A DNA stretch of 64,000 nucleotides. It comes from Phototrophicaceae bacterium. Lineage in GTDB: Bacteria; Chloroflexota; Anaerolineae; Aggregatilineales; Phototrophicaceae. Below, piece after piece: positions 1 to 64,000 of this stretch (its first letter is position 1; each line of letters starts with the position of its first letter). Below the pieces are notes generated by a model, which searched no databases, had not been told where the DNA came from, and saw nothing but the letters and a program-made list of their open reading frames with translations. Location of the stretch: positions 10,904 to 74,903 of the forward strand of contig JBMOEO010000004.1 in assembly GCA_049318945.1 (NCBI GenBank), read 5' to 3'. The position numbers and the translations under genes were made by a program.

Positions 1-79
1 ACATTCGCAACGTCAGCTTTTTACTGGACTTGAATATCCTACTGAAAACTATTGGAATCATTCTGCGCTTAGGTGGGCA

Positions 80-1084
80 ATGAACGACACAATTACTTCC
101 CTTCCAACCGTGAGCATCATCATGCCCATTTACAATGAAGAGCATTACATCCGTGAAAGTCTTTCTGCCATCTTGGCACAAGACTACCCCGCTGAAAAAA
201 TAGAAATCCTGATTGCGGACGGCATGAGCAACGACAACACTCGCGCCATCATTGACACCCTGAACACCGACGGGCGCATCACCATCTTGGATAACCCCGA
301 ACGTCGCCAGTCATTCGGACTCAACCGCTTGATCGAAGCCGCCCGCCATGATTATCTCATTCGTGTGGATGGGCACACCATCTTAGCCCCCAGCTACGTC
401 ACCAAGTGCATTGAGCATCTACAAACTACAGGGGCAGCAAACGTCGGAGGGGCAATGAACCCCGTTGGGCGCACGCGCATGGGATGTGCGATTGCGGCGG
501 CGGGCAAATCCGCTTTCGCTGTGCCAAGTGCCTTTCATGTTAGCAGCCGCGCACAATTCACGGATACGGTTTATTTGGGGGCGTGGCATCGAAGCATCTT
601 CGCCGAAGTGGGAGGCTTTAATACGCAAGTTGGGGTGAATGAAGACTACGAGTTAAACTATCGCATTCGGCAGGCTGGGCATCAGGTCTACTTCTCCCCT
701 GATATTCAATCCATCTATTATGGTCGCCAAACTATAAAAGACCTATGGAAACAATATCTAACGTATGGGCGTTCAAAAGTCCGCACCTTGCGCCAACATC
801 CCCAATCGGTCAAACTGCGCCATCTGGTTGCCCCGTTGTTTGTGCTGTTCTTGCTCTCAGCTGGGATCGCCCTAGCCTTTCCAGTCCTGCGTGAACTTTG
901 GTTAGCGGTCAGCTTGGGCTACCTGATCTTGTGTGGCGTGTTTGCTTGGCGCGTTCGTGCCCAACGTGAGGTGAGCGCGTGGCGCGTGGCACTGGTTTTC
1001 CCGATTGTGCATCTGGCATGGGGCATCGGCTTTTGGGTGGAGTGCCTCTTTCCCGGTGTCAAGTTCACCACACCCAAGACTTAG
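80..1084 (+). CDS. Glycosyltransferase family 2 (GT-A fold) with C-terminal membrane helices
   Basis: 334-aa ORF. N-terminal VSIIMPIYNEE...LIADGMSNDNT and RVDGH motifs are typical of GT2. The C-terminus is hydrophobic. Confidence 0.85.
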   Translation: MNDTITSLPTVSIIMPIYNEEHYIRESLSAILAQDYPAEKIEILIADGMSNDNTRAIIDTLNTDGRITILDNPERRQSFGLNRLIEAARHDYLIRVDGHTILAPSYVTKCIEHLQTTGAANVGGAMNPVGRTRMGCAIAAAGKSAFAVPSAFHVSSRAQFTDTVYLGAWHRSIFAEVGGFNTQVGVNEDYELNYRIRQAGHQVYFSPDIQSIYYGRQTIKDLWKQYLTYGRSKVRTLRQHPQSVKLRHLVAPLFVLFLLSAGIALAFPVLRELWLAVSLGYLILCGVFAWRVRAQREVSAWRVALVFPIVHLAWGIGFWVECLFPGVKFTTPKT

Positions 1085-2460
1085 CGTCCCTCGCTAAAAC
1101 CCGATAGATCAAACTGGGCAAACTCTCGAATATCCTCAGCAGGCACAAATCCCCCCACCACAAAACAGGCGTGGCGTGGATCGCTGGCAGGGTTTGCCAA
1201 GTCCACCAAGCATTGCTCGCTGGCACGGACAAACGGGCGGTGTGCCTCTCCCACTTGGAAGGATTCCACCCCAGCAAGGGCGTAGTAGTACATCGCCAAA
1301 AGCAGAAACAACCCGTTTACCAGCAGGATAGCTTGTGGGGCTTGTGGTGAAGCACGCCATTTATCAAGGCTATTCTTCAAGATGAGCGCAACCACCCCAC
1401 ACCAAAATAACGCTGAGAAGGCAAGGTAATGGTTTGCTAACCCTTGTTGCACGCCAAACTGGTCAGCACGCCCAAACGCCGCCGCTGCCCCATACAGCAT
1501 ACTATAACCGATGAGGAAGGCGCATGCCTGCAACAGCGGAGCGTTCTCCTGTGTGCGTAACAGTTGTAGTCCATTCCACACCAGCAAGATCACGCCCATC
1601 ACCGCCATCAAGAACGCACGCAACAACAACCCAGACTGTGGAGAACTGGTGAACAATCCACCCAGATAGGCGAGGAAGAACCAAAAGTAATTGCCTAAGC
1701 TCCCCAACAACGAAGTGGTGGTATCGGCAAAATAAAATTCCGTGTTGGTATCCAAGCTATAGCCCGGAATTTGAAGCAGTAGCCAAGCCGTTCCTATCCC
1801 CACACCACTCCATAACAACAGCGGTTGCCACTTTCGATAGCCCACTAGCCACACGAACGGGGTTAAAATCACCCAACTAAACCACCCCACATAGCTGGAG
1901 AACGTCCCCAAAAACAAAATCAATAAGGTTATCAGCAAGGAACGGGTGGTCTTGTTTGGCGCGTGAAACAGGCTCATGCCCGCCAGAACGGTGAAGAAGA
2001 TGGAGACGAATAGCGATTTGTGTACCCCCACCAAGAAGTTGTAGCGTTGTTGGATGGAAAGCATGATGAACAAGATAGGCACGCCCAACCATGCCCAATG
2101 GCGATTCCACACTTTCGCTAACAGGTAAACGACGACCAGCGCGTTGATGCTTGCAATCAGATAGTTGATGATGCCGTCCACCCGCATGCTCCAATCAAAC
2201 CAGATCAGGTTAGGCAAGATGAGCAGGAACGAATACAAGTGTAAATCAATGGGAGCATTTGGCGGAACGCTGATGAGTTCGGTAAAGGTGAGTTGTTGCC
2301 TCTCCCATAGGACAATGCGCGGGATGATATGAATCCATTCATCAATTGCTAGGGGGTAAGTTGTGCTATAGCGCGTGATGTAGGTCAGGGCAATGATATT
2401 GAGGATCATCCATGTTGCTATGCTCAGGATAACCCCAGCCCCCAAAAAACGTCGGTTCAT
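1081..2460 (-). CDS. Polytopic integral membrane protein (GT-C / polymerase-like, function unknown)
   Basis: 459-aa ORF that is almost entirely hydrophobic helices (10 or more). Its 3' end overlaps the convergent GT2 gene by 4 nt. No diagnostic catalytic motif recognised. Confidence 0.6.
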   Translation of the reverse strand: MNRRFLGAGVILSIATWMILNIIALTYITRYSTTYPLAIDEWIHIIPRIVLWERQQLTFTELISVPPNAPIDLHLYSFLLILPNLIWFDWSMRVDGIINYLIASINALVVVYLLAKVWNRHWAWLGVPILFIMLSIQQRYNFLVGVHKSLFVSIFFTVLAGMSLFHAPNKTTRSLLITLLILFLGTFSSYVGWFSWVILTPFVWLVGYRKWQPLLLWSGVGIGTAWLLLQIPGYSLDTNTEFYFADTTTSLLGSLGNYFWFFLAYLGGLFTSSPQSGLLLRAFLMAVMGVILLVWNGLQLLRTQENAPLLQACAFLIGYSMLYGAAAAFGRADQFGVQQGLANHYLAFSALFWCGVVALILKNSLDKWRASPQAPQAILLVNGLFLLLAMYYYALAGVESFQVGEAHRPFVRASEQCLVDLANPASDPRHACFVVGGFVPAEDIREFAQFDLSGFSEGR

Positions 2461-2634
2461 GGATGGACTCGCTTGGTTGCCAGATTCGCCTTCAGTATAA
2501 AGCGGAAGCCACCCCGTGTATACATACGAGTTAACCGCGCATGAGTCCGCTTAACATCTGATGAAGTATTCAAGCGCGTTTGTGATAAAGTGTTAGATTA
2601 AAGATGAATACACATCACACAGGAAACCATTTTA

Positions 2635-3111
2635 ATGGAACTCAAGATTAATGATGCAACTATTGAAGTAGCCTCCTCACCCGATGAACCCTTGCTATGG
2701 GTCTTACGGGATGAACTGGGGCTAACGGGCACAAAGTTTGGGTGTGGCATCGGCATTTGTGGGTCATGCACCGTCCACGTGGACGGCGTGGCAACGCGCT
2801 CGTGCGTCACCCCCATCAGTAGCGTGGCAGACAAAGCCATCACCACCATTGAAGGCTTAAGCACCACCGATGAAAACGGGGTGGAAGTCTTACACCCCAT
2901 TCAACAGGCTTTCATTGATGAGCAAGTTCCCCAATGCAGTTGGTGCATGAGTGGGCAAATGATGACTGCCAGCGCGTTCTTACAACAAAACCCCTCCCCC
3001 AACGAAGAGGAGATTGTGAATGCCATGAGCAACAACTACTGTCGTTGTGGATGTTACGTGCGCATTAAAGCAGCAGTGGCACGAGTTGCCCAAGCGGAGG
3101 TGTCTGCATGA
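2635..3111 (+). CDS. (2Fe-2S)-binding small subunit of an aldehyde oxidase / isoquinoline 1-oxidoreductase-type molybdoenzyme
   Basis: 158-aa ORF with two Fe-S cysteine clusters: GCGIGICGSCTV, and CSWCMSGQMM...CRCGCY. ATGA overlap with the downstream large subunit. Confidence 0.9.
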   Translation: MELKINDATIEVASSPDEPLLWVLRDELGLTGTKFGCGIGICGSCTVHVDGVATRSCVTPISSVADKAITTIEGLSTTDENGVEVLHPIQQAFIDEQVPQCSWCMSGQMMTASAFLQQNPSPNEEEIVNAMSNNYCRCGCYVRIKAAVARVAQAEVSA

Positions 3112-5309
3112 CCACCCAACCGCAAACGAAACGCTGGCAAGTGAGCCGTCGTCAATTCTTGATTGGCATCGGGGCAGGCACCGCCACACTTGCCATTGGT
3201 CTAGCCGCCTCCGCCCCCACGCTCAAGCGTGAGGCACAGCTCGCTATCAATCAGGCATTCCTAAATGGGGAGGCACCGTCTAGCGACACCCCCAAAGCCC
3301 CTTTCATCTGGTTTGAAATCCACGCCGACAACAGCGCGTTCCTCTACATTCCTAAAATGGAGATGGGGCAAGGCATTCATACCACCCTAGCGCAGGTCGC
3401 CGCGGATGAATTGGAACTCGATTGGGAGCGCGTCACTGTGCGCCAGCCCGACATTCGGCACGGCTTTGATGCGGGCTTGCTTTTCACCTTCGGAAGCACT
3501 TCCACCACCTCGCTCTATCAACCCATTCGGGAAGTATCCGCCACCCTACGCGAGATGATCCGCCAAGAAGCCGCCCAACAACTAGGTACAACCGCTGACG
3601 CGCTCACCTTAGATAAAGGCACATTCAAACATGGGGAGACTATCGTGACCTATGGCGAGATCATCGCCAACAAACAGGGTGAATGGGACATTCCCGAAGA
3701 CCCCGCCCCACTCAAAGACGCTCGCAACTTCCGTTATATTGGGCAATCGGTTAAGCGTGTGGACTTCAAAGAGAAGCTAACTGGTCGGGCAGTTTATGGC
3801 TATGATGCCCGCGCTGAGGGCATGTTATACGGCGCGATAGCCCGCCCACCGCGCTATCAGGCAACGCTCACCCACGCCAGCGAAGGCACAGCCAAAAGCC
3901 TCCCCGGCGTGGTAGAGGTAGTGATTCAAGAGGGCTTTGCCGGTGTGGTTGCCACCACCCGCAGGCAGGCATACGCCGCCCTAGACGCGCTAGAGCTAAC
4001 TTGGGAGGGTGGCTCTGAAATGAGCCAAGCCGAGCTAGAAACCTTCATGCGCTTTGATGATCGCACCGATGGGGTGTTGATCCAACGCGAGGGCAACCCT
4101 AATGAAGCGTTTCAAGATGGCGCAACGTTGACGGCGGAATACTTCACCCCGATGGCGGTTCACGCTCACCTTGAGCCACAAGCCGCGCTGGCAGAAATTG
4201 TAGACGGGCAATACATCATCACCACCTCCACGCAAAGCCCAGAGATTAGCCAGCAATCGGTGGCAAACGGCTTAGGGATTGAAGCCGATCAAGTGCAGGT
4301 GATCCCCACTTTCATCGGGGGAGGCTTTGGGCGTAAGACCGGTACGGATGTTGCCCTAGAGGCGGCACGCCTTGCGCAGGCGGTCAACCGCCCCGTGCAT
4401 GTCGGATGGAATCGTACCGAAGAAATGCGCTATGGGTATCGTCGCCCACCGACGATCAACATCTTACGCGCACAAATTTCTGAAGATAATCAATTGGTTG
4501 CGGTAGACCATACGTTGAGTAGTTCTGATACCCTCTTCGCGGAAGGGATTGGGTTGCCACGCTTCGCCCAAAACATTCTAGGAGCCGACCCGCTTTCTGC
4601 CTCTGGCTCGCAACTCATCTACAACATCCCCAACCGTGCCGTCACCTATCACCACCGCCGCTTGCCCATTCCAACTGCTTACTGGCGTGGGTTGGGATCA
4701 TTCGCCAATACGTTTGCCATTGAAACCTTCATGGATGAAATTGCCCATGCCCTCCAAGTCGATCCGCTGGAATTTCGCTTGCGTCACTTGCCAGAAGGCG
4801 AGATTGGAGAGCGCATCAAAATCGCGCTAGAAACCGTCCGTCAAGCCAGCAACTGGGGACAAGCGATGCCCGATGGGATGGGGCGTGGATTGGCAATCGC
4901 TTATGACCGTAAGACGGTGGTGGCGTTGGTCATGACCGTTCAAGTGGACGGCGAAAAGATTCAAGCGCGTCAGGCATGGTGCGCCATTGATCCCGGCTTG
5001 GTGGTGAACCCTGACGGGGCGGCTTCGCAAGTGCAGGGGCAAATCGTGATGGGGTTAAGTTCCGCCCTACTGGAGGAACAGGTGATTGAAAACGGCTTGG
5101 CAACCGATAGCAACTTCAACACCTACCCCCTCATCACCCTGCGCGACACCCCCACCATTGAGGTTTTCCCCCTCAAAAGCGCGGATGCGCCCACAGGTGG
5201 ACTCGGAGAGCCGGTCATCGGTACAGTGCCAGCCGCCGTTTCCAACGCAGTCTTCGCCATCACGGGACAACGCTTGCGACGGATGCCGTTTAACCTAGCG
5301 CGGTTGTAA
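3108..5309 (+). CDS. Molybdopterin-binding large (beta) subunit, xanthine dehydrogenase / isoquinoline 1-oxidoreductase family, with Tat signal
   Basis: 733-aa ORF. Twin-arginine leader SRRQFLIGIGAGTATLA. GGGFGRK motif and family-typical C-terminal GLGEP. Translationally coupled to the 2Fe-2S subunit. Confidence 0.9.
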   Translation: MTTQPQTKRWQVSRRQFLIGIGAGTATLAIGLAASAPTLKREAQLAINQAFLNGEAPSSDTPKAPFIWFEIHADNSAFLYIPKMEMGQGIHTTLAQVAADELELDWERVTVRQPDIRHGFDAGLLFTFGSTSTTSLYQPIREVSATLREMIRQEAAQQLGTTADALTLDKGTFKHGETIVTYGEIIANKQGEWDIPEDPAPLKDARNFRYIGQSVKRVDFKEKLTGRAVYGYDARAEGMLYGAIARPPRYQATLTHASEGTAKSLPGVVEVVIQEGFAGVVATTRRQAYAALDALELTWEGGSEMSQAELETFMRFDDRTDGVLIQREGNPNEAFQDGATLTAEYFTPMAVHAHLEPQAALAEIVDGQYIITTSTQSPEISQQSVANGLGIEADQVQVIPTFIGGGFGRKTGTDVALEAARLAQAVNRPVHVGWNRTEEMRYGYRRPPTINILRAQISEDNQLVAVDHTLSSSDTLFAEGIGLPRFAQNILGADPLSASGSQLIYNIPNRAVTYHHRRLPIPTAYWRGLGSFANTFAIETFMDEIAHALQVDPLEFRLRHLPEGEIGERIKIALETVRQASNWGQAMPDGMGRGLAIAYDRKTVVALVMTVQVDGEKIQARQAWCAIDPGLVVNPDGAASQVQGQIVMGLSSALLEEQVIENGLATDSNFNTYPLITLRDTPTIEVFPLKSADAPTGGLGEPVIGTVPAAVSNAVFAITGQRLRRMPFNLARL

Positions 5310-5576
5310 AAAGCGCGTACAACGTCGCACCAAGTCCGTCGCGCTAGTGGGAATGGCACCCGCTTCTAACGCCCGTTGGCGATAGTAGGGTGACAGGTCA
5401 TAGTGTGGGTGCGTGGGGCGATCATGAAACCAATCACGGGTTAGCCCAATCTTTTGGGCGAACTCGTGCAGTTCGGTCAAATCATCTAAGTTATCACAAG
5501 CAAGATGACACCACAAACCATCAGCAAGTTTGGGGATGGGAGTATAGTCAATAAGATTATCTACATAAATTGCCAT
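5295..5576 (-). CDS. DUF4031 domain protein
   Basis: 93-aa ORF: MAIYVDNLIDY...WCHLACDNLDDLTELHEFAQKIGLTRDWFHDRPTHPHYDL matches the DUF4031 pattern as I recall it. Converges on and overlaps the iorB-like 3' end by 15 nt. Confidence 0.7.
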   Translation of the reverse strand: MAIYVDNLIDYTPIPKLADGLWCHLACDNLDDLTELHEFAQKIGLTRDWFHDRPTHPHYDLSPYYRQRALEAGAIPTSATDLVRRCTRFLQPR

Positions 5577-5649
5577 AACAAAGGCTCTCTTTTTGTGTGA
5601 TCTTGTAATGATAAACCCACCACAAGCGCAAACGTCACGTTCGGAGCAA

Positions 5650-5677
5650 CAAAAAAGCCCACTATGTTAGTGGGCTT
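5650..5677 (-). terminator. Rho-independent terminator downstream of the CAP-domain gene
   Basis: On the minus strand: AAGCCCAC-7 nt loop-GTGGGCTT stem followed by TTTTTT, about 30 nt after the stop at 5706. Confidence 0.75.
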
Positions 5678-5705
5678 CTCATCTTTATGTAGATTAAAAT
5701 GCTGA

Positions 5706-7022
5706 TTAGTTGCCGTTTGAAGACCGCTCAGAGTTGCTGGTAGTGTGCCCACGCTCCGCCGCCACCAACGGAACGAGGGTGGTACTTCCTCCGGATTGTG
5801 TTGTCACCGTAAGCGTTTCGGTGGCTTGTGCTTCACGAGATGCCACGATGTCTTCATGCGTGGGCAAGTTAAATGCACACTTTCCATCAGCGGTGGCACA
5901 CGTCTTCACCACGACTCCATCGTAAGCCATGTCAAACCGACCGTTCAACCAGAAACGACCGGAGTGGCGGAAGGCACTCCGTCCCGAAACCATCAAGCCA
6001 CATTCATCAGGCAATTCAGGTGGGTTGGGATTAATTTGAAATGACCACATTTGAATGCAGTAACCTGCCTCAAATTCGCGCATGCTCCCATCATAATAGT
6101 AACCTAGCCATTCAGCCGACCAGATTTCATTGGTGACGGGGGAGACAATATCAAGCGTGCTCAAATCAAGGGTAACGTCGCTGGTATTGATGAGTGTCGC
6201 ACCGAATTCATTGTAAATGAGGGTGATGTCATGCTTGGCATTAGGATCGTCGTCCGCCCCCGTGACGGTGAAAAAGTCCGCAGTAGGGGGAGCAATGTCA
6301 GGTGCAAGCGCGGCAATGTTCACCTCAACCTCACGGGATTCAGGAACGCCCTTGCCAGGGAAGACTAGCGATTCGGGGATATTGACGTAGTTCGTGATGA
6401 CCCGTTCACCATCATAGTAGGCGACAAAGAACTCATCCGTGTAAGAGAGGTCATACGGAAGGCGCATGCGTGGTGAATAGACTTGCCAATCGGTATCATC
6501 CAGTGCGTTCCCTTCCATGTCCACAAACTTGACCATGATGGGTTCATAATCGGCGCGGTCAGCGTACCAAGATTCCTCTTGGGTGAGATACATCCAATCC
6601 GTTTCAGGATCAACCGTGACAGGGAAGACATACGGACGACCACCCATGACCACATACTGGGTGAGCCAACACCCCTTTTCTAACACCGCCAACCCAAACT
6701 CACGGAAGCCCGGCTCAGTGGCTGCTTTGGTGTGGGGGGGAGAATGTTGCCAGAAGTTCAATGCGCCGTCAGTGTTGTTATAGTAGGCAGCAATTTCACC
6801 CGCAACCACCAACTCCGGCAAATCATAGCCTTGCCATCCTAAGGCTTGGGCACGCTCAAACACGCCGTAGCCATAAGCGTCCGTGTGTAACTCTGCTTTT
6901 TGCACATACGGCATCCGTTGAGCAATATAGGATGCTTGGAGCATCGCCAACTTATCTAAGTCAGGATTGCGATGCAGGGGTTGGAGTTTCTTACGAAGTC
7001 GCCAACCATTGAGTTTATCCAT
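5706..7022 (-). CDS. CAP/SCP (PR-1-like) domain protein with a ~300-aa C-terminal domain of unknown function; lacks its own signal peptide
   Basis: ORF with ATG at 7022 (TTG at 7025). N-terminal LNGWRLRKKLQPLHRNPDLDKLAMLQASYIA...FWQHSPPHTKA fits the CAP domain pattern. See the in-frame upstream signal-peptide ORF. Confidence 0.7.
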   Translation of the reverse strand: MDKLNGWRLRKKLQPLHRNPDLDKLAMLQASYIAQRMPYVQKAELHTDAYGYGVFERAQALGWQGYDLPELVVAGEIAAYYNNTDGALNFWQHSPPHTKAATEPGFREFGLAVLEKGCWLTQYVVMGGRPYVFPVTVDPETDWMYLTQEESWYADRADYEPIMVKFVDMEGNALDDTDWQVYSPRMRLPYDLSYTDEFFVAYYDGERVITNYVNIPESLVFPGKGVPESREVEVNIAALAPDIAPPTADFFTVTGADDDPNAKHDITLIYNEFGATLINTSDVTLDLSTLDIVSPVTNEIWSAEWLGYYYDGSMREFEAGYCIQMWSFQINPNPPELPDECGLMVSGRSAFRHSGRFWLNGRFDMAYDGVVVKTCATADGKCAFNLPTHEDIVASREAQATETLTVTTQSGGSTTLVPLVAAERGHTTSNSERSSNGN

Positions 7023-7034
7023 CAATTCAATCTA

Positions 7035-7184
7035 TGCGTCTGGTGCATGAGTTGGCTCTGTAGAGCAATTCTCATAATTATCGCCTTGAGCATTATCTTG
7101 GGCATAGGTGGTGAAGATGCCAAGTACCAAAGCCACCGCGAAGATTGACAAGACCGCTAACATTGTAGCTATTTTATGTTTCAT
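7035..7184 (-). other. Orphan 50-codon signal-peptide ORF, in frame with the CAP-domain ORF and separated from it by a single TAG (7032-7034)
   Basis: My translation is MKHKIATMLAVLSIFAVALVLGIFTTYAQDNAQGDNYENCSTEPTHAPDA-stop. 7184 minus 7034 is 150 nt (50 codons), so it is in the same frame as 5706..7025. Confidence 0.6.
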
Positions 7185-7431
7185 AGATTTACGAACCCCT
7201 TCAAGTAAGCCTATAAGAATCCATATTTTGTTTACCTAAAGTTATAATACAGTTTATATCAACTGACAATTGTTTAGTGTAATAAAATCATCATGAGTAT
7301 AGTAAGCATGAACACTGCGCTATAACCACCGCACAATGTACCATCATTGACAAGGGGGATTGTGTTGCCCTAATATGAGTGGCAAGCGTCTATAGTACGC
7401 GAGATCATCATCTGTCCTACTCTCCCACAGG

Positions 7432-7836
7432 ATGCAAATTCTTATGACTGATGCAAAACTCGCAGGGGAACAATTCCTGCAAGAAAACGCCAAGCAACCC
7501 GATGTGGTTGTTACTGCCAGCGGGCTACAATATTCCGTCATCAAGCAAGCGGACGGGCGCAAACCAACCGCCAATGACACCGTAGAAGTGATGTATCACG
7601 GAACATTCATCAACAACAAGGTATTCGATAGCACCTACACCCGCGGCGAAAGCATCAGCTTTCCGCTCAAGGGGGTCATTGCTGGTTGGACGGAAGGCTT
7701 ACAGTTGATGAGCATAGGGGCAATCTACAAGTTTTACATCCCCTATCACTTGGCGTATGGTGAACGTGGCTACCCTGGAGCCATCCCCGGCTACTCCACT
7801 TTGATCTTTGAAGTGGAACTCATTGCGATTCAATAG
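7432..7836 (+). CDS. FKBP-type peptidyl-prolyl cis-trans isomerase
   Basis: 134-aa ORF: GLQYSVIKQADG...VEVMYHGTFINNKVFDS...FPLKGVIAGWTEGLQLM...LIFEVELIAI is a canonical FKBP domain. Confidence 0.9.
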   Translation: MQILMTDAKLAGEQFLQENAKQPDVVVTASGLQYSVIKQADGRKPTANDTVEVMYHGTFINNKVFDSTYTRGESISFPLKGVIAGWTEGLQLMSIGAIYKFYIPYHLAYGERGYPGAIPGYSTLIFEVELIAIQ

Positions 7837-9046
7837 CTTGTTGTAGGACGGCTTCGAGTTGGTCTGCTGTCACATCCCGATGAAATTCAGTACGTGCCAA
7901 TTGGCGAGCATTGAGACGAGCCACCTGTAAGCGATCCACATCGCTTAAGAAGCGTGCCAGTTGGTGTGCCCCCAAGGCAGGGTTGGTGTCTGCAATGCGG
8001 ATGCCAACCTGATGCTTTTCTAGGAGTTGCGCCTGCCACCCTCCATAGTTAATGGCAATTGGACGACCTGCTGCCAGTGCATCAAAGAATTTGTTGGCGG
8101 AGTTATGCCACATCTCTTGAATGGGCAAGAAGAGTGAAGTAGCGATGGTGGTTGCTGAAAGCACCGCAGGCATATCCTCTTTTGCCACCGACGACATCAC
8201 GGTTAGGTTGACGTTCAACACCCCACGTTGACGGGCATAGTCCTCGATCTTTTGTTTATGCGCCCCAAAACCCACCAACAAGAAGTGTACGGTTGGGTCA
8301 AGGTGACGCATCTCCAGCGCGACCTCCACCAAATACTCCACCCGATTCATATAGCCAAATGAGCCGGCATAGGTGATGAGCGGTTGGCTTGGGGTTAGCC
8401 CCAGTCGTTGGCGAAACACCAGCCCTTGTTCAACAGGCACATCAAATAAATCAAGGTCACAACTGTTGGGAATCACCGTGACTTTGTGCGCGGCAACCCC
8501 CCGCCGAAGCACCCCCTCCTTCATCCCCGGCGACAACGCCACCACATGCGCCGCCCCATGATAGGCGATACGCTCTAAACGGCGTGCCAAGCGGATGAGC
8601 AACGGATGCCGAATTGCGCCAATGGCAATGGGGAGATCAGGCCACAAATCGCGCACCTCAAACACCATCGGAATCCGCCGCATCATCTTAGCAATCAGGG
8701 CAGGGATCGCTATGGTGAGCGGTCCACTGCTGGCATAAATGACATCCGCCTTGTGGCGCATTGCCACGCTTGCCATCAACCACCCTGCCACCACAAACGC
8801 CCACATACGGCGCGGATAGGACATGCTTTGCGAATATTGAACCGGCAAGATGATAACGGGCACCCCTTCCATCGTCAGGCGCGTCACCCGTTTGATACTT
8901 TTGTATGCGTCAGGCATTTCGCCGGGGGTGGTCAACACCGTGACATCGTGCCCCTTGTCAATCAAGCGACGTGCCAGTTCATACGTGCGCGTTTTGCCGT
9001 GCGCCTGTGGCGGAACGAAGTATTGATGCAAGTACAAAATACGCAC
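7820..9046 (-). CDS. Glycosyltransferase family 4 (GT-B, WcaI-like)
   Basis: 408-aa ORF with a GTG start. MRILYLHQYFVPP...GKTRTYELARRL N-terminus and a GT1/GT4-type C-terminal domain. Confidence 0.85.
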   Translation of the reverse strand: MRILYLHQYFVPPQAHGKTRTYELARRLIDKGHDVTVLTTPGEMPDAYKSIKRVTRLTMEGVPVIILPVQYSQSMSYPRRMWAFVVAGWLMASVAMRHKADVIYASSGPLTIAIPALIAKMMRRIPMVFEVRDLWPDLPIAIGAIRHPLLIRLARRLERIAYHGAAHVVALSPGMKEGVLRRGVAAHKVTVIPNSCDLDLFDVPVEQGLVFRQRLGLTPSQPLITYAGSFGYMNRVEYLVEVALEMRHLDPTVHFLLVGFGAHKQKIEDYARQRGVLNVNLTVMSSVAKEDMPAVLSATTIATSLFLPIQEMWHNSANKFFDALAAGRPIAINYGGWQAQLLEKHQVGIRIADTNPALGAHQLARFLSDVDRLQVARLNARQLARTEFHRDVTADQLEAVLQQAIESQ

Positions 9047-9127
9047 GATTCAATCCTCACTACTAACCCGACCCTATGTTATATTGCTTTTATTATCAGG
9101 GTAGCCAAGATTTTGCAAAGAGGGATC

Positions 9128-10216
9128 ATGTCAGAACGCAATCGGGTTTTACACGTTTTGCCCCATGTAGAATATGGGGGCGCGGCACAAATGGCAATCA
9201 ACCTCATCACCGCGTTGGATGCACAACAATTTGAAGTCCACCTTGCTTGTCTATATGACCGCCCCGCCCATCCCATGTTATCCAACATTCCCACCCACAT
9301 CTTGCATAAATCGCGTGGGTTTGATGGGCGCGTCTATACAAAACTGTTGCACCTGATGCGCCAATTGCGCCCCCATGTCGTCCACACGCATGGTTATGTG
9401 GTGGGCTACGCCCAACCCATCGCGCTCATGCTTGGCATCCCCCAACGCATTCATACCCTCCACACGTTAGCAGAAAAAGAAGTGGGGATTGGGTGGCTCA
9501 ATCGCTGGCTATATGGTCGTTGGATCACCCCAGTTGCCATTTCAGAGGCAGTGAGCGCAAGCCTGCATCAACACCACCACCTGACCGATTTCCCCACCAT
9601 TGCCAACGGCATCCCCATGATGACTTATGCTCACCCTAGCTTGCCACGCGCCCAATGGCGAGAACAACACGGTTATGAGGTGGATGATGTTCTCATTGCA
9701 TGTGTGGCAAAATTCCGCCCCGTCAAAAATCATGCTGTGTTGGTGCGTGCCTTTGCTCAGGCACAACTCCCCCCACACGTGAAGTTGCTGCTAGTGGGAG
9801 ATGGCGAAAGCGAGGTTATCGAATCCGTGCGACAAGACATTGCCACGTTCAACCTACAAGACCAAATCCATCTGCTCGGTTTACGTGGAGACATTCCAAA
9901 CCTGCTGGGTGCTAGTGACGCACTCATCCTGACTTCGGACTATGAGGGCAACCCGTTGTGCATCATGGAAGCGATGTGCGCTGGGTTGCCCGTGATTGCC
10001 ACGCGCGTGGGGGGCATCCCTGAATTGGTGGAGGAAGGGGCTAGTGGTATCTTAACCCGCCCCAACCATGCCGATGAACTGGCGCACGCCCTACGCACGC
10101 TCACTGCTTCCCCTACCTTGCGCCAAACCTACGGGCAACGCGGACAGGAGATTGCCCGCACGCGCTTTGATGCCGCAGTGATGGCACGCCAGTATGAAGC
10201 ACTCTATCGGGCGTAG
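9128..10216 (+). CDS. Glycosyltransferase family 4
   Basis: Trimmed from the 8606..10216 track ORF to the ATG at 9128 (MSERNRVLHVLPHVEYGGAAQMAINL). The upstream part is antisense to the neighbouring GT4 gene. C-terminal SDYEGNPLCIMEAMCAGLPVIATRVGGIPELV is the GT4 EX7E region. Confidence 0.85.
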   Translation: MSERNRVLHVLPHVEYGGAAQMAINLITALDAQQFEVHLACLYDRPAHPMLSNIPTHILHKSRGFDGRVYTKLLHLMRQLRPHVVHTHGYVVGYAQPIALMLGIPQRIHTLHTLAEKEVGIGWLNRWLYGRWITPVAISEAVSASLHQHHHLTDFPTIANGIPMMTYAHPSLPRAQWREQHGYEVDDVLIACVAKFRPVKNHAVLVRAFAQAQLPPHVKLLLVGDGESEVIESVRQDIATFNLQDQIHLLGLRGDIPNLLGASDALILTSDYEGNPLCIMEAMCAGLPVIATRVGGIPELVEEGASGILTRPNHADELAHALRTLTASPTLRQTYGQRGQEIARTRFDAAVMARQYEALYRA

Positions 10217-10968
10217 CGTCGCTTGAGCTTATCTAAATAACGTGCAAAGGTGGCAGGCGTGAAAACATCAATATGACCATCGACCAAGACTTGCCACCCT
10301 TCCGCCTGAATACGCTCAATCAGGCTGAAGTCTGGGGGCAAAGCCGATGGATCGCGTCCAACGGTGGGAGAACCGTATAGCGCATCTGCCACTAGGATCA
10401 CCCCATCTTGTGGAATCCGCATGATAACCGAGTCGTCGCTGTGATTTCCGCCGACATGTTCTAGCTCAAGGCGCAACTGCCCCGCCTGTAATGTCCACTG
10501 TGTTTCATCAACAATGTGGGTGGGCATTACCCCACGATAAAGCTCCCAATCCCCATACGCCTCTATCACCCCGTCATACAACACTTGTAGCCATGGTGCT
10601 TCCTCTTGGATGTAGCCTGCAATATCGGCTTGCTGATTGATGCGTGCCATAATGCGCTCAAGATAATCAGCGGTCAACCGATGGGCGATCACGTCTACCT
10701 CACCCCAAACCTGTGCCCCAGCTAGGTGATCCCAATGGCAATGCGAGTAGACGATCTGGCGTACTGGGGGCAACCCGTGCGCCTGCATCGCCTGTTGAAT
10801 CGCTTGAGCATGCAGGGGGCTATTGCCACAATCGTACAAGACCGATTGGTCATCCGCCACCACCACGCCCACCGACGGACGAATCAACGCCCGATTCGGA
10901 TCGGTTGGATACACCCATACATGTTGGCTAACTTGTCGTAATTCCAACTGAAAACCCTCGCTATCCAT
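10204..10968 (-). CDS. MBL-fold metallo-hydrolase
   Basis: HCHWDH (HxHxDH) motif. ATG at 10968; the track ORF starts at TTG 10983. Overlaps the convergent GT4 3' end by 13 nt. Confidence 0.8.
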   Translation of the reverse strand: MDSEGFQLELRQVSQHVWVYPTDPNRALIRPSVGVVVADDQSVLYDCGNSPLHAQAIQQAMQAHGLPPVRQIVYSHCHWDHLAGAQVWGEVDVIAHRLTADYLERIMARINQQADIAGYIQEEAPWLQVLYDGVIEAYGDWELYRGVMPTHIVDETQWTLQAGQLRLELEHVGGNHSDDSVIMRIPQDGVILVADALYGSPTVGRDPSALPPDFSLIERIQAEGWQVLVDGHIDVFTPATFARYLDKLKRRYAR

Positions 10969-11055
10969 TTGATCTATGCACAAGTGAGTGTAAGCAAAAA
11001 ATCCGTTTTGCGGTATAGTTTGAAAACGATACCAACTGTTTATGGATGATGAGCT

Positions 11056-11499
11056 ATGTCAACATCAAGCTACACCCTACACCTCATTCTGCTGGAGTGT
11101 CACCAACAACAAGAACATGACGGGGATGAGCCGTACCTCAAGGTGAACGGAAACATCTGCTTTGAGTGGCAGAAAATGGGCAGACGCTTCAGTAGTCAAC
11201 TCACCTCTATCCAGCATACCGATGCCTTTGACTTTCGCACAGGAAAGGTGCGCACGTTGCACGGTTGGGAAACAAGCGGAAGTTATATAGCAGAGGATTT
11301 CATCTTCCCCAACCTGAGCGGTGAAACAGCTATTGAACTGTGGGAATCTGACGAGGGGGAATGGTTTCGCGGTGGGGATGATTTCTTAGGCGAAGTGCTG
11401 GTGAACGCCAGCCAGATCAGTCACGTGGAACATGAGTACCTATTTGACATGCACAGTGCCCTCTACCGTCTGGTCTATCGCCTCTCCGCTAGTGAGTGA
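11056..11499 (+). CDS. Hypothetical small protein, C2-like / beta-sandwich pattern
   Basis: 147-aa ORF: DGDEPYLKVNG...ELWESDEGEWFRGGDDFLGEVLV resembles acidic-loop C2-type sandwiches. It sits 49 nt upstream of the ATPase gene on the same strand. Confidence 0.5.
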   Translation: MSTSSYTLHLILLECHQQQEHDGDEPYLKVNGNICFEWQKMGRRFSSQLTSIQHTDAFDFRTGKVRTLHGWETSGSYIAEDFIFPNLSGETAIELWESDEGEWFRGGDDFLGEVLVNASQISHVEHEYLFDMHSALYRLVYRLSASE

Positions 11500-11548
11500 G
11501 TAAACTGTGTTATGATGGCAATATGAATTATTTTGCGAGATATTCACC

Positions 11549-12658
11549 ATGCAATTAAGCCACCTTAAGATACAAAACTTCAGGCAAATTTCATCCCATG
11601 AGTTTTCATTATCAGATGATTTGGAACGGATCAACAAATTAACCTTGATCGTTGGACCCAACGGAAGTGGAAAGTCTTCCATCTTGGATGCAATCTGGTT
11701 TGGGTTACATAAAGCAATTGGATATGACTTGTTGCGTTCGGGCTTTCGAGATGAACCTAGCCAGCTAGTGCATACGGGGCAGAACTTCGCTCAGGTTGAC
11801 TATGATATTGAAGTGACTTCTGAAGAGCTTGAGCGCATTCAGGGTTGGAAACGCAAACTTATTGATTTGAAAGAGATGAAGTATTCCCGCGACCACAAAG
11901 AAACGTATGGGCATGTCACATGGCAATATCCCCCACAACCCAACTCTAAGGAATATGGGTATAGCTATGCGAATGGTTATGATTGGAATCTTCTTCAAGG
12001 AAAAAATTATGCACGTCGCTTGCAAAAACTAAGCGCACAAAGATTACCCGATCTACATCTAGCAGGTGGGGTTTACCTCTTTGAACAAGAACGCCACATT
12101 GTGGATGAACCTGCAACACGACATAGCATAGATGAAGAAACATCAAGCGAACCTGCACCTACTCGCTTATTGAAGAAACTGGTGGAGCTAGGCATACGGT
12201 CTTCTATGGGCAGGATGCTAGAAAGCGAGGATTGGTACAAGCAAATCCAACGCGGTTACAACGCCATTTGTAGCCCACACGAAATGGGAAGTGTCTTTGC
12301 TATTGCTGCCGATGGAGAATATGACATCGAGTTCACCGCCGACAATGGGGTGTTATACGGCTTTTATGGGCTAAGCAGTGGTGAACGCGCCGTCCTGAAT
12401 TTCTTGGTGCAGTATTATGCCAAGCGCATGTTTAATTCTATCGTCCTCATTGATGAGCTAGAAATACACTTGCACCCCATTTGGCAACGTCGCCTGCTTC
12501 GCTACTTCATGAACCTAGACGATGGCAACCAGTTGATTGTCACCACCCACTCCCCCACTCTTGCAAGCATGGTGCCCGATGAGCAGATCATCGTCTTAGG
12601 AGAAATTGATAGCCCACAAGCAACTCCTGCTTGGCAAAGAGTGGATGAGGCAGACTAG
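11549..12658 (+). CDS. ABC-type (AAA_15/AAA_21-like) ATPase, AriA-like
   Basis: 369 aa. Walker A is GPNGSGKS (res 36-43), signature-like LSSGER, Walker B IVLIDELEIHLHP, and TTHSP H-loop. AT-richer than the flanks. Confidence 0.8.
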   Translation: MQLSHLKIQNFRQISSHEFSLSDDLERINKLTLIVGPNGSGKSSILDAIWFGLHKAIGYDLLRSGFRDEPSQLVHTGQNFAQVDYDIEVTSEELERIQGWKRKLIDLKEMKYSRDHKETYGHVTWQYPPQPNSKEYGYSYANGYDWNLLQGKNYARRLQKLSAQRLPDLHLAGGVYLFEQERHIVDEPATRHSIDEETSSEPAPTRLLKKLVELGIRSSMGRMLESEDWYKQIQRGYNAICSPHEMGSVFAIAADGEYDIEFTADNGVLYGFYGLSSGERAVLNFLVQYYAKRMFNSIVLIDELEIHLHPIWQRRLLRYFMNLDDGNQLIVTTHSPTLASMVPDEQIIVLGEIDSPQATPAWQRVDEAD

Positions 12659-12660
12659 GA

Positions 12661-13560
12661 ATGTCCATTAAAACCTTGCTTCCATCTTTAGGCGGAAATC
12701 AGCGCATCATACTATGTGAAGGCAAATTCGATTTTAATTTCATCGACAGCATCCTCAGCCTTAGAACAAACCGCATCGACATTTATCCTGCCCATGCGGT
12801 GAAAAGTTTAGCCCCCGTGCGTGCATTTCTGGAACAAGGCATTATCATTCGGGATCGTGATTTTAAGTTTACCGTTGAACAAGCACAAGACAGCTTTACA
12901 ACGACAGAGCATGAAACCATCTGGAAACGCTATGACATCGAGGGATACTTGCTGTATGCGGATTGGATTCAGCAAGCATTTGAGACGATTCAGTCAACTC
13001 GCCCAGGTCGCAAGTTATCTGTTCCAAGCGTTGAACAGATCGAGGCATTCATTATCGCCAAGAGCCGAGAACAGATTCTTCACTATGCTGGGAATAGGAC
13101 TGTAAAAGACTTGCATCCCAGTTTTTCGATGCTACACGAAGCCACGCAACTTAAGGTATCCGATCCAACTCCAACGGATGTAACCGCCTGTGTAGATGAT
13201 TTCACTCGGCAGATAGATAACTTGCGCATCCAAGCTGGTGAGCTAGACACACTTCCCGAATTGCAACCCGAAAACATCGCCATTCGCTTACAAGATTATC
13301 TACAACGTTATGATGAATTTGCCCAGAACATGGATACCATTCGGATTCATTTTTCTGGCAAAAAATTACTTGAAGCGGTCTGGGCAGAATGGTTACAGCC
13401 TCTAAGAATTAAAGATTTTGGCAAGGATGATTTATCAAAAGAACTCATCCCCATTGCCAAAGGCTACGCTACACACTTGGCGTTGCTTCGTGATGATGAG
13501 CGGTTGGGAGATTTTGCGTTGCTTGGTGAGAAGTCGCTTGCGGATGGGACAGCTTTATAA
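12661..13560 (+). CDS. DUF4435 / TOPRIM-like protein, AriB-like
   Basis: 299 aa. ILCEGKFD (E20) and IIIRDRDF (D65, D67) fit the TOPRIM E...DxD arrangement seen in DUF4435. The start is 2 nt after the ATPase stop. Confidence 0.7.
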   Translation: MSIKTLLPSLGGNQRIILCEGKFDFNFIDSILSLRTNRIDIYPAHAVKSLAPVRAFLEQGIIIRDRDFKFTVEQAQDSFTTTEHETIWKRYDIEGYLLYADWIQQAFETIQSTRPGRKLSVPSVEQIEAFIIAKSREQILHYAGNRTVKDLHPSFSMLHEATQLKVSDPTPTDVTACVDDFTRQIDNLRIQAGELDTLPELQPENIAIRLQDYLQRYDEFAQNMDTIRIHFSGKKLLEAVWAEWLQPLRIKDFGKDDLSKELIPIAKGYATHLALLRDDERLGDFALLGEKSLADGTAL

Positions 13561-13581
13561 ATATCTTGTAAATATTTATAT

Positions 13582-13626
13582 ACACCGTTTAATTATATTG
13601 ACACCGTTTATCTAATGCCGTATGAT
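13582..13626 (+). promoter_or_regulatory. Candidate promoter TTGACA-17 nt-TATGAT (13598-13626) with a direct repeat ACACCGTTTA x2 (13582-13591, 13601-13610)
   Basis: Read directly from the sequence. The second repeat overlaps the -35 hexamer. The -10 hexamer lies downstream of the ATG at 13615. Confidence 0.4.
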
Positions 13627-14358
13627 TTTATCAATGCACTGAAGGAAAGAGACGATTTGCCAAGACCACGCCAAGAGCTACTCAACGAACAAACACGGCA
13701 CGAGATTAAAGATATTGCCCGCGCTTTGATGCAAGAAAAGGGAACACAAGGCTTAAGCCTGCGTGCAATCGCCCGTGAGATGGGACTCACCGCGCCAGCG
13801 TTATACCATTACTACCCATCTATGGATGATCTCATCACCGCGTTGATTGTGGATGCGTTCACCAATCACGCTCATTACGTGCAAACCTGCATCGCCCGTG
13901 CGCGGTTCAAACAGGTGACACCACAAGAACAACTCTTTGAGGGTTGCCTTGCCTACCGAGAGTGGGCACTAAGCCATTGTGTGGATTATCAGTTGATTTA
14001 TGGAAATCCCATACCGGGCTATGCCGCTCCCAAAGAAGTCACCGTGCCTGCCGCAAAGTTAATGAGTGAAACGTTTTTGGCGGTCATGAATGAAGCAGTT
14101 GCAACAGGGGCTATGCGCTTTTCACCTGTTCGTTGCCATGTTCCACCGAACATCGCCGAGCATTTCCGAGCGCGATTCCTGCCGAACGCAACCGAAAGCG
14201 AGCTAGTCGTCTTCTATGCCATGAACCTGATGTGGTCAGTCATGCACGGATTGGTCGCGCTAGAGTTAACCGAACATACCCCACCCGTTGTGGGAGATGC
14301 TGAAGCGTTTTACCGCGCCCAAATACACAATCAATTCCTATTCTTGGAGCAGGATTAA
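13615..14358 (+). CDS. TetR/AcrR family transcriptional regulator
   Basis: N-terminal HTH IARALMQEKGTQGLSLRAIAREMGLTAPALYHYYPSMDDL. The start is ambiguous: ATG 13615, or in-frame TTG 13657 preceded by GAAGGAAAGAG if the promoter above is used. Confidence 0.85.
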   Translation: MPYDFINALKERDDLPRPRQELLNEQTRHEIKDIARALMQEKGTQGLSLRAIAREMGLTAPALYHYYPSMDDLITALIVDAFTNHAHYVQTCIARARFKQVTPQEQLFEGCLAYREWALSHCVDYQLIYGNPIPGYAAPKEVTVPAAKLMSETFLAVMNEAVATGAMRFSPVRCHVPPNIAEHFRARFLPNATESELVVFYAMNLMWSVMHGLVALELTEHTPPVVGDAEAFYRAQIHNQFLFLEQD

Positions 14359-14451
14359 CCCGTTACCTTCACCTGCTGATGTTCCCCTAAAACGGATCAC
14401 CCTCTTCATAAGAGGATGATATGCCACTATGTATAACGTTTTTCACCAACG

Positions 14452-14468
14452 GACTCACTTTGTGAGTC
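14452..14468. promoter_or_regulatory. 17-bp perfect palindrome GACTCAC-TTT-GTGAGTC, candidate TetR operator
   Basis: Lies between the TetR gene and the SDR gene, 46 nt upstream of the SDR ATG and about 20 nt upstream of a TATCAT hexamer (14488-14493). Confidence 0.45.
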
Positions 14469-14513
14469 AGGTTTATTCAACACATCTTATCATCAGAATT
14501 GAGGAGAAACACC

Positions 14514-15473
14514 ATGTCAACTTCACAACGCAATATCATTTTTGGAACGGGTCCCATCGGTATGAGCGTGATGGACAGCCTACGCGCACGGGGATACACC
14601 CAGATTGTAATGGTCAACCGTAGCGGTAAAACCAGCGAGCCACTCCCTGAAGGGGTTGAGTTGGTGCGTGGAGATGTCACCGATACCAACTTCAGCACCC
14701 AAGTTACTCAAGGGGCAGCGGTCATTTACAACGCGCTCAACCCAGCCTATAGCAAGTGGGCAACGGACTTCCCTCCCATGCAGGCTGGAGTGGTTGCCGC
14801 GGCGCAAGCCAGCCAAGCCAAGTTGGTGGTGATGGATAACCTGTATATGTATGGGGATACCAACGGAAAACCCATCCATGAGAACTTGCCCTATATCGCC
14901 CACACACGCAAAGGCAAATTGCGCGGGGAGATGGCACAACAGCTTTTAGATTTACACACACAAGGCAAAATCAAGGTGGTCATCGCTCGCGCGTCGGACT
15001 TTGTGGGAGAGCGCGTTCACGGGGCGGCAATGAGTTCAAGCGTGTTTCAAGCGGCATTGCAGGGCAAAGCAGCGCAAGTAGTGGGGTCTTTGGATGTCGT
15101 CCATAGCATGACATACGTTAAAGATGTTGGGCGTGCCTTAGTTGATCTCGCCGAACAGGATGATACTTTCGGACAGGTTTGGCACGTTCCCACCGCCACT
15201 GCCATCACCACACGCGCATGGCTAGAAAAAATCTACGGCAAAACAGGGCACCCCGTCAAGACGATGGTCGCCGGTCGGTTGATGTTGGGGTTGATCGGAT
15301 TATTCGTCAAAGACTTGGGTGAAATTTATGAGATGCTGTACGAATTTGAAAAGCCCTTCATCATCGACAGCACCAAGTTTGAAACGCGCTTTGGGTGGAA
15401 GGGCACACCAATTGATGAGATCATCCAACGTACCCTAGAGTGGAATCGTCAGAACATGCCAACAACCCACTAA
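14514..15473 (+). CDS. NAD(P)-binding SDR / NAD-dependent epimerase-dehydratase family protein
   Basis: ATG at 14514 with GAGGAG 8 nt upstream. Rossmann motif IIFGTGPIGMSV. 319 aa. Confidence 0.8.
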   Translation: MSTSQRNIIFGTGPIGMSVMDSLRARGYTQIVMVNRSGKTSEPLPEGVELVRGDVTDTNFSTQVTQGAAVIYNALNPAYSKWATDFPPMQAGVVAAAQASQAKLVVMDNLYMYGDTNGKPIHENLPYIAHTRKGKLRGEMAQQLLDLHTQGKIKVVIARASDFVGERVHGAAMSSSVFQAALQGKAAQVVGSLDVVHSMTYVKDVGRALVDLAEQDDTFGQVWHVPTATAITTRAWLEKIYGKTGHPVKTMVAGRLMLGLIGLFVKDLGEIYEMLYEFEKPFIIDSTKFETRFGWKGTPIDEIIQRTLEWNRQNMPTTH

Positions 15474-17071
15474 GGCATCACATGACGGCGTTCATACACC
15501 TGTACCCCGCTACCGTAATAGGTGGTGGGGATGCTATAGATGAGCGTATAGTCCTGTGTGAAAGCCGTCTCACGCAATAAGCCCAGCCGAACGAATGCTT
15601 CCATTGTCACCAGATATTGTGGCTGTTGATCTAAAATGAGTTGGGGGGGAATGGCATAGTTTTGCACGTCCTTGCTATCATCCCCCCGTCCCACAATCAA
15701 GGACTCTGTGATGGGATAGTAACGGCTCAGTTCAGGTGTGACTAACCCAACAGTATCAATGATGGTGGCGTTGGTGTAATAACCGATTGCGCCAATGTCT
15801 GCCGAAGCAATGCGCGTGGAAGGCGTAATCGTGCGGTGGGTGTGTAGCCACTCGGCAACGGTGCGATAGTGTAGCTCAAGTTCATGCCATGCCATGCGTG
15901 GGGCGGGGCGAGCCGCTCCATGATCGGGCGTGAACACCCAACCTTGTAGGGTCATCCCCACCCACAACAACGCAACCATCCCCATCCCCAAGCGTGCCAC
16001 CTGCGGACGTTTGAACAGCGTTGCCACACCCTCCCAAATTGCCCACGCCCCCAACACCGCCCCCAACATGAGCGCGGGCACAGGTGGAAGCCAATACCAC
16101 CGAAACACCAACGGATTCGCCACAGCAAACAAAATGAGGTAAAGCCAAGGGTAGATCAACAACGGCAAGACGCGCCGTTCTCGTTGGCGGACATACAGCC
16201 ACGCAAACAGATTGAGCGTGGGATAGAGGATCGCTCCTACCATTGCCCCCCTACTTCCGAACGCCTCAAAGTCTTGAAAGAGCGTGGCGTATTGCTGAAC
16301 GAATGATACCAACGCGCTGTAATCTGTGATCCAATACGCGACGCTTTTGGCACTCAACGAGTTGGGAATGGGAGAGCCAAAGTAGACGAAGGCGAATATC
16401 CCCCACGGGGCGATGGTAAGCAGTCCTGCCAACCAAGTCTGCCAAGTGAAATAGCGAAGCCAGCCCAAGCGCAAACGTCGGGCGTGCCATGCCGATTCTC
16501 CCCATTGCATCAGTCCCAACGGTATAATCCAAATCGCCGCATCAATCCGCGTGAGCAATCCCAAGCCGGCGAACACCCCCACCCAACGCGGACGCTCCTC
16601 TAGGTAGGCAACGGTTGCGCCCAACATCCATAAGATTGCTACGGCGGTTTCCATCCCCCCCACCGCAAAGGTGACGCTCATCGGCGAGAGAGCATATAAC
16701 ACCGCCACAGCCACCGACGGATATAAGGATTGCGTGATGCGCCACGCAATCCAATAGAGCAGGCAGACATTGAGCATGTCCACCAGCGCGTTCACTCCTA
16801 GTGCGTACCATGTAAATGCTTCGCCCTGCGCTATGCCCGCCACCCCTGCCATCACGAGGGCATACAAGGGCGTGGTTGTCCCCAACGTGCGAACGCCCTC
16901 GTTATAGACGAAGCCGTCACCCATGAGCAGGTTACGGCTGTAGCGAAACGTAATGAATGAATCATCGACATTACGGGGTGCAGGTAAAACCCGTGCCCCG
17001 CCCGCCAAAATCATCACCATAGCCAACAGAATCCACCCTGTCCGAGATTGACGTGCGAAGAATCGAGGCAT
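15470..17071 (-). CDS. GT-C fold membrane glycosyltransferase-like protein (ArnT/PMT-like)
   Basis: 533 aa. N-terminal NVDDSFITFRYSRNL-type motif, then 12 or more hydrophobic helices and a soluble C-terminal domain. Family assignment is by pattern only. Confidence 0.6.
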   Translation of the reverse strand: MPRFFARQSRTGWILLAMVMILAGGARVLPAPRNVDDSFITFRYSRNLLMGDGFVYNEGVRTLGTTTPLYALVMAGVAGIAQGEAFTWYALGVNALVDMLNVCLLYWIAWRITQSLYPSVAVAVLYALSPMSVTFAVGGMETAVAILWMLGATVAYLEERPRWVGVFAGLGLLTRIDAAIWIIPLGLMQWGESAWHARRLRLGWLRYFTWQTWLAGLLTIAPWGIFAFVYFGSPIPNSLSAKSVAYWITDYSALVSFVQQYATLFQDFEAFGSRGAMVGAILYPTLNLFAWLYVRQRERRVLPLLIYPWLYLILFAVANPLVFRWYWLPPVPALMLGAVLGAWAIWEGVATLFKRPQVARLGMGMVALLWVGMTLQGWVFTPDHGAARPAPRMAWHELELHYRTVAEWLHTHRTITPSTRIASADIGAIGYYTNATIIDTVGLVTPELSRYYPITESLIVGRGDDSKDVQNYAIPPQLILDQQPQYLVTMEAFVRLGLLRETAFTQDYTLIYSIPTTYYGSGVQVYERRHVMP

Positions 17072-17073
17072 GG

Positions 17074-17700
17074 TTAAAACAACGTCAACTGTTGTGGAGG
17101 TTCTTGGTCAGCGGCGTTGGAGGCGATTTCGACATTGCGCAACCGCTTAACTTCGGCAATCACTTCTACCAATCGCTTGATGTCTACTTCCATATCACGG
17201 CGCAAGCTCGGATTTCGTAATGCTGCTGCAGGGTGATAGATGGGATAGTAAGCACGCTTGTCTTCATATTTAGGTTGCCCATGAATCTGGGTGATCTTTG
17301 CTTTGGGGAAGTAACGCGCCATGCTAAACCGCCCCACCGTGACGATCACGGACGGATTGATGACTTCAATCTGACTATCCAAGTAGGAGCGACACGCTTC
17401 TATTTCCGTTGTTTCAGGATCACGGTTATCAGGGGGACGACACTTGACCACATTGGTGATGAAGACGCTTTGGCGTTCTAGTTGAATCAAGTTAAGCAGG
17501 TAATTGAGGTATTCCCCACTGCGACCAACGAAGGGGATGCCTTGTTCATCTTCACGTTGACCGGGTGCTTCACCAATGAACATGATTTCTGCGTGCGGGT
17601 TGCCTGCGCCGGGCACGGTTCGGGTGCGCCCGCTGTGCAAGCTACAACGTTGGCACGCGCTAATTTGCGTTGCCAGTTCTTTAAGAGCAATTTCGTTCAT
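17074..17700 (-). CDS. Uracil-DNA glycosylase, family 4
   Basis: 208 aa. CQRCSLH...GEAPGQREDEQGIPFVGRSG...VVKCRPP motifs of family-4 (Fe-S) UDGs. Confidence 0.9.
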   Translation of the reverse strand: MNEIALKELATQISACQRCSLHSGRTRTVPGAGNPHAEIMFIGEAPGQREDEQGIPFVGRSGEYLNYLLNLIQLERQSVFITNVVKCRPPDNRDPETTEIEACRSYLDSQIEVINPSVIVTVGRFSMARYFPKAKITQIHGQPKYEDKRAYYPIYHPAAALRNPSLRRDMEVDIKRLVEVIAEVKRLRNVEIASNAADQEPPQQLTLF

Positions 17701-17859
17701 GGTCTAGTTCATCCCGTTGGTTGTCAACATTAATTTAAGCGGTATCATAACGAAAATGACCACTTTTACAACCATATTGACAAGCCAATTTGAAATCATC
17801 ACTAGCCTAGTACGCAAGAAGCCCTATGATAAATCGGTTATTGATTGGTTGGTGAATTG

Positions 17860-19845
17860 ATGATGCAACTCCAAAAAACAAAACTCCCCCTTGCGCTCAT
17901 TGTGATAACGATCTTGGCAAGCCTCCCTCGCCTCATCCAGCCCGGCTTAATGAATTTATCCTGGGATGAATTGAACCTGCTCTTTTGGGCGTTGCGCTTG
18001 GCACGTTACGGCGAATGGATCTGGATTTCTAATAACTGGTTAGGGTTCATCGCCAGTTGGATTCCCATAAGTTACCACTCCCCCCTGAACAATTACGTGG
18101 TTGCACTGGCGTATGCGGTCAATGGGCATCCGCTTTCCCCGCGCATCTTGATGGGTATCTTCGGCACGTTAGCGGTGGCACTCACCTTCACCTACACCAA
18201 ACGTTACTTTGGAAGCCATGCAGGATGGATAGCTGGGCTATTGTTCGCCTTCAATCTAGGCTCCATCGAATTAGCACGCCACGTCCTCAACCCCAACCTT
18301 GCGCTCCCCTTCTTAGGCGGCTGGGCATTCACCGCTTTGGTGGGCTACTACGATCAACGACGCTGGGCACAAATCACGCATTGGGTCTTGCTGGCATGTG
18401 CGATTCAGTTTCAGCCAGCCAACATCATGCTTGCCCCATTCTCGCTGGCGTTGGTTGCCCTAGCACTTTGGCATCACCGCACGACATGGCACACCCTGCT
18501 TCAACAGACCTTGATTGGGTGGCTGTTGGGCGCACTAACCTTGATTCCGTGGATCATTGGGAGTTTACAGGAATCTGAAGGATTGATGCAGAAGGTCATC
18601 TCTGAAGAGCAATACGGCTTCAACTGGACAAACCTCAATCAAATTGCTTGGGCGGTTTGGGGGCAATTTGTTGAGTTAGTGGGTGGCATTAGCTTCCATC
18701 ATTTGCAACGTCTTCCGCTCACACCCATACCCACTTTGGCATGGGATCGTCCCCTTTGGATCATCGCTACACTTGGCTATGTCGCCTGTTTGGGAACGCT
18801 CGTATACGGCATGCGTAAAGGGAAGGATGGCATTCCTCTAGCATTTTTATCAGCGGTTTCGTTAAGCATCCCGTTGTTGACTTTTGTACTGGCGGGTGAA
18901 AAAGCACAGAGTTACTATCAATTCGCTGTTCTATTCGGGGTATTCCCTGTTTGGGGGTATCTATTGGGGCACGGTATCCAACAAAACAGATTCACCCGTA
19001 TCATGGCAATCGGGATCATCGGGGTGTACATCGGTGTTTCCAGCATCCAATATCTTGAGACACACCGATGGTATCAACAAGAAGGCTGGTATCAACCGTT
19101 GATGGCTCCTATTCCCGTCTTCCGCAACCAGTTAGAAACATGGGCGGCTGATGGTCAAGTCATCATGGTGGTGGATACCCACGACAGCAAGTATTATGAT
19201 GCCGACGCTCAACGCTACTTCTGGACGGTCTTGGGTGAAGGGCTACCCCTCCGCATCGTGAATCGCTTCACTGAACAGGGTATTCCCATTCCCGCCAACG
19301 GGGCAACGCTAGTGAGTTTAGACGGCGGGGCAACACTCCCCCAACTACCGATGCAGGGGCTACAAACCAGCGGACAAACTTCTGAAGGGCACGCGCCTGT
19401 CTTCCAGTCAGGACGCTTGAGCATGGCGGATGTTCCAGCATTGACGCTGTTGCCAGAAGGGGCAAATCGCTTCGCCAATGGGGTGACGATACTGGGCGCA
19501 TACTGGGATGTCATCCCGCAACAAAGTGGCGACCTCGCCCGATTAAATCTGTTATGGCATCCTGCTGATCCTACGCCCCTACACAATCAGTATCACTTCT
19601 CATTGCGTCTCATGAATGGTGAAACCACCGTTGGGCAACGCGACTTACGCTCGCTAGATTTAGAATTATGGCGACCAGAAGATACCGTATTGAATCCGTT
19701 TGAGTTGACTGTCAATGAACTATATGATCCATCTAAACCCTTAAGCGTCCTGTTGTTGATGTATCGTTATGAGGACACGGGGGGGATTGGTGCGGTGAAC
19801 GCGGAGGGCGTGGAGGTTGCGCCGTGGGTGATCTTGAAGGGGTAG
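17860..19845 (+). CDS. GT-C fold membrane glycosyltransferase-like protein (family 39-like)
   Basis: ATG at 17860; the track ORF starts at TTG 17845. Polytopic N-terminal 400 aa and a soluble C-terminal domain. Confidence 0.6.
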   Translation: MMQLQKTKLPLALIVITILASLPRLIQPGLMNLSWDELNLLFWALRLARYGEWIWISNNWLGFIASWIPISYHSPLNNYVVALAYAVNGHPLSPRILMGIFGTLAVALTFTYTKRYFGSHAGWIAGLLFAFNLGSIELARHVLNPNLALPFLGGWAFTALVGYYDQRRWAQITHWVLLACAIQFQPANIMLAPFSLALVALALWHHRTTWHTLLQQTLIGWLLGALTLIPWIIGSLQESEGLMQKVISEEQYGFNWTNLNQIAWAVWGQFVELVGGISFHHLQRLPLTPIPTLAWDRPLWIIATLGYVACLGTLVYGMRKGKDGIPLAFLSAVSLSIPLLTFVLAGEKAQSYYQFAVLFGVFPVWGYLLGHGIQQNRFTRIMAIGIIGVYIGVSSIQYLETHRWYQQEGWYQPLMAPIPVFRNQLETWAADGQVIMVVDTHDSKYYDADAQRYFWTVLGEGLPLRIVNRFTEQGIPIPANGATLVSLDGGATLPQLPMQGLQTSGQTSEGHAPVFQSGRLSMADVPALTLLPEGANRFANGVTILGAYWDVIPQQSGDLARLNLLWHPADPTPLHNQYHFSLRLMNGETTVGQRDLRSLDLELWRPEDTVLNPFELTVNELYDPSKPLSVLLLMYRYEDTGGIGAVNAEGVEVAPWVILKG

Positions 19846-19854
19846 GACGGGGCA

Positions 19855-19882
19855 GGGCAGGGCATACGATTCAACCCTGCCC
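19855..19882. terminator. GC-rich hairpin between convergent genes (no U-tract)
   Basis: GGGCAGGG-12 nt-CCCTGCCC. No T-run on either strand, so terminator function is uncertain. Confidence 0.35.
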
Positions 19883-19890
19883 ACCTTAGA

Positions 19891-20289
19891 TTATGCTTTG
19901 GGTGTGCGTGGTTCAATCGGCATGATGCTGAGACGACCATAGGCAATGAAAAGAGCCAAGCCTCCAAGCACCGCACTGGGGGCAATGTTACCCCATTCAG
20001 CGCGGATGCCGTGCGTGATCGCCGCACCCACCATCGTCAGTGCCAACCCAATCGCCGCAGCAGGGGTCAGGATGGGCATGATGCGCGTTAGAGCAGGCAA
20101 AATTAAGCCAATCCCCCCCAGCACTTCCAATACACCGATGGTCAAAATAATGGGCGCGGGGAACATCTCCGCCCATTGCATCCCTTGACTGACAATCAAG
20201 GTATCATACGGGGTGGTAATCTTCGCTATGCCAGCACCAATAAAGGCAACTGCCAAAAGAACTTGTATGATCCACAAAACATATTTCAT
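19891..20289 (-). CDS. DoxX family membrane protein
   Basis: 132 aa with four hydrophobic helices and a DoxX-like N-terminus, MKYVLWIIQVLLAVAFIGAGIAKI. Confidence 0.75.
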   Translation of the reverse strand: MKYVLWIIQVLLAVAFIGAGIAKITTPYDTLIVSQGMQWAEMFPAPIILTIGVLEVLGGIGLILPALTRIMPILTPAAAIGLALTMVGAAITHGIRAEWGNIAPSAVLGGLALFIAYGRLSIMPIEPRTPKA

Positions 20290-20383
20290 GTTGTTATATC
20301 CTCCTAAAATAGGTCAATGATCCCAATATATCCAATAAACGGACTACTGTCCACTTATGGAGTGTAGAATTTTCGTTAGAGAG

Positions 20384-20779
20384 TTATTGCTGTGACGAGG
20401 ATAAAAGAGATGCCATCACGGCGATTGCCTCATCCATATTGTCTGCAACCCGCACCCGTTGTTTGGCAATGGGGATCACTTGCCCTAGCAGATGGGTCAA
20501 CTGACGAATAGTCTTATCTTGCGTCACCACCACGGCGATACCGGCATTCGTTGGGCGTGACTGAAAAATGCTTGTTAGATGTTTGATGCCATTCCCACTT
20601 GGTAGGCGCAAGCTGTCGCTTAGATCCACGATGGCAGGGATGAGACGTGGCGCGAGGGGGGTGATGATTTGCCCAGATTCCTCCACTGCCCATGTGAACT
20701 CAATCCATGACCACGGATAAACAAATCGAAATAAAAGGACTTGCTCAAAATTGGAATGCCATTTTACGCTGACCGTCAT
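20384..20779 (-). CDS. STAS/SpoIIAA-like small protein (paralog family member G)
   Basis: 131 aa, 18 nt downstream of the Wzc-like gene. Shares the layout of the six other paralogs (W-containing strand 1, hxxhxD strand, P..G loop, C-terminal F/V..s...A helix). Confidence 0.55.
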   Translation of the reverse strand: MTVSVKWHSNFEQVLLFRFVYPWSWIEFTWAVEESGQIITPLAPRLIPAIVDLSDSLRLPSGNGIKHLTSIFQSRPTNAGIAVVVTQDKTIRQLTHLLGQVIPIAKQRVRVADNMDEAIAVMASLLSSSQQ

Positions 20780-20797
20780 AATGTGTTCTAACTCCTG

Positions 20798-22471
20798 CTA
20801 ACGTAACCGCTTAGATTGCTCCTCGGTGATCTTCATGATCGTATCCGAAGCATAATATGACCCATAACCATTGCCATAGTATCCCTCTTGGGTGAGGTCA
20901 GCGCGATTCAAGACCACCCCTAACACGCCTTGCCCCACGTTTTGGAAACGCTCTTTCGCCCGTAAGGCGGCGTTGCGTCGCGTCTTTTTGGCATCCACCA
21001 CCAATAAAGCGCGAGCATTGGTTGAACCTGCCAAGACTAGGCTATCCGATACAATCAAACATGGGGGAGTATCAAAGATCACCACATCCACATGAGGAGA
21101 TTCCTGAAATGCTTTGACCAAGCGACGCATCAAAACCGACCCCAAAATCTCATTGGGATTTTGCGGGACAAACCCACTTGTAATCACGCGCAAGCCACTT
21201 ACCCCTGTACGCTGGGCAGCACGGTTCAAATCATCCGCTTGGCTCACATCGAGATGTTGCGGTTGATAACCCTCTTTTAAGGGTTGGGCATGAAGCAACG
21301 AGGTTAGCCCTATTTCATTGGGCAAATTAAAAATCCGATGCACCTTCGGACGACGCAAGTCCGCATCAATTAACCATACCCGCTTGCCAGCTTGTGCTAG
21401 GGAGAGTGCCAAGTTCACAGAAGTCAGGCTTTTGCCTTCGCCGGGTGCAGTGCTGGTTAACAAGAAAATCTTTTGCCCGTTCTCTTCCATCGCAAAAAGT
21501 AAGTTAGCGCGGAGCGTATTGTACTCCTCCACCACGCGAGAGAAGGCGGGTTGATTGATGATGAGGCGCGGTTGATAGCCTTCACGGCGATTCTCTTCAA
21601 TGATGGAAATCACCCCGAACACAGACAGTTGAAGTGTTTGAGTGACTTCATCAGCAGTACGGTAGTGATCGTTCAAGTATTCAAAGACAATCGCAATGAC
21701 CGCCCCCCCTGCCGCAGAAACCACCGCCCCAATCAAGATGGCAATCGCGTTATTGCCGCTGGGGCGTTCGGGCACACGCGCCGTTTCCACCACTTCCAAC
21801 GAATTGGTACGCGCCTGTAAGCTGGTGACAATTTGGGTGAGGTCAACAATATTGGAAGAGAGTTGATTGATCTGATCGCGTAGCGCGTTGCGCGTGTTGT
21901 TCAATTCAGTCAAGGTGGCAAGATCAGACGTGGTTTCAATCGTGCCACTCACAGCATCCAGTTGGGTGCGAAGCCCCTCGCGCTCAGTTTCCAGATCGCT
22001 AATCTGTGTGCCAATGAACTCAATTTGTTGTTGATCGGTCTCATCAAGATTGGGGCTAATCTGTAACAAACGGTTCGCTAATTCGTTGGCGATATTGGCA
22101 ACCAAGATAGGATCATCAAAGGTTACTTCCAGCCTCAATAATGAAGTTGAGGGCAAGATGGTGGCGCGGATTTTGCCCTGTAACCGCGCAGGATTAAGCG
22201 ATAAGCCCAGTGCGTTCACCGTGTCTTGAGCGATGTCATACGACTTCACCAGTTGGGCATAGGTTTGTGCCAGCTCTTCTGCCGCGCGAATATCATTTAC
22301 TTCTGGATCAAGATTATTAACGCTGTTGCCAATCAGGATGGTGGTGGAAGCGCGATACACTGGTGGACGGGTGGCACGGTAAACAAAGGTCGCACTGGTG
22401 CCCACCAATACCATCACCACAATCAACCAAAGCCACCGCCGCAATACTCTTACATAATCCCCAAATTCCAT
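20798..22471 (-). CDS. Polysaccharide co-polymerase / tyrosine autokinase (Wzc-like, PCP-2)
   Basis: 557 aa. Wzz-type N-terminus with two TM helices and a coiled-coil periplasmic region. Walker A is TSTAPGEGKS, Walker A' is IDADLRRP, Walker B is VVIFDTPP. C-terminal Tyr cluster EGYYGNGYGSYYASD. Confidence 0.9.
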   Translation of the reverse strand: MEFGDYVRVLRRWLWLIVVMVLVGTSATFVYRATRPPVYRASTTILIGNSVNNLDPEVNDIRAAEELAQTYAQLVKSYDIAQDTVNALGLSLNPARLQGKIRATILPSTSLLRLEVTFDDPILVANIANELANRLLQISPNLDETDQQQIEFIGTQISDLETEREGLRTQLDAVSGTIETTSDLATLTELNNTRNALRDQINQLSSNIVDLTQIVTSLQARTNSLEVVETARVPERPSGNNAIAILIGAVVSAAGGAVIAIVFEYLNDHYRTADEVTQTLQLSVFGVISIIEENRREGYQPRLIINQPAFSRVVEEYNTLRANLLFAMEENGQKIFLLTSTAPGEGKSLTSVNLALSLAQAGKRVWLIDADLRRPKVHRIFNLPNEIGLTSLLHAQPLKEGYQPQHLDVSQADDLNRAAQRTGVSGLRVITSGFVPQNPNEILGSVLMRRLVKAFQESPHVDVVIFDTPPCLIVSDSLVLAGSTNARALLVVDAKKTRRNAALRAKERFQNVGQGVLGVVLNRADLTQEGYYGNGYGSYYASDTIMKITEEQSKRLR

Positions 22472-22662
22472 AACAACCCGCCTCCACAGCCTTCATACAT
22501 GCTTTATATAGTGCATGACCTACTGTGCAGTAGTATAGTAATTCTCAAGCTAAAATTCCATCCTACCGCGCTTCGCTTGTGAGGCGACCTCATTCCCCTA
22601 AAAATTTGCACCAATCATGATAAGGGTGCGTTATACTGAAATTGTGCTAGATGAGGCGAGGA

Positions 22663-22707
22663 GTGCTTTACGTCTATGCGTCGTACTGGAGCGCATCCGT
22701 AAAGCAC
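22663..22707 (+). other. 45-nt compound hairpin upstream of the three-gene cassette
   Basis: GTGCTTTACG...CGTAAAGCAC (10-bp perfect outer stem) encloses ATGCG...CGCAT (5-bp inner stem). It ends 87 nt upstream of the ATG at 22794. Confidence 0.4.
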
Positions 22708-22793
22708 GGTCAAATAGCGATCAGGAGAAGTAAGGTGGCATTAAAGATTTTTATTAAGTTTGCGATAAAAGTAATAGCATGGGGTGAATAATC

Positions 22794-23690
22794 ATGGAAT
22801 CAAAATTGGTATCCATCAGTCAAAATATTAACGATGAACAGCGAGACTATGATTATTTGTTTGATCTATGTGCGAAGTTTCGTTCCGTAAAAAATATGGA
22901 TATTGTCTTTGATTTTACAGGTTGTCGATTCCTTCGTCAAAATGCTGTTGCAATTCTTGGCGCACTGATACGGTTGCTACGGCAACAGGGAAATACAGTG
23001 GACTTCCGACGTGAAACTATTGAACAAAGTGTTCGTATGAATCTGTTGCAAAATGGATTCTTGTATGAGTTGGGATTAGGTGGCTCTCCCTGGAATGGCA
23101 ACTCAATCCCATATCGTGAAGATACGACTATGGCTGAAGATGATTACGCCGATTACTTGTCTGAAAAATGGTTGGGTAAGGGCTGGGTCAATGTCAGTTC
23201 AAACCTGCGCGATCACATTGTCATGCGTGTGATAGAGGCATATATCAACGTTTTCGATCATGCACAATCGCCCACTGGGGTAATGACTTGTGGACAGTAT
23301 TTTCCAAAAATGGGCGAACTCAGAATAACGATGGTAGATATGGGAGTAGGTATCCCACATCCCGTTCGGGAATATTTGAAACAGCCAAGTATGACAGCTG
23401 AGGATGCCTTGAGATGGGCATTTGCACCGACAAATACAACCAAAGACCAGAATAATTTTGCACGTGGCAATGGGTTGAAACTCCTCAAATCCTTCATGGA
23501 GGAGAATCATGGCAAGCTAGAGATTTACAGCGAAAACGGTTATGCTTGTATTGATGATAATGAAAACCGATTCGAAAATCGTTCTTCTAGCTTTCAAGGA
23601 ACCATTGTTCAAATCACACTGATTTGCGATACCGCTCACTACGCCCTACCAGAAGAGAATGATTATGACAGTGACGAATGGTTCTTTTAG
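22794..23690 (+). CDS. STAS-like N-terminal domain fused to a GHKL (HATPase_c) SpoIIAB/RsbW-like ATPase/kinase domain
   Basis: 298 aa. The N-terminus MDIVFDFTGCRFLRQNAVAILGALIRLLRQQG...MNLLQNGF is STAS-like. N-box is E148AYINVFDHA, G1 is D182MGVG, G2 is G225NGL, followed by GTIVQITL. No DHp/His phosphoacceptor domain. AT-rich. Confidence 0.7.
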   Translation: MESKLVSISQNINDEQRDYDYLFDLCAKFRSVKNMDIVFDFTGCRFLRQNAVAILGALIRLLRQQGNTVDFRRETIEQSVRMNLLQNGFLYELGLGGSPWNGNSIPYREDTTMAEDDYADYLSEKWLGKGWVNVSSNLRDHIVMRVIEAYINVFDHAQSPTGVMTCGQYFPKMGELRITMVDMGVGIPHPVREYLKQPSMTAEDALRWAFAPTNTTKDQNNFARGNGLKLLKSFMEENHGKLEIYSENGYACIDDNENRFENRSSSFQGTIVQITLICDTAHYALPEENDYDSDEWFF

Positions 23691-24062
23691 ATGATTGGAA
23701 ACCTCATGAACTACAGCATAAAAGAAAACATTGGTGCCAACGGCATCACGTTACAAGATGGACAAAAAGTATATGATGAGATTCATCCACAATTGAAGCA
23801 TGGGCAAGAAGTGATACTTGATTTTGCAGATGTGCGAATCGTTGCTTCTCCTTTTCTAAATGCTGCTGTTGGACAGTTACTTAGAGATATTTCGGCTGAG
23901 GACTTGAATCGCTATTTGAAGTTTACCAATCTACCTCCTGTCAAACGCCCGATTCTCAAGCGTGTCATTGACAATGCAAAAGAATATTATGGTAATGAAC
24001 AGATCCGCCATGCTGTTGATGCAACGATAAGTGAGGAGGCGGGTAGCAACGATGGCGATTAA
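23691..24062 (+). CDS. STAS-like protein of the DUF4325 type
   Basis: 123 aa. QEVILDFADVRIVASPFLNAAVGQLL matches the DUF4325/STAS core as I recall it. The ATG immediately follows the TAG of the upstream gene. Confidence 0.65.
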   Translation: MIGNLMNYSIKENIGANGITLQDGQKVYDEIHPQLKHGQEVILDFADVRIVASPFLNAAVGQLLRDISAEDLNRYLKFTNLPPVKRPILKRVIDNAKEYYGNEQIRHAVDATISEEAGSNDGD

Positions 24063-24669
24063 AGTCAACGCCAATGTTATCGACATCCGAATTGATTCAC
24101 CACGATCTAACGACATGTTTTTTGTGGATACGAATGTCTGGTACTGGGTGGGTTATACAAACGCAAGTATCGGTGATGAATCTAATCAGAGTGTTAACTA
24201 CCCAAAGTATGTTGGTGATGCGCTTTCTGCAGGTAGTTCATTGTATAGATGTACGCTTTCATTTGCCGAGCTGGCTCACAGTATTGAACGAAGTGAACGT
24301 ACCATCTTCGAGAAATCAACAGGTAAACAGATCAAGCCAAAGATATTCCGTCATGATTATCCAAACGAACGCGCAAACATTCTTACAGAAATTGAAAATA
24401 CATGGGTGCTATCTGATGGTATGACGGATGGAAATACTATCGAGGTTGATGTATCCGCTTCTATGGTGAGTGATACCCTAACGCGCCTGAAATCCGAAGG
24501 GCTTGATGGATATGATGCCTTCATGGTTGAAGCCATTTTAGCACGGGGGATCAAACAAGTCATAACCGATGATGCTGATTTCGGGCAAATCTCAGGGATT
24601 ACTGTGTTTACAGCAAATGACTTTTTAATCAGACAAGCGACAAAACAAGGTAAAATTAGGAGGCGATAA
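24052..24669 (+). CDS. PIN domain nuclease
   Basis: ATG at 24052, with GAGGAGG 12 nt upstream inside the preceding gene and an 11-nt overlap. FFVDTNVW (D26), ELAHSIE, YDAFMVEAIL and QVITDDADF give the four acidic PIN positions. 205 aa. Confidence 0.75.
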   Translation: MAIKVNANVIDIRIDSPRSNDMFFVDTNVWYWVGYTNASIGDESNQSVNYPKYVGDALSAGSSLYRCTLSFAELAHSIERSERTIFEKSTGKQIKPKIFRHDYPNERANILTEIENTWVLSDGMTDGNTIEVDVSASMVSDTLTRLKSEGLDGYDAFMVEAILARGIKQVITDDADFGQISGITVFTANDFLIRQATKQGKIRRR

Positions 24670-24797
24670 ATCACAAGGTGATTGCCATTGAGGATTGTTA
24701 TCCGTCTTTGCGCACCCTTATGAGCCGAGAGGTATATTCGTCACGGATGTAGCTCACCCATGACGAACAGCGACGGTTTGACGGGAGATTTTATACG

Positions 24798-25763
24798 CTA
24801 CTGCTGGCGAATCTTTTCGATCAGGGGTTGCAACTTCATCAAGCTAACCTCGTCCTTAAGGAAGGTCAGTGCTTCAACCGCACGTTCGATGTGACGTTCT
24901 GCCCATTCTAGTTGTTGGCGATTGAAGTAGTATTCTGCAAACGCAACATAATATGGCGTAGAAACGGTCAACTCGCCCTCATCAAATTCGGCAAGGTACG
25001 ATTCCAACTCATGCCAGTTTTCTTCTGCGCTCGTTTGGTCAGCATGATGAACATTGATGCGGATCTCATTCAAGAAAGAAGCAACCGCCAAGTAGGAAGA
25101 TTGGAATTGATCCACCATGTCCCATGCGTCATCATTGTAATCCCACGCGGATTGTAATTCGTTTTGTTCTAGGCACACCCTAGAAAGCACAGTATAGGCA
25201 TAATGAACGGTATCCACTAAATCTTCACGTTGTAAATCCACCACAGAGGGATGCCCAAACAGCGCGACCGCCTGCTTTAAGGTGGACTCCGCCAATGCCC
25301 ATTCTGCTTGTCGCACGTACACCACGCCCAAGTTAACCACGCTATCCATCAAAGGAGTAATCACCTCCACGTCGATGAGTTCGACGCTTTCAAAGTTATA
25401 CTCGCCGATGATGGTCTGATATGCTTGTATCGCTTGTTGCGACTCCCCCATCTTCTCATAGGTCGTACCGATGTTGTTGTGGGCATAGACGTATTGTTCC
25501 CAGTCTTCCCCATCCGCATAGCGTTCTGCTACCTCGTGATAGATGTCGATGGCATCGGTGTATTGCTCTTGCATGACATAATACGCCCCCAAGATATTCT
25601 TAGCATACGCTTCGGTGAGGGGATCGTTGAGCATTTCCGCTTGGGTGATGCCAGCATCTAGCAAGTCAAAATCTTGGTCAGGGTCATAATTCCCTGTTAA
25701 GATGCGCTCATAAATTGGCGCAAGTTTTTGAATGAGTAAGCGTGATGCAAGTTTATCCGCCAT
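24798..25763 (-). CDS. Tetratricopeptide repeat protein
   Basis: 321 aa with repeated TPR-like A..Y/G..Y..A helix pairs (ILGAYYVMQEQYTDAIDIY, NIGTTYEKMGESQQAIQAY and others). Confidence 0.7.
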   Translation of the reverse strand: MADKLASRLLIQKLAPIYERILTGNYDPDQDFDLLDAGITQAEMLNDPLTEAYAKNILGAYYVMQEQYTDAIDIYHEVAERYADGEDWEQYVYAHNNIGTTYEKMGESQQAIQAYQTIIGEYNFESVELIDVEVITPLMDSVVNLGVVYVRQAEWALAESTLKQAVALFGHPSVVDLQREDLVDTVHYAYTVLSRVCLEQNELQSAWDYNDDAWDMVDQFQSSYLAVASFLNEIRINVHHADQTSAEENWHELESYLAEFDEGELTVSTPYYVAFAEYYFNRQQLEWAERHIERAVEALTFLKDEVSLMKLQPLIEKIRQQ

Positions 25764-25823
25764 AGTAAGTTCCTTGTTGTAAACGATGAATCTCTATTCT
25801 TGAATGGGTTGGTTGATAACGGG

Positions 25824-26789
25824 TTAAGCGTATGCGTCTTGAATGGACTGCACCAGCGCATCATGAATCTGCCCATTAGAAACCACAACAAATGTATTTG
25901 CGTCTAACTGTTGCCCTAACGAAAAGTCCAGCGCGTTGCCATACATGTCGGTTACACGCCCCCCTGCCGCTTCAATGACTGCCACGCCAGCGGCATGATC
26001 CCATATCTTCTCTTTGTAGTCGCGCTTGGGGGAAAGGCGCAAGTAGACATCTGCCTCTCCTGCTGCGATCATGGCATATTTATCCTGCCCATCCATGCGT
26101 TCAATGATTGGCTCAACCACCCCTGCGCGTTGATAGATACCGCTAATCATGGCGTGGTCGGCGTGGTCGCTTTCAAAACTTTCTGCCGTGATGTAGCCGT
26201 CGCTGGGCAACCGTTTAGAAACGTGTATCCGTGTGGCTTCGCCCCCTGCTAGGTCAGTTTGCCACGCCTCCCCATTGAGCGCATAGGTCATACGTCCCAA
26301 ACCGCTGGGGCTAGAATAGCCGGGTGAACCCAGTGCCCCTGCAATGGGGCGATGATCTTCTAGTAAGCCGATTGCAATGGTATAACGCCGTTGCCCCAAG
26401 AAACCCTTAGTGCCATCAATGGGGTCAATCACCCACTTGTGCAAGGTGTCACGGTTGCGCCCATAATCCATCCACCCGATTACCTCTTCCTCCGTAACGG
26501 ACTCCCCCAACGTTTCGGATACCAACGTCACCACACGCTGGCGTTGATGAGGTTGTAACCCGCTCAAGAACTGTGTGCTACTCTCTTCGGCAATCACGCC
26601 ATCATCGGGGAAATGCAATGCTACAGCGCGACACAGGATCGCTTGAGAGCCATAATCCGCAATGGTGACGGGTTCACGTCCGGGCTTTTCAGCTGGGATG
26701 ACATCGGTTTGTTGCACACGACGGCAGAGGCTACTTGCCAATTGGACAGCATCGAGAATAGGTTGGAAGCGTTCAAGCGTTATGGGCAT
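25824..26789 (-). CDS. Inositol monophosphatase family / 3'(2'),5'-bisphosphate nucleotidase-like (CysQ/HAL2-like)
   Basis: 321 aa. WVIDPIDGTKGF and WDHAAGVAVIEAAGG motifs. Confidence 0.85.
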   Translation of the reverse strand: MPITLERFQPILDAVQLASSLCRRVQQTDVIPAEKPGREPVTIADYGSQAILCRAVALHFPDDGVIAEESSTQFLSGLQPHQRQRVVTLVSETLGESVTEEEVIGWMDYGRNRDTLHKWVIDPIDGTKGFLGQRRYTIAIGLLEDHRPIAGALGSPGYSSPSGLGRMTYALNGEAWQTDLAGGEATRIHVSKRLPSDGYITAESFESDHADHAMISGIYQRAGVVEPIIERMDGQDKYAMIAAGEADVYLRLSPKRDYKEKIWDHAAGVAVIEAAGGRVTDMYGNALDFSLGQQLDANTFVVVSNGQIHDALVQSIQDAYA

Positions 26790-26861
26790 GGGAATCCTTC
26801 AGCAAGGTGCATGAAATATTACGCCACATTATAAACGCATATAAGTTTTTGTGAAGAAGAT

Positions 26862-26895
26862 AAAAGCGCGGGGTCAAAAAATCTCCCGCGCTTTT
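26862..26895 (-). terminator. Rho-independent terminator after the 99-aa gene
   Basis: AAAAGCGCGGG-loop-CCCGCGCTTTT. On the minus strand the stem is followed by TTTTAT. Starts about 10 nt after the stop at 26905. Confidence 0.7.
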
Positions 26896-26904
26896 GGGTG
26901 GGGT

Positions 26905-27204
26905 TTAATGGAGGGAAGTGCCGTATAAGCGTTCACGCAGTCTTTGCTCCAATTGGAGAATCAATTGATCGCACGCCACATTTTTAACTTTGTTCTGATT
27001 GATGGCGTGATTCATGCAGTCGATGAATTGTTGCATCACTTCTTGGATGAAGGTTTCCACTGAATAGCCGTTTGCTTCAATGGTGTTTGCCAGCAGTTTG
27101 CCGTCACACATCACATGACGCAACGCCTGCCCACTCATGCCGGTGTAAGTGGCAACCAACGTGGTGAAAGTGGATGGATCGGAATAAGTGGATACGGGGT
27201 TCAT
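26905..27204 (-). CDS. Hypothetical protein
   Basis: 99-aa ORF with AAGGAG upstream and its own terminator. No recognisable motif. Confidence 0.55.
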   Translation of the reverse strand: MNPVSTYSDPSTFTTLVATYTGMSGQALRHVMCDGKLLANTIEANGYSVETFIQEVMQQFIDCMNHAINQNKVKNVACDQLILQLEQRLRERLYGTSLH

Positions 27205-27328
27205 GGGAAGTTCATCTCCTTCAATTCTTGGGTATGTTTAAGCGTCTTGATTGCTTTTAGCATCCCATCAGGATGTAACCGAACTTCCCTGATTATGTAA
27301 ACACTTTGTCAACTTTGGTGCATCCATA

Positions 27329-28720
27329 CTATTCAAAATGCTCGAATGCCTGCTCAATGAAGTAACGGGCAAACGCCTCAGCACGCACCTGATGCACTTG
27401 CCCTTGTCGGTCAAGGTAGGCAAATTGTTCCGCTTTGGCAACATAACCAACTTCTAATAAATTAGGTGAGGGTATGGTGGACACGTCCGCAAGACGTTCG
27501 TAATAACCACGTTCGGTTTCTAAGGCTATGTGTAGGGTTGCTTTGGAGATGCCTGTGTGGGTTTCCATTTCGGGGCTAGGGAAGCCGAAGAAAAATAAAT
27601 AGCGAACAGCATTTTCTGACCGAGCATCTGTGGTTCGATAAAGGCTAAATCGGAAATACCATGTGCGTTTAGACGGACGATGAGCACACAATTCTTGATA
27701 CTTCTCATACTCTAAGCCATCAAATTCCCTGAAGCCAATCCGCTTAGATGATCCTTGTTGGGTGGCTAGGTTGGTATATTCTTGTGCCAATTGTTTCAAA
27801 TAGCCCTTCAATAAACCCATCGCCTTCTCAAAGATTTCATACTCACCGCGCAGTTGTTGATCGTCTTGATACAATAGCTTATGTAAGAATTGCTCGCTTT
27901 CTAGTTGATTCTTGGTGGCGTATTCATAAACCTCAAAGCTCTCTAAAGCAGACTCTAAAACTAAACGAATGAAAGAGGATAAGTCCCCTGCTTGGGTCTC
28001 TTCTAAGGCATCATAGTAACGATGCCGATCATCTTTGGTCAGGATGACCAGTGGGTAGCCACGGCGTATCAAAATCAGATTCATCAATAAGCGTGCTGTA
28101 CGCCCATTTCCATCTACAAACGGATGAATATACACAAACCATACATGCGCAATACAAGCCAAAATCAACGGGTCATCTTGTGCGGTGGAATCTTCATGAG
28201 AGATACTTTCCAGCCACTTCCCAAAATCATCCATCTCTTCATTAATCCGTGCTGGGTCTGGTGGGGTAAACTGAGAGCCAGAGATGCGTACTTGTATGGT
28301 ACGAAACCGTCCCGCGTTTCGATCATCAACACCACGTAGAACAACACCATGCAGTTCTTTAATATCACGTATTGAGATGCCCTCTTTGCTTTTAACCAAC
28401 ACCTCAAAGAAATCAAGCGCGTCGGAAAGATTGCGTGCCTCCATACTATCCTTGAGGGGCTTACCCGTCAAAGTGAGTCCTTGCTCAATCACCATTTTGG
28501 TCTCGCCAATGGTGAGCGTATTCCCTTCAATGGCATTAGAGTTATAGATTTGTTTAAGCCGAAAATATGCTTGTAGATGCGCCAGAGATTCGGGGGACAA
28601 TGTACCGATTAACGTTCGCATTGCACCGATCCGTTCTCTTAAGTCGGTCAATGGCTTGCTCAAATTATGGTCATACTCATAAGGTGTTTGTGAGACTGGT
28701 TGATAACGATTTTTATTCAT
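27329..28720 (-). CDS. Fic family protein (class II, internal inhibitory helix) with an uncharacterised ~190-aa C-terminal extension
   Basis: 463 aa. Fic motif HPFVDGNGRTARLLMN is intact. N-terminal SNAIEGN fits the (S/T)xxxE(G/N) inhibitory motif. Confidence 0.9.
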   Translation of the reverse strand: MNKNRYQPVSQTPYEYDHNLSKPLTDLRERIGAMRTLIGTLSPESLAHLQAYFRLKQIYNSNAIEGNTLTIGETKMVIEQGLTLTGKPLKDSMEARNLSDALDFFEVLVKSKEGISIRDIKELHGVVLRGVDDRNAGRFRTIQVRISGSQFTPPDPARINEEMDDFGKWLESISHEDSTAQDDPLILACIAHVWFVYIHPFVDGNGRTARLLMNLILIRRGYPLVILTKDDRHRYYDALEETQAGDLSSFIRLVLESALESFEVYEYATKNQLESEQFLHKLLYQDDQQLRGEYEIFEKAMGLLKGYLKQLAQEYTNLATQQGSSKRIGFREFDGLEYEKYQELCAHRPSKRTWYFRFSLYRTTDARSENAVRYLFFFGFPSPEMETHTGISKATLHIALETERGYYERLADVSTIPSPNLLEVGYVAKAEQFAYLDRQGQVHQVRAEAFARYFIEQAFEHFE

Positions 28721-28785
28721 GGGTGATTTTCCATAATTCGTATATCTATGTTGATTGATAATGGCTATTCGATTTTGATGAGTGT

Positions 28786-29355
28786 TTAGCGGAAGGTGAT
28801 ACGGCGGTAGAGATCAGACAGGCGCAGGTTCACCCCAATACTTCGCAACTGGAGGACGCTATCCAGTCCAATGAAGTCCATGACCGACCACCCCATCGCG
28901 CCTGCTTGACGCGCGTAATGCACCACATGAGGCGTACCCGTTTCCACCAATACATATTCATTCAAGCTGGCAATGCCCCGATACCCATTCAATTTATGGG
29001 TTTGATCGTGTTGGGCAGTGCTGGGAGACAACACCTCAAAAATCACCTGTGGGTTCAACAATGTATCGAACACCCCCTCCATGAAGATGGGTTCATCACA
29101 CACCACCGTTACATCAGGGTATACATACGCATTGGCATAGGGCATATACACGCGCATATCACTTGGGTAGACATCGCACGACTGCAACGGGGGTTGATTG
29201 TTCAAGGTGGTGATGAGGTTGCCCACGATCAGGTTATGCGCTTTAGACGCGCCACTCATCGCCACCACTTCCCCATCATACCACTCATGCTTGACCGGGC
29301 TAACGCGCTCATTCTCTAAGTAGCTTTGTGCGCTCACACGCTTGACCGTCACCAT
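28786..29355 (-). CDS. Uma2 family (DUF820) endonuclease, copy 1
   Basis: 189 aa. YLENERVSPVKHEWYDGEVVAMSGASKAHN...DVYPSDMRV...PDVTVV...FEVLSPST is a PD-(D/E)xK Uma2 pattern. Confidence 0.85.
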   Translation of the reverse strand: MVTVKRVSAQSYLENERVSPVKHEWYDGEVVAMSGASKAHNLIVGNLITTLNNQPPLQSCDVYPSDMRVYMPYANAYVYPDVTVVCDEPIFMEGVFDTLLNPQVIFEVLSPSTAQHDQTHKLNGYRGIASLNEYVLVETGTPHVVHYARQAGAMGWSVMDFIGLDSVLQLRSIGVNLRLSDLYRRITFR

Positions 29356-29939
29356 ATTATGAGGATGCCCCCTTCAAACCGACCAAGCGATAGACATCAC
29401 GCAACAACAGGTTCACCCCAATACTTCGCAACTGGAGGACGCTATCCAGTCCAATGAAGTCCATGACCGACCACCCCATCGCGCCTGCTTGACGCGCGTA
29501 ATGCACCACATGAGGCGTACCCGTTTCCACCAATACATATTCATTCAAGCTGGCAATGCCCCGATACCCATTCAATTTATGGGTTTGATCGTGTTGGGCA
29601 GTGCTGGGAGACAACACCTCAAAAATCACCTGTGGGTTCAACAATGTATCGAACACCCCCTCCATGAAGATGGGTTCATCACACACCACCGTTACATCAG
29701 GGTATACATACGCATTGGCATAGGGCATATACACGCGCATATCACTTGGGTAGACATCGCACGACTGCAACGGGGGTTGATTGTTCAAGGTGGTGATGAG
29801 GTTGCCCACGATCAGGTTATGCGCTTTAGACGCGCCACTCATCGCCACCACTTCCCCATCATACCACTCGTGCTTGACTGGGCTAACGCGCTCATTCTCT
29901 AGGTAGCTTTGTGCGCTCACACGCTTGACCGTCACCATA
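28825..29939. repeat. Tandem direct duplication: 2 x 532 bp (28825-29356 and 29408-29939), period 583 bp
   Basis: Manual alignment shows 3 mismatches in 532 bp. All are synonymous and lie near the 5' end of the genes. The 39- and 51-nt 3' tails have diverged. Confidence 0.95.
29357..29938 (-). CDS. Uma2 family (DUF820) endonuclease, copy 2
   Basis: Trimmed to the ATG at 29938, homologous to the copy 1 start. Identical to copy 1 for about 176 aa, with a different C-terminal tail. Its stop is 1 nt from the copy 1 ATG. Confidence 0.85.
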   Translation of the reverse strand: MVTVKRVSAQSYLENERVSPVKHEWYDGEVVAMSGASKAHNLIVGNLITTLNNQPPLQSCDVYPSDMRVYMPYANAYVYPDVTVVCDEPIFMEGVFDTLLNPQVIFEVLSPSTAQHDQTHKLNGYRGIASLNEYVLVETGTPHVVHYARQAGAMGWSVMDFIGLDSVLQLRSIGVNLLLRDVYRLVGLKGASS

Positions 29940-30085
29940 CCGATTGATTCCTCATCTCTGTTAAAAGGCATTCTATCATGGTTATATTTTACCAAGATCA
30001 AGTAAAGTGCTTTAGGAAACTTGCATAACCATGCCGACACTCCCATAATAGTTGTTATAGATCGTCTTGATTGGGGTATCATTTC

Positions 30086-33000
30086 ATGCAATCGCTCTAT
30101 TCCAAAGTGATTGATAATCGTTATGAGATTGAACGTGAGATTGGGGCGGGCAACATGGGCAAAATCTTTCGCGCCTATGACCGCCTACAAGGGCAGATTG
30201 TTGCCCTGAAGCAGGTACAGCTACCCAGCAATACGACCTCCCCAACTGACAGCATCACCGCCACCAACTATCGCCTTGCCCTCACGCGCGAGTTCCAATT
30301 GCTGGGAACACTCAGTCATCCCCATATCATCCGCGTCTTGGATTATGGCTTTGACATTGCGGGGCAACCTTTTTACACGATGGAGTTCTTGCGTGATACT
30401 CGTAATATCGTCCACTATACCCAAGATAAACCGCAAGCAGAGCGCATCAAACTTCTATTAGAGACCATCCAAGCCCTCGCCTATTTGCATCGGCGCGGAA
30501 TCATCCACTGTGACTTGAAGCCGGACAATGTGCAAATCGTCAATGGGCAGGCACGCATACTCGATTTCGGGATTGCCTTAGCGAGTGAGAACACCAACGC
30601 CACAAGCCTTTCTGGCACGCCTGCCTATCTAGCACCCGAAATGTTACGCAACCGTACCGCCCCACACATCGAGAGTGATCTATACGCCTTTGGCTTGATT
30701 GCCTATGAGGTTTTGGTGGGCACGTTCCCCTATGCCAATGATACCCTCCCTGCCCTCATGCGCGATATTGTGTATAAGGTGATTGAGCCGTCTGATATTC
30801 CCTTAGAGAAACCGCTACAAAAAATCATTGCGCGGATGCTAGAGAAAGACCCGCTACGACGATATGGGAATGCGCGTTCGGTTGCCACCGATTTACAGGC
30901 AACCTTGCCCAAAGGGTATATATCCGAATCCCTCAGCATTCGGGATAGCTACTTGCAAGCGGCACAATTCATCGGGCGTGACCAAGAACTCAACACGCTT
31001 AAAGATGCTTTGAAAAAAATCATCCGTCGTTACAACAATCCGCCTCAAGGGAGTGCGTGGTTGATTGGTGGAGAAAGTGGCGTGGGCAAATCACGCTTAT
31101 TAGAGGAGATTCGGATCGCCGCATTGGTGGAAGGGGCATTGGTTTTGCGTGGGCAGAATACCGCTAAGGGATCACCCTATCAAATGTGGCGTGACGCGCT
31201 GACTCGGTTGTTACTCTTCACCCCGAAAAACAGTTATGACCCTCGCCCACTCAAAGACATTGTGCCCGACCTTGAACGCATCCTCCAAACCACCCTCACC
31301 CCATTAGATGAGTTTGACCAACGGGAGCGTTTAAGCCATCTCAACGGGGCGATACTGGATATTTTCCACGAACAAACGCGCCCCATCGTGATCCTCTTGG
31401 AAGACCTACATAATGCCCACGATAGTTTAGACCTGTTGCAACAACTCACACAGTCCATTGCGCAACTCCCCCTGATGGTGATTGCTACCTTTCGCATTGA
31501 TGAAAAACCTAAGCTACCCACCCTGTTTCCCATGATGACCTATCTACAACTGGAGAAACTGAACACCCACGAAATGCGCGACTTGGCAGTCTCCATGTTG
31601 GGGAGCATTGGACATGATAGCCGTTTGCTAGAGCTACTAGAGCGCGAGACCAATGGAAACGCCTTCTTCATTGTAGAAGTCGTGCGTGAGTTGGCTGGGC
31701 GATTCGGTGGGCTAGATCAAATTTCTATCAAGAACCTACCCGATTCTGTTGTATCGGGTAGCGTTAGTTCAATCATTGAGCGTCGCCTGTCCCAGATTCA
31801 CCTAGACTTTCAGCCCATGTTGCGCCTTGCCGCGGTGTATGATCGCTTCATTGATCTGGAGTTGTTGCAAGCAGTGGATGATGAGATGGATTATGACGCT
31901 TGGTTATTCACCTGTGCTGATGTGGCAATCCTAGAGCGTTATGAAGGCGTGTGGCGTTTTACACATGATCGCATCCGTGAGGCAATTCTAAATGTGTTGG
32001 ATGAAAACGAACGTCCGCGCTTACACCGCATGATTGCTGATGCCATCGAGGAGACCTATCCGCAAGATGAATCGTTCGCCTCGCGTTTGTTTTATCACTG
32101 GCAAGAAGCCGGCTACACACGTAAGCAAGGCATCTATGCGCACATTGCCGCCCAGCACGCCTTAGCAACTGCCCAGTTCAATGAAGCGCACTACTACTAT
32201 AAAGAAGCGTTGCAAGTGTGTGAGCCGTCTGAACGTCCTAGCATCCTACTAGGCTTGGGCGATTTACACTTTCAGGTTGGAGACTTGCCCCGCGCCTTGC
32301 ATTATCTCAAAGAAGCACAATCCAACCTACTCACCAGTACCGAACGTGTGCATGCCTTGTTGGTGCTTTCCGAGATTTTCATCTTAGAGGGAGAATTGCC
32401 CAAAGCGATGGATCTACTGAACCGTGCCTACCGCTTAAATAAGCACGAGAACGTTAAAGGCATTCTCCCACGCTTGGTGACTGCATCAGGTGTGGTACAC
32501 CTACTTAGCGGAGATTATCAGCAAGCACAAGCTAGTCTTGACCAAGCCATCCAAATGAGCCAGAAAACAGACGACCAACGTCAACGCTTGCGAGCGTGCC
32601 TATCTATGGCAACCCTCAAGCTGTATCAGCATCAACCAGCAGAGGGGCGTGAACTCATCCGTTGGGTGCATGGCAAGGCAAAGCAACTCAATGATACCGA
32701 GTTAACTATGGCATCTGTTGGATTGTTTGGAGATTTCGCGCTTGAAGACAACAAGCCCGTAGAAGCAGAACAGCATTTCACGCAGGCATTGACGATGGCA
32801 GAAAATATCGGAATCATCCTCCCCATTCCGTGGTTCTTGTTGCAGATTGCCTTTGCACGGATGAAGCTCAAGGATATGGTCAGCGCAACGCGGAGTATTA
32901 ATGAGGCGATTGATCGAGCGTGGCATTTACGGTTGTTGCCAGAATTGGTGAGTGGATTGTTATATCATGCTCACCTGCAAAGCTACTATGGAAAGCTGCA

Positions 33001-33202
33001 AGCGTATCTACCGATGGTGAACTACTTACAACATCTTTCCCGTTTCAACGCTAAAAATCAGTGGGTGCTAAACAAATTGTTGAAAGAATGGGCAATCACC
33101 CCACAACAACTTGAACACATCCCCTATGATCCACAACAATATCCGGATCTACATGCGTTAGTCGTTGAGATACTTGGCTATGATCCGGACACAATCGGTT
33201 AA
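30086..33202 (+). CDS. Ser/Thr protein kinase fused to an AAA(_16)-type NTPase and TPR-like C-terminal region
   Basis: ATG at 30086; the track ORF starts at TTG 30071. Kinase motifs GAGNMGKIF, HCDLKPDN, DFG, GTPAYLAPE. P-loop GGESGVGKS. Long helical-repeat C-terminus. Confidence 0.9.
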   Translation: MQSLYSKVIDNRYEIEREIGAGNMGKIFRAYDRLQGQIVALKQVQLPSNTTSPTDSITATNYRLALTREFQLLGTLSHPHIIRVLDYGFDIAGQPFYTMEFLRDTRNIVHYTQDKPQAERIKLLLETIQALAYLHRRGIIHCDLKPDNVQIVNGQARILDFGIALASENTNATSLSGTPAYLAPEMLRNRTAPHIESDLYAFGLIAYEVLVGTFPYANDTLPALMRDIVYKVIEPSDIPLEKPLQKIIARMLEKDPLRRYGNARSVATDLQATLPKGYISESLSIRDSYLQAAQFIGRDQELNTLKDALKKIIRRYNNPPQGSAWLIGGESGVGKSRLLEEIRIAALVEGALVLRGQNTAKGSPYQMWRDALTRLLLFTPKNSYDPRPLKDIVPDLERILQTTLTPLDEFDQRERLSHLNGAILDIFHEQTRPIVILLEDLHNAHDSLDLLQQLTQSIAQLPLMVIATFRIDEKPKLPTLFPMMTYLQLEKLNTHEMRDLAVSMLGSIGHDSRLLELLERETNGNAFFIVEVVRELAGRFGGLDQISIKNLPDSVVSGSVSSIIERRLSQIHLDFQPMLRLAAVYDRFIDLELLQAVDDEMDYDAWLFTCADVAILERYEGVWRFTHDRIREAILNVLDENERPRLHRMIADAIEETYPQDESFASRLFYHWQEAGYTRKQGIYAHIAAQHALATAQFNEAHYYYKEALQVCEPSERPSILLGLGDLHFQVGDLPRALHYLKEAQSNLLTSTERVHALLVLSEIFILEGELPKAMDLLNRAYRLNKHENVKGILPRLVTASGVVHLLSGDYQQAQASLDQAIQMSQKTDDQRQRLRACLSMATLKLYQHQPAEGRELIRWVHGKAKQLNDTELTMASVGLFGDFALEDNKPVEAEQHFTQALTMAENIGIILPIPWFLLQIAFARMKLKDMVSATRSINEAIDRAWHLRLLPELVSGLLYHAHLQSYYGKLQAYLPMVNYLQHLSRFNAKNQWVLNKLLKEWAITPQQLEHIPYDPQQYPDLHALVVEILGYDPDTIG

Positions 33203-33536
33203 GATCAGCCCATGTCTGAGGGGTGGGCAATCCCCTCAGCACAGACTGAAAGAAGGGGGACAACAAGGGGTAATAAGTTTTAATAACCACATACAAGGGC
33301 GGGAAAACTTGTATGGATTCAAAAACCGAGTTTGCTGTAGTAGAAGGTTGGTTTGGTTTGACACAACATCTACTGACACTTAAAGCATACTCCCCTACCT
33401 TTTAAGAGACAAGCGGTTCAAAACAAGCACCGATTAAAATCACCCAACCTTTGTTACCTTTGTCATCTAACCTACCCAGATATGCACTATCTTTGAGACA
33501 ATGAACGCACACTTTCCAAGTTAAGGATTCAAAACC

Positions 33537-34262
33537 ATGCGACAACCTTTAATCGGCATTACCACTTACGGACGCGCAGAAAATCATATCGAGACAAAAG
33601 ACTATCGCGCATACTACTTTACCCCCACTGACTATGTTGATGCGATCCGTGCTGCCGGCGCAGTGGCGGTTTTGTTGGCACCCGGCACCCATGTTGAACG
33701 CGCTACACTGGAGGCATTCTCCGGCTTTGTGGTGATTGGCGGAACGGATATATATCCGGGACGCTATAACGGAAATGTCGCCCATGAGAAGGTTTTAGTC
33801 ACCGACCATGAGCGCGATCAGTTTGAGTTGAGTCTTATTCACTATGCGAAGCAATATAACATTCCCACTTTGTGCATTTGTCGTGGCATGCAGGCATTGA
33901 ATGTGGCGCACGGGGGCACGCTCATTGAGCATTTAATGGATGAAATCGAAGTGGATATTCATGGGGCAAGCGTGCACGATTGGCTCATTCATCCTGTAGA
34001 AGCGACACCCCACTCACGAGTACAACAGGCAATGGGAACGACCACCGCACAACCCTACTCGGCACATCATCAAGCTGTGAAAACGTTGGGGCAGGATTTA
34101 GAAGTCACCGCGTTAGCACCCGATGGCATCATTGAGGCGATTGAATGCACCGATCAGAATTGGATGGTGGGGGTACAATGGCATCCGGAGAAATCTGCTG
34201 CCGATGATCCCACACAACAAGGGTTATTCAACATGTTGGTGCAACAAGCACGCACACGCTAA
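33537..34262 (+). CDS. Class I glutamine amidotransferase, peptidase C26 / gamma-glutamyl-GABA hydrolase-like
   Basis: 241 aa. LCICRGMQALN (nucleophile Cys) and VQWHPE motifs. Confidence 0.85.
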   Translation: MRQPLIGITTYGRAENHIETKDYRAYYFTPTDYVDAIRAAGAVAVLLAPGTHVERATLEAFSGFVVIGGTDIYPGRYNGNVAHEKVLVTDHERDQFELSLIHYAKQYNIPTLCICRGMQALNVAHGGTLIEHLMDEIEVDIHGASVHDWLIHPVEATPHSRVQQAMGTTTAQPYSAHHQAVKTLGQDLEVTALAPDGIIEAIECTDQNWMVGVQWHPEKSAADDPTQQGLFNMLVQQARTR

Positions 34263-34590
34263 ACCCAGCGGAACATTGAGTGGGTATACCACGATGGTAT
34301 ACCCACCTGACCAATGACCCGTATTCCAACCGAATTGAAGTTTGTCCACACAATCTATCAGGGTATGGTTTGTATCCATGCCCTCTATTGTTTGGGCATT
34401 CCTCAACGGATTGAACAATGTAAGGATGTGTATCGGGGATGCTTATTTAGTTTCTGTTTTAATCGTAAAGAAAACATAAATACCAACAATACACTCTTTT
34501 ACAATTTAGCAAATTATCGGCGAATTGTCGGTTGAATTTTGTGATAATCCCGTATGAATGCTGTAATATATCTATACGTCTCCACAAGGA

Positions 34591-35502
34591 TTATTCGACT
34601 GGTTGACCTTTCGGATTCGGCAGGGGTTGCACCCACGCAACGCTACACAAGATTAACACCAACGCCCCCCATATCCACAGCGAGTGTCGCTCTCCTAAGA
34701 TCAGCATCCCCCAAAACACCCCAGCAATCACGACCAAGAAAGAGGTTAAGCTGGCGAACACCGAGCCGGCACGACGGATGAGATACACATAGCCAATGAA
34801 CGCGCCCGACGACCCCACCCCCAAAGCAATCATCGCCAACTCGGCATCATCTAAGGGGACAGTTAAAAAGGTGAATTCACCACTCAAGATATTCGGGATC
34901 ATCATGACCAACGCTGCCACGCCAAACCCCACCCCCGTCACGGTGATGGGCGCGGGATTGTCCTTAAGCCAGATGGAAAAAGCAATGTTTTCTACGGCAT
35001 AACACACTGAGGAGAACAACGCCACCAACACCCAAAAGACATCGCTCCGATCTTCTAGGCTCCCACTGGGAACGACAATCATCAACACCCCCACAATGCC
35101 CATCGCTAAACCGATCATCTTTGCGGATGAAAACCGATCTAAGCCCAACGGGACACTTAACAACAAAGTGGCAATGGGAATCACGGCGGTGGATAAGGAC
35201 AGCACACCAGCAGAGACCAACGGTGCGGCGGTATAGTAGATGATATTCGGGATGGAAACTCCCACGATGCCAACCACACACACCAAGTAACTCAATTGGC
35301 GCGTCCAAACGAGCCGTTCCCCCGTGAACCACCCAATCGCCAACAAGCAACAGGTTGCCACCACCGCTTGCCAAAATGTCACCGTAAAAGAGTGCGCCCC
35401 TGTACGGGTGGCAATCACGCTCAAGGTAAAGCTAAAGCCCCATATTGCTCCCACCACAATCAACCACATGGTGTAACGAATCCGTAATGAACGGTTTACC
35501 AT
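34591..35502 (-). CDS. DMT superfamily (EamA-like) transporter
   Basis: 303 aa with 10 predicted hydrophobic helices in two halves. Confidence 0.7.
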   Translation of the reverse strand: MVNRSLRIRYTMWLIVVGAIWGFSFTLSVIATRTGAHSFTVTFWQAVVATCCLLAIGWFTGERLVWTRQLSYLVCVVGIVGVSIPNIIYYTAAPLVSAGVLSLSTAVIPIATLLLSVPLGLDRFSSAKMIGLAMGIVGVLMIVVPSGSLEDRSDVFWVLVALFSSVCYAVENIAFSIWLKDNPAPITVTGVGFGVAALVMMIPNILSGEFTFLTVPLDDAELAMIALGVGSSGAFIGYVYLIRRAGSVFASLTSFLVVIAGVFWGMLILGERHSLWIWGALVLILCSVAWVQPLPNPKGQPVE

Positions 35503-35555
35503 CTTGCTTCCTTATGTATCGCCAACTTGGCAGATTGTATCATGCTCACAACAAC

Positions 35556-35581
35556 AAAAAAGCCACCCAATGGGGTGGCTT
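35556..35581 (-). terminator. Rho-independent terminator after the sugar transferase gene
   Basis: AGCCACCC-AATG-GGGTGGCT. On the minus strand the stem is followed by TTTTTTG. About 30 nt after the stop at 35613. Confidence 0.75.
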
Positions 35582-35612
35582 CATGTAGATTCACAAGTGA
35601 GGAAGAGAGGGT

Positions 35613-37046
35613 TTATTGCCCGCTCATGGACAGCACCTTGCCGATTGTGCGCCAGATGATGCTACCATCTAACAAGGGGTTGGCATGGCGCACGTAGTAT
35701 AAGTCATATTCCAGTTTACGCCGTGAATCCTCATCGTTAGAACCGTAGGGATAACACACCTGCGCCCACCCCGTTAAACCGGGGCGCACCACTTGGCGCG
35801 TGTTGTAAAAGGGGATCGTTTGCATCAAGCGTTCGATATGCTCTGGGCGTTCTGGGCGGGGTCCAATGATGGACATATCCCCAACCAATACGTTATAGAT
35901 TTGTGGCAATTCATCCAAGCGCGTTTTACGCAGGAACTTCCCCACTCGTGTCACGCGCATATCATTCTTTTGAGCGAACACCGCGCCAATCTTAGACTCG
36001 GCATCCTTCACCATCGAACGGAATTTATAAATGCGGAACAGTTTGCCGTTACGACCAACGCGCATCTGCGAATAGAAGATGTCGCCGGGGGTATCTAGCC
36101 GAATCGCAAGCGCGATCACGGGGAACATCAGCGCAAAGATCAACCCACCCACCACCGCCAAAGTCAAATCAAAGACTCGCTTGAAGGGGCGATACACATC
36201 AAACATGGATTCCACGCGCGAGGGCAAAACAATTTGCCAGTGCATGTTGATATGGTCAACTGGCACCGAATGGGTCAGCTGCTCATAGAGCAACGGCATG
36301 GGCAAGATCGCCACGCCACGCTCATAGGCGGACATCAACTGCCCTAGCAAAACATCACTCAAAGGGGTTTCATTTGCCAAGACCACTTCCGAGATGTTCA
36401 ACGCCCCCACCATGCGAGCGTCAATCTTGCGATACCCCAGTTGGCTAGGGTCATTGGCATCGGCATCTTGAATGTAGCCGACGATCTCATACGAATCATC
36501 AGCATGGTTCAAGATGGCGTGGGTGATCGTTTTGGATGCCTTGCCACAACCAACAATCGCCACGCGACGCACTTGGGTGGTGATGTGTAGCAATTGCAAG
36601 CAATAGATACGCCACAGGGCAATCAACACGAAGGAGAGGCTGGCATGATACAAGACCAGCAAACGTGGTAAGGCAGTGCGTGGAGCAAAGAAGAAAATCC
36701 CCACATACACGACCAAGAACTGAATGGTGGTGATGGAAAGGTTTTGTACAGTCTTGAGGCGCGTCCGCACCGAGTTGAGGTTATAGAACCCGTTGGCATA
36801 CGCCAAGAATAACCAGCTCAAACTTAATAAGGGAAACCAAAATAAATTCTCTTGAATATAATCTAGGGTGAAGTTTGTGCTAGAAGTCATCGTCCACAGT
36901 GCCAAACTCACTAGAATGGACACCATGATAACCAGCGCGTCCCCTAGCGCGATCATGCGCCGACGGTCATTGATCGCTAGTTGGCGCGTTTGCGTCGCTT
37001 GTAATTTAGAGATGGCTTGGGTGGTTTGGGTGGAGTGCTGTAACAT
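35613..37046 (-). CDS. Polyprenyl glycosylphosphotransferase (WbaP/EpsL-type bacterial sugar transferase)
   Basis: ATG at 37046 with GAGG 6 nt upstream; the track ORF starts at 37067. N-terminal TM helices, a Rossmann-like central domain (RVAIVGCG) and a C-terminal FKRVFDL...GPRPERP...PGLTGWAQV sugar transferase domain. Confidence 0.9.
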   Translation of the reverse strand: MLQHSTQTTQAISKLQATQTRQLAINDRRRMIALGDALVIMVSILVSLALWTMTSSTNFTLDYIQENLFWFPLLSLSWLFLAYANGFYNLNSVRTRLKTVQNLSITTIQFLVVYVGIFFFAPRTALPRLLVLYHASLSFVLIALWRIYCLQLLHITTQVRRVAIVGCGKASKTITHAILNHADDSYEIVGYIQDADANDPSQLGYRKIDARMVGALNISEVVLANETPLSDVLLGQLMSAYERGVAILPMPLLYEQLTHSVPVDHINMHWQIVLPSRVESMFDVYRPFKRVFDLTLAVVGGLIFALMFPVIALAIRLDTPGDIFYSQMRVGRNGKLFRIYKFRSMVKDAESKIGAVFAQKNDMRVTRVGKFLRKTRLDELPQIYNVLVGDMSIIGPRPERPEHIERLMQTIPFYNTRQVVRPGLTGWAQVCYPYGSNDEDSRRKLEYDLYYVRHANPLLDGSIIWRTIGKVLSMSGQ

Positions 37047-37306
37047 GACAACCTCGCATTTCCTCATTCATGAATCTACAAGTAAATTCTATGTCATGCG
37101 GAAAAGCCGTTGCTACATAAAAAAGATAAACAGCGCGTTCGAGTTTACAAACCTATAGCCCTGATGCTAATGATTGGTTTGATATGCGTTTAATCTTAAC
37201 CACCCCCTAACGCCCGTAAAACTAGATAACAACGTTCACGGAGGAGAACTGCTCCAGCGATACCACACTTTTAGCGCGGGGCTATACGTTCTTCACAATA
37301 TAACAC

Positions 37307-38194
37307 TTAATCAACCTGTTCGATGTGTTGCAGGTGAAAGCGTGCTTGTGGCTTGTACGGTTGAAAACACGAGGACGGAAGCGGTTCATGTTGCGTCACG
37401 TTGAGTTGAACGCGGTAGCTTTTTCCTTGTGCATCACTAAACATGATTTGCCACACATCCGCGCTAACCTGCTCGCTTGTTCGCCAAGTCAAGTCAGCAT
37501 CAGCTAACAACTGTTCCTGTTTGCGTAAGAAGTATTCTGCTGCATTCACCCATGCTGAATAGGCAGTGCGCCCACGATATAGTGGTAACAGCACTTGGTC
37601 AGCACGAATCGCCTGTGCCAAAGAGGGGACTTGTTCCTCTGTGATATAGCCATACGTCACCCCACTAGGGAAAACAATCCCTGTCGAGGCGAAACGATGC
37701 CCACCAATATGGGTACATTGCCATGTATGAATCCCCTCTTGCGACTGGAACGCCTGATAAATTGGCAAGCCGAATTTTGCACAACACTGGTCACGCTTGC
37801 CGTTGGTACAAACTAAGAATAGCTTCTCATCGCTGGGGGATAGTTGGCTGTGCCCTTGAATGATCTGTTGTGGATCATACGAGAGCAACTCGCTATAGTC
37901 GTCAAAGGGTACATGATAGAGGGTTGGGCGGTGGGGCGTGGTATCTATGATATAGAATGAGCGCGTCGCACGTGGCTTTTCCGAGCGGATGAGCAAGGGG
38001 CGACTGCGAGGAATGCACCGTTGAGCATCGTGCAACCACGCTTGCACCGCTGGCGGCAAGTCATTATCCTCTAGTGCTTGGTTGCGCCATTCCCCATGAT
38101 ACTCCAAAAGCAACCATACCATCGCTTCTGAGGCTGTGCCGTAAGGTTCGATGCCCATTTGATACGATTGTTGAGAGCAAAAATCAGTTGACAT
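37307..38194 (-). CDS. Sucrase/ferredoxin-like (thioredoxin-like 2Fe-2S) family protein
   Basis: 295 aa. VCTNGKRDQCCAKFG and CTHIGGHRFA motifs. Confidence 0.7.
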   Translation of the reverse strand: MSTDFCSQQSYQMGIEPYGTASEAMVWLLLEYHGEWRNQALEDNDLPPAVQAWLHDAQRCIPRSRPLLIRSEKPRATRSFYIIDTTPHRPTLYHVPFDDYSELLSYDPQQIIQGHSQLSPSDEKLFLVCTNGKRDQCCAKFGLPIYQAFQSQEGIHTWQCTHIGGHRFASTGIVFPSGVTYGYITEEQVPSLAQAIRADQVLLPLYRGRTAYSAWVNAAEYFLRKQEQLLADADLTWRTSEQVSADVWQIMFSDAQGKSYRVQLNVTQHEPLPSSCFQPYKPQARFHLQHIEQVD

Positions 38195-38224
38195 GGTATC
38201 TTCCTATTCGATATGGGCTGGCTA

Positions 38225-38653
38225 TCAGTTGAGCAAATTGTCGGAGGGGTTGGATAAACTACTTAACAGATTACGAAGTTGGGGGTCTAACTGAATGAGG
38301 ATGGACAAGGCATGTTCAAGGCTATCGGCAAATTGTACGGGACAATTCACCAGTTTATAGAACATGATGATTGCCAATCTGCGGATACGGTTGTACTTCC
38401 CAATGTAGATGGTCATCCCAACTTTTGGACTAACAGGGTAAGTAGCGAATTGTTTGGTCTCGGTAGGTTTATACGGCATGCCACTCACCTCTTCAGAATC
38501 AATCAAGGTGTACACTACCGGGGCAGTGGATTGGCTGAACAATTCCATAATGCGCTCGATCATGCCATGTAGACGCGGATAGTCTAAAATGCCATCGTTC
38601 TTCATATAGATGATATGGTTAGGGAGATACCAGTCTACTTGATTTCGCACCAT
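38225..38653 (-). CDS. STAS/SpoIIAA-like small protein (paralog E)
   Basis: Trimmed to the ATG at 38653 (MVRNQVDWYLPNHIIYMK), homologous to the paralog F start. About 50% identical to F (GKYNRIRRLAIIMFYKLVN). Confidence 0.65.
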   Translation of the reverse strand: MVRNQVDWYLPNHIIYMKNDGILDYPRLHGMIERIMELFSQSTAPVVYTLIDSEEVSGMPYKPTETKQFATYPVSPKVGMTIYIGKYNRIRRLAIIMFYKLVNCPVQFADSLEHALSILIQLDPQLRNLLSSLSNPSDNLLN

Positions 38654-38795
38654 TTTAAGTTTTACTTCACATATCCACACATTGCACAATTGATATTATC
38701 ATATACAACTATACTTAGATCAAGATGTGTATTCTCTCATTTGAGATATTTTTTACTAATGTATCCGTGATCGCTCCTGCGAAATGGCATTTTGG

Positions 38796-39221
38796 TCAGT
38801 CTAAAAGAGTGGTAGGTTGATAGTTTTGTAAGAGTGGTTGTAGCACCGCGTCGCGTTCCATGAGGAGGACTAGGGCATCTTCGATGGTATCGGCAAATTC
38901 CAGTTGGCTATTCACCAGCTTATAGAACATCACGATTGCCAATTTGCGGATGCGGTTATACTTCCCAAGATAAACCGTTATGCCAATCTTCGGGGAATGT
39001 GCATAAGAACCCAGTTGACGATACACAGTTTCTAAGTCAAAGGGTGAGCTGGTGACATCCTGCGAATCCACCAGCGTATGAATGGTCATTGCTGATGATT
39101 GGTTTACCATCTCGATGATGCGCTGGGAACGTTGGTGGAGGATGGTGTAATCAACAATCCCTGTTTGTTTGACATATATAATATGATCTTGCAGATACCA
39201 TACAACATCATTCACAGCCAT
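38796..39221 (-). CDS. STAS/SpoIIAA-like small protein (paralog F)
   Basis: ATG at 39221 with AGGAA upstream (MAVNDVVWYLQDHIIYVK). 141 aa. Confidence 0.65.
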   Translation of the reverse strand: MAVNDVVWYLQDHIIYVKQTGIVDYTILHQRSQRIIEMVNQSSAMTIHTLVDSQDVTSSPFDLETVYRQLGSYAHSPKIGITVYLGKYNRIRKLAIVMFYKLVNSQLEFADTIEDALVLLMERDAVLQPLLQNYQPTTLLD

Positions 39222-39265
39222 GATCGTTCCTAACCGTTGGTTTATTAAATGTGGCAATTATATAT

Positions 39266-39296
39266 GAAAATACCCATCAAAATGACGGGTATTTTC
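39266..39296 (-). terminator. Hairpin terminator after the BcsB-like gene
   Basis: GAAAATACCC-11 nt-GGGTATTTTC, a 10-bp perfect stem. On the minus strand the T-rich 3' arm runs into ATATATAATT. About 22 nt after the stop at 39319. Confidence 0.65.
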
Positions 39297-39318
39297 ACAA
39301 GATGTAAGGCTTAAATTA

Positions 39319-40566
39319 TTAGCGCGAGCGTGGGCGCAAGAAGCGAATCACCACCCCAATCACCAACAAGATCATGACCAACGCCGTCACCACCAGCAAG
39401 AGATTAACAAATGCGGGTTGGGTGGCTTCTGCCGTTGTGATTTCATTGGGTGCCAAGGGGATGATCGGAATTTCGGTGGGTGTCACCGTAGGTACGACTA
39501 CCGTAATCACGGGGGTGGGTGGCAACGCCTGTAAAGTGGCGTTGGGGGTTGTTTGTGCAGGAGCGGGCGTGGTGGTGATGGCAGCCACCGAGGTCGCAGC
39601 TTGGTTGGTAGCGATCTGAATATTTTCTGCGAACAAGTCTGGAACGGCTTGGAGCAATTCTTGTGGGCTAGACAAAACCTTGCTGTCAATCGGGTTGACA
39701 TTGTTGGAGGTGACGAAGACCACATCCCCAGACAGTTCACGGCTATCAAATTGGCTATTGGCGATCGCATTAACGGCATACGCTTGCCCTTGTACGCCCG
39801 TGCCGGTTAGCACCAACACACTACGATTAGCGTTCCATGGCGAGATGATGCGTTGCAACACCCCTACCTCAAAGCCGGGCAACAAGCGATAGCTCACATC
39901 GTCCAGCTTTTGCTCTAGTTCATCTGAACCTTCCACAAACGGTTGAGGCAAGTTGGTATTGAGATCACGGATGAGCGGGTTCGTGGAGGGGCGACCAATC
40001 AAGATGAAGTTGTATTGCGTTAGGTCTACACCACTGGGCAACTCACCCACATTCAAGCGCGGGGTAATCCCCTCGCCACGCACGACCGACGCACCCAACC
40101 GCGAAAGCAAACGCATGGTTTGTTCGAGTTCTTCGTTGGTGGGGTTGGCTGGTAGATTAATCCACAAGTCGCTTAGGTTTGCCAACTGGTTGAACGGAGC
40201 AGGGAATTGGCTCACATAGCGATTGTTGGTGGCGTTGACACTGGCGGGCACATAGGACAGGTTCAAGGCAGAATCTGCACTCAAGGTAAACCATGCCAAG
40301 CCATCATCAGGAGTGAAGCACTCAAAGTCGGTGGTGGTTTCTAACAAGAAGGTGAGCGTGTTGTTTTGCCCAGAGATCACCACATTGGGGGGAATGGGAG
40401 CGCGTAATTGCTTCAGACCAGAAGCGGTTACTTGTGCGCCGTCTTCTTCGCTCAAGACTGTGCTTCCAATCGGGGTTTCATTCACCAAGACAGTAAAGGA
40501 AGAAATACCCGTTTCTAGCAAATCGCTATTGTTGAAGTAGACATCTACGTAAGAGTCATTCCCCAA
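39319..40566 (-). CDS. BcsB-like (cellulose synthase regulatory subunit-like) C-terminal fragment with PT-rich linker and C-terminal TM anchor
   Basis: 415-aa ORF from TTG 40566, in frame with the upstream 773-aa ORF across a single TAA. Contains VLVNETPIGSTVL and a flavodoxin-like FILIGRPSTNPLI segment. C-terminal LLLVVTALVMILLVIGVVIRF anchor. Confidence 0.65.
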   Translation of the reverse strand: MGNDSYVDVYFNNSDLLETGISSFTVLVNETPIGSTVLSEEDGAQVTASGLKQLRAPIPPNVVISGQNNTLTFLLETTTDFECFTPDDGLAWFTLSADSALNLSYVPASVNATNNRYVSQFPAPFNQLANLSDLWINLPANPTNEELEQTMRLLSRLGASVVRGEGITPRLNVGELPSGVDLTQYNFILIGRPSTNPLIRDLNTNLPQPFVEGSDELEQKLDDVSYRLLPGFEVGVLQRIISPWNANRSVLVLTGTGVQGQAYAVNAIANSQFDSRELSGDVVFVTSNNVNPIDSKVLSSPQELLQAVPDLFAENIQIATNQAATSVAAITTTPAPAQTTPNATLQALPPTPVITVVVPTVTPTEIPIIPLAPNEITTAEATQPAFVNLLLVVTALVMILLVIGVVIRFLRPRSR

Positions 40567-40590
40567 AACCGTGCCGGCAGGGATCGCAAA

Positions 40591-42912
40591 TTACGTGTCG
40601 AAGCGATTTGTACCCAAACCACGCAAAATCAAATCATCCCCAGAAATCCCCAAGTCAGCCAAGGTTAACTTGGCGGGGGCATAGAGATCGCTGCTAGTGC
40701 GGATGATGGAGCGGTTATCGGTGATAATCGTGAGCGGTCCGCTGGCTTGCAAAGGAGAGGGAGGACCCGCAACCGCTTGAGCGGCTTTGAGTACGCCTTC
40801 ATCGGTCATCCCGCTGACCACCATGATCGCGCGTTGTTCGTTGCGTGGGTTCGCAATCAGTTGAACCACGCCGTCGGTTTCTGCTAGTGCCTCCCCATTA
40901 AAGCTGATGGCATCGTCCGCCATTTGCGTGAGCAACAATTGCCCGTTGTACAAATCAGCAATCAAGTTATTTTCAGCAGGAGTACCCACCATGATGATGT
41001 TGTTCTGGATATATTCCTCATCGGTGAGTTGTTCAGCAGTGCGCACTTTAATATCAACTTCGTTCCCACTCAAAAAGCCCAAGCCACCCACGACACTGGC
41101 AGCCGCATCTAGCATGTTTTGGCTGGGGTTAGCCGGCAAAACCAAGTAAGCCACTTCGCGCTCATTTGCTAACGGGAGGTTATAGAAGGGGCGCGGATAC
41201 TGTGCAAGATTCAACAATGGGGACAACTCGCGGTATTCAAGGTGAATATAGGAGTTGGCGGCAGAGCTGGTGATGGAAGAGGAAATGCGCTGTTCACACG
41301 CATCTTGTGCGTTGAAGCGAATATCAAGGCGGTGCAACGCGCGGTTAGAATCCGCAAGGAGATCATTAGGCAAGACGATTTCAAGGCGTTGCTTTTGGTT
41401 ATTGACCGTCTCGTTCAATTCCACCGAGCTAATCAAGCGACCATCTAAGCTGATCTCGATACTACTATTCGGGAGTACCGTATCCACAGGGGTGGCATTG
41501 TTCTGATCGTTCTTGGAGGTTTGGGTATAGGTTAGGTCTAAGAACAGGATGTTATTCCCGTCGATCTTCCAGTCATTGGGCAAGCGCAAGAGTAGGCTAG
41601 TGTTGCCCCCTGGTGAAGAAAGGGTGAAATCACGGAAGCGTAAGATGTTGAAAGGCGCGTCCTGTGCTAACAAGGTTTGTCCGGGATAGGGTGTGGATAC
41701 GGGCAACAACACACTCGCGCCGGGGGTGGGGGTGATGCAGTTCACCGTTTGCCCATCTTTACACACTTCAGGAGTGGGTGTCACCGTCACCGCGCCAGAT
41801 TGAATCGCTGCGGCGGGAGTGGTCAATTGGGCAACCGTAGTAGGAAGGGGTGTGGTGGTGGCAATGATTTGCCCGTTGTCATAAACGGGAACATTATCCA
41901 ACGAGCCACTGATTGCTACCCCACTGGCAGCAACCCAGCCCTCAAGGTTGCCCGTGCGTACTAGATACCAATCACTGGCAAGGTTCACACCGCGCACATC
42001 CGCAATCGCTTGACGTGCCAATTGCCCCACCTGTGCCGCCTCTAAGCTAGACCCACCGCGTACATTGATGTCCGCAACCGAGATTGCCTGTGGAGGAATC
42101 TGTGCGCTTGTCACCGCTTGTGGGGTTAGCTCCCCAAGCGTTAAGCCTTCGGGGCTGATTTGTCGGATGTAAGGCGCGTATGCCCAACCAACATTGCCAG
42201 TTTCATCATAGGTGAAGCCCACCCATTCAGCATCTTCTTGGACATCAGAGATGATACATTCCGTGCCACCGGGGGCAATCGTGCCAATCACATTACACAA
42301 GAAACTTGCGCATTCGCGCCGTTCGGTGGGCACAACAATATCAATGACTTCGCAATCAATGTCTGCTTTAGAGTAGACTAGGTTTTCGCCACTGATGTAT
42401 CCACCACTTTGTAAGCCCACCCAAGAAGTACCAAAGTAGCCATATTGGGTGACGCACACAATATCGTTCTCGCCGATGGTGCGCAAGACTTGTGCATCTG
42501 GCTGGGGTTCTTTACGGATGTTCAGCGTGCCATACGGTTGATGAGCATTGCAATATTGGAACGGATCAGCATCTTCGTTGGGCAAGCCCGGTTCAATCAA
42601 GTTTGCCAGTACATAGCCATCTTGTGCTGTTCCGTTGACGTTGACATCCACCATCAACCAATTGGGGTTATCATACGCCACCCCCCGCACACACACGCCA
42701 TCGGCTGGAGTCAAGCTCCCGATTACGTCGCAGTTTTCCCCTGCGCATGAGCGCACTACCGCGCTACCGACTGAATCTGCGGTGTGGTAATTTTGACACG
42801 ACAACGACTTTTCACTGTTAGATGCCATCAACTGTGGCAACAAGAACGCCGTCACCACAACCGCTATCAACAGTGTGGTGAAGATGATGGTCTTATTAGA
42901 CTGATTTCGCAT
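40591..42912 (-). CDS. Signal-anchored protein with about 4 SH3b-like repeats and a first BcsB-like repeat (N-terminal part of a split BcsB-like gene)
   Basis: 773 aa. N-terminal TM helix. Repeated C..C..IG / W-containing SH3b-like units. Then LRFRDFTLSS...IEISLDGRLISSVEL and NIIMVGTPAENNLI, parallel to the second repeat in the downstream ORF. Confidence 0.7.
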   Translation of the reverse strand: MRNQSNKTIIFTTLLIAVVVTAFLLPQLMASNSEKSLSCQNYHTADSVGSAVVRSCAGENCDVIGSLTPADGVCVRGVAYDNPNWLMVDVNVNGTAQDGYVLANLIEPGLPNEDADPFQYCNAHQPYGTLNIRKEPQPDAQVLRTIGENDIVCVTQYGYFGTSWVGLQSGGYISGENLVYSKADIDCEVIDIVVPTERRECASFLCNVIGTIAPGGTECIISDVQEDAEWVGFTYDETGNVGWAYAPYIRQISPEGLTLGELTPQAVTSAQIPPQAISVADINVRGGSSLEAAQVGQLARQAIADVRGVNLASDWYLVRTGNLEGWVAASGVAISGSLDNVPVYDNGQIIATTTPLPTTVAQLTTPAAAIQSGAVTVTPTPEVCKDGQTVNCITPTPGASVLLPVSTPYPGQTLLAQDAPFNILRFRDFTLSSPGGNTSLLLRLPNDWKIDGNNILFLDLTYTQTSKNDQNNATPVDTVLPNSSIEISLDGRLISSVELNETVNNQKQRLEIVLPNDLLADSNRALHRLDIRFNAQDACEQRISSSITSSAANSYIHLEYRELSPLLNLAQYPRPFYNLPLANEREVAYLVLPANPSQNMLDAAASVVGGLGFLSGNEVDIKVRTAEQLTDEEYIQNNIIMVGTPAENNLIADLYNGQLLLTQMADDAISFNGEALAETDGVVQLIANPRNEQRAIMVVSGMTDEGVLKAAQAVAGPPSPLQASGPLTIITDNRSIIRTSSDLYAPAKLTLADLGISGDDLILRGLGTNRFDT

Positions 42913-42950
42913 ATTCTCTGTAATCCTTTTATGTGTTCAAGAATGCGTTG

Positions 42951-44468
42951 TTATTTGAATGCTTTTGCCACGCCATTGGCGAGGCTCTTGGCTTTCTCTT
43001 TAGCAATGACGGTTTGAGCAGCGATCGAGGTAGAAGCCATGAGTGCCAACCCAAAACGGAAATAGCGCACCCAGTCATCATGCAGAAAGATGCTGGTGAT
43101 TAAATATGACATGAAACCGAATTGCACCCCACGCACCCACGGGATCATGTCTTCGCGCCCAACAGCCCGCAAGCCCGCTACCCCGTTTTGCGTTACAAGG
43201 TAGAAGGTTGCCAACATGCCACCGAACGACAGAATACCTATCAAGCCGGTTTCAGACATCACCTCAAGGTAGAGGCTATGGGCAGAACGTGCTTCTACGC
43301 GCGAGTCTAGCCCCAAGCGTTCTGAGTATTCTTGGTAGCTTTCCTCATAACTAGAATAGCCAATCCCTAAGATGGGGTGTTCAAGGAACATTTGAATGGC
43401 AACAACCGCCTCGCTTGTCCGCCCGGTGAAGCTGGCTTCGTTGCGCGTTTCAGACTGATTGAAGACACTGCCCAGCGTGCTGATGCGTTCCATATAGCCC
43501 TTAGGCAAAAACGGAATAATCGACCCGATCAAGATCGTCACGATACCACCCACTAAAATGATGTTCATCCGCCGCTCTAGGACGATCAAGCCCAACACAC
43601 CTGCCATTGCCACCAACGCCGCCCGTGAGTACGTCCCCACTACAGCGATCATGATCGTGGCAGAAATACCTAGCCCAATCGTGCGGAGCATGGGGTTAGG
43701 ATCAGTTAGCCCACGATAAATCGCAAATGGCAACACCAACAACAATATCTGAGAATAGTAGTTGGGATCATCCAGCGGACCCACTGGGCGGTTATTGTCT
43801 AGGTCTTCAAATACCTGATGGACGGGTGCTTTAGCAAAGCCGAAAAATTCGTTATCGTAGTCCCCCGTCACCACTTGGATGGTGGTCAAGGAGGAAAGGA
43901 AGAACGCCCCAATGATAATCACCCAGATCATGCGCTTGAAGTGTAGTTCGTTTTCCACCAACTGCACCAAGATGATGATGATGGCAATATCCTTGATGTA
44001 GTCAATCAAGTTGTCGAAGGCGATCCCAATTTTGCCAGAGGCAAACAACGTCACCACCGCCACCGCGGCATAGATCATGACGGAAAAGTCTAATGCCCCA
44101 AACACCAGCGGCTTCTTTTGGATGATTGCCCGCGTTCCGATCACCGCCACAAACGTTAAGGCAACCAGTAGCTTGTTGGTACTAGGGATGCCGAAGGCAA
44201 CTTCCACCACATCAGAGGCATTCGTATAGATGGAAAAGACCAAGATATACATCGCCATCTCTGGGCGAACCACCATGATGGGACCGGCGACTACCGCCAT
44301 CAACCCCACCACCACAAATATTCCGTACTTGGTGGCTCCTATCGCATAGGAGCCAGCCAATACCACCAAGATTGCGGTTAAAAGTAATGCGCCAAAGACC
44401 ACTCGCTGACCGCTGAAGGCATCACGCAGGTCATTAGAATCTTGTGCGACTAGATAACTTTGTGCCAT
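42951..44468 (-). CDS. O-antigen ligase / Wzy-like polymerase family membrane protein
   Basis: ATG at 44468 preceded by AAGGAG with an 8-nt spacer; the track ORF starts at GTG 44477. 505 aa with about 12 helices and a central loop (YSRAALV...) typical of the Wzy_C/O-antigen ligase family. Confidence 0.75.
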   Translation of the reverse strand: MAQSYLVAQDSNDLRDAFSGQRVVFGALLLTAILVVLAGSYAIGATKYGIFVVVGLMAVVAGPIMVVRPEMAMYILVFSIYTNASDVVEVAFGIPSTNKLLVALTFVAVIGTRAIIQKKPLVFGALDFSVMIYAAVAVVTLFASGKIGIAFDNLIDYIKDIAIIIILVQLVENELHFKRMIWVIIIGAFFLSSLTTIQVVTGDYDNEFFGFAKAPVHQVFEDLDNNRPVGPLDDPNYYSQILLLVLPFAIYRGLTDPNPMLRTIGLGISATIMIAVVGTYSRAALVAMAGVLGLIVLERRMNIILVGGIVTILIGSIIPFLPKGYMERISTLGSVFNQSETRNEASFTGRTSEAVVAIQMFLEHPILGIGYSSYEESYQEYSERLGLDSRVEARSAHSLYLEVMSETGLIGILSFGGMLATFYLVTQNGVAGLRAVGREDMIPWVRGVQFGFMSYLITSIFLHDDWVRYFRFGLALMASTSIAAQTVIAKEKAKSLANGVAKAFK

Positions 44469-44480
44469 GTTGGTCACTCC

Positions 44481-45860
44481 TTATCCGAACGCGCCACCGT
44501 TGCGATCATCTTCACTTTCTACAAACGGATTGCTAGGGTCAGAATCACTGCCCTCTTCTACATCAGCCCGACGGTTTCCGCCACGATTGAAGACCCCACT
44601 CAACCGCCCCGTAGATGGACGCTTGCGTGATCCGTCCTCAGCAGGTTTAGCTTGTTGCACACGTTCAACAACGATGCTGTCATTATTCAAAACGTTTTCC
44701 AGTTCAATGCCGGTATCCTCAACAATATCATCCATCACGAACGCGCTAGGGGTTAAGCTAGACAGATGGACGCTACGTTCTGGGGTGGCATCTGCCTTTT
44801 CGATGGAGTGTTCTGCTTCTTCGATTAAAGCGTTAGAAGTCAAGTTACTGCCCCCACCATCGACCAAGCCGGTCATCGCGGTAAAGCTCGTGCCATAGTC
44901 CCCACTACGGAACAAATGGTTACGCAAGTTCTCATGAATCTTTTCAAGGCGACGGCTGGCATCATAGCCAGGGGTTTCTGGCAACAGGATCATGAAGGTA
45001 GTATCCCCACGATAAGCCACAATATCCACTTCGTCCAACTTGCTTTCAATCAAAACCGCTGCTTGATGCAGGAAGTCATCTTGAATGGCATTCGGCAACA
45101 ACTCGTAATCCTCATTGGGGATCAAGCGTAACTGCCCAACAGAGATCGGACGGTTACGGGTGCGTGCGCGTTCCACTTCAGAAGACAGGCGTTGTTGGAA
45201 GTAGCGCATGTTGTAAACGTTGGTACGGGAATCACGAATGGAGGAGCTTGCCACACGGTTAGCTGGGGTACGCAGGTAATCCAACAAGAGCGCAAGGGTC
45301 AAGCTGACCACAATACCCATTGCCGCGCCCAATACCGCATTTTGAATGTGATTGGGAGAAACAGGGTCTTCTTCCAAGATCACCGGATCAAGCTGTTGTA
45401 AGGGGAACGCATTGTACAATTCTTGTACCCGTTGAATCCCCAAGATGCCCACCGTCTCGTTCAAGCGTTGTACGAGCCGTGGCGAAGTCCCACGAGTAAC
45501 CAATAGCAGAACATTGCTGGTGGGCAAGACGGTACAACTGGTTTCATACTTCTCAAAATCAATGCCATCGACTACCCCCAAGCGTGTGAACGCGGTGGTG
45601 ATAGTAGAAGGACCGGTCATCACTTCACAATAGGTTACGCCAATCCCCTGACGACCTGACAGGGTATCCAAGCTGTAGACGCTGGCATCCAATGAAGACC
45701 CCAAAACCGGATTCAAGCCAATGACATAACGGCTAGTTGCTTCATAGATGGAGGGGCTACGATAGCTAAACAACAGGGTGAGCGTTAACGACATAATCGT
45801 TAAGGGGATAATCAACCACCATGCTCGGATAATGACTCTAAAATATTCTCTCAGTTCCAT
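44481..45860 (-). CDS. Wzz/PCP-like N-terminal domain fused to a degenerate GGDEF-like domain
   Basis: 459 aa. The MELREYFRVIIRAWWLI...YEA Wzz start has two TM helices flanking a ~170-aa loop. Then DSRTNVYNMRYFQQRL...VAYRGDTTFMILLPET aligns to the GGDEF fold, with GGDEF replaced by RGDTT/GDTTF. Confidence 0.7.
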   Translation of the reverse strand: MELREYFRVIIRAWWLIIPLTIMSLTLTLLFSYRSPSIYEATSRYVIGLNPVLGSSLDASVYSLDTLSGRQGIGVTYCEVMTGPSTITTAFTRLGVVDGIDFEKYETSCTVLPTSNVLLLVTRGTSPRLVQRLNETVGILGIQRVQELYNAFPLQQLDPVILEEDPVSPNHIQNAVLGAAMGIVVSLTLALLLDYLRTPANRVASSSIRDSRTNVYNMRYFQQRLSSEVERARTRNRPISVGQLRLIPNEDYELLPNAIQDDFLHQAAVLIESKLDEVDIVAYRGDTTFMILLPETPGYDASRRLEKIHENLRNHLFRSGDYGTSFTAMTGLVDGGGSNLTSNALIEEAEHSIEKADATPERSVHLSSLTPSAFVMDDIVEDTGIELENVLNNDSIVVERVQQAKPAEDGSRKRPSTGRLSGVFNRGGNRRADVEEGSDSDPSNPFVESEDDRNGGAFG

Positions 45861-45870
45861 ACGGTTTCAC

Positions 45871-47082
45871 CTACTTACTTTCTTGATTATCAGATTGAAT
45901 GGCTTGTCGCTTTTGCCAAGTCACTTTTTGGGAGCCACGCATCCAACGCCATAACCCCAACAATGCGGCAAAATTTGAACTAACAAAGAAATACGGAACG
46001 CTCAATAAGCGTACCGAACGATTACCCCGTTCTGCAAGCCAGCCTAAAAATGCCAGCCCATACACCGCCACTTGCCCGAACAACAATAGCCCACCGAGCC
46101 ACCCGCCCAAACGGAACAAGCCACGCCCCACACCGAAGACCAACCCCAAGATATTGGTGAGCAACATCAACACCATGAACACTGGGGTGAGTGGACGCAA
46201 CAGTTTATGGGAGAACAAACGGAAGCTGACTTCTGCACTGGGAGCGTTGAGGTAGCCCGCGCTGAACAATGCCTGATAGCGACCGGCATTGATCCGTATA
46301 CGACGCTTGAACTCATCCCCCATGTTGTTGCTGGCATCATCATAGCTGACGGCATCGCGTTCATAAATCACGCGCTTGCCCTGTCGCAAGACTTCCATAG
46401 CAATGCTAAATTCATCGTTGACGGTGCCGGCTTTTAAGGGGCGATATAACTCACGGCGAATGGCGAACATATTCCCATGCACAGCAACCGTGCTACCGGT
46501 TGCGCTTTCCCATTCACGCAGGGCAGCTTCGTATTGCCAATATAAGCCGGCGGGTTTAGCAACCGCGTTTTGCGCATCCCACACCGCCAACGTCCCCACC
46601 ACCACGCCAATCTGTGGGTTTTGGAAGTGCTTCACCAATTGACGGATGGCATCGGTTTCGTAGCTGGGGGACGCATCACTCAAAATCACAATGTCGCTGG
46701 TTGCCAGTTCAAAGCCCATGTTGACGCTGGTCATCTTGCCACTACGTTGCGCCTTCTCCACCAAACGAACGCCATGCTCTTGTGCATACTTACGCCCTAG
46801 TTCCAGTGTGCCATCATCGCTCCCATCATCAATGAGCATGATTTCCAGCTTAGGATAGTCAATCGCTAGGCTGTTGTCCAATTTGCGTTGGATCACATCA
46901 ATCTCATTGTACGCAGGAATCAACAAGGTGACGCTGGGTAAGCTGTCCTCATCCTCGATAGGTGCTGGCGTAACCTTGCCAGCCATGCGTGCGCGATACC
47001 ACATCAATAATGGGTATCCAAAGTACGTCCAAAAGAATAATGAGAAATTCGTCCAGAACAGTGTGCTAACGATCAAGTGCAT
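45871..47082 (-). CDS. Glycosyltransferase family 2, membrane-embedded synthase-like
   Basis: 403 aa. N-terminal TM helix, LIPAYNE...IDDGSDDGT, ILSDAS (DxD-like), KRRIRINAG in the position of Q/RxxRW, and C-terminal TM helices. Confidence 0.85.
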   Translation of the reverse strand: MHLIVSTLFWTNFSLFFWTYFGYPLLMWYRARMAGKVTPAPIEDEDSLPSVTLLIPAYNEIDVIQRKLDNSLAIDYPKLEIMLIDDGSDDGTLELGRKYAQEHGVRLVEKAQRSGKMTSVNMGFELATSDIVILSDASPSYETDAIRQLVKHFQNPQIGVVVGTLAVWDAQNAVAKPAGLYWQYEAALREWESATGSTVAVHGNMFAIRRELYRPLKAGTVNDEFSIAMEVLRQGKRVIYERDAVSYDDASNNMGDEFKRRIRINAGRYQALFSAGYLNAPSAEVSFRLFSHKLLRPLTPVFMVLMLLTNILGLVFGVGRGLFRLGGWLGGLLLFGQVAVYGLAFLGWLAERGNRSVRLLSVPYFFVSSNFAALLGLWRWMRGSQKVTWQKRQAIQSDNQESK

Positions 47083-47091
47083 ATCCCTTCT

Positions 47092-48861
47092 CTAGCGTGC
47101 GCCACGTTGTTGAAAGACTGCTAAAAAGGTGCGTACCAAGATTTGTATATCCAAAGAAACGCACATCTTATTCACGTACATGCGGTCAAAATCCACCCAG
47201 ATATTGAAGTCGGTTGTACCGCGTGCCGCCACTTGCCACAAACCCGTGATGCCCGGACGCACGCCGAGCCGTTCGGTATGGAATAGTTGATAACTATCCA
47301 AGCCCCAGCTGGTTGGGCGCGGTCCCACGATGCTCATATCCCCACGCAACACATTCAACAATTGGGGTAGCTCATCCAAGCTGGTCTTGCGCAAGATTGA
47401 GCCGATGCGCGTGATGCGTGGATCGCGCTTAAGTTTGAGCGGTTCTGCTAATTTGCCATCGGCGTTCAACTTCGCCAATCCTTGCGCCGCCAATTCCTTG
47501 AGCTTCTCTTCCGCATTGGGCACCATCGTGCGGAACTTAACCATCTTGAACCGCTCTCCCCCGCGCCCGGTACGATATTGCATGAAGAAAATGGGACCTC
47601 GGTCTTCTAAGTAGATCAACAAAGCAACGACCAACCCAATCGGCAAGATGAACGGCATCACCATCAAAACCACAAAGGTATCAAAAATCCGCTTCAAGAA
47701 GCTGTACAAGCTACGCGAAGTTTCAGTTTGATAGGGCAAGATATTCAACCAAGAATCTGGGCGGAGCAACTGGTCATATTGCGAGTCTGCCCCTAACCAA
47801 AAGTCAGAAGCGTTGGGAGGTTGAACATCAGGCCACGGTTGAAAGATTTGTTGCAAGCCTGCCGACACCCCACTATTCACTTGCTTTCTTTCTATGGTGG
47901 TTAAACTCGCTTTGATGGGAGTAAGCTGGCTGAGGGGTAACGCACCCCCGCTTGAAGCCGACAACATTGGAGAGGAGGTAACTTCGCCCAGTTTGCCTCC
48001 CCCGTTGTTGGTATCGGAATGACTGGAGTTTTCATCATCAAGATGGCGCAAACGGCTTTGTGCCTTTTCAATGAGGTCATTGTAGATGAAGCCATCTTCG
48101 GGGAACATCGCGCTTCCCACCATAACCTTGATCGCCAAGCGTTGAGAGATTTCCTTGTACAAGCGTGCGGTTGCACGTTCTAGGCGTTCGGCAGTGGTTT
48201 CGGGCATAATGATGACAATATCATTTTGATAGAGCATCACCCCATCAATCTTATACACCACCAATTCAATCACCTGTGCCAAGCGCACTTGCAAGTAGTG
48301 CTTCTGCAATTCTTGCTCTAGGTCAAATTTATAAGTGCCCAAGCGTGAGCGAAGCAATTCTTCCGTACTCACATACACCACCCCCACATTGCGCTCAAAG
48401 CGACGGGCACGTGCCAGCTCTGCTTGTAGCGTTTCTAGCCCGCGTGACATGGGCATAATGCGGAACTCATCTGGGGGGATTAAAACATTTTCCACCGTGT
48501 TTTCAAATGAGAGCAATGCTTGGCTAAGCAAACGGAAGATCACAATGGTGAGATAGATAATCACTACCTCCAACGTGAAGATTGCCAGATTGGTTTGTCC
48601 TAGCGGAATCCCAAAGAAGGTTTTCAAGAGGGCGTAGATTCCAACCATTGGCACGAAGATGTATTCAGTACGACGAGAAACATCCGGCATTAAAATAGCA
48701 ATCAACGCCCCCACGAAAGCGGCAATATAGACGTAGCTATCTAGGTTGATATTGATCTCGTCAATGCCAAGCCCAAGCAGTTCAATGTCGGGGCGTTCAA
48801 GGTTGAACACGAGCGTCAACCAAACCACTGACAGAATAATTAAAGTACGAAATCGAGTCAT
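47092..48861 (-). CDS. Polyprenyl glycosylphosphotransferase with N-terminal TM region and a degenerate GGDEF-like domain
   Basis: 589 aa. 4-5 N-terminal helices. ELARARRFERNVGVVYV...MLYQNDIVIIMPETT...GSAMFPEDG aligns to the GGDEF fold without the GGDEF motif. C-terminal FKRIFD...GPRPT...PGITGLWQV sugar transferase domain. Confidence 0.8.
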   Translation of the reverse strand: MTRFRTLIILSVVWLTLVFNLERPDIELLGLGIDEININLDSYVYIAAFVGALIAILMPDVSRRTEYIFVPMVGIYALLKTFFGIPLGQTNLAIFTLEVVIIYLTIVIFRLLSQALLSFENTVENVLIPPDEFRIMPMSRGLETLQAELARARRFERNVGVVYVSTEELLRSRLGTYKFDLEQELQKHYLQVRLAQVIELVVYKIDGVMLYQNDIVIIMPETTAERLERATARLYKEISQRLAIKVMVGSAMFPEDGFIYNDLIEKAQSRLRHLDDENSSHSDTNNGGGKLGEVTSSPMLSASSGGALPLSQLTPIKASLTTIERKQVNSGVSAGLQQIFQPWPDVQPPNASDFWLGADSQYDQLLRPDSWLNILPYQTETSRSLYSFLKRIFDTFVVLMVMPFILPIGLVVALLIYLEDRGPIFFMQYRTGRGGERFKMVKFRTMVPNAEEKLKELAAQGLAKLNADGKLAEPLKLKRDPRITRIGSILRKTSLDELPQLLNVLRGDMSIVGPRPTSWGLDSYQLFHTERLGVRPGITGLWQVAARGTTDFNIWVDFDRMYVNKMCVSLDIQILVRTFLAVFQQRGAR

Positions 48862-49200
48862 TCGCTTGCCCTGTTACTTTCTCTAAAGATGTTGTAACAA
48901 TCCAGCAGGTTATCAGATTGATTGTGACTATAACACAAGATGAAACCGTGCTTCTTTAGTTTTGCGTCATTTTTATCAGATCACTGAAAAGACGAACTTA
49001 ATACAAACATAGACCAACCGAAAGGCTAACCGCATCAAAATAACAGGTTAGTTTTCAGTTTGCCTCTAACCTCATTATAACCCCTTGCTGGCGGGAAACT
49101 AACATTTTGCAACGGCAAAGTTCTAACGATCTTGCAACATTTAGGAAAGGATTTTATAACGTGGCAGGGATTGACTTTGAAGTTATAGCCATGTTTTTGG

Positions 49201-49246
49201 GGGTATGAAAAGCGTTTACCTACGTTTATTAAACGCTTTCATACCC
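49201..49246. other. Long hairpin (17-bp stem with one bulged A, 11-nt loop)
   Basis: GGGTATGAAAAGCGTTTA...TAAACGCTTTCATACCC, 19 nt beyond the stop of the minus-strand methyltransferase gene. No U-tract. Confidence 0.5.
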
Positions 49247-49264
49247 ATAAACAAACGGTTTGTC

Positions 49265-50005
49265 TTAAGTTAGTGCTTCTTTGGGAGAGGGTTTTTGCCC
49301 AACGAAGATGTGCCGTTCATAGCTGTCTAGCACATAGTGCGCTTCAAAACCCACCTCCCCCATCACCCTCAACCAGTCTGACAAGGGGAATAATCCGAGC
49401 GTGTGTTGGTCGGCAATCACCTGAGTGGGTTGCCCCGCTTCGTGGGTGACAATAATGTAATCCGTAAGATAGATGCTATCGCTTTCATCAGGATCATACG
49501 CCCACTCTAAATAGCGTAACGCTTGCCCATCCTCGCCATCCTCCCCACCATGCTCGGTGCTGGGTTCAAATGACTCACGCACATGATCGGGCGCGATCAC
49601 CAATATTCCGCCTGCTCGGCAGTGTACCCAAGCCGTTTGGATTGCCAAGCGCAAATCCTCTAACGTGGTCATGTAATCAATCGCATCATGGATGAACACA
49701 GCATCATAGGTTTGGTTCAAGCGTATCTGGCGCATATCCCCTTGATGATGTTCACAGTCGGGGTTAAGGGTTTGGCTCATCTCCAGCATTTCGGCGAACA
49801 AATCGACCAGCGTCACCTTTGCAAAAGCAGACTTCATGTAGAAGGCATTATTGCCTCCCCCACTCCCCAGTTCCAAAAGACTGCGGTCAGGATGTTGCGT
49901 CCCATGTTGTGCGAATAGTTCCAAAAAGAAAGTTGCTTCCTCTTCATAATCAGCAGGGGAAGATAACAAATACCACCAACGCGCTAATTCATTGTAAAGT
50001 TTCAT
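49265..50005 (-). CDS. Class I SAM-dependent methyltransferase
   Basis: 246 aa. Motif I is LLELGSGGGNNA; DAVFIHDAIDY follows as post-I/II. Confidence 0.8.
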   Translation of the reverse strand: MKLYNELARWWYLLSSPADYEEEATFFLELFAQHGTQHPDRSLLELGSGGGNNAFYMKSAFAKVTLVDLFAEMLEMSQTLNPDCEHHQGDMRQIRLNQTYDAVFIHDAIDYMTTLEDLRLAIQTAWVHCRAGGILVIAPDHVRESFEPSTEHGGEDGEDGQALRYLEWAYDPDESDSIYLTDYIIVTHEAGQPTQVIADQHTLGLFPLSDWLRVMGEVGFEAHYVLDSYERHIFVGQKPSPKEALT

Positions 50006-50121
50006 TTTCAGATGACCTATATTATTGGCAAAATTATTCTGCAGTAGAATTTTATCGTATCCAAGTCATAACAAAATACATTGTATTCCAGTGTAAGAGA
50101 TTATTGTCAAAAGGTATAAAG

Positions 50122-50138
50122 ATCATCATAATGATGAT
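50122..50138. promoter_or_regulatory. 17-bp palindrome ATCATCAT-A-ATGATGAT
   Basis: Perfect 8-bp inverted repeat, 50 nt upstream of the ATG at 50188 and just downstream of a TATAAA hexamer (50115-50120). Confidence 0.35.
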
Positions 50139-50187
50139 AGCGTATCATTTACAGAATTCATCACAACTGACATGAATGGGAAGTCCA

Positions 50188-50652
50188 ATGCCAGCGAGAT
50201 TGTCATTCTATCTCGATAAACAGGTTCTATTTGTGGATGCTTATGGGCAGTTAACCTATGACCAGATTGAGGAGACGGCAGCTTGCGGATATTGGTATAT
50301 CAGCCAAGCTGACCGCCCCATTAACTTGATTGCCAGCCTACAACATGTTTCTTCTTTTGATTACCTTAGTTCAGAGTTGTTGAGTTTGAAGGTACCTAAA
50401 CGCCCCGCCCCTAACTCTGGATGGGTCATCTTTCTAAGTATCAACCCCATTTACAACGCAGCCGCGTCACTTTTACATGGATTCGTTCCTAATATCAAGC
50501 TCATGACTTTAGGAAGCATCAGCCAAGCGACGGATTTTTTACGCCAGCAGGGCTATCCACACACCTTCACGATGGAAGAATTGCGATCAACCATCCACTA
50601 CGAAACGGGTACATGGTCAGAGGAAGTCCGTCAGGTTTATAATTCTTTATAA
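50188..50652 (+). CDS. STAS/SpoIIAA-like small protein (paralog D)
   Basis: ATG at 50188 (MPARLSFYL) chosen by analogy with the MPYK/MPIQ starts of the other paralogs; the track ORF starts at 50176. Shares PNSGW and the C-terminal layout with paralogs A-C. Confidence 0.6.
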   Translation: MPARLSFYLDKQVLFVDAYGQLTYDQIEETAACGYWYISQADRPINLIASLQHVSSFDYLSSELLSLKVPKRPAPNSGWVIFLSINPIYNAAASLLHGFVPNIKLMTLGSISQATDFLRQQGYPHTFTMEELRSTIHYETGTWSEEVRQVYNSL

Positions 50653-50866
50653 ACCATCTTTGTTTATGAGTAACTGACTAAGCAGAATTGAGTAACCTGT
50701 AAGAGAACCATGCGAACTGCTTGCTAAGTATTTACTTCGGGCGTATGATCCCTACAAAATTGTCGGTTGGTAAGAAGCATTCTTAAATTAGGAATGTAAC
50801 TGCCCCACCGAACACGCCTGCCCTTGCGCGTGAACTTGATGGATGTGTGCTTAGAGGAGAATCGTG

Positions 50867-51832
50867 ATGCAAAATCGTGAAATCGTGGTTGACAATCTGG
50901 TCAAGCGATATGGTGATTTCACCGCTGTAAATGGTGTTTCGTTCCGTGTTGAATCAGGAGAAGTATATGGGTTTCTTGGTCCAAACGGCGCGGGCAAATC
51001 TACCACTGTTTCCATGTTGACCACCTTAAGCCTGCCCACAAGTGGTCATGCCACCGTTGGGGGATATGATGTGCGCTCGCACGCTTACGACGTTCGCCGT
51101 GTAGCAGGGGTCGCCCTGCAAGAAATCGGCTTAGACCCGCTCATGAAGTCGCTAGAACTGTTGTCCCTGCAGGGGCGCGTATTCGGCATGAATTACAAAG
51201 ACTCCATGCGTCGTGCACATGAGCTGTTAGAGCTAGTGAATCTAACGGAGTTCACCGCTCGCCCTGTTGGCAAATACAGCGGAGGGATGCGTCGGCGGTT
51301 AGACCTTGCGCTGGCTCTGGTTCATCAGCCAGATGTATTGTTCTTGGACGAACCCACCACAGGGCTAGACCCTGCCAGCCGTCGTGATATTTGGAAAGAA
51401 GTTGCACGGCTCAATAGCGAGTTAGGCATCACCATCTTCTTGACTACGCAATATCTGGAAGAAGCAGACCAACTTGCCAACCGTATCGCCATCATCAATC
51501 AAGGCGTGATTGCGGTAGAGGGCAAGCCAGCCGAGCTAAAGGCGAACATGGGCGGGGATGCCATTAACCTTGCCTTTGAAGATGTCAGCTTGGTGGATAA
51601 GGCGATCAGCGAAGTGCAAGACATGGTGACGCGCACCCAAATTGACCGCGACACCTTACGCCTATACTTGCCCAACGCCGCCGCGGCAGTACCTGCTGTG
51701 GTGACGCGCTTGCAAGCCGCCCACATTCAACCCATCTCACTCACCCTCACCCAACCCACCTTGGATGATGTGTTCTTACAAGTCACCGGACAACGCTTCG
51801 CTACAGAAGAAAAAGAAGAAAAAGTGGCATAG
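50867..51832 (+). CDS. ABC transporter ATP-binding protein (ABC-2 / DrrA-like exporter)
   Basis: ATG at 50867 with GAGGAG 7 nt upstream. Walker A GPNGAGKST, signature YSGGMRRRL, Walker B LFLDEPTTGLD. Confidence 0.9.
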   Translation: MQNREIVVDNLVKRYGDFTAVNGVSFRVESGEVYGFLGPNGAGKSTTVSMLTTLSLPTSGHATVGGYDVRSHAYDVRRVAGVALQEIGLDPLMKSLELLSLQGRVFGMNYKDSMRRAHELLELVNLTEFTARPVGKYSGGMRRRLDLALALVHQPDVLFLDEPTTGLDPASRRDIWKEVARLNSELGITIFLTTQYLEEADQLANRIAIINQGVIAVEGKPAELKANMGGDAINLAFEDVSLVDKAISEVQDMVTRTQIDRDTLRLYLPNAAAAVPAVVTRLQAAHIQPISLTLTQPTLDDVFLQVTGQRFATEEKEEKVA

Positions 51833-51853
51833 CCCACAGGAGTTGATAATCCC

Positions 51854-52684
51854 ATGACCGCAACCGTTATTCGCCCAACCCAATCCACCGCACGTTCCGC
51901 TAAAGCCTCGCACAAGATGCCTTTCTTGGTGCAGGTATGGATGATGTCCCGTCGTAGCCTTGTCACCATGTTTCGTGATCCCGCCGCCATCATCCCTGGC
52001 TTGATCTTAGGGGTATTCTTCTTGGTGATTTATGAGGCATCTTTAGGAGGAGCAGCACAATTCTTTTTACGCGGACAAAGCTATCTCGGCTTCATCCTCC
52101 CCTTATCCGTCATCAGCACCGCCCTAAGTGGTGCAGGCATAGCCGGTCAGGCAGTGATCCGCGATATTGATTCTGGCTACTTCGATAAGCTATTGCTGAC
52201 CCCCATCTCACGGGCGGCACTCTTGCTTGCTCCCATGATTGCCGCGGCGTTGGTGTTGGTCATGCAGTCCAGCGCAGTGGTATTGGTTGGCATCCTACTA
52301 GGATTAGAGCCTGCCACCGGCTGGCTAGGGGTATTGACCTTGCTAGGCTATGCGCTCTTGATTGGGGTTGCCCTCGCGGGTTTGATCGTTGGGATCGCGC
52401 TCCGCACCAACAGTGCCTCTGCCACCAGTGGAGCATCCTTCCTGTTCTTCCCACTCACCTTCTTGACGGCAACCTTCACCCCCAAAGAATTACTCACGGG
52501 CTGGCTAAAAGTAGCAGCACAGTGGAATCCTATCACCTACATCCTAGAGGCTTGTCGCTCATTGTTGAACATTGGTTGGGAGCCACAGGTATTGTTCACT
52601 GGCTTGTGGGTTTCGTTGGGGGTGTGTGTTGTCACCTTCGCGTTTGCCTCCCTCAGTTTACGGGCACGCACGCAACGCCGTTAG
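51854..52684 (+). CDS. ABC-2 type transporter permease
   Basis: 276 aa with 6 hydrophobic helices, immediately downstream of the ATPase. Confidence 0.8.
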   Translation: MTATVIRPTQSTARSAKASHKMPFLVQVWMMSRRSLVTMFRDPAAIIPGLILGVFFLVIYEASLGGAAQFFLRGQSYLGFILPLSVISTALSGAGIAGQAVIRDIDSGYFDKLLLTPISRAALLLAPMIAAALVLVMQSSAVVLVGILLGLEPATGWLGVLTLLGYALLIGVALAGLIVGIALRTNSASATSGASFLFFPLTFLTATFTPKELLTGWLKVAAQWNPITYILEACRSLLNIGWEPQVLFTGLWVSLGVCVVTFAFASLSLRARTQRR

Positions 52685-52730
52685 TTATTCTTGGGGAGCA
52701 CGTGACAGTATCACTTGCTCCCCTTATAAA

Positions 52731-53468
52731 TTATACACGCTTGGGGTGTGCTAAGACGAAAATCAAATCCCCACGGCGGTGAGAGTTGAACGAGAAGAGG
52801 GTATAAATTGCCCACGCCAAGAATTTACGAGTCCAGCCATATTCTCCATCCGTACCTTGCCCACCCACAAAAGTAAGATACCAGCGATACAAAGGAGAAT
52901 AAAATGGGAATCCCCATTCAATAACCGTATCAATCTCAAATCCAACCGATTCCATCTTAGAGATTAATTCTCCACGACGATAATTCCGAACATGACCAAC
53001 CACCTCTTTTTCCCATGATGGCAGGCTATTTCCTTGAACCGTGCCAATGATGGTGTATTGATTGGTCATGCGGTGAATATTGGCGAGTGCGGCAACATCA
53101 TCCTCAATATGCTCAACAACATCTAAGCTATAAGTTAGGTCAAACTTTTGACCAAACCGCTCAAGCATATCATCGGTCTGTAAATCCAAAGCGAAGTAAG
53201 TCCCCTGCCCAACACGATGCGCGGTAATGTCTGCGCTGGACTGGGAATAATCTATCCCACCCACACGGTTAATTTGTGGGTGGCGTTCCAAAAGTTCAAG
53301 TAACATTTCGCCTTGCCCACATCCCACATCCAAAACACTGGTAAAGGTTAAACCAGTAGTTAGCTGATGGGCTAAACGGCGCACATGGCGAGAATAGGGA
53401 CCATACTTCTTCATATCGTCCCAGCGTTGTTCCCAAGCGGAATCATAATCATACGGCGTATTCGTCAT
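52731..53468 (-). CDS. Class I SAM-dependent methyltransferase
   Basis: 245 aa. Motif I is VLDVGCGQGEM. Confidence 0.8.
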   Translation of the reverse strand: MTNTPYDYDSAWEQRWDDMKKYGPYSRHVRRLAHQLTTGLTFTSVLDVGCGQGEMLLELLERHPQINRVGGIDYSQSSADITAHRVGQGTYFALDLQTDDMLERFGQKFDLTYSLDVVEHIEDDVAALANIHRMTNQYTIIGTVQGNSLPSWEKEVVGHVRNYRRGELISKMESVGFEIDTVIEWGFPFYSPLYRWYLTFVGGQGTDGEYGWTRKFLAWAIYTLFSFNSHRRGDLIFVLAHPKRV

Positions 53469-53552
53469 TATCTACTGCAACCATCCATGATGTTATCTAT
53501 TCTAGTATGCGTAGATATGACATTAATGGCTCTGCCCTAGAACTGCAATGCC

Positions 53553-54050
53553 TTACACGCCTTTGGTATAAAATGAATCTGCCATCAAAGCTGGCTTTAT
53601 GCGTTCTACCATATCTTCGATGAATTGCTTATCTTCGTCGCTGAAGGGGGGATTATGTGGATCTGCCTTCGAGAAATTGAGGGTGCCGTAGGCAAGGTGA
53701 TTATGCTTGATTGGTGCACCGATGTAGGTCTCTAGCTTGAACGAGCCATAGCATGGATGTTTGGCGAAAACAGAATGACGCATTTCATGGATCGCCACTA
53801 CGTTATTTTGCGCTAGGGTGATGTGGCAATAGGTATTCCCCAATACGAACTTCTGCCCATCCGTCAGCGCGTCAGCTGGCGAAACATTGCGATACACTTT
53901 GTAGACCAGTTTATCTACACGGCTTAAAATGGCGATGCTGGTATCAAATGCCTCATTCCCCAATTGTAAGGTTTGATTGATCTTCTCATCATCGGTCATG
54001 GCGGATTCCCAGATTTGATCTAACCGCTCGCGTATTTGTGGAGTAATCAT
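53553..54050 (-). CDS. GAF domain protein
   Basis: ATG at 54050 with AAGAGG 8 nt upstream; the track ORF starts at GTG 54068. Single-domain pattern ...GNTYCHITL...YIGAPIKHNHLAYGTLNFS... is typical of GAF. Confidence 0.65.
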   Translation of the reverse strand: MITPQIRERLDQIWESAMTDDEKINQTLQLGNEAFDTSIAILSRVDKLVYKVYRNVSPADALTDGQKFVLGNTYCHITLAQNNVVAIHEMRHSVFAKHPCYGSFKLETYIGAPIKHNHLAYGTLNFSKADPHNPPFSDEDKQFIEDMVERIKPALMADSFYTKGV

Positions 54051-54481
54051 TCGTTTTACCTCTTTCACCCATCACTCTTTTTTATAGGTATTTTTACTTT
54101 ATTCAAAATCTCATTTTCAAACTACCTAAAAAGTAGTAAAAATTAATTTAGCATCAAGGTTCTTCATTCTGGCTTATAGCAAACGCTATATAAAAATCAG
54201 GTTGGTTGAGATAGGGTTATTAACTTATTCATAATCTCAAATATTTTTTTGTTTACTCCCACAGAAACAATAAAGAAAACAGCATTAAGGTTTCATTGTG
54301 GATTCGCCATCAAACTGATTGGTTCAAGCATTACAAGACCCTAACCATGTTATTTCACAATTCAAACTGAATAAATCATAAAGATGGTGTAAATTATAAG
54401 CATGCAATCAATTTACCTATTTCAGTAAGTTGAGTATCTCTGATCTTAGTATATAAGCAATCTCAAAGGATTTTCATTACC

Positions 54482-54889
54482 ATGACCCGTAAGACCGTTC
54501 TCGTTGTTGTTCTCGTTGCTATTCTCTCTACACTCTTCGTTTCTACCGTTGGTGCAACTGACCCCTATGTCAATGGTGTTCTCAGCTCTGGCTATAGCCT
54601 AGACAACACCACTCACCGCACAAACATTCTTCGCTGGCTTGGCAAGAACACCGGCTTGGATGCTTCTGGAATCACCGGCGCAGATGTTGACCTGTACATG
54701 GCAGCTGTTCCCCTCAAGACCACCTCTGGACAATTCCTAAGCTACCACTACTCCTGCGCTCCTGACACCAACGTGCGTGGTGTTGTTCCAGCAGAAGTAC
54801 GTTCCTATGGTGTAATCACCAGCACTGGCACGGCAATTGTCAACTGGGTTGGTTCACAAGGCGCGTTCCGCTACCTCTGCAACCAATAA
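54482..54889 (+). CDS. Small secreted protein of unknown function
   Basis: 135 aa. Signal peptide MTRKTVLVVVLVAILSTLFVSTVGA. Two Cys residues. Marked preference for C/T-ending codons. Strong terminator downstream and a 412-bp AT-rich upstream region. Confidence 0.7.
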   Translation: MTRKTVLVVVLVAILSTLFVSTVGATDPYVNGVLSSGYSLDNTTHRTNILRWLGKNTGLDASGITGADVDLYMAAVPLKTTSGQFLSYHYSCAPDTNVRGVVPAEVRSYGVITSTGTAIVNWVGSQGAFRYLCNQ

Positions 54890-54914
54890 GCCATTTCTCA
54901 CCATTCACTACAAG

Positions 54915-54944
54915 AAAGGGGCAACTGCTAGTTGCCCCTTTTTG
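54915..54944 (+). terminator. Bidirectional rho-independent terminator between convergent genes
   Basis: AAAGGGGCAAC-TGCTA-GTTGCCCCTTT followed by TTTG on plus. The minus-strand reading is followed by TTTCTTG. Confidence 0.85.
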
Positions 54945-54947
54945 ATT

Positions 54948-55700
54948 TCACTCAGTTTGTTCCTGTAGGCTCTCTAGGCGTTCTTCCACTTCTAAGCGTC
55001 GGATGATTTGCTCCAGCAACGTTTCAGCTTGAACCCATCCACGCAACTCCCCAAATACTTCCGCAGTGCCCATTTCACGCAAGGCTTGCGTGGCAAGGTG
55101 ATGTGCCATCCATTCGCGCGTTTCAGTGTGGAGCGTTGGGCGTATCCCCAAGAACTCCTTGAGCGATTGTTGCGTTGCGCTCGTTAAGCCCCCCACCTCT
55201 ACATACGAAGGAATAGGTGAAACGCGCCGAATGTGAACATATTCCACCGCGCTAACTTGCTGTGAAGAAACAACAGAGGGCATGGCTTGCGTAACCACCG
55301 TACCTGATAAGCGATCACCAAACCGCCGATGTTGTGGGTCAATCATCATGCTGATGAACCCAATCCCATACGGGAACGGGAGAATATCCACCAACCGCGT
55401 CGCCGTCCGAACCACAATGTGACTCACCTGTAGGGGCTGACCATCGGCACAGATCACGCGCAACCCAACCAACCGCTTCCCAAGTGTTTGCCCATTCCAC
55501 CACCATTCTAAAACCGCACAATACACCAAGTGTGTGGCAATCAGCATTGCCCACAATATCACCACTTGTTGGTTAAGTAGTGTCTCCAGTGGGGTGACAG
55601 CAGATGCCACCAAAACAAAGCTCACGCTGGTGAGGGATAAATCCACCAACGCGGCTACCATACGACTTCCGATGCCGACAACTGGCTGTGAGGTATTCAT
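54948..55700 (-). CDS. RDD family membrane protein with C-terminal soluble extension
   Basis: 250 aa. GSRMVAALVDL...GQTLGKRLVGLRV...RRFGDRLSGT pattern with 3 TM helices. Confidence 0.7.
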   Translation of the reverse strand: MNTSQPVVGIGSRMVAALVDLSLTSVSFVLVASAVTPLETLLNQQVVILWAMLIATHLVYCAVLEWWWNGQTLGKRLVGLRVICADGQPLQVSHIVVRTATRLVDILPFPYGIGFISMMIDPQHRRFGDRLSGTVVTQAMPSVVSSQQVSAVEYVHIRRVSPIPSYVEVGGLTSATQQSLKEFLGIRPTLHTETREWMAHHLATQALREMGTAEVFGELRGWVQAETLLEQIIRRLEVEERLESLQEQTE

Positions 55701-55703
55701 GGA

Positions 55704-56915
55704 TCAATTTCCTTTGATGGTGTTTTGTTTGCCCATGAACACACGCAAGGTATACTTGGTGCTTGGCTCGTGCAGGCGTTCCGCTTCGTAAACGGTGAAG
55801 CCGGCGCGTTGTGCCAACAAGACCAAAGAGGTCATGCTGAATACGTGCAGATGGTCAATCATGATCTCCTCGCGTTCCGCGCCATAGCGCGTGGCGACTT
55901 CCCCGTCAGGCAACTCCACATAGATAAATCCGCCATCGTTCAAGAACTGCCCCGCCCGCTTGAGCATCGCCACAGGGTCGTTAACATGCTCTAAAACTTT
56001 GTTGAAGGTAATCACATCAAAGGTTTGTTCTAGCGTTGCCAGCATGAAATCCGCCGTGATGGTGGGGATGTGATGATCTTCGGTGAGATGTTGGGTGGCG
56101 CGTCGATCTGGATCAAGCGCGGTGGGTTGCCACCCATACTTGCGAATCTCATACGGGAAAACCCCCAAGCCTGAGCCAACATCTAATAGCGTCGGCGCGG
56201 TTTGATGGGGCATGAACTTTTGGGCGAAGGCAACCACACGTTGGGCGCGTCCCACATTGTCGCTCTTGGTGGGGTCTAGGTGGATGATCTTGTTAAAAGT
56301 CTTGCGGATTCCCTCAAGGTCAATATAGGTTGCATCAACATATTCACCATCATACAAAAAGCCCAAGTCAATATTGGCAACGCTGATATAGTGCCCACAC
56401 GTTTGGCAACAGTACACTTTACGATCATAGTTATCGGGATCAAGGCGATAGTGCCCTTCCAGAACATGGGGCTTGGTATAATGGAAAGTAATACTAAAGC
56501 GCGAATCGCCACAGATGGGGCAACGCTTTTGGTCTGGATCCGTCATGAAGCGATCAATCTGTTGTAACACGCTATCTTCATCTAACCATGTGATGAAGCG
56601 TTGGTCATGGTGTGACAGATAGTTAAAGAATGCTTCCTCATGCCCACGTTCCGCCATCATGATGAAGTAGGTGTGGTGATAGCTTCGCACCAATGCCGAG
56701 CGCAGGTTAAAGTTCTTGAGCCGACGGTTGAGCGAGGGCGTGGCATAGTATCCCCATGATTTACGGGCAATGTCATATTCATTCCCGTCCTGCGTGATGA
56801 GTGTAATCTGTTCGTCTGCCTCTAGCCAAAGGTGTGCCACATCTGCAATCTGCACATCTTCAACCTTATCAGGCACGGTGAACACTCGCGGGGGGATATT
56901 GTGTTGAATTTTCAT
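55704..56915 (-). CDS. SAM-dependent methyltransferase with N-terminal unknown domain and a Cys4 zinc-ribbon
   Basis: 403 aa. CPICGDS...CCQTCGH zinc ribbon. Motif I LLDVGSGLGVF. The stop is 3 nt from the RDD gene start. Confidence 0.75.
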   Translation of the reverse strand: MKIQHNIPPRVFTVPDKVEDVQIADVAHLWLEADEQITLITQDGNEYDIARKSWGYYATPSLNRRLKNFNLRSALVRSYHHTYFIMMAERGHEEAFFNYLSHHDQRFITWLDEDSVLQQIDRFMTDPDQKRCPICGDSRFSITFHYTKPHVLEGHYRLDPDNYDRKVYCCQTCGHYISVANIDLGFLYDGEYVDATYIDLEGIRKTFNKIIHLDPTKSDNVGRAQRVVAFAQKFMPHQTAPTLLDVGSGLGVFPYEIRKYGWQPTALDPDRRATQHLTEDHHIPTITADFMLATLEQTFDVITFNKVLEHVNDPVAMLKRAGQFLNDGGFIYVELPDGEVATRYGAEREEIMIDHLHVFSMTSLVLLAQRAGFTVYEAERLHEPSTKYTLRVFMGKQNTIKGN

Positions 56916-57043
56916 GCTTGGGTTTCCTGCATCCTATGAATTAACATGTCATTCTAAAATGAACCCTGACTGAACTCAACTTAGATTCATCATGGGTTTT
57001 GGTTATGGTGCTATTCATCCACAATATATAATGAGGGATTCGT

Positions 57044-57961
57044 ATGTCAGAGGCACAAGCCATTCTGTTTGGATTAGCACTGGGGGACGCGCTGGGCAAC
57101 CCAACCGAGTTCATGTCCCTACCCATCATAAAAAAGAACTACGGTGAGATGGGCATCCAACACCCCCCCACGCCCGCACTCTATACCGACGATACACAAA
57201 TGACCGTTGCCCTCACCGAAGGATTGCTTGAGGCAGGCTTAGAGGCTTCGTTGGATGCGCAAATGACCGCCGTTGGGCACCGCTTCGTGCAATGGATGCA
57301 CCACGCCCCCCATCGCGCACCTGGGCTAACTTGTTTGCGTGGGGTAGAACAGTTTGAAGATCACCCTGATTGGCGCACATCGGGCGTTCAAAACGCGCAA
57401 GGGTGTGGGAGCGCGATGCGCGTTGCCACCATCGGTTACTTGTATCAACACAACCCCATGCGCCTGCTTGAAGTTGCTGGTGCCAGCAGCGTCGTCACGC
57501 ACAACCACCCACGCACGATCGCTTCTGCCATTGCCGCGGCGGTCTTGGTCAAGCTGGCGTTGGATGGCATCCATCCCAAAGAGTATCTGCGTCAGGTGAT
57601 GGAGATCACAGAGGGCATCAGCACGGAATTTGACCAGTGTATGTATCGGGTTGGGCAAGCACATTTCGCCTCTGAAGAGCGTTGCCTCCAACACATTGGC
57701 GAAGGTTGGATTGGGGAAGAAGCGGTAGGCTTGGCGATATGGTGTGTGACGCGCTACGCCGATGATTATGTGGCGGTGGTGCGCAGGGCGGCAAACACCA
57801 ACGGGGACAGCGACAGCATCGCTTGCATTGCTGGGGGGATCAGCGCGGCACGCTTGGGCTTGGATGCCATTCCTGCGGAGTGGAGGGCGCGTTGTGAAGA
57901 TGCCGATTACTTGGTTGATCTGGCAGAACGCATGACCCGCGCCAAGGATATAATCCGCTAA
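57044..57961 (+). CDS. ADP-ribosylglycohydrolase family protein
   Basis: 305 aa. N-terminal ILFGLALGDALGNPTEF and C-terminal NGDSDSIACIAGGI motifs. Confidence 0.85.
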   Translation: MSEAQAILFGLALGDALGNPTEFMSLPIIKKNYGEMGIQHPPTPALYTDDTQMTVALTEGLLEAGLEASLDAQMTAVGHRFVQWMHHAPHRAPGLTCLRGVEQFEDHPDWRTSGVQNAQGCGSAMRVATIGYLYQHNPMRLLEVAGASSVVTHNHPRTIASAIAAAVLVKLALDGIHPKEYLRQVMEITEGISTEFDQCMYRVGQAHFASEERCLQHIGEGWIGEEAVGLAIWCVTRYADDYVAVVRRAANTNGDSDSIACIAGGISAARLGLDAIPAEWRARCEDADYLVDLAERMTRAKDIIR

Positions 57962-58045
57962 CGTTTGAAGGTTATAACGGCAATGCCACCAAAGGACACG
58001 TATGCTAAAGGTAGATGTTCCGCATAGGTGTAGGTTGGTGGTATA

Positions 58046-58621
58046 GTGTCGCGTAAGGGATGGTTCTTTCTCACTTTGCCGTTGGTGTTGATGATTGCTC
58101 TGGTGAGTTGGGTCATGCTTGATGCTTCCCCCACCGCACCGACTCCCCCAACTCCCCCCACCCGTAAGCGCAATATACGGCGCACCGTGAATGCCACCCC
58201 GTATGGGGATGTCGTCTTGCAAGAGCCAAACGGTGGCGAGATCGACCTCACCTTGAACAGCACTGTGCAGGGAAACGTCTCGCTCCATTCTGTTGGAGGA
58301 GCCGTGCAAACGGTGATTCACTCCGACATACAGGGGGATGTCCACGCACATAGCGCAGGCGGATCAGTGGCGGTCATCGTGCGTGACGGCGCACACATCA
58401 CAGGGACGATTCATGCTGACGCGCCCCAAAGCACACTACAGGTTGCCTTCACTTTGCAAAGCTGGGACGAGTTCTACAGCGTGCAAACGCTCCTTGCCCA
58501 CGCCCAACCCCAACAAGGGGAAGTGGTCATTCACGGGCACACCCTGCGCTGGAAGAACTTCAAACAGATTGATAATTGCACCCGCTTAGTATTGCCCATT
58601 GAACCTCACTTTATGAGTTAG
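58046..58621 (+). CDS. Membrane-anchored hypothetical protein with PT-rich linker and short internal repeats
   Basis: GTG start. TM helix WFFLTLPLVLMIALVSWVML, then PTAPTPPTPPT, and a repeated unit QG(N/D)V..HS.GG(A/S)V. Confidence 0.5.
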   Translation: MSRKGWFFLTLPLVLMIALVSWVMLDASPTAPTPPTPPTRKRNIRRTVNATPYGDVVLQEPNGGEIDLTLNSTVQGNVSLHSVGGAVQTVIHSDIQGDVHAHSAGGSVAVIVRDGAHITGTIHADAPQSTLQVAFTLQSWDEFYSVQTLLAHAQPQQGEVVIHGHTLRWKNFKQIDNCTRLVLPIEPHFMS

Positions 58622-58684
58622 TTTGGCTTGATCGCACAAGTAGACATTGAACGAACGGATCATTCGGGCGTATGATGATACGCC

Positions 58685-60346
58685 ATGAAACGAGTTGAAC
58701 TTTTCGCCCTACTTCTAAAAGGCATCCTGATCGGTTTCTTGCTGATGGTGGGATGCTATACCCTATGGTATGCGGTTGACTGGCGTACTGCCCCCCATCA
58801 ACGCGAAATCGCACTCGGTGCGCTTGCGCTCTTCGCGGTGTGGTTGATGACCTATCAGGCTCCGCTCCCCATCCTACAACGCTTCACGCGCTCGGTGTGG
58901 CTGGCACTGGTGATCTTGATCGCTTGTGTGCTAACGCTAACCTTGATTGTGGCAGAACGGCAAGGCGGAGGCTTTGCGTTTGCGGTGTTATCCTTCGTCA
59001 TGGGGATGATGCTGGGGGTGGCAGGGCTTATCCGCCAGCCCACGCGCGAAAGCCTCCTCAACCTGACGGTTAGTACCTTCACCATCGTGATAAGTTTAGG
59101 CTTCTTGAACGCGCTTGCCCCACGCTTAACCGCATCTGTGGTAGCAATCCGTCAACAGAAATTGATCCAATCCGCCACCCCCCCACTGGATGCCACCACC
59201 CTCACCCATTCGGCACAATCCCCCAACCTTGCCAGCGGCAGCCCCCAAGTGGAAGTTCTGGTTGAGGGGAATGGCGCATTTTGGGGGGAGCTAACTGGCT
59301 GGGGAACGCTGACCAACGCCCGATTAAGGTATCACTTAGATGGGGTATATGACAGTTTGGTGGAATACAACGCGCTCGGCTTTCGTGGAGAAACCCTTGC
59401 CTACGAAAAACCCGATGATGTCTTTCGGATTATGCTCACGGGGGACAGCTTCATTGAAGCGCGAGAAGTGGTGTATGAAGATACGCTCTATGCCCAGCTT
59501 AACCAATTGATCGCCAACGATACCCGCGCCGATGGTAAGCGTGTTGAGGTTTTTGGCGTGGGGGCAACGGGCTGGGGAACGCTTCAACGCTATCTCTATT
59601 ACATCCATGAAGGCTATCGCTTCTCCCCGGATGTGGTGATTGATCTGTTCATCATCAATGACGTGGCGGACAACAACCCTCCTGTTTTCTATCCATCACG
59701 CAACCTTGATTTTGTGGTGACGGATACCCATGTCCAACTCATCCGTGACGGGGTGGCGGTGCTAGAACCGTCCTTCGACGCGCCCAAACGCTGGTTTGCC
59801 TATCTCCCCGATTGGCTCAAGGGGAACGCGCTAGTGGGTTTCTTGCGAGAGATGCTTGCCCCAGAAGCACACCCCATCACCCTTAACGCTGACCAAACTC
59901 GCTTACATCCCCAAACCTATATCTATGTTGCCTCACCCGAAATCGAAGGCTACCCCGAAGGCTGGCGCAGAACCGCCCAAACCTATGCGCTATGGAATAC
60001 GCGATTAAAAGCAGACGGGGGGCAACTCATGGTGTTGAATGTAGACATCTCCGCCGAACGCATCACCGAGCTTTCCACCTATTTTCCGGATCAACAACAA
60101 GGGTGGGTATGGGACATCAACCTCCCTACCCAACGCCTAACCGACATCCTCACCCCACTGGGCATCCCCCTCATCAACACGCGCCAGCCCTATAAAGCGT
60201 ATGCCGACGGGCTGGGCAAACGCCCGTTTGATGCGCTTTTCTATGTTGAAGATGGGCATTGGAATCCGCAAGGGCACGCCGTTAGTGCGCAAATTGTACG
60301 CGAGGCACTCTATCAAAATGGGATACTTATCCCCCCAAACCCATGA
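58685..60346 (+). CDS. Membrane protein with AlgX/AlgJ-like SGNH-type domain (candidate polysaccharide O-acetyltransferase/esterase)
   Basis: 553 aa. 4-5 N-terminal helices. IMLTGDSFIEA (GDS block I) and C-terminal EDGHWNPQGH (D-x-H-W type motif). Confidence 0.6.
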   Translation: MKRVELFALLLKGILIGFLLMVGCYTLWYAVDWRTAPHQREIALGALALFAVWLMTYQAPLPILQRFTRSVWLALVILIACVLTLTLIVAERQGGGFAFAVLSFVMGMMLGVAGLIRQPTRESLLNLTVSTFTIVISLGFLNALAPRLTASVVAIRQQKLIQSATPPLDATTLTHSAQSPNLASGSPQVEVLVEGNGAFWGELTGWGTLTNARLRYHLDGVYDSLVEYNALGFRGETLAYEKPDDVFRIMLTGDSFIEAREVVYEDTLYAQLNQLIANDTRADGKRVEVFGVGATGWGTLQRYLYYIHEGYRFSPDVVIDLFIINDVADNNPPVFYPSRNLDFVVTDTHVQLIRDGVAVLEPSFDAPKRWFAYLPDWLKGNALVGFLREMLAPEAHPITLNADQTRLHPQTYIYVASPEIEGYPEGWRRTAQTYALWNTRLKADGGQLMVLNVDISAERITELSTYFPDQQQGWVWDINLPTQRLTDILTPLGIPLINTRQPYKAYADGLGKRPFDALFYVEDGHWNPQGHAVSAQIVREALYQNGILIPPNP

Positions 60347-60431
60347 CAGGTGTGGTCTTATCCGTGTCATGCTTTGCTAAAGGGCTTTGATACAATACCA
60401 TTTAGCTTGACACACTAAAGGATGAAACAAA

Positions 60432-61352
60432 ATGAAGTATCGCCGTTTTATCACCTATGCTTGGTTAGTGGTGATCTATACCGTCGGAGTGATTTTATGG
60501 GGGGCTGTCGTGCGTGCCACAGGGAGCGGGGCAGGGTGCGGTCGGCATTGGCCCGCTTGCAACGGAGAGATCATTCACCGCCCCGAATCAGTTGCCACGA
60601 TGATTGAACTTAGCCACCGCCTAACCAGCAGTTTAACCGGCTTCTTGATTATCATCTTGTTGGTATGGGCGTTCCGTGTTTTTCCGAAAGCCAGCTTAGT
60701 CCGCCGTAGTGCGATTTTATCCTTCGTGTTCGTGGTAGTAGAAGGGGCGTTCGGCGCGTTGTTGGTGCTGGCGGAGTTAGTGGAAGACAATGCTTCGGTA
60801 TGGCGAGCAGTTGCCGTTGGGCTACACCTCATCAACACCTTGATTCTCCTGTATTGGCTCACACTGGTGGCATGGAGTGCGTATGATCCCACGCGACGCT
60901 TCAACACTCCACAAAAGCATAGTCGCTTATTGTGGGGGGCGATGATCGCGCTGTGTGTGGTCAGCTCTGCCGGCGCGATTACTGCTTTGGGAGATACGCT
61001 CTTCCCTGTAGAATCTCTGGCACAAGGCATTGCTGCAGACTTTGACCCCACACAAAGTTTCTTGGTGCAACTACGAATATGGCATCCTGCCTTAGCGGTG
61101 TTGGCAAGTGGGTATCTAATGTGGATGGCATCTCGCATCCAAAATGAAACCCTTTCCCCGTTTGGCGAACGGCTTATCACAGGGGTTTATGGGGCGATCA
61201 CGATCCAGCTGTTGGTTGGGGTGTTGAATATTTTCCTATTGGCACCGGTTTGGATGCAGGTCATTCACCTGTTGTTAGCGGATAGTTTATGGATCATCGT
61301 GATCCTCTTGGCGTTCGAGGTAAGAAGCGGACACGCTTACTCGATCAAGTAA
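60432..61352 (+). CDS. ctaA: Heme A synthase (COX15/CtaA family)
   Basis: 306 aa. VVRATGSGAGCGRHWPACNGE N-terminal motif, 8 helices and conserved His residues in the helices. Confidence 0.85.
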   Translation: MKYRRFITYAWLVVIYTVGVILWGAVVRATGSGAGCGRHWPACNGEIIHRPESVATMIELSHRLTSSLTGFLIIILLVWAFRVFPKASLVRRSAILSFVFVVVEGAFGALLVLAELVEDNASVWRAVAVGLHLINTLILLYWLTLVAWSAYDPTRRFNTPQKHSRLLWGAMIALCVVSSAGAITALGDTLFPVESLAQGIAADFDPTQSFLVQLRIWHPALAVLASGYLMWMASRIQNETLSPFGERLITGVYGAITIQLLVGVLNIFLLAPVWMQVIHLLLADSLWIIVILLAFEVRSGHAYSIK

Positions 61353-61389
61353 CTGAAGTTGTGTTTACCAAAATTAGGAAGGATGTGCT

Positions 61390-61818
61390 ATGCCCTATAA
61401 AAGTTTCTGGATGCCAGAACATGCTATGATCTTGAGCGATGTACGGGGAACGTTCACCTTATCCGAGTTGAAAAACATGATGGAGGAGAATATCACCTAC
61501 ATGAAGCAAACAGATCACTTTGTCCATATCATCATAGATACACGAAGATTAGAGAGGATACAATTTAAGATTCATGAATTCAGCGATATGGGGCTTCCAA
61601 GCATCTTGCCCAATACAGGTTGGAATATCATCCTTAGCGATAATCCAATTTTCGTCTTCACCGCCTCTATAATTGTTCAATTGCTCAAAAATGTGCGCTT
61701 TAGAAACCTAACCACTATGGAAGCTACGGTTGATTTCATGGCATCCGTTGAACCACTTGCCCAGACACTCACCCTAGAGAAGGTCAATGCCCTTGTGGAT
61801 AGTTGGGAATCGTCTTGA
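61390..61818 (+). CDS. STAS/SpoIIAA-like small protein (paralog A)
   Basis: 142 aa, AGGAAGG RBS, 37 nt after ctaA. About 50% identical to paralog B. Confidence 0.7.
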   Translation: MPYKSFWMPEHAMILSDVRGTFTLSELKNMMEENITYMKQTDHFVHIIIDTRRLERIQFKIHEFSDMGLPSILPNTGWNIILSDNPIFVFTASIIVQLLKNVRFRNLTTMEATVDFMASVEPLAQTLTLEKVNALVDSWESS

Positions 61819-61830
61819 GGAGTTTGAATC

Positions 61831-62277
61831 ATGCCCTATAAAACACATTGGCTAGAAGAACATCATACCTTGTACATTGATCTACGCGGGGTCTATACCC
61901 TAAGTGACTTACAGAATATGCTAGATGAAAACCTAAGTTATATTGATCGTGTGCCCTATAAAGTGCATACGATTTTAGATGCACGCAAAGTTGAACGCAT
62001 TCAGTTTAGCATTCATGAAGTCAACCAAACGCGAATGCCCCCCATCCGAAACAACACAGGATGGAATCTAACGATCACTGACAATCAACTGTTCTTCTTC
62101 ATTGCCTCCACCATCACCCAACTTTTGAAGAATGCCCAATTCAAAAACAGTCTCACCCTAGAAAATGCACTAGAATTTTTAGCATCCGTTGAGCCACTTG
62201 CCCAAACGCTCACGGTAGACAAGATCAATGCCCTTGCAGATCATTGGGAAGCCGATACGCCACCCAAGAAAGACTAA
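61831..62277 (+). CDS. STAS/SpoIIAA-like small protein (paralog B)
   Basis: 148 aa, 12 nt after A. Shares MPYK start, ERIQF, NTGWN, QLLKN and SVEPLAQTLT with A. Confidence 0.7.
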   Translation: MPYKTHWLEEHHTLYIDLRGVYTLSDLQNMLDENLSYIDRVPYKVHTILDARKVERIQFSIHEVNQTRMPPIRNNTGWNLTITDNQLFFFIASTITQLLKNAQFKNSLTLENALEFLASVEPLAQTLTVDKINALADHWEADTPPKKD

Positions 62278-62289
62278 GCCGTTAAACCG

Positions 62290-62715
62290 ATGCCCATTCA
62301 AATTGTCTCCCTATCACCCTTGCCCATCATCGTCATCCGTATGGTTGATAGCATTGTTTTGCAAGACATTGCCAACATTATCCAATACAATACCGAGACC
62401 ATGCAACAATCCCCCCGTCTGATTCATGTGATCTATGATTGTCGAGAGTTGAAGAAGATAGATTTCGCCTTGCGCGACATCGGGATGTTTCGGAAAACGC
62501 CAATTGATCCTAATTCAGGATGGAGCTTGATAGTCACCGATCATCCATTCTTTGTGTTTATGGGTAGCACCATCGCCCAACTCATCTCTAATGTACGTTT
62601 TCGGGTGATCCCCTCCGCACTCCATGCTTTGACGTTCATTCAGAATATGGAGGGAGACACCCAAGACCTGACCCTAGAGATGATCGAGGGGCACTATTCT
62701 AGCTTGGGGGAGTAG
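62290..62715 (+). CDS. STAS/SpoIIAA-like small protein (paralog C)
   Basis: 141 aa, 12 nt after B. Shares PNSGW, FFVF..STIAQL and NVRFR with A and B. Confidence 0.7.
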   Translation: MPIQIVSLSPLPIIVIRMVDSIVLQDIANIIQYNTETMQQSPRLIHVIYDCRELKKIDFALRDIGMFRKTPIDPNSGWSLIVTDHPFFVFMGSTIAQLISNVRFRVIPSALHALTFIQNMEGDTQDLTLEMIEGHYSSLGE

Positions 62716-62743
62716 ATTGCTCTGCTCCCCCGTGATGGTGTTG

Positions 62744-63922
62744 TTATTCGCTTAAGGTACGCCACAACTTGCAATAGGTTTTATGTCGCGTGGGGGAAAC
62801 AGTCCCTTGTGCCACGCCCGCCAAGATGGCACAGCCCGGCTCTTGTTGATGGGTACAATCAGCAAACCGACAAGCATGATGGGGCAAATCAGGATAGAAG
62901 GTTGCCAATTCAGAGCGAGTTAATCCTGCCAGCCCAAACTCACGGATGCCGGGTGTGTCGATGACGTAGCCATTGGCAAACGGAAGCATGTTGCTTTGCG
63001 TGGTGGTGTGTCGCCCTTGTCCGCTATCATCACTCACCAAGCCGGTCTTGAGATCAAAGTCAGGTTGGATTGACCGCAATAAAGAAGACTTCCCCGCCCC
63101 ACTCAACCCCGTCAACGTGGTAATCCCGGTGTGCAAAACGGTTTCTAGCTCGCTGATTCCTTGCCCCGTCAAGGTGCTGGTATACAACACCCGAAAGCCC
63201 AAGTCGTGATAGATGCGCAACTCGGCTTCCATGCTGGCATGATCTTCTACTAGGTCAACCTTGTTCACACAGATGACGGGTTCTACCCCAGCGCGTTGGG
63301 CAACAATCAAATAGCGGTCAATCAGTTCATACCAAATGTTTGGGTTACGCCACGCCGCCACAATCAACAGGCGATCTACATTCGCCACCAAAATCTGCCG
63401 TAGGTGTGGGTTAGAAGGATCGGGGCGGGCAATGACATTATGGCGCGAAAACACCTGCTGGACAATTGCTTCCTCCCCCACCCATCCGACATCCACCCAG
63501 TCCCCCACTGCTACCACATTGCTAAAGCCCTCTTCCTTAGTGAGCAACGCGCCCCGCAAGTGGCATAACCAAACCTGCCCACGTGCTTCCACCCGACACA
63601 TCCCGCGGCTGATTTCTACCACACGCCCAGCCGATTCCGAGCGTGCGCTCGCCGATAAGTCATCTGCTTCGTCTATAGGGGGCGTTTCAGCCAGATTACG
63701 CTTGTTCTGCTCAACCATGCGTCTGCGTTCGCTTTCATCTCTGGGCATGACGCGCTCAAAACCGCCGACGTTATCATCCTGTAGCCAATCCCGTTGACGG
63801 GATTTCTTTCCGCTTTTGTTTCGCTTTAGCCCACGATTTGCTTTTTCTCGCAAGCGTTCTTCATTCTTCAACTCTATTGGGTTTGTATTCCCTCTTTTAC
63901 TTGCCACTGCGTTTCGCTCCAA
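62744..63922 (-). CDS. rsgA: Ribosome small-subunit-dependent GTPase A with basic N-terminal extension
   Basis: OB-fold region, circularly permuted GTPase (NKVDL ... GLSGAGKSSLL) and C-terminal zinc knuckle CRFADCTHQQEPGC. The start is uncertain: TTG 63922 or ATG 63748. Confidence 0.85.
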   Translation of the reverse strand: MERNAVASKRGNTNPIELKNEERLREKANRGLKRNKSGKKSRQRDWLQDDNVGGFERVMPRDESERRRMVEQNKRNLAETPPIDEADDLSASARSESAGRVVEISRGMCRVEARGQVWLCHLRGALLTKEEGFSNVVAVGDWVDVGWVGEEAIVQQVFSRHNVIARPDPSNPHLRQILVANVDRLLIVAAWRNPNIWYELIDRYLIVAQRAGVEPVICVNKVDLVEDHASMEAELRIYHDLGFRVLYTSTLTGQGISELETVLHTGITTLTGLSGAGKSSLLRSIQPDFDLKTGLVSDDSGQGRHTTTQSNMLPFANGYVIDTPGIREFGLAGLTRSELATFYPDLPHHACRFADCTHQQEPGCAILAGVAQGTVSPTRHKTYCKLWRTLSE

Positions 63923-64000
63923 AATGTATTGATCCTGTTGAGAGTGAACACACCCGTTCCATTGATTGAACCAACAGAGGGGTGACAGTATTTATGTAGC

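Follow-up and report, generated by a model that had tools for sequence, protein, structure and literature searches.

The question raised by this locus is whether a short ABC-type ATPase encoded directly ahead of a divergent TOPRIM protein constitutes a PARIS-type immune module, as a first-pass annotation had proposed, or a system of another kind. The locus consists of two adjacent ORFs, both starting with ATG and both, like all the features within them described below, on the forward strand of the 64-kb window, that is, the whole stretch of DNA that was analysed. The first (11549..12658) encodes a 369-aa ATPase of the AAA_15/AAA_21 type, a short AriA-like subunit with a putative sensor or sequestering role, as judged from the ORF list, Pfam, PADLOC, the AlphaFold2 (AF2) model and Foldseek. 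The second (12661..13560) encodes a 299-aa AriB-like protein, a divergent member of DUF4435, as judged from the ORF list, family profiles, AF2 and Foldseek. At the gene junction (12644..12663) the ATPase stop codon TAG (12656-12658) is followed after 2 nt by the ATG of the partner at 12661, with a GAGG located 12 nt upstream of this ATG, and the two genes are probably translationally coupled. Both ORFs and the 2-nt spacing were exactly as first described, and the motifs quoted at that time were all present at verified coordinates with E20, D65 and D67 correctly numbered. In related loci the two genes either overlap by 4-30 nt or are separated by 0-2 nt.

The ATPase is readily placed within its family, with scores of 97.7 bits to Pfam AAA_21 (cut-off 27, E 1.8e-27) and 91.4 bits to AAA_15 (cut-off 32, E 1.2e-25). 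Among the PADLOC models it matched PtuA with an E of 9e-33 and AriA with 3.5e-28, while the match to NCBIfam PtuA was below threshold, with 88 of the 500 bits required. A grouping with the housekeeping RecF and SbcC proteins, against which the first-pass annotation had cautioned, was not seen, and an assignment to RecF/Rad50/SbcC was rejected with recF scoring 46 bits against a cut-off of 172, Rad50 35 against 700 and sbcC 22 against 478. The ABC motifs are complete and conserved across 46 homologues. In the Walker A or P-loop GPNGSGKS (11654..11677) G36, N38, G41 and K42 are invariant, and in the Q-loop region LFEQER (12077..12094) R182 is invariant and Q180 nearly so. The ABC signature LSSGER (12371..12388) has an invariant G278 with S276, S277 and E279 nearly invariant, and in the H-loop TTHSP (12542..12556) both T333 and H334 are invariant. 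The Walker B and D-loop VLIDELEIHLHP (12443..12478), in which D302, E303, E305 and H309 are invariant, aligns to residues 365-442 of AriA and also to PtuA.

The ATPase differs from AriA in its size, being 369 aa compared to 464 aa for the E. coli protein, the difference of approximately 94 aa being confined to the span from Walker A to the signature. In the AF2 model (pLDDT 87.5) the region from Q180 to S276 contains just the helices 207-219 and 229-240 plus a hairpin, in place of the four-helix coiled-coil bundle that forms the IS2/CC interface of AriA, and this bundle is missing from the model. The suggestion that the short ATPase may lack the coiled-coil or trigger-sensing insert was thus borne out, and close relatives of the ATPase are likewise short, all being 357-380 aa. 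In the E. coli system the bundle mediates assembly of the AriA hexamer within a 6:3 propeller and binds the phage trigger Ocr, such that with this domain absent the mechanism of PARIS cannot apply here in unaltered form. The ATPase is probably unable to assemble such a propeller or to engage a trigger through a coiled-coil interface. Foldseek placed PtuA chains at the top of the matches to the ATPase model (E 6e-16, TMq about 0.6), and PtuA of Septu and type I-A retrons is no more distant from the ATPase than AriA is, in sequence or in structure.

The partner was more difficult to place. Its own sequence gave no match in Pfam, with no DUF4435 even at E<=0.1, single-sequence searches of Pfam, NCBIfam, PHROGs and the PDB returned nothing, and a word-indexed protein search found no sequence other than the query. 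The PADLOC AriB model was reached with an E of 1.4e-3 only (residues 15-242). The partner family is rare, with 41 representatives in 1.84 billion proteins that were found by an exhaustive HMMER scan alone. DUF4435 was matched by 14 of 37 family members (best 5.3e-9), with the homologues P0149 (28.9 bits) and P0148 (28.1 bits) passing the cut-off of 27 bits, and, as far as sequence comparison goes, the homology of the window partner to DUF4435 is transitive via such homologues. The PADLOC AriB model was matched by 25 of the 37 (best 5.8e-14) and AriAB by 28, although the PADLOC AriB and AriA models are nearly equal in length to Pfam DUF4435, AAA_15 and AAA_21, such that the two lines of evidence are probably not independent. 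Matches to Old, GajA, AbiLii, HEC-01B and NsnC were far poorer than these matches to AriB and DUF4435, with OLD-like_TOPRIM matched by 10 of the 37 members and Old or GajA by a few. RloB (PF13707) was not among the best 25 of the 29 Pfam families matched by the partner family. The family profiles A1 and A2 did not reach E. coli AriB among PDB sequences, the AriAB-like fusion P0110 provided no link to it when used as a bridge, and profile A2 retrieved extra family members from the word-indexed database and no canonical DUF4435 bridge.

The predicted structure of the partner (AF2 pLDDT 90.7) comprises a TOPRIM domain at the N-terminus and a helical domain at the C-terminus. The only PDB matches by Foldseek at E<=1e-3 were the AriB chains 8ux9_A (5.3e-5) and 8v46_D (5.8e-5), both alignments being full-length with a probability of 1.00 and a global TM-score of only about 0.36, which suggests that the domain arrangement may differ from that of AriB. 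The acidic residues come after strands 1 and 3, the arrangement of TOPRIM domains, with spacings of 4 and 2 that are those of AriB. In the strand-1 motif IILCEGKFD (12706..12732) C19, E20 and D24 are present in 37/37 members, E20 lying at the end of the predicted strand 15-19 with the same E-x3-D spacing as E26 and D30 of AriB. The DxD motif IIIRDRDF (12841..12864) comes directly after the predicted strand 61-64 and is spaced as D88 and E90 of AriB, with D65 and R66 conserved in 37/37 and D67 in 35/37. In a third acidic cluster, DIEGYL (12934..12951), E94 is conserved in 36/37, Y96 in 37/37 and D92, as D or E, in 36/37, and E94 is proposed to be the counterpart of AriB E122. As such E20, D24, D65, D67 and E94 would correspond residue by residue to E26, D30, D88, E90 and E122 of AriB. 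The motifs of both proteins are beyond chance in view of their invariance or near-invariance across the 46 ATPase and 37 partner homologues. The description of the partner as a DUF4435/TOPRIM protein is supported with a caveat, in that the family reaches DUF4435 and AriB and the fold matches AriB only, while the window sequence itself is below every curated threshold; likewise, in the Pfam check suggested in the first-pass annotation the ATPase passed AAA_21 and AAA_15 and the window partner did not reach DUF4435.

The published rule for detecting PARIS calls for AAA_15 at >=32 bits or AAA_21 at >=27 bits together with DUF4435 at >=27 bits and would not call this locus, since the partner is below the DUF4435 cut-off. 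Compared to the E. coli B185 prototype (PDB 8UX9 and 8V45-8V49), which is class 4 of the OLD family, the locus nevertheless has the same two adjacent co-oriented genes with the ATPase first, an AAA_15/AAA_21 ABC ATPase with complete catalytic motifs, a partner of approximately 300 aa with an N-terminal TOPRIM and a helical C-terminal domain for which AriB is the sole significant structural match and whose family reaches the DUF4435 and AriB profiles, the same order and spacing of active-site acidic residues (E-x3-D ... D-x-D/E ... E) and two proteins that co-diverge across loci. Unlike PARIS, it has a bundle-less 369-aa ATPase, a partner below the DUF4435 cut-off whose family profile misses E. 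coli AriB, and no relative found on viral contigs. The evidence supports placing the locus as a divergent PARIS-like variant without the coiled-coil, a distant relative of PARIS with a putative function. A literature search on the subtype names PARIS_I and PARIS_II returned unrelated papers only.

Other systems that combine these domains were compared in the same way. PtuA, found in Septu and in the type I-A retrons Ec78/Eco7/Ec83, belongs to the same AAA_15/21 ABC family and provided the best structural, PADLOC and NCBIfam matches of the ATPase, but measures 450-550 aa, has a larger helical insert and is partnered by the HNH nuclease PtuB; Septu was rejected, with neither the partner nor its family matching HNH and NCBIfam PtuA below its cut-off. 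P2 Old (class 1) and Gabija GajA (class 2) share the logic of an ABC ATPase with a TOPRIM nuclease, and some partner-family members weakly match OLD-like_TOPRIM, Old and GajA, but in both the domains are fused in a polypeptide of approximately 580-630 aa, whereas here a stop codon parts two ORFs and the helical C-terminal domain of the partner is AriB-like. A class 1 OLD or GajA fusion was rejected, the genes being split in all related loci. AbiL (AbiLi/AbiLii) and MAD3-MAD4 of MADS also pair a split, short AAA_21-type ATPase with a TOPRIM-like partner, and the ATPase, which is of similar length, gives full-length alignments to the AbiLi (1e-24) and mad3 (2e-22) profiles. AbiLii, however, was matched by only 4 of the 37 partner-family members and mad4 by none, and no methyltransferase or other MADS gene lies near the pair. 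AbiL was rejected on the best E of 0.014 for AbiLii compared to 5.8e-14 for AriB.

The nearness of the ATPase to PtuA has a bearing on an alternative that we hold to be improbable, namely that the pair is a separate ABC-ATPase plus TOPRIM system, a further class of the OLD family, in which DNA and not tRNA would be nicked or cut by the effector, as by P2 Old, GajA and class 1 OLD proteins, and the ATPase would be more of a PtuA-type scaffold than an AriA. The best profile and structure matches of the ATPase, the lack of the AriA-specific bundle, the OLD-like_TOPRIM, Old and GajA matches in the partner family and the low TM-score to AriB are each in keeping with this, but AriB and DUF4435 remain by far the best partner profiles and AriB the sole significant structure match, the absence of an HNH domain separates the pair from Septu, and, as in PARIS, each domain has a polypeptide of its own.

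A second strain provided evidence of recombination within the ATPase. In its locus (L011), which is otherwise near-identical to the window, 60 of the 75 differences fall in ATPase codons 88-172 (11810..12064), with a dS of 0.79 in this patch and about 0 over the rest of the gene. The same codons form a lobe-I insert and are the least conserved region of the ATPase across the family. A diversity-generating retroelement or hypervariability by point mutation was rejected, as the dS of 0.79 with a dN/dS of 0.23 indicates an imported diverged allele. A strain-variable, recombined cassette in a surface insert is consistent with specificity exchange in a sensor, and makes this insert a candidate sensing surface.

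The pair lies between a Lactamase_B/MBL gene upstream on the minus strand and a TetR_N gene downstream, in agreement with the neighbours first named. Between the MBL gene and the ATPase there is an uncharacterised ORF of 147 aa (11056-11499) that was absent from the first-pass annotation; it was rejected as a third component, matching nothing anywhere and missing from all other loci. The pair had also been described as richer in AT than its surroundings, which is true but modest, with a GC of 45.3% where the window averages 49.8%; among equally long segments the sd is 3.1%, and 8.7% of them are as low. Three further regions of the window have a GC below that of the gene pair. The flanks of the pair contain no notable direct or inverted repeats, no integrase or transposase adjoins it, no mobile-element genes flank it in the window, and there was no Rfam match at the gathering score in the whole window. 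A recognisable island or prophage around the pair was rejected on the lack of notable repeats and of an adjoining integrase or transposase.

Selection on recognition, as suggested by the recombined cassette, would not be expected of a plain toxin-antitoxin or addiction module, in which a TOPRIM toxin and an ATPase antitoxin stabilise the carrier DNA with no dedicated phage sensing. This explanation is distinctly unlikely, given also that the ATP-hydrolysis motifs are all invariant, of which a passive antitoxin would need none, and that the window has no mobile-element genes flanking the pair; it draws on the compact and coupled genes, on varied chromosomal contexts without other defence genes and on the behaviour of PARIS itself, which acts as a type II toxin-antitoxin pair in overexpression tests.

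The pairing of the two genes is conserved. In 12 of 12 independent loci with unrelated neighbourhoods the partner follows directly after an ATPase of 357-400 aa of the AAA_15/21 family, and the pairing persists down to a partner identity of 20-25% with the genes overlapping or abutting. Partner identity ranges from 20 to 39% across loci, with ATPase and partner identities dropping in parallel, and co-divergence of AriA and AriB has been reported. The named relatives come from Chloroflexota MAGs. One distant relative of the pair adjoins Abi_C and Fic genes. The flanking genes differ in most lineages, and together with the rare, patchy family and below-average GC this fits an accessory, horizontally moving module. 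PARIS is often carried on satellites and prophages; no relatives were found in the viral contigs of IMG/VR, no significant fold match among the BFVD viral structure models and no match to plasmids by tblastn of P0149. The pair keeps its synteny across several MAGs of one Anaerolineae lineage and in locus L004 it lies between ftsA and ftsZ, making a non-defence role conceivable, yet a housekeeping function in the cell cycle or in maintaining nucleic acids, of the kind shown for Cran1, an archaeal protein demonstrating that ATPase-nucleases of the OLD family can serve outside defence, is very improbable despite the lack of viral relatives, when set against the rarity and changing flanks of the family, the fast divergence of the partner, the low GC and the mosaic allele between near-identical strains.

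The reading we favour, and consider reasonably probable, is that the pair is a two-gene immune module of the abortive-infection type, a split ABC-ATPase and TOPRIM system (OLD class 4, PARIS-like) operating by sequestration and release. The ATPase would form an ATP-dependent head-to-head ABC dimer whose nucleotide-binding face keeps the AriB-like TOPRIM nuclease in an inactive state until a phage-derived cue acts on the ATPase to release it. The freed nuclease would dimerise via its helical C-terminal domain and cut nucleic acid by two-metal catalysis involving E20, D24, D65, D67 and E94, with host tRNA as the likeliest substrate by analogy with AriB, and cleavage would stop translation and phage growth. 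The earlier description of a PARIS-type immune module is supported with caveats. Homology, intact catalytic motifs, predicted folds, the conserved gene pair and the mosaic cassette were observed, whereas release from sequestration, oligomeric state, substrate, sensing surface and the part played in defence are inferred. The sensing surface is more likely to be the variable lobe-I insert, residues 88-172. A bolder version of this scheme, a 'mini-PARIS', can be put forward only tentatively and is in our view rather doubtful: the coiled-coil-free ATPase would be a simple dimer and not a hexameric propeller, gating the AriB-like nuclease and sensing the trigger via the exchangeable lobe-I cassette swapped by recombination. 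The target of such a module might be a different RNA or DNA substrate.

The practical importance of the locus is modest as the kind of system is already known. It does expose a blind spot in detection, in that rule-based tools would miss the locus because its effector is below the DUF4435 cut-off, and similar loci may go uncounted. If true, the 'mini-PARIS' would have an architecture for sensing and assembly that neither of the published PARIS structures has. What is known of how PARIS works comes from one E. coli system, and a natural family with an AriB-like effector and an ATPase head, without the bundle, would show which parts of that mechanism are essential. Such a family points to another trigger-sensing surface, one that could be located by exchanging the cassette of one natural allele for that of the other.

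The two co-oriented open reading frames proposed in the first-pass annotation are present exactly as described on the forward strand, an ATPase of 369 aa (11549..12658) and a partner of 299 aa (12661..13560), and their motifs were all recovered by coordinate (GPNGSGKS, LSSGER, VLIDELEIHLHP and TTHSP in the ATPase; IILCEGKFD and IIIRDRDF in the partner, with E20, D65 and D67 correctly numbered). The ATPase stop codon TAG ends at 12658, leaving a 2-nt gap, and a GAGG lies 12 nt 5′ of the partner ATG, a junction layout that suggests translational coupling. The neighbours had likewise been named correctly, a minus-strand MBL-fold (Lactamase_B) gene and, downstream, a TetR gene. A gene caller also predicts a forward-strand ORF of 147 aa (11056-11499), not mentioned at first pass, that separates the MBL gene from the ATPase and ends 49 nt ahead of the latter. 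This ORF is 100% conserved in a second strain's copy of the locus (L011), matches nothing in Pfam, PADLOC, NCBIfam, PHROGs or PDB, is missing beside every other pair compared and is probably not part of the two-gene module. The pair is AT-richer than its surroundings as claimed, but modestly (45.3% GC against 49.8% for the window, about 1.5 sd), with GC as low in 8.7% of equal-size windows. At the TetR gene start a direct repeat (TATATACACCGTTTA / TATTGACACCGTTTA, 13577-13626) overlaps a near-consensus sigma-70-like promoter sequence (TTGACA-17-TATGAT, 11/12 matches), together likely forming a TetR operator/promoter, and TetR translation may in fact begin downstream of the annotated start at 13615.

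Polysaccharide biosynthesis appears to account for much of the window (7820-10216, 20798-22471 and 47092-53468), which carries genes for GT4 glycosyltransferases, a Wzz/ParA-like chain-length regulator, a Bac_transf sugar transferase, an ABC-2 permease and several methyltransferases. The lowest GC of the window, 41.5%, falls around 22.7 kb (regions 22794-24669 and 27329-28720), where genes for a 298-aa protein that matches HATPase_c below threshold and a PIN-domain protein of 212 aa lie near one for a 463-aa Fic/DOC protein, all possibly additional genes of toxin or defence type. An Rfam scan of the whole 64 kb gave zero families at gathering score.

The ATPase scores above the Pfam thresholds for AAA_21 (97.7 bits) and AAA_15 (91.4 bits), with PADLOC ranking PtuA models first (9e-33) and AriA next (3.5e-28) and giving full-length alignments also to AbiLi, mad3 and NsnB. 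Membership of a RecF/SbcC-type housekeeping family, raised at first pass as the alternative, is countered by scores far under every housekeeping equivalog (RecF, Rad50, SbcC, SMC). Among PDB sequences it is roughly as far from retron PtuA as from Septu PtuA and AriA (1.5e-12 to 2.2e-11), the matches covering the signature-to-H-loop part only. Some 30 homologues (367-393 aa) are 40-57% identical to it, with a second tier (350-380 aa) at 25-32%. Across 46 homologues the residues of Walker A, Q-loop, signature, Walker B/D-loop and H-loop are fixed or almost fixed, and the ATPase is therefore expected to bind and hydrolyse ATP.

The suspicion that the ATPase is short and may lack part of the AriA coiled-coil or trigger-sensing insert was borne out. 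Taking as landmarks the Walker A lysine (K42 in the ATPase, K39 in AriA) and residues 274-352, which align with AriA 365-442, AriA is longer by about 94 residues between the two. Within this span of AriA lie IS1 (residues 122-180), the predicted trigger-recognition element, and IS2 (residues 242-289), which joins the coiled coil in a four-helix bundle that dimerises to generate a hexameric propeller, with Ocr wedging in at the bundle interface in the structure of Deep et al. The ATPase model (pLDDT 87.5) has just two short helices (207-219, 229-240) and a hairpin from Q-loop to signature; a structure search ranks PtuA chains highest (6e-16, TMq ~0.6), with AriA outside the top 50. All close relatives are equally short, such that shortness is the normal state of this ATPase family rather than a truncation. 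In PARIS, AriB docks at the head-to-head ATPase interface, the part retained here, and the core of the complex would be an ATPase dimer instead of a 6:3 propeller, with the trigger sensed elsewhere. The C-terminal tail (residues 355-369, 12611-12655) is predicted to be disordered (pLDDT below 50) and carries a P-x-W-Q motif conserved in the family, which might act as a short peptide for docking the partner or for self-assembly.

The partner alone has no match in Pfam, NCBIfam, PHROGs or PDB sequences, its only matches being weak ones to the PADLOC profiles AriB (1.4e-3, residues 15-242 on profile positions 3-221 of 236) and AriAB (6.9e-4). A word-indexed protein search returned nothing besides the partner itself, and the family is rare, with an exhaustive HMMER scan finding just 41 representatives among 1.84 billion proteins. 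When 37 members were scanned individually against Pfam and PADLOC profiles, 14 matched DUF4435 (best 5.3e-9), 10 OLD-like_TOPRIM, 25 AriB (best 5.8e-14) and 28 AriAB, while Old, GajA, HEC-01B, AbiLii and NsnC were each matched by two to four, much more weakly. At 28.9 and 28.1 bits, two individually checked members narrowly pass the 27-bit DUF4435 gathering score, so the family straddles the DUF4435 boundary, with the window's partner outside it. The PADLOC AriA and AriB profiles are about equal in length to Pfam AAA_15, AAA_21 and DUF4435, and the two sources of evidence are probably not independent.

The AlphaFold2 model of the partner is confident (pLDDT 90.7, pTM 0.86, 37-sequence alignment), and a fold search of 350,542 PDB chains gave two matches at E<=1e-3, both AriB from the two PARIS cryo-EM studies (8ux9_A, 5.3e-5; 8v46_D, 5.8e-5), full-length and at probability 1.00, the next-best chain having E = 0.19. 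The global TM-score to AriB is low (0.36), and the two domains may therefore be oriented differently from those of AriB. In the model E20 ends strand 1 and D65-R66-D67 come immediately after strand 3, which is the canonical TOPRIM layout. C19, E20, D24, D65, R66, Y96 and G233 are invariant in the family, with D67 in 35/37 and E94 in 36/37 members. The published metal-binding set of AriB is E26, D30, D88, E90 and E122, and the spacings E-x3-D and D-x-D/E are common to both proteins. Profile searches of PDB sequences with the partner family did not reach E. coli AriB, directly or via a bridging sequence, and the correspondence of the acidic residues to this set, drawn by order, spacing and fold, is a putative one.

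In every locus compared (L001, L002/L003, L004/L006, L005/L010, L007, L008, L009/L013, L012, L014, L015, L016/L017, the window and L011) a partner homologue lies directly 3′ of a 357-400-aa AAA_15/21 ATPase, the genes overlapping or 0-2 nt apart, and the pairing is kept down to 20-25% partner identity. ATPase and partner identities drop in parallel (57/37, 47/26, 30/25%), and AriA and AriB have likewise been described as falling together. Flanking genes are unrelated from lineage to lineage (aldehyde:ferredoxin oxidoreductase and FBPase; an FAD oxidoreductase; an ECF sigma factor; an RND pump and a PALP enzyme), and in one Anaerolineae lineage the position is syntenic in several MAGs. Every relative that carries an organism name is from a Chloroflexota MAG (Anaerolineae, Anaerolineaceae, Phototrophicaceae), and IMG/VR and BFVD yielded no relatives. 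In an Anaerolineaceae MAG (L004 4001-6033, the same locus as L006) the pair sits inside a cell-division cluster (ftsQ-like POTRA, ftsA, pair, ftsZ, nrdR), the ftsA-ftsZ gap being an unusual place for an accessory module. A distant pair (L017 1263-5017; 400-aa ATPase, 338-aa partner) closely follows an Abi_C gene and small Fic-like ORFs, and at L015 (6015-7130) an IS605 OrfB/TnpB gene lies ~1 kb downstream of the pair, past a PALP-enzyme gene.

L011, a separate assembly, covers essentially the same locus; it shows 75 differences from the window over 6,900 nt, and its partner and 147-aa ORF are identical (100%). Sixty of the 75 fall in ATPase codons 88-172 (window 11810-12064, L011 2150-2404; 255 nt), giving 29 non-synonymous and 15 synonymous codon changes. 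Here dS is 0.79 and dN 0.18 (dN/dS 0.23), against a dS of ~0 to 0.02 in the rest of the gene. This contrast points to recombination having brought in a segment of a diverged allele, and local hypervariability by point mutation was rejected on the same values. Across the family, no part of the ATPase is less conserved than codons 88-172, and these codons lie at the linear position of the AriA pore residues and IS1; we propose as a hypothesis that they form the sensing surface.

What the analysis establishes is homology, intact motifs, predicted folds, conserved pairing and mosaicism; the defence role, with sequestration and release, stoichiometry, substrate and sensor surface, is inferred. By homology and anatomy, an ATP-dependent ABC dimer would keep the TOPRIM nuclease inactive until a phage cue frees it. 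The released nuclease would dimerise and cut nucleic acid by two-metal catalysis, most likely host tRNA by analogy with AriB, such that translation would halt and infection abort. A distinct OLD-like system whose effector cuts DNA remains a rival, as do a plain toxin-antitoxin pair and a housekeeping role of the kind held by Cran1.

PARIS (OLD class 4) is the closest system, functionally and evolutionarily. The PARIS-type immune module proposed at first pass stands in its gene architecture, ATPase family, predicted AriB fold and catalytic residues, but the pair lacks the DUF4435 score of the published detection rule and the coiled-coil bundle of AriA, hence our term PARIS-like variant in preference to canonical PARIS. 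Certain relatives satisfy the published rule, and censuses may already include them as PARIS. Systems of this kind are already known; useful leads on how such ATPases sense infection come from the minimal ATPase, the detection blind spot and the swappable cassette.

Follow-up and report, generated by a model that had tools for sequence, protein, structure and literature searches.

A probable vapKSC operon, a kinase-gated toxin-antitoxin and anti-phage module, in a Chloroflexota MAG

Introduction

What is the function of three tightly coupled genes for a kinase-like protein, a STAS protein and a PIN nuclease in a Chloroflexota (Phototrophicaceae) MAG? The genes are now labelled "ATP-binding protein", "hypothetical" and "PIN domain-containing protein". 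The initial annotation, made from the DNA letters, read them as a phosphorylation-gated toxin or anti-phage effector and did not recognize the combination as a named system. We analysed the locus within a window of 64,000 nt, the whole stretch of DNA examined here. The trio is very probably a vapKSC operon, a kinase-gated three-component toxin-antitoxin and anti-phage module, because all three proteins show full-length homology to the characterised set, the experimentally tested residues are conserved, and so is the gene order.

The vapKSC operon of Escherichia sp. E4736 (VapK WP_135559716.1, VapS WP_135559717.1, VapC WP_135559718.1; PDB 9Z7O) was described by Chambers et al. (EMBO J 2026, PMC13373217). 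In that work, VapC was toxic and VapS neutralised it without VapK. The crystal structure 9Z7O is a VapS2VapC2 assembly in which VapS is bound directly to VapC in a 2:2 complex, without displacing the active-site Mg2+ of VapC. The VapS phosphomimetic S48E broke the complex, abolishing binding and rescue, and a phenotype for S48A was also described (PMC13373217). Protection by the operon amounted to about 2 logs, was demonstrated for a single phage, Bas42, and needed all three proteins. Protection required D28, S48 and F54: VapK F54A abolished defence, and VapC D28A abolished both toxicity and defence (PMC13373217). VapK was insoluble, and its predicted activation by ssDNA rests on an AlphaFold 3 prediction together with the F54A phenotype; activation by ssDNA was demonstrated for the paralogue CapK (PMC13373217).

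Results

The features of the locus, named according to the vapKSC assignment, are as follows.

22794-23690, + strand: vapK, 298 aa; N-terminal alpha/beta (STAS-like) domain and GHKL kinase domain, without an N-terminal HTH
22929-22931, + strand: VapK F46 codon (TTC), corresponding to Escherichia VapK F54, a putative ssDNA-stacking residue
23235-23261, + strand: VapK N-box (E148...N152...H156), within EAYINVFDHA
23337-23351, + strand: VapK G1 box (D182-M-G-V-G186), DMGVG
23466-23477, + strand: VapK G2 box (G225-N-G-L228), GNGL, aligning to the CheA P4 ATP-lid/G2 region
23655-23687, + strand: disordered acidic C-terminal tail of VapK (residues 288-298), ending WFF, pLDDT <50
23706-24062, + strand: vapS, STAS (DUF4325) antitoxin with a C-terminal helix; likely start ATG 23706, other in-frame ATG 23691
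23847-23849, + strand: predicted phospho-acceptor Ser codon of VapS (TCT), S53 counted from ATG 23691 and S48 from ATG 23706
24034-24040, + strand: Shine-Dalgarno sequence GAGGAGG for vapC, within the vapS 3′ end, read directly from the sequence
24052-24669, + strand: vapC, encoding a 205-aa VapC-like PIN nuclease toxin, its first 11 nt shared with vapS
24127-24129, + strand: VapC D26 codon (GAT), corresponding to the catalytic residue D28 of Escherichia VapC

ORF reading places the three genes at 22794-24669 on the plus strand in the order kinase-like, DUF4325-STAS, PIN, and bears out the tight coupling, the 11-nt overlap and the GAGGAGG described in the initial annotation. That annotation also set the ATG of gene 2 directly against the TAG of gene 1. 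The abutment is present, at the head of the longest gene 2 ORF (23691-24062), but the functional junction is probably elsewhere. A second in-frame ATG (M6, 23706) lies 15 nt past the gene 1 stop, at the position of the start in most gene 2 homologues and in Escherichia VapS. Because these homologue starts and the typical spacing both point to it, ATG 23706 is the likely start of vapS. Depending on the start chosen, the gap between vapK and vapS is 0-15 nt and the gene 2 product is only 118-123 aa long.

In GC content the cassette (0.41-0.44) falls below its flanks (about 0.50), in agreement with the earlier observation that the cassette is AT-richer than its surroundings, and this suggests recent transfer. 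A repeat search at the locus gave nothing meaningful. The low GC, along with scans of the locus that found no convincing sigma-70 promoter or terminator above shuffled controls, could also be expected of an inactive remnant whose genes are intact by chance, or newly acquired and unexpressed or non-functional in this host. We consider this exceedingly improbable. None of the three reading frames is disrupted, the catalytic and regulatory residues are all conserved, direct reading shows preserved translational coupling signals, and a database search found copies of VapK (97% identical) and VapC (100% identical) on other contigs.

The proteins share only about 35-45% identity with their characterised counterparts. 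Gene 1 and Escherichia sp. E4736 VapK are 42% identical across 277 aa (E=1e-75), the VapK sequence being taken from the supplement of PMC13373217. The HATPase_c profile matched gene 1 at 7.9e-05, under the Pfam cut-off, and phrog_3364, a family with no function assigned in PHROGs, matched it at full length (1.5e-36). The AlphaFold2 model (pLDDT 89.9) has a GHKL fold by Foldseek, with SpoIIAB as the best compact match (target-normalised TM 0.59-0.71); a whole-protein PDB profile search returned weak CheA P4 matches only. No HTH was matched in gene 1 by profile search.

The nucleotide-binding motifs of VapK are strongly conserved in two family alignments (A1 and A2; 17 and 74 sequences). Within the N-box, E148 and N152 are invariant in both alignments, and H156 is invariant in A1 and more than 90% conserved in A2. 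In the G1 box, G184 and G186 do not vary and at least 90% of the sequences keep D182; G225, G227 and L228 of the G2 box are invariant. F46 is likewise invariant in both, and its surroundings, GCRF46LRQNAV, align with HCRF54LRPNAV of Escherichia VapK.

The initial annotation called the gene 1 N-terminus STAS-like. By hhalign, kinship between this N-terminus and gene 2 was not significant (E=0.08), and a PDB profile search ranked the STAS protein RsbS beneath chance matches, at E about 1. The beta-alpha order of the AlphaFold2 model is compatible with STAS, the label that Chambers et al. gave to this domain of VapK (PMC13373217). For residues 1-130, the label is thus a compatible one that rests on the published assignment and the secondary-structure order of the model.

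Gene 2 matches DUF4325 (3.4e-20), carries the DUF4325/STAS core motif EVILDFADVRIVASPFLNAAVGQLL, and matches PDB 9z7o_A "Escherichia VapS" over its full length (E=1.2e-18). Profile search found no wHTH, HTH or other DNA-binding domain in it. The predicted phospho-acceptor position is Ser in 75 of 77 homologues, with VAS-PFL of gene 2 aligned to FAS48PFF of Escherichia VapS, and the C-terminal Y99, Y100, R106 and D110 (a YY...R...D motif) are conserved in the homologue alignment. The Ser lies at the N-terminus of helix 2, equivalent to the partner-switch STAS position. It presumably sits exactly at the position of S58 in SpoIIAA.

This serine, and a GHKL domain closest among compact matches to SpoIIAB, would suit the classical SpoIIAB-SpoIIAA-sigmaF wiring, in which the kinase binds and silences the PIN nuclease until unphosphorylated STAS protein takes its place, and phosphorylation of the STAS protein keeps the lock. 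The orthologous proteins behave otherwise: VapS binds VapC directly and neutralises it with no need of VapK, and S48E abolishes binding and rescue (PMC13373217). A sigma factor and a PP2C phosphatase are also not conserved nearby, and neither was matched in the 10 ORFs scanned of the 11 between 17.8 and 33.2 kb, which agrees with the earlier remark that a sigma factor gene is missing. Classical wiring is therefore very improbable, and a kinase that holds the nuclease was rejected on the VapS-VapC structure 9Z7O. The initial annotation erred in drawing that analogy, as it is the STAS protein that holds the nuclease, and phosphorylation releases the nuclease instead of inactivating an antagonist. 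Its broader logic of a SpoIIAB/RsbW-like kinase with a STAS substrate does match the published vapKSC, and a phosphorylation-gated PIN toxin or anti-phage effector is what was shown for the Escherichia orthologue (PMC13373217).

Gene 3 matches PDB 9z7o_C "Escherichia VapC" over residues 6-202 (E=6.9e-36). The PIN profile matched at 6.8e-05, with 23.9 bits barely above the Pfam cut-off of 23.6. The AlphaFold2 model (pLDDT 95.8) retrieved VapC structures in Foldseek at TM 0.6-0.7, and D26, E73, D152, D155, D173, D174 and D176 are invariant among 64 sequences. The protein exceeds a typical VapC by about 70 residues and has a pair of N-terminal strands as well as helical insertions. Gene 3 is a candidate member of the PIN.4 subgroup of Matelska et al. 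(NAR 2017, PMC5499597), as it fits the coupling described there; that description covers the two-gene coupling alone, and neither a kinase nor a function.

Every vapKSC feature that could be tested at the locus is present, namely the gene order, the VapK type, F46, the VapS Ser and C-terminal region, and the VapC active site. The motifs read by eye in the initial annotation (EAYINVFDHA, DMGVG, GNGL, EVILDFADVRIVASPFLNAAVGQLL, FVDTN, ELAHSIE, DAFMVEA and TDDADF) are all there, and its GHKL, DUF4325 and PIN calls are supported by profiles (HATPase_c falling under its cut-off), AlphaFold2 models, Foldseek and vapKSC homology.

The synteny across genomes that was raised at the outset is evident: of 80 related genome loci, 79 have the K-S-C order. 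These span Chloroflexota, Cyanobacteria, Nitrospirota, Planctomycetota, Bacteroidota, Proteobacteria and one archaeal MAG, and several of the genomes (among them Calothrix NIES-2100 and NIES-4105, Planctomycetes GWA2_39_15 and Desantisbacteria CG2_30_40_21) appear as vapKSC in Dataset EV3 (PMC13373217). No fourth gene is conserved across the 80 loci except type I restriction-modification subunits, and no resetting phosphatase was found conserved next to the operon at this locus or in the 80 relatives. Since the trio is already catalogued, as 289 operons (PMC13373217), its suggested novelty does not stand. Neither PADLOC-DB 2023, NCBIfam nor PHROGs gave the trio a functional name. The PADLOC check proposed in the initial annotation gave no defence-database support: PADLOC-DB v2.0.0 (2023), which is older than vapKSC and has no VapS or VapC model, returned no defence-model match for genes 2 and 3. 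It gave a weak match (7e-06) between the HATPase region of gene 1 and the DrmA model.

The surroundings of the cassette fit a role in defence. One neighbour, at a distance of 2.7 kb, is a SoFic-like Fic gene (PADLOC SoFic 1.6e-43), and PDC-S03-like Uma2 genes are near the cassette in the same window. Immediately upstream is an exopolysaccharide chain-length/tyrosine-kinase gene; TPR and inositol-phosphatase genes lie downstream, and the gene after vapC is convergent.

Discussion

As a vapKSC operon, the locus would work as follows. In the resting cell, VapS, through its STAS domain and C-terminal helix, would form a 2:2 complex with the PIN nuclease VapC and close off its active site. Activated VapK would phosphorylate VapS at its conserved Ser, which is S53 here and S48 in Escherichia, and phospho-VapS would dissociate from VapC. 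Once free, VapC may attack RNA of the cell, with tRNA or rRNA as the probable substrate, and halt the growth of a cell that is infected or damaged. VapK itself is proposed to respond to ssDNA from phage infection or DNA repair, bound in a groove between its two domains. Both the kinase activity of VapK and its response to ssDNA are predictions, whereas they were shown for the paralogue CapK, and RNA is the putative target of VapC. That the Chloroflexota copy would behave like the Escherichia one is likewise an argument by homology.

Phage protection could also be incidental. A general growth-arrest or addiction module responding to DNA damage or stress would serve mainly for island stabilisation or dormancy, and the proposed ssDNA trigger could come from any DNA damage. 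Chambers et al. call the line between immunity and stress response "fuzzy", and a known defence gene is found within 10 kb of only 36% of their 289 operons (PMC13373217). The immediate neighbours here are exopolysaccharide chain-length/tyrosine-kinase, TPR and inositol-phosphatase genes, and vapC is split in several related loci, as in decaying toxin-antitoxin modules. Against this stand the roughly 2 logs of protection by the Escherichia operon, dependent on all three proteins (PMC13373217), the complete trios found on viral or prophage contigs, the SoFic-like and PDC-S03-like Uma2 genes nearby in the window, and the 23 of 80 related loci that adjoin, are fused to or are embedded in type I restriction-modification loci. 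We regard a stress module of this kind as improbable and favour vapKSC as an anti-phage system.

The closest published relative is the Escherichia vapKSC, which shares with the window three genes in identical order, similar protein lengths, a kinase without an HTH and a STAS protein without a wHTH. CapK-CapS, found with CBASS, Bub, Thoeris and other immune operons, likewise pairs a STAS+GHKL kinase with a STAS substrate carrying a conserved phospho-Ser (PMC13373217). The two systems also have ssDNA in common as activating signal (predicted for VapK), and both are often downstream of restriction-modification systems (PMC13373217). However, CapK has an extra N-terminal HTH, CapS is a DNA-binding repressor with a C-terminal wHTH, and genes 1 and 2 have neither; the output of CapK-CapS is transcription of the downstream operon, whereas that of vapKSC is toxin release (PMC13373217). 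With no HTH or wHTH match in genes 1 and 2 and a PIN toxin as the next gene, we rejected membership of CapK-CapS.

The GHKL serine kinase fold and the Ser position of the STAS partner are shared with SpoIIAB-SpoIIAA and RsbW-RsbV. Those partner-switch kinases hold the output protein, while in vapKSC the STAS protein does so, and VapK has an added N-terminal domain. The locus is not a module of that class, as no sigma factor or PP2C was matched in the 10 ORFs scanned around it or conserved across the 80 loci. VapBC type II systems resemble vapKSC in having a VapC-fold PIN toxin and, directly before its gene in the same operon, the gene for a small protein that neutralises it. The VapBC antitoxin is released by proteolysis, in contrast to VapS, which has no DNA-binding domain, leaves the active-site Mg2+ in place (PMC13373217) and is released by phosphorylation. 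The upstream gene here is DUF4325/STAS, with no match of AbrB, RHH, PhD or MerR type, and membership of VapBC type II was rejected.

The locus is useful as annotation, since the three genes can now be named vapK, vapS and vapC, and it matters little as a discovery. It does indicate that the correct logic of such a system could be worked out by a reader from sequence alone.

The association with type I restriction-modification, by co-transcription or embedding in roughly a quarter of lineages, suggests a wired second defence line, which would sense ssDNA from restriction and RecBCD processing of phage DNA. This link cannot be carried over to the present locus, because type I subunits are found nowhere in the 64-kb window. 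A second feature of the family is the VapK tail, which is disordered and usually acidic and has a hydrophobic residue and Phe as its last residues. The common form is E.DDEPLF, and the tail here is EENDYDSDEWFF, with an acidic ...DSDEWFF end. Escherichia VapK as modelled in the paper ends ...TSELG, without a Phe-ended tail (PMC13373217). As the conserved tail is missing from the studied Escherichia protein, regulation of the VapK in this window may differ in detail.

The operonic fusion to type I restriction-modification and the tail are possibly worth a small follow-up by vapKSC researchers. We take the tail to resemble the extreme C-terminus of bacterial SSB. One possible role would be to mimic ssDNA within the VapK molecule and keep the kinase inactive, genuine ssDNA then displacing the tail; another would be to tether VapK to phage proteins or to partners of SSB. 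It is conceivable, though rather unlikely, that the tail is an extra regulatory layer in combination with a wired type I restriction-modification second line sensing ssDNA. Phe is the last residue of VapK in 69 of 76 locus copies and in 97 of 113 database homologues.

Gene layout and domains

The cassette consists of three plus-strand ORFs at 22794-24669, and all motifs quoted for them in the initial annotation were found. That annotation also correctly described the TAG of gene 1 abutting an ATG, the 11-nt overlap of gene 3 with gene 2, the GAGGAGG ahead of gene 3, and a cassette AT-richer than its flanks (G+C 41-44% versus about 50% on either side).

22794-23690, plus strand: gene 1 (vapK), ORF of 298 aa
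23691-24062, plus strand: gene 2 (vapS), ORF of 123 aa counted from the first ATG
24052-24669, plus strand: gene 3 (vapC), ORF of 205 aa, read from its ATG at 24052

The second ATG of gene 2, at 23706 (M6), is probably a better start than 23691, because most homologues and the characterised Escherichia protein begin there and the gap between vapK and gene 2 in related loci is usually about 15 nt.

A 45-nt hairpin at 22663-22707 precedes vapK by 87 nt and has perfect 10-bp arms (GTGCTTTACG...CGTAAAGCAC) and an inner stem of 5-7 bp. It occurs once in the window, has no T-run, and has a folding z-score of only -1.8. No similar hairpin was found upstream of vapK in the closest homologue, where hsdS precedes the gene.

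The calls of GHKL, DUF4325/STAS and PIN domains were correct. Gene 2 matches DUF4325 (STAS-like) in Pfam at 3.4e-20, gene 3 matches PIN at 6.8e-05, barely over the curated cut-off, and residues 145-275 of gene 1 match HATPase_c at 7.9e-05, under the curated cut-off. AlphaFold2 gave confident models of gene 1 (74-sequence alignment, pLDDT 89.9) and gene 3 (64-sequence alignment, pLDDT 95.8). In Foldseek the C-terminal half of gene 1 is a GHKL fold, with SpoIIAB as best compact match (target-normalised TM 0.59-0.71), and gene 3 groups with VapC toxins (TM 0.6-0.7). Across homologues, gene 1 shows little or no variation at its N-box, G1 and G2 residues, and gene 3 none at its acidic residues. In the model, residues 1-130 of gene 1 form an alternating beta-alpha domain. 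Sequence searches gave no significant match of this domain to STAS: its alignment to gene 2 in hhalign had E=0.08, and a PDB profile search reached a STAS protein, RsbS, only at E about 1.

Conservation and identity as vapKSC

One genome per species was scanned, yielding 80 loci with gene 1 relatives at 42% identity or more. The synteny across genomes raised in the initial annotation is present: in 79 of the 80 loci, homologues of gene 2 and then gene 3 directly follow gene 1 on the same strand. The hosts are Chloroflexota, many Cyanobacteria, Nitrospirota, Thermodesulfobacteriota, Planctomycetota, Bacteroidota, Verrucomicrobiota, Acidobacteriota, Gammaproteobacteria and one archaeal MAG. Judged by this constant order and spread over phyla, the trio is evidently a real, mobile and conserved unit. 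A PIN protein 100% identical to gene 3 bears a Phototrophicaceae (Chloroflexota) name. At five related loci (L002, L016, L034, L036, L067) vapC is split into two ORFs, and at L021 vapS is lost and only a vapC fragment is left; vapK is intact in all six, which suggests that the toxin gene has decayed repeatedly.

No system name for the trio was returned by NCBIfam, PHROGs or PADLOC-DB (2023). Chambers, Rani, Min, Villa and Corbett (EMBO J 2026, PMC13373217; preprint February 2026) describe CapK-CapS regulators together with vapKSC, an operon of three genes related to them. Residues 6-202 of gene 3 match the "Escherichia VapC" chain of PDB 9Z7O (E=6.9e-36), and gene 2 matches "Escherichia VapS" over its full length (E=1.2e-18). 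Gene 1 is 42% identical over 277 residues (E=1e-75) to Escherichia VapK, as taken from the AlphaFold 3 source file of that paper. VapK F54, mutated there, is F46 in the window and invariant; VapC D28 is D26 and likewise invariant; VapS S48 is S53 from the first ATG, or S48 from the ATG at 23706, and 75 of 77 homologues have Ser at this position. Several related loci belong to genomes given as vapKSC in Dataset EV3 (PMC13373217), which includes one Chloroflexi bin. On these comparisons it is close to certain that the window operon is a member of vapKSC, and the cassette exemplifies a system that has been described and named before. The initial annotation did not recognise the combination as a named defence or TA system; an existing catalogue entry is among the conditions that it gave itself as ending the claim of novelty.

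Mechanism

Escherichia VapC is toxic, and D28A is not (PMC13373217). VapS rescues cells from VapC, but not if it lacks its C-terminal region or carries the phosphomimetic S48E, which also fails to co-purify with VapC (PMC13373217). The 3.4 Å structure shows a VapS2VapC2 heterotetramer in which the VapS-VapC interface buries S48 and the C-terminal helix of VapS comes to about 6 Å from the active site (PMC13373217). The operon protects about 100-fold against phage Bas42, and D28A, S48A or F54A abolishes this protection (PMC13373217). CapK, a VapK paralogue, phosphorylates its STAS partner only with ssDNA; because Escherichia VapK is insoluble, the same step was only inferred for it, from the effect of F54A and a model made with AlphaFold 3 (PMC13373217).

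By analogy, VapS would keep VapC of the window operon inactive in the resting state. Single-stranded DNA arising from infection or DNA damage would activate VapK, VapK would phosphorylate VapS at S53, and VapC would then be released to cleave RNA. For the window operon, we infer both the ssDNA trigger and RNA as the VapC target.

The cassette itself is as first observed, and its interpretation was essentially right: a phosphorylation-gated toxin or anti-phage effector agrees with the results for the Escherichia orthologue (PMC13373217). The classical partner-switch wiring on which it drew does not hold. In partner-switching modules the kinase sequesters the output protein, whereas in vapKSC the STAS protein VapS does so. 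A kinase that holds the nuclease was therefore rejected, VapS being the inhibitor and VapK the releasing signal. No sigma factor gene, as had been noted, and no PP2C phosphatase gene is conserved near the operon, among 10 of the 11 window ORFs between 17.8 and 33.2 kb and across the 80 related loci.

Genomic neighbourhood

In the window, vapKSC lies between an exopolysaccharide Wzz/tyrosine-kinase-type gene on one side and TPR and inositol-phosphatase genes on the other. The Fic, Uma2 and STK-NTPase genes reported nearby are downstream, at 27329-33202. For three ORFs in the neighbourhood, neither Pfam nor PADLOC gave a match at E<=0.001.

17845-19845, plus strand: ORF without match, 666 aa
20384-20779, minus strand: ORF without match, 131 aa
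26905-27204, minus strand: ORF without match, 99 aa
27329-28720, minus strand: SoFic-like Fic/DOC gene (PADLOC SoFic, 1.6e-43)
28786-29355 and 29357-30091, minus strand: adjacent Uma2 endonuclease genes, matching candidate system PDC-S03
30071-33202, plus strand: Ser/Thr kinase-AAA_16-TPR protein, 1043 aa, within 6 kb

Together with the Fic, two Uma2 and kinase-AAA-TPR genes, vapKSC may form a small defence islet.

Type I restriction-modification genes occur nowhere in the window. Such a system adjoins 23 of the 80 related loci, equivalent to 13 of the 47 clusters that VapK forms at 90% identity. Fourteen loci have the co-directional order hsdR-hsdM-hsdS-vapK-vapS-vapC, with hsdS ending at most 120 nt from the vapK start; in five Nostoc loci vapKSC sits on the opposite strand between a HindI-like hsdR and hsdS/hsdM.

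Co-directional type I neighbours: L001, L009-L015, L018, L020, L026, L029, L038, L050, L053, L064, L067, L070
vapKSC embedded in the type I locus, opposite strand: L031, L035, L037, L046, L054

RM_type_I is among the PADLOC neighbours in a table of PMC13373217, the text of which discusses a restriction-modification link only for capKS. The link of vapKSC loci to type I systems goes beyond that text.

VapK tail and viral kinase-STAS pairs

The conserved C-terminal tail of VapK is a further observation beyond PMC13373217, which does not mention it. In the window it spans 23655-23687 (residues 288-298) and is disordered in the AlphaFold2 model (pLDDT below 50). VapK ends in Phe in 69 of 76 locus copies and 97 of 113 database homologues. 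The tail is usually acidic (for example E.DDEPLF; the window copy is EENDYDSDEWFF), and basic in a Nostoc subgroup (...KKRLF). Presumably it resembles the C-terminal tip of SSB. Unlike the window VapK and most relatives, the characterised Escherichia VapK lacks the tail and ends ...TSELG.

Two viral contigs (L081, L082) carry complete trios. Three others carry a distant VapK-like gene (25-28% identity) paired with a STAS gene for a protein of about 100 aa, and no PIN gene follows the pair.

L083, 4875-6082: VapK-like and STAS pair
L084, 4875-6082: VapK-like and STAS pair
L085, 4896-6073: VapK-like and STAS pair

These pairs resemble phrog_3364 and the 293-aa and DUF4325 gene pair of Francisella prophage KIRK, which adjoins a repressor and an integrase.
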